A stretch of DNA of 32,000 nt. It comes from Endobacterium cereale (GTDB taxonomy: Bacteria; Pseudomonadota; Alphaproteobacteria; Rhizobiales; Rhizobiaceae). A program made the translations under genes and the position numbers. A model generated the notes under the pieces. The model did no database searches, was not told the DNA's origin, and saw nothing but the letters and a program-made list of their open reading frames with translations. This document shows, one piece after another, positions 1 through 32,000 of this stretch. The stretch's first letter is position 1. Each line of letters opens with the position of its first letter. The DNA lies in NCBI RefSeq assembly GCF_009617585.1, contig NZ_WIXI01000038.1, positions 70,162 to 102,161 of the forward strand, written 5' to 3'.

Positions 1-2302
1 TCGGCCGGTCATACTGGCTGAACGCCGTCTGCTTGGTCGGATTATCGACCGCGTTGTAACGAACGACATTGGAGATCAGCAGGGCGTTGGCCAGACCATG
101 CGGCAGATGGAATTCGGCGCCGATCTTATGCGCCATCGAATGGCAGACACCGAGGAAGGCATTGGCAAAGGCAATGCCGGCAAGCGTGGAGGCATTGTGA
201 ACCTGCTCTCGCGCCTTCGGGTCTTGCGCTCCGTTCTTGTAGGCGGATGGCAGATAGTTCTTGAGCAGTTTCAGCGCCTGCAATCCCTGACCATCGGTAT
301 ATTCATTGGCCATGATCGAAACGTAGGATTCCAGCGCATGTGTGACAGCATCGATGCCGCCATGGGCCGTCAGCGATTTCGGCATGTCCATCACCAGATT
401 GGCATCTACGATCGCCATATGCGGTGTCAGTTCATAGTCTGCGATCGGATATTTGACGCCCGTAACCTCGTCGGTCACGACTGCAAACGGCGTGACTTCC
501 GAACCGGTGCCCGATGTCGTCGGAATGGCGACGAACATCGCCTTGCCGCCAAGTTTCGGGAAACGGTATATGCGCTTGCGAATATCCATGAAGCGCAGTG
601 CCAGATCGGCAAACTCCACCTCGGGATGTTCGTACATCACCCACATGATTTTTGCGGCATCCATCGGCGAGCCGCCGCCGAAGGCGAGGATCAGGTCCGG
701 CTGAAAGGCATTGGCCAGCGCCACGCTCTTGCGTACGACCGCAAGTGTCGGATCGGCACTGACTTCGAAGAAGACTTCTACTTCTAAACCGAGTCCCTTC
801 AGCATCCGCACTGTGTCGTTAACATTGCCGTTTTCGAACAGAAAACGGTCGGTAACGATCAGGCAGCGTTTCCTGTCCTTCAGGTCATCCAGTGCGAAGG
901 GAAGGCTGCCCCGGCGGAAATAGATCGAAGGCGGCAGCTTGTGCCACAGCATGTTTTCCGCACGCATGGCGACTGTCTTCTTGTTGATCAAATGCTGCGG
1001 ACCGACATTTTCCGAAATCGAATTGCCGCCCCATGAACCGCAGCCCAATGTGAGCGACGGCGCCAGCCGGAAATTGTAGAGGTCGCCGATGCCGCCTTGC
1101 GAAGCCGGCGAATTGATCAGGATACGCGCCGTCTTCATCTTCGCGCCAAAGGCTGTCACGCGCTCGGGCTGAAGATCCTGATCGGTATAAAGCACGCTGG
1201 TATGGCCGATGCCGCCAAGCGCTACCAGCGCTTCCGCCTTCTCGCAGGCATCGTCAAAGTTCTTGGCCTTGTACATGGCAAGTGTCGGCGAAAGCTTTTC
1301 GTGGGCGAAAGCCTCGCTTTCATCGGTGGCCTCCACCTCGGCGATCAGCACCTTGGTGTCGTTTGGCACTTGAAAACCTGCCATGTCGGCAATTTTTCGC
1401 GCGGACTGGCCGACGATGCCGGCATTAAGTGAGCCATTCTTGAGGATCAGATCCTTGACCGCGCCGGCTTCGTTGCTGGACAGGACATAACCGCCATGGC
1501 TGCGGAAACGCTCACGCACGGCATTGTAGACCTGATCGACAACGATGACCGATTGCTCAGAGGCGCAGATGACGCCGTTATCAAAGGTCTTCGACATCAG
1601 GATCGAGGCAACCGCCCGTTTGATATCGGCAAACTCGTCGATCACCGCAGGCGTATTGCCAGCACCGACACCAATAGCCGGCTTGCCCGACGAATAGGCC
1701 GCCTTCACCATGCCGGGGCCGCCGGTTGCGAGGATCAGGTTGATATCCGCATGCCCCATCAGCGCATTGGAAAGCTCGACGCTCGGTTCATCGATCCAGC
1801 CGATGATGTCTTTTGGCGCGCCGGCCTTCACTGCGGCCTCAAGAACCAGCCGCGCCGCCTCGCATGTCGAGCATTTGGCACGCGGGTGAGGAGAAAAGAT
1901 GATGCCGTTGCGGGTTTTGAGCGCGATCAATGCCTTGAAAATGGCGGTCGAGGTCGGATTGGTGGTCGGCACGATCGCGCAGATCAGGCCGATCGGTTCG
2001 GCAATGGTCTGGATACCGTATTCTGGCTCTTCGGAAAGCACGCCGCAGGTGCGGTCGTCCTTGTATTTGTTGTAAATATATTCGGAAGCGAAGTGGTTTT
2101 TCACCACCTTGTCCTCCATCACGCCCATGCCGGTTTCCTCAACCGCCATCTTGGCGAGAGGAATACGCGAATTGGCGATGGCCAAAGCCGCGCTCCTGAA
2201 AATTTCGTCCACCTGCTCCTGGGAAAAGCCGGCATAGATTTTCTGGGCAGCCGTTACCCGGGCAACAAGTTCATTGAGCTTTACGAGAGAATTGATCGAC
2301 AT
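1..2302 (-). CDS. adhE: bifunctional acetaldehyde-CoA/alcohol dehydrogenase AdhE (first 767 codons; 3' end runs off the left window edge)
   Basis: Absent from the ORF track because it is open at the window edge. Manual minus-strand translation from the ATG (complement of 2300-2302) gives MSINSLVKLNELVARVTAAQKIYAGFSQEQVDEIF...IPLAKMAVEETGMGV. The codons at the window start read ...EFHLPHGLANALLISNVVRYNAVDNPTKQTAFSQYDRP. Both stretches closely match my memory of enterobacterial AdhE. Plus-strand ORFs 98-787, 1097-1432 and 1496-2362 are antisense shadows. Confidence 0.9.
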   Translation of the reverse strand, partial: MSINSLVKLNELVARVTAAQKIYAGFSQEQVDEIFRSAALAIANSRIPLAKMAVEETGMGVMEDKVVKNHFASEYIYNKYKDDRTCGVLSEEPEYGIQTIAEPIGLICAIVPTTNPTSTAIFKALIALKTRNGIIFSPHPRAKCSTCEAARLVLEAAVKAGAPKDIIGWIDEPSVELSNALMGHADINLILATGGPGMVKAAYSSGKPAIGVGAGNTPAVIDEFADIKRAVASILMSKTFDNGVICASEQSVIVVDQVYNAVRERFRSHGGYVLSSNEAGAVKDLILKNGSLNAGIVGQSARKIADMAGFQVPNDTKVLIAEVEATDESEAFAHEKLSPTLAMYKAKNFDDACEKAEALVALGGIGHTSVLYTDQDLQPERVTAFGAKMKTARILINSPASQGGIGDLYNFRLAPSLTLGCGSWGGNSISENVGPQHLINKKTVAMRAENMLWHKLPPSIYFRRGSLPFALDDLKDRKRCLIVTDRFLFENGNVNDTVRMLKGLGLEVEVFFEVSADPTLAVVRKSVALANAFQPDLILAFGGGSPMDAAKIMWVMYEHPEVEFADLALRFMDIRKRIYRFPKLGGKAMFVAIPTTSGTGSEVTPFAVVTDEVTGVKYPIADYELTPHMAIVDANLVMDMPKSLTAHGGIDAVTHALESYVSIMANEYTDGQGLQALKLLKNYLPSAYKNGAQDPKAREQVHNASTLAGIAFANAFLGVCHSMAHKIGAEFHLPHGLANALLISNVVRYNAVDNPTKQTAFSQYDRP

Positions 2303-2373
2303 GATGGTTCATTCCCGCTGTCATTGAGGCGCATCCTTGACGGGAAATCTGAACCTGAATGAAACCGGCCGCC

Positions 2374-2387
2374 TTGATCTAGGTCGA
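2374..2387. promoter_or_regulatory. possible FNR/FixK-type box (TTGA-N6-TCGA) upstream of adhE
   Basis: TTGATCTAGGTCGA lies about 72-85 nt upstream of the adhE ATG. It has one mismatch to the TTGA-N6-TCAA consensus. Motif only, no further support. Confidence 0.25.
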
Positions 2388-2494
2388 CTTTGCAATCTCC
2401 CACAAAGGCGCCAAGGCAACCATTTTGCGGCATGATGGAAAATGACAACGAGATGAGCCGTTGAACATTCGCGACGTTTTTCAGCAGACGGTTT

Positions 2495-3130
2495 TTATGT
2501 CGGGGAAACGGAAGGCCCGATCTTCGCATTGACGAACACGTCGTATCGCGTGCTTTTGCCAGTAATCTGATGAGACGGTTTACGCACGCCCGGCATTGGA
2601 TCGGCCCGTAGCGGCCATTTCAGCACGACACGGTTTTGAGCCGCCTCAAGTGCTACCTGCAAAAGTCTTGCTGAATCGGGATCAGTACCGACGATATCCC
2701 GGATCAGTCGCATTTCCTTCTTCACCAACGCCGTTTTGTCACGCGGTGGATGCATGGGATCTATCAGAACCACCTGCGGGTTCAATTGTGGCAGCAGATC
2801 GCAGGAATCACCCTGGATCAATGTCATGCGCGCGACGGTTTCCGCATGGCGCCCACCTTCCGCCCGCGCCCGCTCCAGCCCCTCGGCCAGCAGCGCATGC
2901 ATGATTTCGGAACGCTCGATCAGCGTCACACGCGCACCGAGCGCAGCCAGAAAAAATGCATCCCGGCCGAGACCAGCCGTGGCATCGACAATATCGGGCG
3001 TGACACCGCTCGAAAAACCCGCAGCTTTCGCCAGGGGTTGGCCACGTCCCTCGCCCGACCGAAAACGATGGCCGACAGCACCGCCGACAAAATCGACAAC
3101 AAGGGACGATTTTTCGAATTTTTGTGCCAT
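2495..3130 (-). CDS. rsmJ: 16S rRNA (guanine1516-N2)-methyltransferase RsmJ-like SAM-dependent methyltransferase
   Basis: 211-aa ORF. The SAM-binding stretch IVDATAGLGRDAFFLAALGARVTLIERS resembles the RsmJ/YhiQ signature. It starts 9 nt downstream of rluA on the same strand. Confidence 0.75.
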   Translation of the reverse strand: MAQKFEKSSLVVDFVGGAVGHRFRSGEGRGQPLAKAAGFSSGVTPDIVDATAGLGRDAFFLAALGARVTLIERSEIMHALLAEGLERARAEGGRHAETVARMTLIQGDSCDLLPQLNPQVVLIDPMHPPRDKTALVKKEMRLIRDIVGTDPDSARLLQVALEAAQNRVVLKWPLRADPMPGVRKPSHQITGKSTRYDVFVNAKIGPSVSPT

Positions 3131-3139
3131 CGTTCAGTC

Positions 3140-3808
3140 TCAAAAGGGTACGGGAGCAGTGAAGGTGACATCCGAACCGTTCGGATGTCGGAAGGTCAAT
3201 TGCTCGGCATGGAGCAAAAGGCGGTCTGCAGCCGAAAGCGCGTCGCCATCAGCATAAAACTCATCTCCAAGGATGACATGGCCGATCGCCTTCATATGCA
3301 CGCGCAACTGATGCGTTCGGCCGGTCATGGGAAACAGCCGCAGCCGTGTCGTATTTTCACGGTACTCGATCACCTGCCAGCGTGTTTGCGCCGGCTTACC
3401 GTGCTCACTGTCCACCCGGTGCCGCGGCTTGTTGTCGGGGTCGATGGCCAAAGGCAGGTCGATCATGCCTTCCGCATCCGCCACCCGTCCCCAAACCTCC
3501 GCCACATAGGATTTTTCCGTGCTGCGCGCCTCGAATTGGGCGGCAACAAAAGCATGGGCCTTGCGATTGCGCGACATCAGAACGACGCCGGATGTATCCT
3601 TGTCCAGCCGGTGAACGATTAACGCTTTCGGATACTCTTTTTGCACCCGCGTCAGCAGACTGTCCGATAGCGCAGGGTGGCGACCGGGTACAGACAAGAG
3701 ACCGCTTGGCTTGTCGAAAACAAGAAAATCCGCATCGCTATGAATCAGAGAAACATAGGGATCCATAGGCGGATGATAAATCGGAGCGATGTCTGAAAAC
3801 GCGTTCAT
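3140..3808 (-). CDS. rluA: RluA-family RNA pseudouridine synthase
   Basis: 222-aa ORF with KPSGLLSVPGR, the catalytic HRLDKDTSGVVL motif, and GRTHQLRVHM...LGD. Length and overall pattern resemble E. coli RluA. Confidence 0.85.
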   Translation of the reverse strand: MNAFSDIAPIYHPPMDPYVSLIHSDADFLVFDKPSGLLSVPGRHPALSDSLLTRVQKEYPKALIVHRLDKDTSGVVLMSRNRKAHAFVAAQFEARSTEKSYVAEVWGRVADAEGMIDLPLAIDPDNKPRHRVDSEHGKPAQTRWQVIEYRENTTRLRLFPMTGRTHQLRVHMKAIGHVILGDEFYADGDALSAADRLLLHAEQLTFRHPNGSDVTFTAPVPF

Positions 3809-3881
3809 GGCAATCGTCTAGCATAATTCCTGCCACGCGGGAGGTTTTTGCAAACGGCTTTCGCGCTGTAACCGCGCTCGA

Positions 3882-4637
3882 TCACATCAACGAAATCCGG
3901 AGCCTTTCAGCCGCGTCCGTCAGCAAGGGCAGCACTTCCTCGATCATCTGCGTCAGAGACATATGGGCCGCAGGCGCTCCAACATTCAAAGCGGCGATCG
4001 TTTCGCCACGCCTGTTTTTCAGCGGCACCGCGATCGAGCGTAATCCGAGTTCCAGTTCCTGATCAATCACCGCATAACCCTGCTGCCTGACGCGACCGAG
4101 CTCCACGATGATCTCGTCGATATCCGTCAAAGTACGATCGGTATTGGCCCGCAGTGCTGTCCTTGCCAGCAGTTGGCGCACCGGTTCGTCTGCCATGGCG
4201 GCGAGCAGCACCCGTCCCATGGAAGAACAATAAGCCGGCAAACGACTGCCGGGCGTGAGATTGATCGACATGACGCGTCGCTGCGATGCGCGTGCGATAT
4301 AGACAACCTGGATGTCATCGAGCACCGAGGCTGACGAGCTTTGGCCCGTTTTTTCAGCCAGATGATCGAGATGCGGTTGCAGCAATGCTGGCAGGGGCGT
4401 TGCCGACAAATAGGCATGTCCAAGACGCAGGATACGCGGTGTCAGCGAAAAAAACTTGCCGTCGTAATCGGCATACTGAAGCTCCACCAGTGTCAGTAGA
4501 GACCGCCGCACGGTGGCACGGTCGAGTCCTGTCTTCTTTGCGACTTCGGCAATAGAAAGGCGTCGGTCACCGTCTTCAAATGCCTCGATGACGCGCAGGC
4601 CTTTAGCAAAACCGTTGACGAAATCCGTTTCCTTCAC
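3882..4637 (-). CDS. pcaR: IclR-family transcriptional regulator of the beta-ketoadipate genes (PcaR-like)
   Basis: 251-aa ORF with a GTG start. It has an N-terminal wHTH (LSIAEVAKKTGLDRATVRRSLLTL) and an IclR effector domain. It is divergent from pcaIJF. Confidence 0.8.
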   Translation of the reverse strand: MKETDFVNGFAKGLRVIEAFEDGDRRLSIAEVAKKTGLDRATVRRSLLTLVELQYADYDGKFFSLTPRILRLGHAYLSATPLPALLQPHLDHLAEKTGQSSSASVLDDIQVVYIARASQRRVMSINLTPGSRLPAYCSSMGRVLLAAMADEPVRQLLARTALRANTDRTLTDIDEIIVELGRVRQQGYAVIDQELELGLRSIAVPLKNRRGETIAALNVGAPAAHMSLTQMIEEVLPLLTDAAERLRISLM

Positions 4638-4661
4638 CAGCCATCACCCCTTGCCAGATTT

Positions 4662-4694
4662 GTGCGATATACAAACAAAAATCAATTAACGCAC
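4662..4694. promoter_or_regulatory. inverted repeat GTGCG-N23-CGCAC in the pcaR/pcaI divergent intergenic region (candidate PcaR operator)
   Basis: gtgcgata (4662-4669) and ttaacgcac (4686-4694) are inverted copies. The location is right for an IclR-type operator. No experimental consensus was checked. Confidence 0.25.
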
Positions 4695-4783
4695 ATAATA
4701 CGTTGCTGCAAGAGATACGATCGGCTCTATTGGGTATTGAGGAGATGCTGACGACAGTCAGCCCAAGGTGAGGAACAGGCTTC

Positions 4784-5506
4784 ATGGACAAGAGATCGGC
4801 GAATGCCGCTGAGGCTATCTCCGCCATCGAGGATGGCGCGGTGGTGATGATCGGCGGTTTTGGCGGCTCAGGCGCGCCGATTGAACTCATTCATGCATTG
4901 ATCGACAAGCGGCCTAGAAATCTCACCGTGATCAATAACAATGCCGGTAACGGCAGGATCGGCATTGCCGCGATGATCGATGCGGGCATGGTCGCCAAGA
5001 TGATCTGTTCATTCCCGAAATCATCCGATCCTCGCGCTTTTACCGAGAAATATCTTGCCGGCGAAATCGCGCTGGAACTGGTACCGCAGGGCACGCTAGC
5101 CGAACGGATCCGCGCAGGCGGCGCCGGCATTCCGGCCTTCTATACGCCGACCGCATACGGAACAGAACTGGCCGAAGGCAAGCCGATTGCCGAGTTCGAT
5201 GGCCGCCCTTACGTTCAGGAGCGTTGGCTGAAAGCCGATTTCGCGATCATCAAGGCCGATAGCGGAGATACGCACGGCAATCTTACCTACAACAAGGCCG
5301 CGCGTAACTTTAACCCGTTGATGTGCATGGCCGCAGCACGGACGATCGTTCAGGTTTCCAGATTGGTCGAGGCCGGCGGCATCGATCCGGAGCATGTCGT
5401 CACACCGGGAATTTTCGTCGATCGACTGGTGCAGGTGCCGAACCCGCAGCAGGAAGAGGCAATGATCCGCGCCGGCATGCAATATGAGGGAGGAATTTAC
5501 CCATGA
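4784..5506 (+). CDS. pcaI: 3-oxoadipate CoA-transferase subunit A
   Basis: 240-aa ORF with the CoA-transferase family I alpha-subunit pattern (GAVVMIGGFGGSGAPIELIHAL, ...GTLAERIRAGGAGIPAFYTPT). It overlaps pcaJ by 4 nt. Confidence 0.9.
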   Translation: MDKRSANAAEAISAIEDGAVVMIGGFGGSGAPIELIHALIDKRPRNLTVINNNAGNGRIGIAAMIDAGMVAKMICSFPKSSDPRAFTEKYLAGEIALELVPQGTLAERIRAGGAGIPAFYTPTAYGTELAEGKPIAEFDGRPYVQERWLKADFAIIKADSGDTHGNLTYNKAARNFNPLMCMAAARTIVQVSRLVEAGGIDPEHVVTPGIFVDRLVQVPNPQQEEAMIRAGMQYEGGIYP

Positions 5507-6201
5507 GTTCCGCACTTCCCACCATGACGGAGGATGCAAAACTTTCCAGCGCCCAGATGGCGTGGAGGGCAGCGCAGGATATTCGGGATGGCGCCTATGT
5601 GAACCTCGGTATCGGCTTTCCTGAAATGGTCGCGCGTTATCAGCCACCGGGCCGTCAGGCGATTTTTCACACTGAAAACGGCATCCTGGACTTTGGCGAT
5701 GCACCAGAACCAGGCAAGGAAGATTGGGACCTGATCAACGCCGGCAAGAAAGCTGTGACACTGAAACCGGGTGCCGCTTTTTTCCACCACGCCGACAGTT
5801 TTGCCATGGTACGCGGCGGACATCTCGATGTGGCGATCCTCGGCGCGCTGCAAGTGTCGGAACACGGCGATCTCGCCAACTGGCGGGTCGGCTCGAAAGG
5901 TGTTCCGGCTGTCGGCGGCGCGATGGATCTGGTGCATGGCGCCAAACAGGTCTGCGTCATCACCGAGCATGTCACCAAGACCGGTGAACCCAAGCTTGTC
6001 GAAAAATGCACGTTTCCATTGACCGGTGTCGCGTGCATTACCCGGATTTATACCAGTTTTGCCGTTATCGACATTACGGCAGGTCGTTTCGTGCTGCGCG
6101 AAAAACTGCCCGGCATGAGCATGGAGCAGTTGCAGGCGCAGACTGGCGCAAAACTTCATATCGAAGAGCCGGTCGGCGATCTCGTCACGCCCGCCCTTTG
6201 A
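5503..6201 (+). CDS. pcaJ: 3-oxoadipate CoA-transferase subunit B
   Basis: 232-aa ORF with the beta-subunit pattern, including the SENG-like active-site region (FHTENGILDFG). It is translationally coupled to pcaI. Confidence 0.9.
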   Translation: MSSALPTMTEDAKLSSAQMAWRAAQDIRDGAYVNLGIGFPEMVARYQPPGRQAIFHTENGILDFGDAPEPGKEDWDLINAGKKAVTLKPGAAFFHHADSFAMVRGGHLDVAILGALQVSEHGDLANWRVGSKGVPAVGGAMDLVHGAKQVCVITEHVTKTGEPKLVEKCTFPLTGVACITRIYTSFAVIDITAGRFVLREKLPGMSMEQLQAQTGAKLHIEEPVGDLVTPAL

Positions 6202-6258
6202 ATTTGCGACACCGCGCATCGTGTTAGAGTTCGGTCCCGTTGTGCCGAGGAGGATTTC

Positions 6259-7464
6259 ATGACTGATGCATTCATCTGCGATTACATCCGCACTCCGATC
6301 GGCCGTTTCGGCGGTTCACTATCCTCAGTGCGGGCCGATGATCTTGGAGCCATCCCGCTCAAGGCATTGATGGAGCGCAACGCTTCGATCGATTGGGATG
6401 CGGTTGGTGATGTCATTTATGGCTGCGCCAACCAGGCCGGTGAAGACAATCGCAATGTTGCCCGCATGTCGCTTTTGCTGGCCGGTCTGCCGGTGTCCGT
6501 CACCGGCACCACGATCAACCGGCTGTGCGGTTCCGGCATGGATGCCGTTATCACCGCCGCCCGTGCCATCAAAGCCGGCGAGGCGGAACTGATGATTGCC
6601 GGCGGGGTGGAAAGCATGAGCCGCGCGCCCTTTGTGATGCCGAAGGCCGAGACCGCCTTTTCGCGCAATGCGGAGATATATGACACGACGATAGGCTGGC
6701 GTTTCGCCAACCCGCGCATGCAAAAGCAATACGGCATCGATTCCATGCCGGAAACCGGCGAAAACGTTGCCGAAGACTACCATATATCTCGTGAAGATCA
6801 GGACGTGTTCGCGCTTCGTTCCCAGAGCAAGGCGGCCGCGGCGCAGGAAAACGGTCGCCTGGCACGGGAAATCACCGCTGTGACCATTCCGCAGCGCAAG
6901 GGCGATCCGGTCCTTGTGTCAAAAGATGAGCATCCTCGCGCCACTACGATCGAGGCATTGGCAAAACTCGGTACCCCGTTCAGACAGGCAGGCGGCACGG
7001 TGACGGCCGGTAATGCCTCGGGCGTGAACGATGGTGCCGCCGCCCTGATTGTTGCTTCGGAAGCCGCCGCAAGGAAATTTGGCCTCACGCCCATCGCGCG
7101 TATCATGGCCGGAGCCACGGCCGGCGTTGCGCCCCGAGTCATGGGCATCGGCCCGGCACCCGCCTCGAAAAAGCTGATGGCACTGCTTAACATGCGGCAA
7201 GAGCAGTTCAATGTGATCGAACTCAACGAAGCCTTTGCCTCGCAGGGTCTGGCGACCTTGCGTGAACTTGGCATTGCCGACGACGACACCCGCGTCAACA
7301 TCAACGGCGGCGCGATCGCGCTTGGGCACCCGCTCGGCATGTCAGGCACCCGCATTACCGGCACCGCCTCACTCGAACTGTCGCTTAGCGGTGGCCGCTA
7401 CGCGCTTGCCACGATGTGCATCGGTGTCGGGCAGGGTATTGCGGTGGCACTCGAGCGTGTCTGA
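6259..7464 (+). CDS. pcaF: 3-oxoadipyl-CoA thiolase (beta-ketoadipyl-CoA thiolase)
   Basis: 401-aa thiolase with the active-site Cys context INRLCGSGMDAV and C-terminal NINGGAIALGHPLGMSG...MCIGVGQG. It sits directly after pcaIJ. Confidence 0.9.
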   Translation: MTDAFICDYIRTPIGRFGGSLSSVRADDLGAIPLKALMERNASIDWDAVGDVIYGCANQAGEDNRNVARMSLLLAGLPVSVTGTTINRLCGSGMDAVITAARAIKAGEAELMIAGGVESMSRAPFVMPKAETAFSRNAEIYDTTIGWRFANPRMQKQYGIDSMPETGENVAEDYHISREDQDVFALRSQSKAAAAQENGRLAREITAVTIPQRKGDPVLVSKDEHPRATTIEALAKLGTPFRQAGGTVTAGNASGVNDGAAALIVASEAAARKFGLTPIARIMAGATAGVAPRVMGIGPAPASKKLMALLNMRQEQFNVIELNEAFASQGLATLRELGIADDDTRVNINGGAIALGHPLGMSGTRITGTASLELSLSGGRYALATMCIGVGQGIAVALERV

Positions 7465-7640
7465 CGCAATCAGCGCAAGGCCACTCTCCCCGCTCAGTCA
7501 CTCGCTCACTCGCTGGCTGACTGGCTGGCCGAAAAAGCCTTGGTTTCAAAGCGGAGCGACAATCCCTATATTGGCTGAATAAGCGGGAGGGGCGCTGCCA
7601 GCCGCTTGAATGTCTTGAATGCGGTGGCAAGGAGGCTTTG

Positions 7641-8057
7641 ATGCTGACGATTGGCGATTTATCCAAGACGACCGGCGTCAAGGTACCGACCATCCGCTAT
7701 TACGAGCAGATGGGGCTTCTGTCCCACAGCGAACGATCAGAGGGAAACCAGCGGCGATATTCGAAGGGGGAGCGCGAGCGCCTTTCCTTCATCAAGCACG
7801 CACGCGAACTGGGATTGACGATCGATGCCATCAGGGAACTGATCGATCTCAGCCAGCATCCGGAAAAACCTTGTGCCGAAGCCGACCGGATTGCCGCCCA
7901 ACAGCTGTTCACGGTTCGTGAAAAAATCGAACGGCTGAAGAAGCTGGAAGTGGAACTGGAACGGATCACAACCCATTGCCACAGCAATCATGTCCGCGAT
8001 TGCTACGTCATTCAGGCACTCGCAAACCACGATCTTTGCTCGACCGATCACGAATGA
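7641..8057 (+). CDS. MerR-family heavy-metal-responsive transcriptional regulator (ZntR/CadR-like)
   Basis: MLTIGDLSKTTGVKVPTIRYYEQMGLL is a MerR HTH. There is a coiled-coil dimerisation helix and C-terminal Cys/His ligand candidates (PC...HCHSNHVRDC...C). The RBS aaggagg lies 5 nt before the ATG at 7641; the ORF-track start at 7638 is a TTG one codon upstream. Confidence 0.85.
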   Translation: MLTIGDLSKTTGVKVPTIRYYEQMGLLSHSERSEGNQRRYSKGERERLSFIKHARELGLTIDAIRELIDLSQHPEKPCAEADRIAAQQLFTVREKIERLKKLEVELERITTHCHSNHVRDCYVIQALANHDLCSTDHE

Positions 8058-8066
8058 GAATGTTTG

Positions 8067-8093
8067 GAGGCGGACGCAAAAAGCGCCCACCTC
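8067..8093. terminator. imperfect GC-rich hairpin between the convergent MerR-family and ATPase genes (possible bidirectional terminator)
   Basis: gaggcggacgc / aaaaa loop / gcgcccacctc, with 9 of 11 positions pairing. It lies in the 57-nt gap between two convergent stop codons. Confidence 0.4.
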
Positions 8094-8114
8094 AATGCGT
8101 TTCAATATAGTGGA

Positions 8115-10400
8115 TTACTTGATCGGCTTCAGCAGGCGCAGGGCATTCATCGTCACCAGCACCGTTGCGCCGGTATCGGCAAGAATGGCAGGCCACAGGC
8201 CGGTTATACCGATAATAGTGGTGACAAGAAAAACGGCCTTCAAACCGAGCGCGATCGCGATGTTCTGGAAAATGTTGCGCATCGTGCGCTTCGACAGATC
8301 GATCATGAGCGCGACATCGCCGACACGACCATGGAGCACGGCGGCATCGGCCGTCTCGAGCGCCACATCGGTGCCGCCCCCCATGGCAATGCCGATATCG
8401 GCGGCGGCAAGCGCCGGGGCATCGTTGATGCCATCACCGATCTTGCCAACCACATGACCTTCTTTCTTTAAGTCGACAACGATACGCTGCTTGTCCTCCG
8501 GCATCAGTTCAGCCCGAACTTCGATACCCAATTGAGCACCGACGGCCGTGGCTGTCCGTTTGTTGTCGCCGGTCAGCATCACCGTCTTCAACCCGGCATC
8601 GGTGAGGGTCTTCAAGCCCGCTATCGCGTCGGCGCGCGGCTCGTCGCGCATGGCAATAGCGCCCGCCAAGACCTCACCGATGATCAAGACCGAAACGGTC
8701 TTTCCATCATCGTTGAGCGACGAGATTGAACGGGTATGCGCAGCGGACAGGGCCACACGCTCGGCTGCGGCATTCAGTGAACCGAGAAATATCTCGGTGC
8801 CATCGATGATGGCCGTCACACCTTTGCCGCCGAGTGCCCTTGCTGCCATTGCCGGCAACAGGTCGATACCGTCTTCGTCGGCCTTTTCCAGAATAGCGAG
8901 CGCCAGCGGATGGCTCGACCCTGCCTCCAGAGACGCCGCGTAACGCAACACGTCTTCTCCCTTGCGGCCAAAGGGCAGAATATCCGTCACGACAGGCTTG
9001 CCAGCCGTCAATGTCCCGGTTTTGTCAAAAGCGACCGCCGTGAGCTTGCCGAGCCCCTCGAGCACGGCGCCCCCTTTCATTAGCAGGCCGCGACGCGCAC
9101 CGGCCGAGAGCGCTGCGGCGATCGCCGCCGGTGTCGATATCACTAGAGCGCAGGGGCAACCGATCAAAAGGATGGCGAGCCCCTTGTAGGTCCATTCGCT
9201 CCAGTCACCATCGGCAAACAACGGCGGCAATACCGCGACCAGCGCAGCAACAGCGACGACGCCTGGCGTGTAATATCGAGAGAAACGATCGATGAAACGT
9301 TCGGTTGGCGCCTTGGATTCCTGCGCCTCCTCGACGAGACGGACGACGCGAGCGATCGTATTGTCTTCGGCTGCAGCGGTGACACGCACACGAAGCGCCG
9401 CATCACCGTTGACGGTACCGGCAAACACCGGGTCGTCGACACTCTTTTGCACCGGCACGCTCTCGCCCGTCACTGGCGCCTCATCGATCGCACTTTCACC
9501 CGAAACGATGACACCATCCGCAGAAACACGATCGCCGGGACGCACGAGAATGATCGCGCCTACGGCCAAACTTTCCGCCGGAACCTCGCGGGTCTTGCCA
9601 TCGATTTCAAGCAATGCCGTTTTCGGCACCAACGCGGCAAGCGATCGTATGCTGTCGCGCGCTCGGCCAGCGGCGACACCTTCCAGAAGTTCACCGACGA
9701 GAAACAGGAATACCACGGCCGCCGCTTCTTCCGAGGCATTGATGATCAGCGCGCCAACGGCTGCGATCGTCATTAACATCTCGATCGAAAACGGGGTCCC
9801 CATACGTGCCGCCATGATGGCCCGGCGTGCGATCGGAATGAGCCCGACCATCATGGCCAGAATGAAGGCGTAGGTTGCCACCGCCGGAACGAGGTGGCCG
9901 ACACCATAGGCCGCCACCAGCGCCGCACCGGCCATGATCGTCAGCCGCCCTTTGCGACTTTTCCACCAGGGGCCGCCGCCGGTCCCATGATCATGCCCGT
10001 GAAGGTTTGCGTCGCCTTGGGAATAATCATGATGCTCGTGTCTATGACCATGGTCGCCGTTGCAGGCATGCCCGTCATGTATCGTGGCATGGTCGTGCTG
10101 CCCGTGATCATTGTGCGAGCAGTCGGGGCCGTGAACATGGTGCCCATGAGCCGGCACATCAACGGCGGCCAACTGGCCCCTTGGTGAAATGGGTTTGGCA
10201 CCATAGCCGAGCCCGGAAAGGGTTTTGCCCACGGCATCGAGATCGCTACCATTGTGCATCACCGTCATGGTGCCGGCTGTGACCGATACGGAAACATCGG
10301 TCACGCCCGGCATGCGCCTGATGGCCTTGTCGATTTTGGCTGCGCAAGACGCGCAGTCCATGCCTTCGACGCGGAAACGGGTTTGGACGGTATTGCTCAT
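8115..10400 (-). CDS. zntA: heavy-metal translocating P1B-type ATPase (Zn/Cd/Pb-type, ZntA/CadA-like)
   Basis: 761-aa ORF with an N-terminal HMA domain (GMDCASCAAKI), a His-rich linker, the CPC transmembrane motif (LLIGCPCALVISTP), the DKTGTLT phosphorylation site and the GDGINDAPAL hinge. Confidence 0.9.
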   Translation of the reverse strand: MSNTVQTRFRVEGMDCASCAAKIDKAIRRMPGVTDVSVSVTAGTMTVMHNGSDLDAVGKTLSGLGYGAKPISPRGQLAAVDVPAHGHHVHGPDCSHNDHGQHDHATIHDGHACNGDHGHRHEHHDYSQGDANLHGHDHGTGGGPWWKSRKGRLTIMAGAALVAAYGVGHLVPAVATYAFILAMMVGLIPIARRAIMAARMGTPFSIEMLMTIAAVGALIINASEEAAAVVFLFLVGELLEGVAAGRARDSIRSLAALVPKTALLEIDGKTREVPAESLAVGAIILVRPGDRVSADGVIVSGESAIDEAPVTGESVPVQKSVDDPVFAGTVNGDAALRVRVTAAAEDNTIARVVRLVEEAQESKAPTERFIDRFSRYYTPGVVAVAALVAVLPPLFADGDWSEWTYKGLAILLIGCPCALVISTPAAIAAALSAGARRGLLMKGGAVLEGLGKLTAVAFDKTGTLTAGKPVVTDILPFGRKGEDVLRYAASLEAGSSHPLALAILEKADEDGIDLLPAMAARALGGKGVTAIIDGTEIFLGSLNAAAERVALSAAHTRSISSLNDDGKTVSVLIIGEVLAGAIAMRDEPRADAIAGLKTLTDAGLKTVMLTGDNKRTATAVGAQLGIEVRAELMPEDKQRIVVDLKKEGHVVGKIGDGINDAPALAAADIGIAMGGGTDVALETADAAVLHGRVGDVALMIDLSKRTMRNIFQNIAIALGLKAVFLVTTIIGITGLWPAILADTGATVLVTMNALRLLKPIK

Positions 10401-10427
10401 CGAATGATCCTCTTGGCACTTGGATCA

Positions 10428-10458
10428 TTCCTACGACCTCTAGTAACTAGAGGTGCAA
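10428..10458 (-). promoter_or_regulatory. MerR-type promoter of the ATPase gene: -35 TTGCAC, 19-bp spacer containing a perfect 9-1-9 palindrome, -10 TAGGAA
   Basis: The minus strand reads cTTGCACctctagttactagaggtcgTAGGAAt. The palindrome ACCTCTAGT-A-ACTAGAGGT occupies 10436-10454, centred in the overlong spacer. This is the hallmark of MerR-family activated promoters. Confidence 0.7.
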
Positions 10459-10524
10459 GACCGAAATTAGAATTTTCTCACGCAGCACGAAACGTGAAAA
10501 ACGAAGGCACCGAGTGATGGACGA

Positions 10525-11334
10525 TCACACAGCGTTTTTGGGTGGTGCTTTTTCGAGATGTTCCATCAGGTAGGCATGGGTGGCCGCATTGGCGACGATC
10601 AGCGTGCCGGTCCGCTCATAGACGTCGGGACCGCGCCCCCACCAATCGGTCACGATACCGCCTGCCTCCTGCACCAGCAGAATACCGGCGGCCGTATCGA
10701 TGAAACCGGTCTCTTCGTAATATCCGGTAAGCCTGCCGCAGGCGACATAGGCGCAGGAATTGGCCGCACTGCCGACAATACGAACCGCGCCGATGCGCGC
10801 ACGGATTTCGTCCAGACGCTGATAGGCCCCCGGATGCAGCGACAGGTTGGGAGTGGGAAGGCCCGTGCCCACGCACATCAGCGCGACATCCGTTGAAGCG
10901 CTGACCTGAAGCCGGACACCATTGAGATAAGCCCCCTCGCCCTTGATTGCCGTAAACATCTCGTCCGATACAGGATTGTAGATGAGACCGCACATGGTTT
11001 CATTGCCGCGACGCAACGAAATGGTGATCGTATAATGTTGGCCATAGATAAAATTGGTGGTGCCATCAATCGGGTCTACCAGCCAACGATGGTCATCATC
11101 CGCACCATCGACCGGTGCAAATTCTTCGCCGGTGAGCCCCCAGGGATAGCGGCTTAGCAGGCGTTCCCGGATCAGCGTCTCGGACTCCTTGTCGGCATCC
11201 GAAACGAAATCCCCCGGCCCCTTGACGCCGATTTCGATATCACGAAAACGCTTGAAGTGCTCAAGCGTGAGGGCGCCTGCTTCACGGGCGGTTGCGACCA
11301 TGTGGTCGAGAATGTTGCTGTAGTTGACTGTCAT
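10525..11334 (-). CDS. inositol monophosphatase family protein
   Basis: 269-aa ORF with the IMPase motifs WLVDPIDGTTNFIYG and ...GSAANSCAYVACG. Its ATG overlaps the upstream gene's TGA (ATGA coupling). Confidence 0.85.
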   Translation of the reverse strand: MTVNYSNILDHMVATAREAGALTLEHFKRFRDIEIGVKGPGDFVSDADKESETLIRERLLSRYPWGLTGEEFAPVDGADDDHRWLVDPIDGTTNFIYGQHYTITISLRRGNETMCGLIYNPVSDEMFTAIKGEGAYLNGVRLQVSASTDVALMCVGTGLPTPNLSLHPGAYQRLDEIRARIGAVRIVGSAANSCAYVACGRLTGYYEETGFIDTAAGILLVQEAGGIVTDWWGRGPDVYERTGTLIVANAATHAYLMEHLEKAPPKNAV

Positions 11335-12167
11335 GAACTGAGGGCCTTGGCTAACCCTTCCGGGTCATCTGTGGTGATCTGGTCGACCTTGAGCCTCAGC
11401 AGGCGATCGATCCGAACGATGGTTTCGGGAGTGATGTGATTGATCGTCCAGGCATCGACCTTGCGACCGGCTGCATGGACAGGTTCAATGATGTCGACGC
11501 CTGCATCGGCCGCTGAAAGAATGATGTCCCAGGCGAGGTAGATCATCTTGGCATCGGGCGCCTTGGAAAGGGCCTGCTCGATGAAGGAACGGTAGTCACC
11601 GGTCGCCTTCAATCGCGCCAGGCTTTCGCCATAACAGGGATCGTAACCGGTAGCGATGCCAGGCGCAGCCTTCGCGAGCGCCGCAATGGCGTCAAAATCG
11701 CCTCCTGAGAGGATCAGCGATCCGATGATCGGCGCAACGCTTTTTCCAAAATTGGCGATCACCTGCGAGTTGAGCGCGGAAAAGCCTTCCTTGAAATCGA
11801 GCTGCAGCAGGGCATCGGGATGCGCGCCCTCCCTGGCCAAGAGCCCGCAGAGATCTTCCAGCAATAGGACCTTGTCGGCAATCGGCTCACCATCATTGCC
11901 ACGCAAATGCATTTCACGTAGCGCGGCCGCATTGGTATCGCGCACCTTGCCACTGCCTGTGGTTTCCCGCTGAAGCGTCAGATCGTGCAGCACTGCACAA
12001 CCTTCATTCCCATGGATGACGAGATCGATTTCCACACTGGCACCAACCTGCATCGCTTCGATGATGCGTTCACCGGTAAAGACGGGATCGCTCAGGCGGC
12101 GGCGGCCACGATGCCATTTGATCGAGGTGCGGTGCCCATCGCGATCAAGGTGAAGAGGTGCGTTCAC
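11331..12167 (-). CDS. glycerophosphodiester phosphodiesterase (GDPD) family protein
   Basis: 278-aa ORF with a GTG start preceded by GGAG. The pattern HRG...E..IEAMQVGASVEIDLVIHGNEGCAVLHD...RETTGSG fits the GDPD fold signature. Confidence 0.7.
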   Translation of the reverse strand: MNAPLHLDRDGHRTSIKWHRGRRRLSDPVFTGERIIEAMQVGASVEIDLVIHGNEGCAVLHDLTLQRETTGSGKVRDTNAAALREMHLRGNDGEPIADKVLLLEDLCGLLAREGAHPDALLQLDFKEGFSALNSQVIANFGKSVAPIIGSLILSGGDFDAIAALAKAAPGIATGYDPCYGESLARLKATGDYRSFIEQALSKAPDAKMIYLAWDIILSAADAGVDIIEPVHAAGRKVDAWTINHITPETIVRIDRLLRLKVDQITTDDPEGLAKALSS

Positions 12168-12168
12168 A

Positions 12169-13203
12169 TCAGCTCCGATAAATCTGCTGGTTGTCGCGAT
12201 AGGCAGCGATGGCGCGTGGGAAAACGTCTACCCCCTGTCCCGCGCGGAACAGATCGGGATGGGCCACCATCGATTTCAGTCGCGTGCCATCGGCAAGATC
12301 AAGATCGACCAGACCGTGCGAACCATAGTCGGTCACACGGTGCACACTTGCCTTTGGAGTGTCCGACGCAGTGACATCCAGTGATTCCGGACGGATGGCA
12401 AGCGTGGCTGGGCCGTCAGGCACCTGCAACTGGACTGTAAGGTCGGAGCGCATGAAATATCCATTACGGACTTCTCCATCGATCAGGTTCATGCTGCCGA
12501 TAAAACCGGCAACAAATGGCGTTTTCGGATCGCGATAAACCACATCGGGACGGTCGATCTGTTCCGTCTTACCGTTTGCCATGACGACGATACGGTCAGC
12601 CATGGAAAGGGCTTCGTCCTGACCGTGGGTGACGAACAGGGTGGTGATGCCGAGACGCTGCTGGATGTCGCGCACCTCTTCCCGAAGGCGCTCGCGCAAA
12701 TGCTGGTCGAGGCTGGCAAAGGGTTCGTCAAGAAGCAGGATCTTGGGCTCCAACACCAGAGAACGAGCAAGCGCCACACGCTGCTGCTGGCCACCGGACA
12801 ACTGCGTGGTCATGCGATCCCCATAACCGGCGAGACCAACCAGATCGAGCACGGCCTCGACCTTATCCCTGATCTCAGCCGCCGGCATCCGCCGTAGTTT
12901 TAGACCGAAAGCAAGATTCTTGAAAACGTTCATGTGGGTCCAGAGCGCATGGCTCTGAAACACCATGCCCGTCGGACGACGCTCGGGGGGCAGATGGGTT
13001 ACATCTTCGCCATCAATGGTGATGGACCCGCTGGTCGGCTGCTCGAAACCGCCAACCATGCGCAACAGAGTGGATTTTCCGGAACCGGAAGGCCCAAGAA
13101 GGCAGACAAGTTCACCATCTGCAACATCAAGCGAAAAACTGTCGACAGCCTTGGCGCCAGCCGAAAAGGTCTTGGTGACCTCAGCGATATGAAGAACGGA
13201 CAT
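12169..13203 (-). CDS. ABC transporter ATP-binding protein (PotA/UgpC-like, with C-terminal TOBE-like domain)
   Basis: Walker A GPSGSGKST, signature LSGGQQQR and Walker B LLLDEP are present. I place the start at MSVLHIAEV (ATG, complement of 13201-13203). The ORF-track extension to 13398 overlaps the permease gene and looks non-coding. Confidence 0.85.
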   Translation of the reverse strand: MSVLHIAEVTKTFSAGAKAVDSFSLDVADGELVCLLGPSGSGKSTLLRMVGGFEQPTSGSITIDGEDVTHLPPERRPTGMVFQSHALWTHMNVFKNLAFGLKLRRMPAAEIRDKVEAVLDLVGLAGYGDRMTTQLSGGQQQRVALARSLVLEPKILLLDEPFASLDQHLRERLREEVRDIQQRLGITTLFVTHGQDEALSMADRIVVMANGKTEQIDRPDVVYRDPKTPFVAGFIGSMNLIDGEVRNGYFMRSDLTVQLQVPDGPATLAIRPESLDVTASDTPKASVHRVTDYGSHGLVDLDLADGTRLKSMVAHPDLFRAGQGVDVFPRAIAAYRDNQQIYRS

Positions 13204-13211
13204 GATGTTTC

Positions 13212-14036
13212 CTAACCGCCGAAACCGCGAGCAAAAGCTCCGCCGCCGATGACACGGCGGGCGAACATGAGGGCAATAAACGAGGGCACCCAGAGAAGGA
13301 CGGATAATACGGCCCCGAACTGGATGACCATCTGGTTGTTGATGAAACTGATCATCAGCACCGGCATCGTGCGAATACCGGGAGCCCCGATAAGCCATGC
13401 TCCCTCTGTCTCATAGAATGTCCCGACAAAACTCAGCAGTACGGCAGCAGCAATTGTCGGCCCTGCCTGCGGCAGGGTAACAGACCAGAACACACGAAAC
13501 GGACCGGCTCCGACATCGCGGGCGGCCTCCTCCATGCGTCGATCGACGGACTGAAAAGCCGCGACCGGAATCCAGATCATGAACATCAATGTGCCGACCA
13601 ACTGAATCAGAACGACGCCCCAGAAGGTTCCGATAAGATCGAGTTGCAGGAAGATGGCGGCGATCGCCACCAGGAGCCCGAACTTCGGAAAGGCATGACC
13701 GGCAAGAAATGAGAAGAACAGAATGTTGCGGCCCGGAAAATTCATCCGGGCAAATGCATAGGCAGCAGGAAGGCAGATCAGGGCCGACAGTAAAGTCACG
13801 ACCGTCGTCAATTGCAGACTCAGCATCAACGCATTCCAGACATCGGCACGACCGAGCGTTTGCGCCCAAAACCGAAAGCCGAATTGCTGCGGAATGACGT
13901 TCGGATAACGCCACACTTCGGTGAAAGCCCAGGTGCCGACGACAAGCAAAGGCCCGACGATGGCAATCGTCAGAAGCCCGGCAAAGAAGATACCCAGCCA
14001 ATCGATGCGACCACGCGCAGTCGTCATTGTACTCAT
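13212..14036 (-). CDS. ABC transporter permease
   Basis: Multi-pass hydrophobic protein with an EAA-like loop (EEAARDVGAGPFRVFWSVTLP). The start is chosen at MSTMTT (ATG at 14036), preceded by GGGAGAAA. The longer ORF-track start at 14072 would overlap the previous gene by 35 nt. Confidence 0.8.
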   Translation of the reverse strand: MSTMTTARGRIDWLGIFFAGLLTIAIVGPLLVVGTWAFTEVWRYPNVIPQQFGFRFWAQTLGRADVWNALMLSLQLTTVVTLLSALICLPAAYAFARMNFPGRNILFFSFLAGHAFPKFGLLVAIAAIFLQLDLIGTFWGVVLIQLVGTLMFMIWIPVAAFQSVDRRMEEAARDVGAGPFRVFWSVTLPQAGPTIAAAVLLSFVGTFYETEGAWLIGAPGIRTMPVLMISFINNQMVIQFGAVLSVLLWVPSFIALMFARRVIGGGAFARGFGG

Positions 14037-14037
14037 T

Positions 14038-14922
14038 CTATTTCTCCCGACTGCGCGCGACCGAACGCACATAAAACAGCCCGAACACGATACAGAAGCC
14101 GAAGGCGATCACGGCCTGCGTCATCGCTCCGACCGGGTCCTGCACCTCACGTAAAGTGCGCTGCATGAAGGGACCAAGCATTTCAGGCGAGGCCGGACCA
14201 AGCAGATAAGGCAATGTAAAGGAGGAGAAGATGCCAAGGACCGAAAAAGAAAGCGCCACAAGGATGGAGTTGGATATCCGCGGCAGGATGATGTGCCAAA
14301 ACACCTGCACGGCGTTGGCGCCCACGTCGCGCGCAGCTTCTATGGACTGGTTGGCGACGCTGCCAAGACCCGCAAGCAGGATCAGAACCGTCAAGGGAAT
14401 ATTATCCCAGACAAGGCCGATAACCGGCCCCCAAGGCGTCAGGTAGGGCGTGCGGATTTTCGGCAGATCCACAGCGTTGAAAAGAATATCCACCATGCCG
14501 TTCGGGCCGAGCACCCGGATGAAGGCGAATGCAAGGATAATCGAGGGCACGAACATCGGGAAAATCGCAAGCGCCTGCACATAAGCTGCCAATCGACCGC
14601 GGGAGAAACGCAAATACAGCGCTATCGGCAGGCAAATCATCAATAGCAGGATGGCGCAGACCAGGGTCGTCCACAGCGTTATGGACAAATTATCGAGACT
14701 ATAGCTGTCGGAAAAAAAGAAAGCATAACTCGACAGGTCGAAGCCCATCTCGCCGCTTTTATCCTTACGCCAGACGGTGCGGCTGATTGCATTGATGGCC
14801 GGCCAGATCACCAGCCAGATCACCAGGAAAACAGGAATGGCGACAAACAGGAGACCGATGGGCCTCCTGCTTTCTGCTGTGTCTACGAGCGGACGAACCG
14901 CCTGTTTAGTCGCCTCACTCAC
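14038..14922 (-). CDS. ABC transporter permease
   Basis: Hydrophobic protein with an EAA-like loop (IEAARDVGANAVQVFWHIILP). The most plausible start is the GTG at 14922, which overlaps the binding-protein TGA (GTGA). The exact start is uncertain. Confidence 0.75.
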   Translation of the reverse strand: MSEATKQAVRPLVDTAESRRPIGLLFVAIPVFLVIWLVIWPAINAISRTVWRKDKSGEMGFDLSSYAFFFSDSYSLDNLSITLWTTLVCAILLLMICLPIALYLRFSRGRLAAYVQALAIFPMFVPSIILAFAFIRVLGPNGMVDILFNAVDLPKIRTPYLTPWGPVIGLVWDNIPLTVLILLAGLGSVANQSIEAARDVGANAVQVFWHIILPRISNSILVALSFSVLGIFSSFTLPYLLGPASPEMLGPFMQRTLREVQDPVGAMTQAVIAFGFCIVFGLFYVRSVARSREK

Positions 14923-16070
14923 GACTTGCGATCGATGCTCGGCGCAACGTTGCGATACCAGCCATCGTTGATGGCGGCTTCCCACTTTCCGCCGGGAAAG
15001 GTCGGAATCGATTGGGGAATGATGTCGGCGAATTTTTCACGCAGTTCAGGAGAGATGTGACCCCAAGACACACCCGGGAACCCGCCGAGTTCCGTCAGAA
15101 TGGCTCCCTGCATTTCTTCCGAGAGAATAAAATCGGCCAGCTTGAGGGCTGCATCACGATTTGCGCCATTATCCAGCACAACTGCCCGCGAAAAATTGCC
15201 GCAAAGCGCCAGATCCTGCAATTGCACCAATCCGGTTTCCGCCGGCAGCACTCCCTGATCGATTGCCTGCAGCACCTGGTCAGACCATACCGGGATCATC
15301 GTCACAACGCCTTGCGAGAGGAGTTGCACGGACTGGGTATTGCCGGAGGAATAAGCTCCCTTATCATAAAGCGACGGTGCGATATCGGCCAGCAGTTTCC
15401 AGGCCTTGCCGAGCGCCTCATCGCCGAATTCCTGAGTGTAGTTGCTGACGGTGAAAGCGTTCGGATCACGGCCATTCGCTTCATGGATAGCGCGACGAAC
15501 AAAATTTCCGCCGGAGCCACCCTTGTCGGGGCGATTGTAGACAAACTGACCTGGATTGGCCTTGATCCAGGCAACCAGATCGGCCCAGTTTTTCGGCACA
15601 TCGGCCGGCTTCAGCTTCGTTTTGTCATAAGCGAGCAGAACCTGACTGCCACGATAGGGAAGACTGTAATCGCTCTGGATCGCGAGCGGATTGACGCGGG
15701 CATAGTTGGACAGACCTGCCTTTGCCATATTCACGTAGATGCCAGCCTCAATGGCGCCTGCAGGCAACAACGGATCGGAATGCTCGAAATAGTCCGCTTG
15801 AGGATCAGTTCCGGTCTGCTTGGCAGCGATAGCACGCTCGGCAATTGCAATAATGCCGGCATTGTCGCCTGCATCAACAAGATTAAGCTTGATGCCGGCA
15901 TTGGCAGCCTCGAAAGCCGGCTTGACGGTATTGGCCCAGAAATCGAGCACATTGGTATCGGACCCCGTATACCAGTCAATCGTGCCCTTGGCAGCGAAGC
16001 TCATACGAGGCGCAATCATCATACCAGCGGCAGCGCCAGCGGCGGACATCACAAAGGTGCGGCGTTTCAT
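14919..16070 (-). CDS. ABC transporter periplasmic substrate-binding protein (Tat/Sec signal peptide)
   Basis: 383-aa ORF. N-terminal MKRRTFVMSAAGAAAGMMIAPRMSFA resembles a twin-arginine signal. It is the first gene of the minus-strand operon and is preceded by GGAGAC. Confidence 0.8.
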   Translation of the reverse strand: MKRRTFVMSAAGAAAGMMIAPRMSFAAKGTIDWYTGSDTNVLDFWANTVKPAFEAANAGIKLNLVDAGDNAGIIAIAERAIAAKQTGTDPQADYFEHSDPLLPAGAIEAGIYVNMAKAGLSNYARVNPLAIQSDYSLPYRGSQVLLAYDKTKLKPADVPKNWADLVAWIKANPGQFVYNRPDKGGSGGNFVRRAIHEANGRDPNAFTVSNYTQEFGDEALGKAWKLLADIAPSLYDKGAYSSGNTQSVQLLSQGVVTMIPVWSDQVLQAIDQGVLPAETGLVQLQDLALCGNFSRAVVLDNGANRDAALKLADFILSEEMQGAILTELGGFPGVSWGHISPELREKFADIIPQSIPTFPGGKWEAAINDGWYRNVAPSIDRKS

Positions 16071-16633
16071 AATTGTCTCCGGTTAAGTCGGCTCGTGATT
16101 GGCCAAGCGCCGCTCCAATCGCAAGGCGACGCCATCCGGCAGACATACACACGCGTGCATGAACCCACCGAAACGGAGACGGTTCTATTTCGGGTTCATA
16201 ACGTCTTCATGACAAGAAAGAACGTGATCGCGCGTGCAAAGCATTGCAAACCAACGCGTCCCGCATCACCTCAAGCGCCCGGACGGCAGCCCCGAATAAA
16301 ACCAGCGCCCAATTCAGGTATGCCTTCCAGATTTCACTGAAACAGATGCTCTGCTTTATCGAGAGCGAAGGAAGCGAAAGATAGAATTGCTACCAAACGC
16401 ATAATCCCCCAGTTACCGCGCCTATGCCGCCCACTCTCGGTGATTGTTAAAGCTATGCTTTTCAGGAGAAACCAGCTTACGCGTACTCTAGCCCGTATCG
16501 CTGTACCGCAATGATCGATTGGTCCGGCACCAACACGCGCGCCAGCAAGGAAACTCAATCATTCAAGAGGAAACGTTTTCCCAAATCGGAAACGTAGAGA
16601 GGAATGATGATCATAGCATGAGAAGGGTAAATT

Positions 16634-16648
16634 ATGGCGGAGAGGGTG
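16634..16648. repeat. 15-bp direct repeat ATGGCGGAGAGGGTG (island-distal att site; a duplicated copy of the tRNA-Ser 3' end)
   Basis: Identical to 27218-27232. Flanking similarity continues imperfectly leftward (ggtaaATT-atggcgg versus ggtaa-atggcgg). Confidence 0.8.
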
Positions 16649-16788
16649 TCCGCTTGGATCACTTCCAAGAACTTCTGGTGAGTTTCAGTAACGCATTAAC
16701 CATAATGGATTTTTCTTTCGCCACTGACTAGACAGGCCTGGTGGGCTCCAGCACGTTCCAACTTGTATTTGTGGGTAGGAACGTGGGT

Positions 16789-18000
16789 ATGCGGTCGATT
16801 AATAAGCTCTCAGCTCAGCGCGTTATGAAGGAAGTGAAGCCAGGTCGGTATGGTGATGGCGGCGGTCTATGGCTGCAAGTTTCACAGTCAGGTACCAAAG
16901 CCTGGATCTTCCGTTTCATGAAAAACGGACGAGCGCGCCAAATGGGACTCGGGAGTACTGAAACATTTTCTTTAAAGGAAGCCCGTGAACGAGCGCGAGA
17001 CGCACGGAAATTGTTGTCTGATGGCTACGATCCCATTGAGAGCCGACAAGCCACAAAGAACGCAGAGGTATCCGATAAGCGTGGGATAACTTTCAACGAG
17101 GCAGCATCTAGATATATCAAGGCTCATAGCCCTGGCTGGCGTAACACGAAGCACGCGGCTCAATGGCAAAGTTCGCTAAGCACCTACGCAAACAAAACCA
17201 TAGGCGACGTGGACGTAGCGCAGATTGACACCTCCCACGTCGTCACTATCCTCGAACCGATTTGGACAACGAAAACAGAGACTGCTAGCAGGCTTCGTGG
17301 TCGTATTGAGAGTGTCCTTGATTGGGCCACCGCGCGAACGTTTCGAGAAGGCGAAAATCCTGCTCGTTGGCGTGGCCACCTTGATAAGCTCCTAGCTGCA
17401 CGCAACAAAGTTTCAAGGGTAAAGCATCACGGTGCGTTACCCTACGCCTCGGCACCGGAATTCTTCAGAAAACTAAGGGTGCTCGAACATCAATCCGCAC
17501 GCGCTCTCGAATTTACCATTCTTACCGCAGCGAGGACAGGGGAAGCGCTCGGCGCGCGGTGGACAGAGTTCGACCTAGAAGCTGGCATATGGGTGGTACC
17601 GGGCGAACGCATGAAGTCGGCTCGTAACCATAGGGTGCCGCTATCAAAACAGACGGTCGAAATGCTAGTCGCGCAACCTCGATTGGGAGACTACGTATTT
17701 GCGGGCGCGCGGAGAAATCAGCCACTCTCTAATATGGCTATGCTGCAGTTATTGCGTGGGATGCACGGGACAGAGGGCTTAACCGTTCACGGCTTCCGCT
17801 CGACATTTCGAGATTGGGCAGCCGAGACAACAAATTTTCCCCGCGACGTGGCCGAAGCTGCACTCGCGCACGTGATCGGGGACAAAACCGAGGCGGCGTA
17901 TCGACGAGGCGACGCTCTCCAGAAACGTCGGCACATGATGCAAGATTGGGCAAACTTTTGCAGTGAATCAGCTCCAGCAGGTTGTGACCAAAGTGTATAA
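16789..18000 (+). CDS. int: tyrosine-type site-specific integrase (P4-like, DUF4102-type N-terminal arm-binding domain)
   Basis: N-terminus GRYGDGGGLWLQVSQSGTKAWIFRF. Catalytic region LTAARTGEALGARW...HGFRSTFRDW...AAYRRGD carries the R...HxxR...Y residues. I prefer the ATG at 16789 over the GTG at 16741. Confidence 0.9.
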   Translation: MRSINKLSAQRVMKEVKPGRYGDGGGLWLQVSQSGTKAWIFRFMKNGRARQMGLGSTETFSLKEARERARDARKLLSDGYDPIESRQATKNAEVSDKRGITFNEAASRYIKAHSPGWRNTKHAAQWQSSLSTYANKTIGDVDVAQIDTSHVVTILEPIWTTKTETASRLRGRIESVLDWATARTFREGENPARWRGHLDKLLAARNKVSRVKHHGALPYASAPEFFRKLRVLEHQSARALEFTILTAARTGEALGARWTEFDLEAGIWVVPGERMKSARNHRVPLSKQTVEMLVAQPRLGDYVFAGARRNQPLSNMAMLQLLRGMHGTEGLTVHGFRSTFRDWAAETTNFPRDVAEAALAHVIGDKTEAAYRRGDALQKRRHMMQDWANFCSESAPAGCDQSV

Positions 18001-18271
18001 AGGCAGACGTTACGAGTCAGTGGACAACTTTCAGCCTGATCCTGGCAAGATCAGGAAGCGCGGTGCGCGCCCTCACCCAGACGAGACTATTATTGCGGAG
18101 GTAAAAAACCTTCAGGTCACGTTAAACGTCAGTAGGCATCACGCTATTATGGATATCGGCCGGAAAAAATTCGAAGGCGCATCAAACAAGGAAAACAAGC
18201 TCGAAGCCTTCAGAATTCGCATCGAACGAAAAATGACGAGAGCGAATAAGAAATATTTGTCGGCCGATTAA
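17963..18271 (+). CDS. hypothetical small basic protein (doubtful)
   Basis: ORF only. It has a GTG start overlapping the integrase 3' end by 38 nt and is Lys/Arg-rich. I recognised no motif. Confidence 0.25.
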   Translation: MNQLQQVVTKVYKGRRYESVDNFQPDPGKIRKRGARPHPDETIIAEVKNLQVTLNVSRHHAIMDIGRKKFEGASNKENKLEAFRIRIERKMTRANKKYLSAD

Positions 18272-18422
18272 ATAACTTACCTAGACAGACGATCCTCGAC
18301 TAACGGATCAACAAAAACCATGTCAAAACGGTGACAATTGACGGAATTACGACCGTAGTCACCGGCAATATTTCGTGGCTACCCTGGAACCGAATAAAAC
18401 TAATAGGCTCCAGGAGAATCCA

Positions 18423-18623
18423 ATGATTACAAATCACAGATTTTTACGTCTAAACCAAGTTAGAGAACTGACTGGGCTTCCCACTTCGACACTGTACGAC
18501 CTCATGCAAAAGAGCCGGTTCCCAAGGCCAATCAAGCTTAGTGCTCGTTCAGTTGCATGGCTGGCGTGCGATATTGAAGAGTGGCAAGAGCGCCTTATTC
18601 AGCAGGGGAGCAAGGCACTCTGA
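18423..18623 (+). CDS. alpA: AlpA-family transcriptional regulator / excisionase-like HTH protein
   Basis: MITNHRFLRLNQVRELTGLPTSTLYDLMQKSRFPRPIKLSARSVAWLACDIEEW matches the AlpA/prophage CP4-57 regulator pattern. AGGAGA lies upstream of the ATG at 18423. Confidence 0.8.
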   Translation: MITNHRFLRLNQVRELTGLPTSTLYDLMQKSRFPRPIKLSARSVAWLACDIEEWQERLIQQGSKAL

Positions 18624-19132
18624 TGCTGAGTTTCGATACTCTGATCGCCTCAGCGCATTCAATCCAGCCCGAGGCTTCGCATCTCTTCATTGGCTCCCAT
18701 TCCGTAGCCAACACCGTGACCAGGCTAGGACTGACGCGAGTCATCACTCCAGATACAAGCGACCCTATCTACCAAGCGGACCAGGCCTACTTCGCCGGGC
18801 GGCCAGGGCGTTGCACGCTAATCCGAAATGATACATGCCCAGCGACGGCGCGCACACACACTCGGAACCCTCCGCCACAACTGTGGGTACTAGTCATTGG
18901 GTTGACCCACAGCATCCACTTATCGATGCCAGTCTGGCGCGGAACGCCCTGCTTTCTCACTGAAACGCTTCAGCTCGGGGCTGATGAATGCCATGCGCCT
19001 GTATACGCCAAAGCGGCGGCGGACGTGGAAATCTCGTTGTTGTTAAAAAAGTGCATCGCGAACGAAGGTCGCGACTGGACTGATTGGAAAAACTACACCT
19101 GGAGCATTGAGAGAAGCGCATGGACAGGCTGA
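18623..19132 (+). CDS. hypothetical protein
   Basis: ORF with its ATG overlapping the alpA TGA (TGATG). I recognised no motif. Confidence 0.4.
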   Translation: MLSFDTLIASAHSIQPEASHLFIGSHSVANTVTRLGLTRVITPDTSDPIYQADQAYFAGRPGRCTLIRNDTCPATARTHTRNPPPQLWVLVIGLTHSIHLSMPVWRGTPCFLTETLQLGADECHAPVYAKAAADVEISLLLKKCIANEGRDWTDWKNYTWSIERSAWTG

Positions 19133-19953
19133 CCCGCACTTCAATGCTAGGGCTTGCGCAGATGTATTCAACACAGACAGCTCTCGTGTTCCCATGCGGT
19201 AATGGCGGCACCAACGTAAAGAGACCTCTGGTCGCAGGAGGCCACCTTAGCGCAACCAACGACATATACCGTGTTAACGCGCTGTGGAGCGCAGGTAACA
19301 GTGAGGCGTTAGTGGGACTGCCGTGCAGCGCAAACCATATCATTGTGGTTGATTGCGATCGGCACGGCGATGGCGATGGTGTTGACTGTATCGAGCGACT
19401 TTTTCAAATCAACAACTTCAACGCAATCCGGCATGTACCCGTCGTTGCAACGCCAAACGCAGGACGTCATTACTATTTTGAGTCGCCTCCCGATCACCAG
19501 CGTTTGAAGGGAAAACTAGGCCCGGCCATCGATATCAAGTTGAATGGGTATGTTATCGCACCAGGCTCCATAATGCGGGACGGGAGGGAGTACAGCCTTC
19601 TTAATGGAGTGCCGTCTGATTTAGCAGCGGCAATAAAGCACAGAGCCCTACCCCCGCTGCCGATTTGGCTGCACCAAATGATTACGGTTCAGGAAGCCAA
19701 TGCATCGTCAACTATGAGTGCGAACTACAATGTATACGCTCGCCTCAAAGGATTGGTCTGTAAAGTAGCCACCGCACCGGAGGGCGAGCGTAACGCGACT
19801 CTATTCTGGGCAGCTTGCCGAATGAGCGAGATGGTCGTCAAACGGGAGCTTCCCAGAGAGGACGCGATCGCGCTTCTGGACAAAGCTGGAGCGTATGCAG
19901 GTCTCTCGCAGAGAGACGTTGCTGCAACTATACGGAGCGGTTTCTCGCGATGA
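19120..19953 (+). CDS. bifunctional DNA primase/polymerase (Prim-Pol, AEP superfamily) domain protein with PriCT-like C-terminus
   Basis: Acidic DxD motif IIVVDCDRHGDGDG, a NGYVIAPGS motif, and C-terminal ERNATLFWAACRM typical of primase C-terminal domains. The exact start (19120, or a downstream Met) is uncertain. Confidence 0.75.
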   Translation: MDRLTRTSMLGLAQMYSTQTALVFPCGNGGTNVKRPLVAGGHLSATNDIYRVNALWSAGNSEALVGLPCSANHIIVVDCDRHGDGDGVDCIERLFQINNFNAIRHVPVVATPNAGRHYYFESPPDHQRLKGKLGPAIDIKLNGYVIAPGSIMRDGREYSLLNGVPSDLAAAIKHRALPPLPIWLHQMITVQEANASSTMSANYNVYARLKGLVCKVATAPEGERNATLFWAACRMSEMVVKRELPREDAIALLDKAGAYAGLSQRDVAATIRSGFSR

Positions 19954-21443
19954 ACGATGCAGCATATTCATTTGTTCTCTCGCACGCGATGCCGGAGGAC
20001 AAAAAGCCTCTTTATCGACAAGTGCCTCCCGCCGCCCCATTTCCAGTGGATGCACTTGGCCCACTCGCGGCAGCTTGCAGTGCGATACAGGAGTTGACGC
20101 AAGCACCTGCGGCTTTGGTAGGACAATCGGTCCTCGCCGCTGCCACGTTAGCCGTACAAGCTCAGCGCGACGTGGACCTTCCAGGCGCAGGGCGCCGTCC
20201 TCTGACCGGCATCTTCATTACAATCGCAGAGAGTGGCGAGCGCAAAACATCCGTCGATAAACTTGCATTGCAAGGGGTTAGGGAAATCGAACGTCAATGG
20301 GCAGGGGATGCCGCGAGACAATGGGCAAACTACGTCAACGAGCGAAAAGCATGGGAAACAGTACGAAAATCCGCCGAAAAGAAACACGGTGATGACATGT
20401 CGGCGCTGACCACCGCACTAGCGGCGACAGGTCCAGAACCCGTCCCGCCTCCCCATCCTATGCTCATACTTGAAGACTTCACCTCTGAGGCATTGACAAT
20501 GCATCTAGCAGGCGCCCGTCCATTTGCCGGTATATTCTCTTCCGAAGGCGGCATTCTCGTCGGCGGAGCTGCCTTTACCGACGATAATAACATGAAGACC
20601 GGTGCATTGCTTAATCTGCTGTGGGATGGCGAACCGATACGGCGCACCAGGGTTGGCACCGGGCAAACATACCTTCCAGGCAGGAGATGCAGCGTTCATA
20701 TAATGCTGCAGCAAGTCGTTGCAGACAAACTATTCGGGGATCCAGTCCTCGAAGGGAATGGCCTAACCGCGCGGATGCTTACCGTCGCGCCGCAATCGAC
20801 AATAGGGACACGCTTTTTCCGCGAACATACTTCCAGTGCCGAAGGCGAGCTTCAACATTTTAACTCGCGCATAATGCAATTATTATCTCGCGACGTTACA
20901 AAGCATCCCGATACCGGAGCCCTTGAGCCTTCGACCATCTGGCTTAGTCAAGACGCTAAGACCGCCTACATTAGCTTTCATGACGTGTGCGAGCGAGAGA
21001 TAAGATCTGACGGTTCTCTTTCGGAGATCAGAGGTTTTGGCGCAAAACTTGCCGAACAAGCGGGGCGAATCGCAGCAATCTTGACGCTCTATCACGATCC
21101 CGACGCACACGAGGTTTCATTAACCGCGATGCAATGCGGAATTAATCTCGCTACATTTTATGCAAACGAAGCTCTCCGCATTCGGAACTCCTCCGCGATA
21201 TCCAACGATCTTCGCTTGGCCGCGGAATTGATCGAATGGTGGCGACGATTGCAGCGACAGCAGTTACATCTCGCTTTGGTTTATCAACATGGTCCAAAGA
21301 GGATTAGAGACGCTAAGACTGCGCGACGCATTCTTGGGGTGCTGATTGACAATGGGCAAATCACGCAGCTTACAGCTGGCTCTATCGTAGATGGCAAAGC
21401 TCGGAAAGAAGCGTATCAGCTAAACGTTGATCCTCGCGATTAG
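19950..21443 (+). CDS. DUF3987 (YfjI-like) protein, putative helicase/replication partner of Prim-Pol
   Basis: The start MNDAAYSF overlaps the upstream TGA (ATGA). N-terminal FPVDALGPLAAACSAIQELTQAPAALVGQSVLAAATLAVQ is the pattern I associate with DUF3987 proteins of P4-like islands. Confidence 0.7.
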   Translation: MNDAAYSFVLSHAMPEDKKPLYRQVPPAAPFPVDALGPLAAACSAIQELTQAPAALVGQSVLAAATLAVQAQRDVDLPGAGRRPLTGIFITIAESGERKTSVDKLALQGVREIERQWAGDAARQWANYVNERKAWETVRKSAEKKHGDDMSALTTALAATGPEPVPPPHPMLILEDFTSEALTMHLAGARPFAGIFSSEGGILVGGAAFTDDNNMKTGALLNLLWDGEPIRRTRVGTGQTYLPGRRCSVHIMLQQVVADKLFGDPVLEGNGLTARMLTVAPQSTIGTRFFREHTSSAEGELQHFNSRIMQLLSRDVTKHPDTGALEPSTIWLSQDAKTAYISFHDVCEREIRSDGSLSEIRGFGAKLAEQAGRIAAILTLYHDPDAHEVSLTAMQCGINLATFYANEALRIRNSSAISNDLRLAAELIEWWRRLQRQQLHLALVYQHGPKRIRDAKTARRILGVLIDNGQITQLTAGSIVDGKARKEAYQLNVDPRD

Positions 21444-21638
21444 CCTGGTTAGCCCTCTCCCTAGCATCCCGCGTCTATCTTCTACTTTTTTTTCTGGGTT
21501 CTCACGCGAGCTGCTAATCAGGCTAATCTAACAAAAGCGGACGTTCCATCCGCCAAAATCGCTTGATTCTAGTCACAAAACGTTGTCCCTGGAAATCGTA
21601 CCCACAAAATAACCCACATTAGAGACGTGTTAGGTGCC

Positions 21639-21983
21639 ATGATGCCCAGAAGTAGTCGTGCCAATATACCCGCACTGCAGCAAGCTAGCACGCGCATCGG
21701 TAATGAATCAGCGCTTCTCGACGGAGTAGACGGTAGAACGAACGGCGCCCGCCGCTTCAAAGAGATTTTCACGCGACTGTCAACCGAACTAACTCAACTA
21801 AAGCGCCGACAGACAACCGTGGAGTCACTAATTCTCATGCGCGCTTCGTTTCTCGTCATCTGGTGCGAGAAGCAAGAGGCAAAACTGGCGTCTGGTGAAG
21901 ACGTAGACGTAGGAGCATATGTCACGACTTCGAACACGCTTCGGAAACTTCTCGCGGACGTGGAATTGCTAAGGGAGAAGTAG
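21639..21983 (+). CDS. hypothetical protein
   Basis: ORF with good coding look (MMPRSSRANIPALQQ...DGRTNGARRFKEIF...). No confident family. The start could be the ATG at 21639 or the GTG at 21627. Confidence 0.45.
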   Translation: MMPRSSRANIPALQQASTRIGNESALLDGVDGRTNGARRFKEIFTRLSTELTQLKRRQTTVESLILMRASFLVIWCEKQEAKLASGEDVDVGAYVTTSNTLRKLLADVELLREK

Positions 21984-22108
21984 GTCGTAACCCGGCTAAG
22001 CATTGACGCCATCGGTGGAGACTTGACATTTGTTCTCCATTTGGCCTTCCCGAACTGCTCGCCATCTGTCAGACTGAGTCAAGTGCTTCGCATATTTGGG
22101 ATTGACTG

Positions 22109-23224
22109 ATGAATTACCGAATCGCTGACTTGTTTTGCGGTGCTGGCGGAATGACGCTCGGCTTCGTCGATAACCGATTCGGTGGCGGATTTGATTCGGT
22201 CTTCGCACTGGACAATGACAAATCCTCCGCAGCAACACACCGTACTAACTTCGGCGGTGAGTCGCTATGCGAAAACATTGAAACTTGGATTAGCGAGGCT
22301 GACGTTCCGAAAGTAGACGTCGTCGTCGGCGGACCGCCTTGTCAGGGATTTAGCTTACTTAACAAACGGCGTACCGGAGACGAGCGACGCGCTCTGTGGG
22401 AACCATATCTCCTGGCAGTGAAGGAAAGCGGTGCACGTATTTTCGTTATGGAGAACGTTGCTGAGCTTTACCGTTCACCTGAGCTGGATGACATCCGCGC
22501 TAGGGCAGAGTCGCTAGGCTTCAAAACGTCTGCATGGGTACTGAATACCGCTAATTACGGTGTCGCACAGACCCGAAAGCGCACTATCGTCATAGGTTGG
22601 GACAGCGTCAAAGTGCCAAATGGCGTTGGGATGCCTACTCAGACGCACCGCGATCCGTCTATTGTCGTCGCCTCTGACAGAAATCTTACACCCTGGCTAA
22701 CGGTCAAAGACGCATTCAAAGGATTGCCAGCAGACACAGTCGGGATAGACATCGGTGACGGCTCCCCGCTTGATCTTCACTTCGGCAGAAGTCCAACGAC
22801 GCTCAGCCAGAAACGCTACAGGGTCGTCCCACCCGGCGGCAACCGCTTCGATCTTCAACGAAACGCACCCGAACTAACACCCGATTGCTGGATACGTAAG
22901 ACATCAGGTGGCACAGACTTGTTTGGACGCCTCTGGTGGGATCGCCCCTCGGTGACAATTCGGACAGAGTTCTTCAAACCTGAAAAAGGCCGATATTTGC
23001 ACCCTGAAGAACATCGGCCGATAAGTCACCGCGAGGCAGCTCGATTGATGGGCTTTCCCGACGATTTTCGTTTTTCGGGTTCGAAAGTGGATATCGCAAG
23101 GCAGATCGGAAACGCAGTTCCACCTCCGTTCGCTGGGGCGATTGCTCGCTCAGTTAAAGAGGCGCTTGATGCAGTAAAGATGTTGGATAGCAAAATCGAT
23201 GGCGCGACGTCGGAAGCTGCATAG
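22109..23224 (+). CDS. dcm: DNA (cytosine-5)-methyltransferase
   Basis: All the canonical m5C MTase motifs appear in standard order: I DLFCGAGGMTLGF, IV GGPPCQGFS, VI ENV, VIII QTRKR, X GNAVPP. Confidence 0.92.
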   Translation: MNYRIADLFCGAGGMTLGFVDNRFGGGFDSVFALDNDKSSAATHRTNFGGESLCENIETWISEADVPKVDVVVGGPPCQGFSLLNKRRTGDERRALWEPYLLAVKESGARIFVMENVAELYRSPELDDIRARAESLGFKTSAWVLNTANYGVAQTRKRTIVIGWDSVKVPNGVGMPTQTHRDPSIVVASDRNLTPWLTVKDAFKGLPADTVGIDIGDGSPLDLHFGRSPTTLSQKRYRVVPPGGNRFDLQRNAPELTPDCWIRKTSGGTDLFGRLWWDRPSVTIRTEFFKPEKGRYLHPEEHRPISHREAARLMGFPDDFRFSGSKVDIARQIGNAVPPPFAGAIARSVKEALDAVKMLDSKIDGATSEAA

Positions 23225-24224
23225 CGAACCAGAGAAAGCTCTTGCCGAGCTTCAGACTCTTCTCGATGATTTCTCTAGCTGGCTATCAGACCCAGATCTA
23301 CGGGCAAAGGTTAGGGCTTTAATCCCAGCAATACACAAAATTCGCGAGGTTGGAGTAATCCTCCAAACTGGCGCCGCGCAGCTATCTGCGCGCATGCGAA
23401 TTCTCAACTACTTACAGGCTTATCCGTTGACCGTAATTGACGGCGATGAGCTGATGGTGGTCTCCGGCATTCAGGACTACCCGCGCCGAGTTCGTGAGCT
23501 TCGCGTACAGCTCGGTTGGCAAATCAGCAGTGGCGCCACATTCAAAGATATGGCGAACGATCTTTCCAGAACGGGGAATCTGGAAGATCTCGCCGCGATA
23601 GAAGCCGCTCTTGGACGAGATCCACTCACGTTAAGGACGGATCAATACGTTCTCCTATCGCTCGAGGAAGACAGAGAAGCAGCCCATAGATGGAACAACT
23701 TAAACGAGATTCGGCGAAGCAAGGCTTCGGTACAGGACAAACTGCTTCGATACATGCTGAAAAACATCGGCAGGCCTGTGTTAGGCGAAGAACTTCGCTA
23801 TCTCGCAGGTGACCGCAACGAATGGCCGAGACGGATGCGAGAATTGAGAACGGAAGGAGGTTGGTCGATAGCGACCAAGATGAGCGGACGTCCGGATCTG
23901 AATGTCGGGACTTACGTACTTGAAACTGGTGAACCAGCACCCGAGCACGATCGACATATCCCGGATGCTGTGCGGGTAGATGTGCTCATACGTGACAAAT
24001 ACCGTTGCCAGTGGCCCGAGTGTGGATGGGAACGCGGAATGGCCGCTCCGAATGACCCACGAAAACTGCTGGAGCTTCACCACGTCGTGCACCATCGCGA
24101 CAAGGGAACAAACACAACCGGCAACTTGATAACACTTTGCAATACGCACCACGACTTGGTTCACAAGGATCAGTCAGCGGCAAAGGTTGTTGAGACAATC
24201 TTAGCTGAAGCGCACGCGCGCTGA
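23199..24224 (+). CDS. HNH endonuclease, probable restriction partner of the m5C methyltransferase (two N-terminal wHTH-like repeats plus a C-terminal HNH)
   Basis: C-terminal CQWPECGW...LELHHVVHHRDKGTNTTGNLITLCNTHHDLVH is an HNH/beta-beta-alpha-Me motif. An internal duplication spans aa 65-110 and 180-225 (..YPRRVRELRVQLGWQI / ..WPRRMRELRTEGGWSI). It overlaps dcm by 26 nt. Confidence 0.8.
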   Translation: MARRRKLHSEPEKALAELQTLLDDFSSWLSDPDLRAKVRALIPAIHKIREVGVILQTGAAQLSARMRILNYLQAYPLTVIDGDELMVVSGIQDYPRRVRELRVQLGWQISSGATFKDMANDLSRTGNLEDLAAIEAALGRDPLTLRTDQYVLLSLEEDREAAHRWNNLNEIRRSKASVQDKLLRYMLKNIGRPVLGEELRYLAGDRNEWPRRMRELRTEGGWSIATKMSGRPDLNVGTYVLETGEPAPEHDRHIPDAVRVDVLIRDKYRCQWPECGWERGMAAPNDPRKLLELHHVVHHRDKGTNTTGNLITLCNTHHDLVHKDQSAAKVVETILAEAHAR

Positions 24225-24622
24225 CGCTCTAAAAACTGTTGCAGTCTGCAGATACTATCCGTTAGTTCGCATTCCCATATAATAAAAACGTGCCACCCTT
24301 GCCGCCTTAAAGATTCTTCATTGATTTGGTCGCGCTGCTTATTGCTATTGAGCTTGGCAATCCATTTCTCTTTATTCGATTTCGGAAGAGTGGTCCCTTT
24401 TCGGCAGTCGTGCCCGTGCCAGAAGCACCCGTGCACGAAGATCGCACACTTGAACTTCTTCAGAACAATGTCTGGTTTGCCCGGCAAATCTTTCGAGTGA
24501 ATGCGAAACCGGAATCCGCTTGCGAATAGGGCACGCCGAACCGCGATCTCCGGCCGAGTATTCTTCGCTTTGATCCTGGACATAAGCGCGGACCGATCCG
24601 CTATCGATAGTTTGTCTGCCAT
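24170..24622 (-). CDS. vsr: very short patch repair (Vsr) endonuclease
   Basis: MADKLSIADRSALMSRIKAKNTRPE...LPGKPDIVL...AIFVHGCFWHGHDC...IIWECEL parallels E. coli Vsr, including the catalytic Asp and His positions. Confidence 0.88.
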   Translation of the reverse strand: MADKLSIADRSALMSRIKAKNTRPEIAVRRALFASGFRFRIHSKDLPGKPDIVLKKFKCAIFVHGCFWHGHDCRKGTTLPKSNKEKWIAKLNSNKQRDQINEESLRRQGWHVFIIWECELTDSICRLQQFLERQRACASAKIVSTTFAAD

Positions 24623-25752
24623 CTCAGATATCGTCTCTGACTTCTGGCAATCGTCGGCTTGCTTGCAGAGACTGCCTCCTCATGGGTATCAGGTAACGGC
24701 GGATCGCTTGATACAGTTGCTGTAGCGGCCTCAAGTGCATAAATTATAGCGTTCTTTTTACCAGGCGCGTCGAGAAGCATTCCAAGTTCTGTCGCAGTTG
24801 TGAAATCAACGGACTCTTGTGGAACGCTGTCCAATTGAAGACTGCTTACACGTCGTTCGAGGCAGTAATTATCGCCACACAGGTAGATGGTGTCTCCTAC
24901 GGCGAACCGACCGAGCATCAAACCTATAGCGACACTCCCATTTTTCATGCTTTCGGACACCTTACCCCTTTCCGTGGCATGTTTGTAAGGCTTCAGCGTG
25001 AACAGACCAGCTAGCTGCACTCGTTCCGCCAGCGCCTCACATACTGCGCTGATAAAGTCACAGAACTCCAGATGGACGTTCAAATGAAGCAAGTCGCTTA
25101 TGTCGATCGTACCGTGGGCAGCGTCATTACGGAATTTGATCAGTTCGGCCATCTGACTTTCAGCCGTACCGGTTAGCCTGTCACCGGCAGCGAAAAACTC
25201 TTTGACTCTCCGATGGTTCTCGATCCACGATTGAACACCTTCGATACCGCAAGCATTCATAAATCGATTCAACTCAGGCAACCGCAAGTTTTGCTCCTGC
25301 ATGAGCATTGCTTTTGGTTCCAGTGAGTATTCAAGTCCTCCGAGAGCGCTGTTGTATGTGCCGATCAACTGCGAAAGATCGATGTCCGCGAAGCGCGCCC
25401 TATCCTTTTTGTCGAGTATTTTCGCGAGACCCTGCCTGTAGGAGGACTTAATTGCATCGGGTAGATCCATGAAAGGCATCCTCCCCTGCAACAGGCTTAA
25501 ATGCTCGCGTATCATTTCGTGCGCAAATTGCTCGTAGATAGCATAAATTCGCGTCACTGCTGCACAGTGATCTATTATCCTCCACTCTACGCTGGAAGGG
25601 GCATCAGCTGGAGCGATTACTTGAATGCTAGCGCCATTCGGCTTCTTCGGTGTCTCGTCGAGAACAAGCGTTCGAAGGTTGTCGGATGTCCGAATGTGCT
25701 TCGCAAGCGCGCCAATCGCCTCGTGCGTCCGGCTGAGGTAAGCGTTGTACAT
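24601..25752 (-). CDS. HEPN-motif protein (MAE_28990/MAE_18760-like HEPN nuclease candidate) with an unassigned C-terminal domain
   Basis: 383-aa ORF. An R-x4-H motif in LIKFRNDAAHG (R208...H213, nt 25114-25131) follows a predicted helical region. It starts 2 nt after the DUF262 stop, and its 3' end overlaps the vsr start by 22 nt. Confidence 0.6.
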   Translation of the reverse strand: MYNAYLSRTHEAIGALAKHIRTSDNLRTLVLDETPKKPNGASIQVIAPADAPSSVEWRIIDHCAAVTRIYAIYEQFAHEMIREHLSLLQGRMPFMDLPDAIKSSYRQGLAKILDKKDRARFADIDLSQLIGTYNSALGGLEYSLEPKAMLMQEQNLRLPELNRFMNACGIEGVQSWIENHRRVKEFFAAGDRLTGTAESQMAELIKFRNDAAHGTIDISDLLHLNVHLEFCDFISAVCEALAERVQLAGLFTLKPYKHATERGKVSESMKNGSVAIGLMLGRFAVGDTIYLCGDNYCLERRVSSLQLDSVPQESVDFTTATELGMLLDAPGKKNAIIYALEAATATVSSDPPLPDTHEEAVSASKPTIARSQRRYLRWQTNYR

Positions 25753-25754
25753 GC

Positions 25755-26939
25755 TTAGGCCAATATATCGCGCAGCATCGCCCGATAAAGGTCAATTCTG
25801 TCCTTTAAATCCTGCTTCGTGTTAGCGCGTCCGGTAAAAGCGCCATCTGGATGCCTTATGAAAAGGCGCTTTGTAGCCTTGAGAACGTCAGACTTACGTT
25901 CAACAAGTTGAGATCCGTAGCGCAAAACTTCTGACAGACCGATCATAACGGCATCTTGGAACGCGCGATGAGGTTTGGTATCCCACGCTTCACGCTCAGG
26001 AGAATACGGCCTGAAAATGCGTTGACCGTAAATGTCTAATGCAAGGCTAAGCGTCTTTTCGTAGAGCTCGGAAAGCTGCGCCACATCGCCACGAGAAAAC
26101 TTAGCCGCGCGCCTCATGTAGAGATCAAGAAACCCCTGCATTCCGTTACGATAGTGGTCCGCGTGCCGAAGCGCAAAGAACCTGAGAACTACCTCTGCGT
26201 CGCCCATTTTTGCGAAGAACGGATCAGAGACGAGTGTGGTATTTGCTTCAATTTCATTTTCGACCCAACGCGGCAAGCCCCACACGCTGCGGAACTCATC
26301 GGTACGAGTTATTTGATGGATCATATCGTTGAATTCGCCGCGATAAAGTGCGTTTCTGATTTCCTGCCTCTCCAGCTTGATCCCGCCGGTATTGAGACGA
26401 TCGAAAACAGTCTCGCGAAGAAGCGAGGCTTCCTCCTCGCTCCCAGTTGATTCCTTGAGTAGGACAATCGAAGTTATTGAGCGCCGGTCAATGCCTGCGC
26501 GAATCTTGTCAGGTAGGGTGCTATAATAGCGACCGTTAAGCTCGGGCCATGTTTCTAAGCCGCGGAGCTTTAAGGTATTGGCGTAAAAGTCACGAAGAGC
26601 GGTAATCCGCTGTTGACCATCCATTACCTCGTAAGAGTTGAAGTCACGTTCATAGAGAAATACTGGAGGAACCGGTATGTTCATCACAAACGATTCAATC
26701 AGCAAACTCTGCGTCCGGACGTCCCACCGCGGACGCCGTTGATAAAACGGGCGAAGATCCATGTAATCAGGATCCTTCAACTGATTAACAAACCCCGGCA
26801 GTTTCTCTCGGTTGGATTCGATTACGATGCGCCCTTCACCTCTGACGTAACGCTCGTTGATTGCCCTATCATCAGGGCGCTCGGAACGCTCAGCTGCGTC
26901 GTCCGTCCACATGGTTTGTTCATCTGGTGAAAAGGGCAT
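25755..26939 (-). CDS. DUF262 (ParB-like NTPase/nuclease, GmrS-type) domain protein lacking a DUF1524 nuclease domain
   Basis: 394-aa ORF with YEVMDGQQRITALRDFY (DGQQR at nt 26607-26621) and FDRLNTGGIKLERQEIRNA, both DUF262 signatures. I saw no H-x..H/HNH-like DUF1524 motif in the C-terminal half. RBS aaaggaa is present. Confidence 0.8.
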   Translation of the reverse strand: MPFSPDEQTMWTDDAAERSERPDDRAINERYVRGEGRIVIESNREKLPGFVNQLKDPDYMDLRPFYQRRPRWDVRTQSLLIESFVMNIPVPPVFLYERDFNSYEVMDGQQRITALRDFYANTLKLRGLETWPELNGRYYSTLPDKIRAGIDRRSITSIVLLKESTGSEEEASLLRETVFDRLNTGGIKLERQEIRNALYRGEFNDMIHQITRTDEFRSVWGLPRWVENEIEANTTLVSDPFFAKMGDAEVVLRFFALRHADHYRNGMQGFLDLYMRRAAKFSRGDVAQLSELYEKTLSLALDIYGQRIFRPYSPEREAWDTKPHRAFQDAVMIGLSEVLRYGSQLVERKSDVLKATKRLFIRHPDGAFTGRANTKQDLKDRIDLYRAMLRDILA

Positions 26940-27217
26940 TAGTTATTCCTTTTAGAGATCAGCGCTTCATGTATCACTGACCAGAACAAGATGTGCACAA
27001 ATGCGTCCGTGTCTGCAAGCACGCGCCCCCAACAAGCGGTCGCTAACTCCACGACCGCAGTTATCAAGACAAAATTACCGACTATAGCGACTTGAGGAAC
27101 AACCAGCGCGTAGTGAATTCATCACCAACCAGCCCGCATAACAATTGTGGGTAGGCTTGATGGTAACGCTTGCTCGAAACAATAAATATAAACTATTTCA
27201 GCATCTTGCAGCGGTAA

Positions 27218-27232
27218 ATGGCGGAGAGGGTG
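27218..27232. repeat. 15-bp direct repeat ATGGCGGAGAGGGTG (tRNA-proximal att site)
   Basis: Identical to 16634-16648. It covers 1 nt past the tRNA end, the CCA, the discriminator, the 3' acceptor strand and 3 nt of the T stem. Confidence 0.8.
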
Positions 27233-27308
27233 GGATTCGAACCCACGATACGGTTGCCCGTATGCCGCATTTCGAGTGCGGTGCTTTCGACCACTCAGCC
27301 ACCTCTCC
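27219..27308 (-). tRNA. tRNA-Ser (anticodon CGA), CCA encoded
   Basis: The reverse complement folds by hand. Acceptor GGAGAGG/CCTCTCC; anticodon stem CCGCA/TGCGG with loop CTCGAAA; long variable arm ATACGG-gcaa-CCGTAT; T arm GTGGG-TTCGAAT-CCCAC; discriminator G plus CCA. Total length 90 nt. Confidence 0.9.
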
Positions 27309-27407
27309 GCTTGAGCATGATGACGCGTTGGTCAGCGCGACGCGGTTCATAGCGATGAAAATCCGGACTGGCAAGAGGCCAAAAGAAACTCTTTGTAGAT
27401 AGTCACC

Positions 27408-27436
27408 TTGACAGTTTTTTGACTCTCACGTATTCC
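27408..27436 (+). promoter_or_regulatory. candidate sigma70-type promoter for rplU-rpmA (TTGACA-N17-TATTCC)
   Basis: cTTGACAgttttttgactctcacgTATTCC lies about 180 nt upstream of rplU. Motif match only. Confidence 0.35.
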
Positions 27437-27617
27437 CGCACGCAATTAGGCGTGGAAAGCTTTCCTCGCCTCTTTGTTTGTGTGGATTTGGCCTTAACGC
27501 TGCCTCACAGATTTCACCGGCGGGCCCTTTGAGCAATCTCAGAAGTCTGCCATTCCGACTGACAAAAAGACGGCCGCCTTTCGGGGAAGAGCCGGAACGA
27601 ACATGAAAGGATAAATA

Positions 27618-27929
27618 ATGTTCGCAGTCATCAAGACCGGCGGTAAGCAGTACCGCGTGGCCGCCAACGACGTGCTCACCATCGAAAAGCTGGAAGCCGA
27701 AGCTGGTGCAGTTGTAGAATTCAACGAAATCCTGGTCGTCGGCGTTGGCGCCGATGCCAAGTTCGGTGCGCCTTTCGTAGCCGGCGCCATCGTCAAGGCT
27801 GAAGTCGTTGAACATAACCGTGGCAAGAAGGTTCTGTCCTTCAAGAAGCGTCGCCGTCAGAATTCCAAGCGTATTCGCGGTCATCGCCAGCATCACACGG
27901 TTGTTCGTATCACCGACATCGTCGCTTAA
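27618..27929 (+). CDS. rplU: 50S ribosomal protein L21
   Basis: [25 protein letters not shown]... is the canonical L21 N-terminus. RBS aaagga is present. Confidence 0.95.
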
Positions 27930-27960
27930 TCGGGTTTCGTAGGTTTAAAGGAGAACTCCC

Positions 27961-28230
27961 ATGGCACATAAAAAAGCTGGCGGTTCATCGCGTAACGGTC
28001 GCGATTCTAACTCCAAGCGCCTTGGCGTGAAGAAGTTCGGTGGCGAAGTCGTCATCGCAGGCAACATTATCGTGCGCCAGCGCGGTACGCAGTGGCATCC
28101 GGGCGCCAATGTCGGCCTCGGCAAGGACCACACCATTTTTGCGCTTACCGCCGGCAACGTGAACTACCGTACGAAGGCTAACGGCCGCGTATACGTGTCC
28201 GTGATGCCGAAAGCCGAAGCCGCAGAATAA
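27961..28230 (+). CDS. rpmA: 50S ribosomal protein L27
   Basis: [28 protein letters not shown]... is the canonical L27 sequence. RBS aaggaga is present. Confidence 0.95.
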
Positions 28231-28294
28231 AGCCGGCAAGCGTTAGCAACCGGCGTCTCATCGACCCGGTTGAATGTTAAAGGTTCAGTCAAAG

Positions 28295-28335
28295 AAAAGG
28301 GGAGATGGGGCACCACCCACCTCCCCTTTTTCTTT
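28295..28335 (+). terminator. rho-independent terminator after rpmA
   Basis: aaaaGGGGAG-(16-nt loop)-CTCCCCtttttcttt: a GC stem followed by a T tract. Confidence 0.6.
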
Positions 28336-28357
28336 ACCCTCACGAAGGAGACTGAAC

Positions 28358-28990
28358 ATGCAAGGCGAATTGTTGAGGAGCAGCCAATCAAGGCTGCCCG
28401 AAGAGCGGCCAAGGCCCGACCGGCTGAGAAGCAGTTGCCCCGTCTTATTGTCGCAAAGGCTCGTTCTGCGCGCGCCTCACGAAGAAGACATCGACGCACT
28501 TGCCCATCTCGCCAACAATGCGAATATTGCGACCATGGTCGCCCGCATGCCGCACCCCTACACGGCCAAAGACGCCGCGGACTTTGTGCGACGTACGAAA
28601 GATGGCGTGATTGGCAAATGCGTCTATGCCATTACCCACGCCGATAACGGCAAGTTCCTTGGCTGCTGCGCGCTCGAACCGCAGGAAGACCCCGCCACGC
28701 TGGAAATCGGCTACTGGCTGGGAGAACCCTATTGGAACCAAGGGATTGCCACCGAAGCGGCACATGCATTGATCGACATGGCTTTCCGAACCCGCGACAT
28801 CGACCAGATCGATGCGCGTTGCCGAGTGACCAACATCCCTTCACGTCGCGTCATCCAGAAATGCGGTTTTCAGTTCCAGGGATCCGGCATGGTCGGTTCG
28901 CTGGCGCTCGGCGGCATGGTACCGGTTGAATGGTATAGGCTCGACCGCAAGACCTGGATGTCGCTCAGAAGCTGGGGAGAAATGCGATGA
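28358..28990 (+). CDS. GNAT-family N-acetyltransferase (RimJ/RimL-like)
   Basis: RLVLRAPHEEDIDALAHLANN...YWLGEPYWNQGIATEAAHALIDMAF...N..SRRVIQKCGF. I prefer the ATG at 28358, preceded by GAAGGAG; the ORF-track start at 28274 lies inside the terminator. Confidence 0.8.
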   Translation: MQGELLRSSQSRLPEERPRPDRLRSSCPVLLSQRLVLRAPHEEDIDALAHLANNANIATMVARMPHPYTAKDAADFVRRTKDGVIGKCVYAITHADNGKFLGCCALEPQEDPATLEIGYWLGEPYWNQGIATEAAHALIDMAFRTRDIDQIDARCRVTNIPSRRVIQKCGFQFQGSGMVGSLALGGMVPVEWYRLDRKTWMSLRSWGEMR

Positions 28991-29571
28991 TCGCTTCGCC
29001 CAGCGAAAAGCAGACCGTGCGTACCGACATGGGCCCTTGCCCGGTTGTCCGCACGCCGCGCCTCCTGTTGCGGCCTCACACGCTGGAAGATGCCGGCGCA
29101 ATTGCCGCCTCGCTTGCCGATTTTTCCGTGTCGCGCATGCTGGCGCGCGTGCCCGCACCTTTCCATCGGCAGGATGCCGTGGACTGGCTGAAAAGCCAGG
29201 CGAACAGCAAGCTGCCCGACTGGAACTTTGCCATCTGCGATACCGATGGGAGCCATATCGGCGCCGTCAGCATCGAACTCAGGCATGGCCAATGGCATCT
29301 TGGTTACTGGCTGAACCGCAGTGCCTGGAACAGGGGCCTGATGACCGAGGCCGCGGGTGCTGCGCTGAAAGCGTTTTTTGAACGCACGCCGGAATCGGCG
29401 ATACATTCCGGCATGTTTTCCGACAATCCGGGATCGCTTCGTGTCCAGCAGAAGCTCGGCTTTGCGATTACCGGGTGCCGCGATATGTTTTCCGTCGCGC
29501 GCAATACGATGGTCATGCATATCGACACGATCATCACAGCGCAGGATTTTGTCCTGACCGTCAGAAAATGA
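28987..29571 (+). CDS. GNAT-family N-acetyltransferase (paralogue of the preceding gene)
   Basis: RLLLRPHTLEDAGAIAASL...YWLNRSAWNRGLMTEAAGAALKAFF...N.GSLRVQQKLGF. ATGA overlap with the upstream GNAT gene. Confidence 0.8.
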   Translation: MIASPSEKQTVRTDMGPCPVVRTPRLLLRPHTLEDAGAIAASLADFSVSRMLARVPAPFHRQDAVDWLKSQANSKLPDWNFAICDTDGSHIGAVSIELRHGQWHLGYWLNRSAWNRGLMTEAAGAALKAFFERTPESAIHSGMFSDNPGSLRVQQKLGFAITGCRDMFSVARNTMVMHIDTIITAQDFVLTVRK

Positions 29572-29575
29572 CATG

Positions 29576-29597
29576 CCGGGGCGGGAAACCGCCCCGG
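29576..29597. terminator. perfect 9-bp GC hairpin (CCGGGGCGG-gaaa-CCGCCCCGG) between convergent genes
   Basis: Located in the 31-nt gap between the GNAT stop and the EEP stop. On the minus strand the hairpin is followed by cattttc. Confidence 0.5.
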
Positions 29598-29602
29598 ACG
29601 CC

Positions 29603-30463
29603 TCAATCGATTTCGAGCCAGACGGGAAAATGGTCCGATCCCTTGGCGTCCATATCGACAAACACATCCTGAACACGGGGAAACAGCTGGTGATTGATAA
29701 AACAGTAATCGAGATGCGCCTTCTGCGGTCCTTCCGGCGGCTCGATCCAGCTGTAACAATCGGGCGCCAGGCGACCGAAACGCGCCAGTACGTCAACCGG
29801 CTGGTTGGCACGAAGGGAGCGTCCGTAAAAATGGTCGGCATGTCCGACCATGGCAATGTATTCCGGCGTTTCGGGCTCCATGTTGAAATCGCCCATCACC
29901 ACAAAGTCCTGCGGCAGCGGCAGTTCGGGAAATTTTCTGGATGCGGCCCCCGTCAGCGAACCTCCTTCCGCCACGAAGTTCAGCACACGCTCCTTGAGGA
30001 ACGCGATCTGGGCAATGCGTTCATCGGGCGAAACATGATCGAGATGCACCGAGTAGGCGCGGATGGCACCACCCGGCCCATCGATGACGGCCTCGACGGC
30101 GCTGCGCTGCAGGTTGAGTTGCTCACTACTGTGCGTGCGCGGCAACAACAGATGGCGCGTCGCGAGGATGGGCCAGCGCGACAGGATCATGTTACCGAAC
30201 TGAAAACGTCTTTCCCTTCGCCGGCCGTTTTCGACCACGAAATCAAAGAGGACGTCGCAACCGGCACCGTAAGACATGAAGAAATCGGGAAACAGGTCCT
30301 GCAGGGCGGCAACCATGTCGACGTGATCGTTTTCCGGCGAGTTGCGCGTGACCTCCTGCAGGGCGATCACATCGGCCCCGGCAAGGCTTGTCGCGATGCG
30401 TTGAAGGTCGAAACGACCGTCCAGACCAAAACCATACTGGATGTTATAGCTGACGAACTTCAT
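29603..30463 (-). CDS. endonuclease/exonuclease/phosphatase (EEP) family protein
   Basis: MKFVSYNIQYGFGLDGRFDLQRIA...ADVIALQEV...GDFN...SDHFPVW are EEP fold motifs. Confidence 0.8.
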   Translation of the reverse strand: MKFVSYNIQYGFGLDGRFDLQRIATSLAGADVIALQEVTRNSPENDHVDMVAALQDLFPDFFMSYGAGCDVLFDFVVENGRRRERRFQFGNMILSRWPILATRHLLLPRTHSSEQLNLQRSAVEAVIDGPGGAIRAYSVHLDHVSPDERIAQIAFLKERVLNFVAEGGSLTGAASRKFPELPLPQDFVVMGDFNMEPETPEYIAMVGHADHFYGRSLRANQPVDVLARFGRLAPDCYSWIEPPEGPQKAHLDYCFINHQLFPRVQDVFVDMDAKGSDHFPVWLEID

Positions 30464-30475
30464 GATATTCTTTGA

Positions 30476-32000
<1,525 letters not shown>

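Follow-up and report, generated by a model that had tools for sequence, protein, structure and literature searches.

ParB-fold proteins encoded in operons with HEPN proteins of the MAE_28990/RiboL-PSP type were catalogued in a survey that labeled the partner a "ParB nuclease" and also listed DNA methylase genes among the operon members (Anantharaman et al. 2013, Biol Direct 8:15). The same survey proposed a back-up logic for HEPN genes linked to restriction-modification (R-M) systems. PD-T4-2 of Escherichia coli ECOR65, described as "DUF262, HEPN," is a validated anti-T4 system whose deletion sensitizes the native strain to T4; its A component matches PF03235, and the HHpred list of its B component is headed by PF18735 and then PF18737 (Vassallo et al. 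2022, PMC9519451). The literature that we searched gave no mechanism for PD-T4-2, including the choice between abortive infection and direct immunity, and a 2024 preprint on "embedded defences" has no bearing on the gene pair described here.

Each of the two domains is also known from other systems. In GmrSD, BrxU, and SspE, DUF1524 is the cleaving domain and DUF262 the NTPase/sensor (review, PMC10952713). The NsnA sensor of Menshen (NsnABC) consists of ParB-DUF262 and ParBDB (Li et al. 2025, PMC12065111). A DNA-derived signal activates DARNA, which cuts tRNA in the anticodon loop, and tRNA is a common target of HEPN defense RNases (DARNA preprint). HEPN toxins that are paired with protein antitoxins are also well known (HepT/MNT, cited in the DARNA preprint).

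The locus examined here is probably a two-gene anti-phage or anti-mobile-element module of the PD-T4-2 class, in which a DUF262 (ParB-like) gene and a HEPN gene are carried as island cargo. An earlier sequence-only reading had called the pair undescribed. That claim does not stand: the operon class was described in 2013, PD-T4-2 was validated in 2022, and NCBI names the orthologues of the second protein "MAE_28990/MAE_18760 family HEPN-like nuclease." The pair is not a new kind of system, and its only fresh detail is an EF-Tu-like barrel on the RNase.

Two genes at the cargo end of an island

The window, which is the whole 32,000-nucleotide stretch that was analyzed, contains two co-directional minus-strand genes. 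The upstream gene (25755-26939, 394 aa) encodes P1, a DUF262/ParB-like NTPase protein and putative DNA sensor or switch, and the downstream gene (24601-25752, 383 aa) encodes P2, a HEPN RNase-family protein and putative effector. Both open reading frames are present as first read, with a 2-nt spacer and the junction TAA-gc-ATG. P1 is 100% identical to a "DUF262 domain-containing protein" of Rhizobiales bacterium RZME27. The presumed promoter region of the operon is the intergenic region between tRNA-Ser and P1 (26940-27218, minus strand), where an AAGGA ribosome-binding site precedes the ATG. Because a promoter scan of 26940-27218 found no sigma-70 consensus match, a promoter for P1-P2 can only be presumed.

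The placement of the pair at the cargo end of a tRNA-integrated island, beside an R-M module, was also borne out. The tRNA-Ser(cga) gene lies at 27219-27308 on the minus strand, and its 3′ end recurs as CACCCTCTCCGCCA (0.01 matches expected by chance) at 16635-16650, just ahead of an integrase gene (16741-18000). From the tRNA gene and this copy, we place the island at approximately 16.6 to 27.2 kb (10.6 kb). Its GC content is below that of the flanks, and P1-P2 form its cargo end beside tRNA-Ser. The neighboring island genes encode a dcm methylase (22109-23224, plus strand), a candidate HNH/wHTH endonuclease (23199-24224, plus strand), and the very-short-patch repair endonuclease vsr (24170-24622, minus strand; Pfam Vsr, 8.3e−34; TIGR00632, 4.1e−45).

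Since the dcm, HNH, vsr, P2, and P1 genes are contiguous island cargo, P1-P2 could be an accessory of the R-M module, and all five genes could form one island-specific system. The vsr gene and the 3′ end of P2 share 22 nt, with the vsr ATG at 24622 inside the sequence encoding the P2 tail, and vsr is probably co-transcribed with P2 at this locus. Comparative genomics largely refutes a five-gene system, however, and we regard it as very unlikely: vsr and HNH homologues are found in 0 of 80 related loci and dcm in only 2, and the pair stands alone on phages and plasmids. The vsr gene is outside the conserved P1-P2 unit.

Domains and motifs of P1 and P2

P1 carries the signatures YEVMDGQQRITAL and FDRLNTGG..ERQEIRNA. 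Its DUF262 (GmrSD_N) domain spans aa 62 to 199 (26343-26756, minus strand; Pfam PF03235, E = 1.6e−22). Within this domain, the translation contains the nucleotide-binding/hydrolysis motif DGQQR (aa 107 to 111; 26607-26621, minus strand), which is invariant in the alignment of P1 homologues and occurs in 69 of 73 full-length homologues. Being intact, the motif offers a handle on the putative P1 switch. The remainder of the protein (aa 200 to 394; 25758-26342, minus strand) is predicted to be an all-helical domain equivalent to the "ParBDB" DNA-binding domain of NsnA, as judged from the coverage of the NsnA model and from an AlphaFold2 (AF2) model; the helices have high pLDDT in a whole-protein model of moderate confidence (pLDDT 73.6). 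The PADLOC NsnA model matches P1 at 7.9e−60 (201 bits, profile positions 44 to 383 of 385). Because this model covers the full length of P1, P1 shares the ParB-DUF262 plus ParBDB architecture. The PADLOC PD-T4-2_A model also matches, with a score below that of NsnA (3.3e−31, 106.7 bits).

The first reading had described P1 as a DUF262 protein with no recognizable DUF1524/HNH-like nuclease, and the PF03235 match, the intact DGQQR motif, and the helical C terminus agree with this description. No DUF1524 or HNH family was found in P1 by Pfam at E ≤ 1. The best structural matches, which are weak, are BrxU and ParB CTPases, and no nuclease folds are among the structural matches. Sequence searches of the PDB with P1 and with P2 returned nothing. 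From the Pfam and structural searches, the C-terminal domain of P1 is predicted not to be a nuclease.

These results bear on the proposal that P1-P2 would be a two-pronged, restriction-like system, in which P1 would act as a DNA-targeting ParB-fold nuclease or nickase and the HEPN RNase as a back-up suicide arm deployed when DNA targeting fails, similar to PrrC-EcoprrI. The "ParB nuclease" label and the back-up logic of the 2013 survey agree with this proposal, and the best structural match of P1, BrxU, is a GmrSD-family restriction enzyme. In addition, an R-M module adjoins the pair in the window, and the methylase of the 2013 operon has a counterpart on a Tabrizicola plasmid, where a DNA methyltransferase gene is directly upstream of the pair; the island dcm gene is nearby on the opposite strand. 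Yet cleavage by GmrSD, BrxU, and SspE belongs to DUF1524 (PMC10952713), which is absent from P1, and the methylase is not conserved across the 80 loci, where dcm occurs twice and no other neighbor is recurrent. We therefore consider a two-pronged system improbable.

P2 exceeds the cutoffs of two HEPN families, HEPN_RiboL-PSP (PF18735; 36.4 bits, cutoff 28.4) and HEPN_MAE_28990 (PF18737; 29.7 bits, cutoff 26.8). Its AF2 model has a pLDDT of 86.4 and a pTM of 0.81. Besides an N-terminal helix, the protein contains a HEPN helical core at approximately aa 54 to 256 (24985-25593, minus strand; Pfam match at aa 59 to 245; model helices H54-91 to H224-256). The R-x4-H motif that had been noticed in the second gene is the HEPN catalytic motif RNDAAHG, within FRNDAAHG (R208/H213 in the translation; 25111-25131, minus strand). 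Residues R208, N209, A211, H213, and G214 are invariant in the P2 family alignment (RNxAAHG), and 60 of 71 homologues fit a strict pattern of the motif.

The HEPN core is followed by a C-terminal beta-barrel (aa 259 to 340; 24733-24978, minus strand; AF2 strands E259-340, pLDDT ~95) and a disordered tail (aa 347 to 383; 24604-24714, minus strand) that has pLDDT < 50 and is unalignable across the family. In Foldseek searches of the PDB, the barrel resembles domain II of translation factors (EF-Tu/IF2/eIF5B) and the U32 C-terminal domain; it aligns with 4he6/4he5 (E = 2e−4, target TM 0.73 to 0.77) and also matches EF-Tu, eIF5B, IF2, and Pbp11. The same barrel class was retrieved in BFVD. The P2 family comprises 89 clusters, all of ~340 to 385 aa, and the barrel is kept across it, as well as in the long forms from the Tabrizicola plasmid and a Vibrio phage. 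The effector is modular, being either HEPN alone (177 to 303 aa) or HEPN plus the translation factor-like barrel (~350 aa), and barrel-less phage partners align at P2 profile positions 60 to 245. The long-effector subfamily includes at least 357 clusters at 50% identity (E ≤ 1e−30). No description of the barrel was found in the searchable literature. That the barrel binds RNA or the ribosome is purely conjectural, and it could bind P1 instead.

Conservation and mobility of the pair

Neighborhood conservation of the two genes across unrelated genomes was confirmed in a sample of 80 loci from Alphaproteobacteria, Pseudomonas, Tatlockia, Psychroflexus, "Ca. Angelobacter," and many Cyanobacteria. 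Two of the loci end at a contig edge, and in all 78 testable ones the P2 homologue is immediately preceded by a P1 homologue on the same strand, mostly at a spacing of 0 to 6 nt. Conversely, P1 orthologues at 62 to 64% identity (loci L081 and L083) are followed by a HEPN_MAE_28990/RiboL-PSP gene. No third conserved gene or methylase recurs across the 80 loci. Because the motif residues are invariant and the pairing recurs in 78 of the 80 loci from several phyla, both the motifs and the pairing are beyond chance. The DUF262 and HEPN genes form an obligate two-gene unit, both in several phyla and on phages, plasmids, and islands.

Across loci, the identities of P1 and P2 homologues to the window proteins rise and fall together (Pearson r = 0.90). 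At all 65 loci compared, P1 is better conserved than P2 (median identity of 49% versus 32%), which matches the expectation for a fast-evolving effector.

The pair is found in several mobile contexts. It occurs on an 8.2-kb MOBQ plasmid, on a Vibrio P2-like phage beside the CI repressor gene, and on two Peduoviridae phages, and related pairs are present on IncX1 and IncF plasmids. Of 11 IMG/VR viral contigs that carry a P1-family gene of full length, 10 have a HEPN partner that the P2 HMM detects. A tblastn search of plasmids and phages with P2 gave no match, though long-form homologues are detectable there by profile only.

Such contexts would also suit a toxin-antitoxin or addiction module, in which P2 is the toxin, P1 the antitoxin, and the benefit is stabilization of the carrier and not phage defense. 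The tight two-gene operon with its 2-nt spacer and the presence of the pair on the 8.2-kb plasmid, conjugative plasmids, and prophages agree with this explanation, as do the precedent of HepT/MNT and a VapBC module that adjoins the pair in Bradyrhizobium. We nevertheless judge it unlikely. P1 is large for such a role (394 aa), its NTPase motif is invariant, and it is more conserved than the putative toxin at every locus compared. Antitoxins are usually less conserved than toxins, which is the opposite of the pattern of P1 and P2. Moreover, the relative PD-T4-2 defends against phage, with its deletion sensitizing the native strain to T4, and toxin-antitoxin and abortive-infection roles are not mutually exclusive.

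A housekeeping role in RNA processing or regulation, unrelated to conflict, is also conceivable from the cyanobacterial loci. In many Cyanobacteria the neighbors are ordinary metabolic or regulatory genes, and in Microcystis the pair is in conserved synteny, with ~300 members in the 90% cluster. The patchy spread across distant phyla at high sequence similarity, the carriage by an integrated island, plasmids, and prophages, the fast evolution of the effector, and the validated defense relative PD-T4-2 all argue against such a role, to which we assign little credence. Because most of the nearest neighbors in the 29 diverse genomes sampled are housekeeping genes, enrichment in defense islands is not evident in this crude sample (Pfam families of 109 nearest neighbors, without a baseline).

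Proposed working and comparison with known systems

The domain identities, the intact catalytic motifs, the strict operon conservation, the mobile contexts, and the barrel fold are directly supported. Given that the domain assignments hold, that no cis nuclease was found, and that the genes are strictly co-conserved, a split system with a DUF262 sensor and a trans-encoded HEPN effector, as the sequence-only reading had proposed, is the most reasonable reading. Most likely, P1 is a DNA-sensing NTPase that controls the RNase P2, and translation is arrested. We propose that the ParB-fold NTPase (DGQQR) and helical DNA-binding domain of P1 would survey DNA as a nucleotide-dependent switch, which would either keep P2 inactive or activate it on meeting invader DNA. 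P2 would act as a HEPN ribonuclease (RNxAAHG). HEPN active sites are normally formed across a dimer. The EF-Tu domain II-like barrel would dock the enzyme on tRNA or the ribosome, and RNA cleavage would stop translation and lead to growth arrest or abortive infection. In this working, we infer the roles of P1 as sensor and P2 as effector, RNA as the target, physical contact between P1 and P2, and the trigger.

We tentatively conjecture that the long-effector subfamily may be a mechanistically distinct branch of DUF262-HEPN systems, in which a ParB-like NTP switch, on detecting invader DNA, would directly license a HEPN RNase docked by its barrel on aminoacyl-tRNA or the ribosome. If so, this branch would couple DNA sensing directly to cleavage of the translation apparatus and dispense with the ATPase transducer of Menshen. 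Because the literature searched gives no mechanism for PD-T4-2, the barrel offers a testable hypothesis for the RNA target.

Compared with Menshen, P1 fits NsnA end to end. However, the NsnB ABC/AAA_15 ATPase with DUF3696 is absent, since P1-P2 are flanked by tRNA-Ser and vsr, and no ATPase gene is conserved beside the pair across related loci; the NsnC effector, with inPIN and a toxin domain, is absent as well, and P2 matches HEPN families only. Without an NsnB-type ATPase, the signal would pass directly from P1 to the effector. P1 resembles GmrSD, BrxU, and SspE in its DUF262 domain with DGQQR and in its best, although weak, structural match to BrxU, but it lacks the DUF1524 His-Me nuclease. 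Because the effector of the pair is encoded separately and is a HEPN protein, it probably targets RNA and not DNA. PrrC, RloC, ApeA, and DARNA/PD-T7-3 likewise use an Rx4H HEPN effector in phage defense, a mechanistic analogy only, given that they belong to other HEPN clades with other partners or sensor domains and have neither the barrel nor a DUF262 partner. Unlike in HEPN-MNT toxin-antitoxin pairs, the partner of P2 is a DUF262 protein, and MNT is absent.

The pair belongs to the very family of Anantharaman et al. (2013). P2 scores above the gathering thresholds of both Pfam models that stem from that survey, shares the conserved HEPN Rx4-6H motif (with R208, N209, and H213 invariant), and has a ParB-fold (DUF262) operon partner in 78 of 78 loci. 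The Microcystis orthologues, matched to MAE_28990 by family name, are of the long form (359 aa) and have the DUF262 gene upstream, and the table of the survey does not mention a C-terminal barrel for MAE_28990.

With PD-T4-2, P1-P2 were compared by profiles, Pfam families, and gene layout. The PADLOC PD-T4-2_B model has no match to P2 or to 18 to 19 family members, even at E ≤ 10. We rejected this miss as a sign against kinship, since the model also misses genuine short HEPN partners on Salmonella, E. coli, and Klebsiella plasmids and phages. The model is therefore narrow, and because it misses every B component tested, such loci go uncalled by PADLOC, whose current PD-T4-2 models fail to capture the long-effector subfamily. 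Alignments of the P2 family with single short enterobacterial HEPN partners (hhalign) were insignificant and local, at helix 1 and RNxxAHG; P2 is linked to the short partners through the IMG/VR partners (237 to 303 aa) and shared Pfam families. In both PD-T4-2 and P1-P2, a DUF262 gene is upstream of a HEPN gene in a two-gene operon. P2 has the same two top families as the B component, in the same order (PF18735, PF18737), and P1 fits PD-T4-2_A (107 bits) about as well as A components from enterobacterial plasmids and phages do (100 to 142 bits). The difference lies in the effector: the PD-T4-2 open reading frames total 1,540 bp, with a B component of ~165 aa and a single HEPN domain, whereas P2 has 383 aa and carries an N-terminal helix as well as the barrel that is missing from PD-T4-2B and from the phage-borne short partners.

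The gene pair and its island

Two co-directional genes on the minus strand, P1 (25755-26939, 394 aa) and the downstream P2 (24601-25752, 383 aa), are separated by 2 nt, with the junction TAA-gc-ATG. Both open reading frames and the junction agree with the sequence-only reading, and every motif that it quoted was confirmed in the window sequence, including DGQQR of P1 (26607-26621, minus strand) and RNDAAHG of P2 (R208...H213; 25111-25131, minus strand). P1 had been read as a DUF262 protein without the usual nuclease, and in Pfam searches it matched GmrSD_N/DUF262 as the sole family (E = 1.6e−22, aa 62-199), with no DUF1524 or HNH match at E ≤ 1. P2 is, as proposed, a HEPN protein: it scores above the curated cutoffs of both HEPN_RiboL-PSP (36.4 bits; cutoff, 28.4) and HEPN_MAE_28990 (29.7 bits; cutoff, 26.8). 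The database annotation (Rhizobiales bacterium RZME27) lists P1 as “DUF262 domain-containing” and P2 as “hypothetical/RiboL-PSP-HEPN domain-containing.”

The pair adjoins a tRNA-Ser(cga) gene (27219-27308, minus strand), whose 3′ end, CACCCTCTCCGCCA, has a second copy at 16635-16650, directly before the gene of a tyrosine integrase (16741-18000). Given this direct repeat (stated as 14-nt; 16635-16650 and 27219-27234) and the integrase, we delimit a complete, tRNA-Ser-integrated island of 10.6 kb (16635-27234), and its GC content is below that of its flanks. The integrase occupies the tRNA-distal end and is followed by Prim-Pol (19120-19953) and a DUF3987 gene (19815-21443), which look like a P4- or satellite-like replication module. 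The cargo continues with a dcm methylase (22109-23224, plus strand), a candidate HNH and winged-helix endonuclease (23199-24224, plus strand, overlapping dcm by 26 nt) and vsr (24170-24622, minus strand), and ends with P2 and P1 at the tRNA gene. The convergent vsr shares 55 nt with the 3′ end of the HNH gene and 22 nt with that of P2. Because vsr thus starts within P2, 22 nt before its end, co-transcription of vsr with the pair is probable in this genome. Window positions 22109-24622 make up a compact m5C R-M-like module, and its HNH candidate shows a weak resemblance to HNH domains of the IscB and PT-dependent types. Outside the island, AT skew is unusually high at 13001-15000 (0.34 and 0.25 in 1-kb windows), a region of minus-strand ABC-transporter/solute-binding genes.

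Conservation of the pair across genomes

Nineteen diverse P2 homologues were aligned, and with this alignment 80 loci were drawn from reference genomes of Alphaproteobacteria, Pseudomonas, Tatlockia, Psychroflexus, Ca. Angelobacter, and many Cyanobacteria (Microcystis among them). In 78 of the 80 loci, the gene immediately upstream of the P2 homologue, on the same strand and mostly 0 to 6 nt away, encodes a P1 homologue; in the two exceptions, the P2 homologue begins <90 nt from a contig end. Conversely, P1 orthologues of Bradyrhizobium and Hyphomonas (62-64% identity) are followed by a HEPN_MAE_28990/RiboL-PSP gene. The two genes are thus conserved as neighbors, and the DGQQR and HEPN motifs are kept in nearly all full-length homologues. 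An exhaustive profile search returned 1,655 cluster representatives at E ≤ 1e−3 (1,051 at E ≤ 1e−10 and 357 at E ≤ 1e−30), and almost every one of the top 150 shows the complete long architecture.

Across loci, the identity of P1 homologues to the window protein correlates with that of P2 homologues (r = 0.90), and P1 is more conserved than P2 in 65 of 65 loci (median, 49% versus 32%). The pair could be a toxin-antitoxin or addiction module with P2 as the putative toxin, a reading that we consider unlikely; the greater conservation of P1 would argue against a simple antitoxin role.

No third conserved gene was found among the 80 loci, where the best neighbor cluster (12/80) reflects lineage synteny. 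Because neither vsr nor HNH occurs in any of the 80 related loci and dcm occurs in only 2, comparative genomics largely refutes the view that the pair serves the local R-M module as an accessory, a reading that is now highly improbable. Enrichment in defense islands is not evident among 109 nearest neighbors from 29 genera, a crude sample without a baseline: Uma2 occurs four times, AAA_21 twice, and HerA once, and the remainder are mostly housekeeping genes. A housekeeping role for the pair itself has very little probability. In Bradyrhizobium algeriense (locus L081, 5024-5625), the DUF262-HEPN pair is directly preceded by a VapBC toxin-antitoxin pair, and on a Hyphomonas contig (L083, 1-905) a Cas1 gene lies <6 kb away, which hints at defense neighborhoods in some genomes.

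Protein models and a proposed mechanism

AF2 modeled P2 with confidence (pLDDT 86.4, pTM 0.81). Residues 1-256 are helical and enclose the HEPN core, and residues 259-340 form a beta-barrel, followed by a disordered, non-conserved tail. No Pfam family covers the barrel. In Foldseek searches of the PDB, it matched the C-terminal domain of a U32 peptidase (4he6/4he5; E = 2e−4, target TM 0.73-0.77, rmsd 2.3 Å), as well as domain II of EF-Tu, IF2/eIF5B, and Pbp11, and a viral structure library gave the same fold class. No description of this EF-Tu-like barrel on the putative effector P2 was found in the literature searched.

The AF2 model of P1 is only moderate (pLDDT 73.6), with residues 200-394 confidently all-helical. 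Its best structural matches, to BrxU and ParB CTPases, are weak, and the PADLOC NsnA model spans P1 end to end (7.9e−60). That P1 itself is the DNA-cutting arm of a two-pronged system appears doubtful, and Pfam, the AF2 model, and the structural matches gave no sign of a hidden nuclease in P1. A stretch at P1 residues 25-60 (26763-26868), RAINERYxRGEGRIVIExNREKLPxF, is almost invariant from Rhizobiales to Microcystis; AF2 confidence is low there, and the stretch may serve to bind a partner or DNA.

Most likely, the ParB-fold NTPase and the helical DNA-binding domain of P1 would serve to sense DNA, and P1 would gate P2, a putative HEPN RNase whose cleavage of RNA would arrest translation. Domain II of EF-Tu contacts the aminoacyl-acceptor end, and that of IF2/eIF5B contacts the small subunit; because these contacts are established, we suggest that the barrel may dock P2 on tRNA or the ribosome. 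Since the island itself encodes an m5C methylase, the methylation that this enzyme makes would be an unlikely trigger of P1. The earlier proposal of a DUF262 sensor with a HEPN effector is reasonable. The barrel offers a testable lead on the mechanism of the DUF262-HEPN family. HEPN RNases tied to DNA-targeting modules are proposed, in the survey by Anantharaman et al. (2013, Biol Direct 8:15), to be a suicide or dormancy arm.

Size spectrum and relation to known systems

Long pairs are encoded on an 8-kb Tabrizicola plasmid, with a methyltransferase upstream (DUF262, 417 aa; HEPN, 364 aa), and by a Vibrio P2-like phage, beside the CI repressor (402 and 355 aa); hhalign matched their HEPN proteins to the P2 family at 98.2% (286 columns, barrel included) and 98.9%, respectively. 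Short HEPN partners occur on a Salmonella IncX1 plasmid (DUF262, 365 aa; HEPN, 177 aa) and an E. coli IncF plasmid (353 and 211 aa), and in Peduovirus P24B2 (381 and 239 aa) and a Klebsiella Reipivirus (407 and 220 aa), all above the Pfam cutoffs of PF18735 and/or PF18737. In IMG/VR, 11 viral contigs (L090-L100) carry a full-length P1-family gene, and in 10 of them the next gene downstream encodes a partner of 237-303 aa; detected by the P2-family HMM (E from 9e−17 to 2e−4), these partners align to profile positions 60-245 only, keep an RNxIAH motif, and lack the barrel. The long form that bears the barrel seems to reside mainly on chromosomes, islands, or plasmids; the Vibrio phage is an exception.

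The mobilizable, 8.2-kb Tabrizicola piscis plasmid (NZ_CP034332.1; L084, 746-5315) devotes more than half of its length to the methyltransferase, DUF262, and long HEPN genes, an operon that is the methylase-linked version noted in 2013. In the temperate Vibrio phage 10N.286.55.A5_PE003 (L087, 1728-4749), the DUF262 gene of the pair directly beside CI is auto-annotated “RM_Type_II REase,” and MazG-like and HNH genes follow.

Across this spectrum, the A components are alike in PADLOC (NsnA, 184-229 bits; PD-T4-2_A, 100-142 bits), and P1 scores 201 and 107 bits. None of the B components tested, short or long, matched PD-T4-2_B, so this model is narrow. Given the shared scores and families, the window pair falls into a single broad DUF262-HEPN family, within its long-effector branch, together with Microcystis “MAE_28990/MAE_18760 family” proteins (359 aa).

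A literature search found no mechanistic study of PD-T4-2 or the MAE_28990 family. The full-length NsnA match of P1 corresponds to the ParB-DUF262 plus ParBDB (DNA-binding) architecture of Menshen NsnA (PMC12065111). PD-T4-2 (“DUF262, HEPN”), isolated from E. coli ECOR65, protects against T4, and its deletion sensitized the native strain (Vassallo et al. 2022, PMC9519451); a 2023 review tabulates it under both DUF262 and PF18735 (PMC10952713). Its HHpred families, PF03235 for A and PF18735 (97.8%) followed by PF18737 (96.9%) for B (PMC9519451), equal the Pfam signature of P1 and P2, the comparison being one of family signatures. The suggestion that the pair is undescribed therefore does not hold: the operon type is known, PD-T4-2 with the same signature has been validated against T4, and P1-P2 belongs to this known, partly validated DUF262-HEPN kind.
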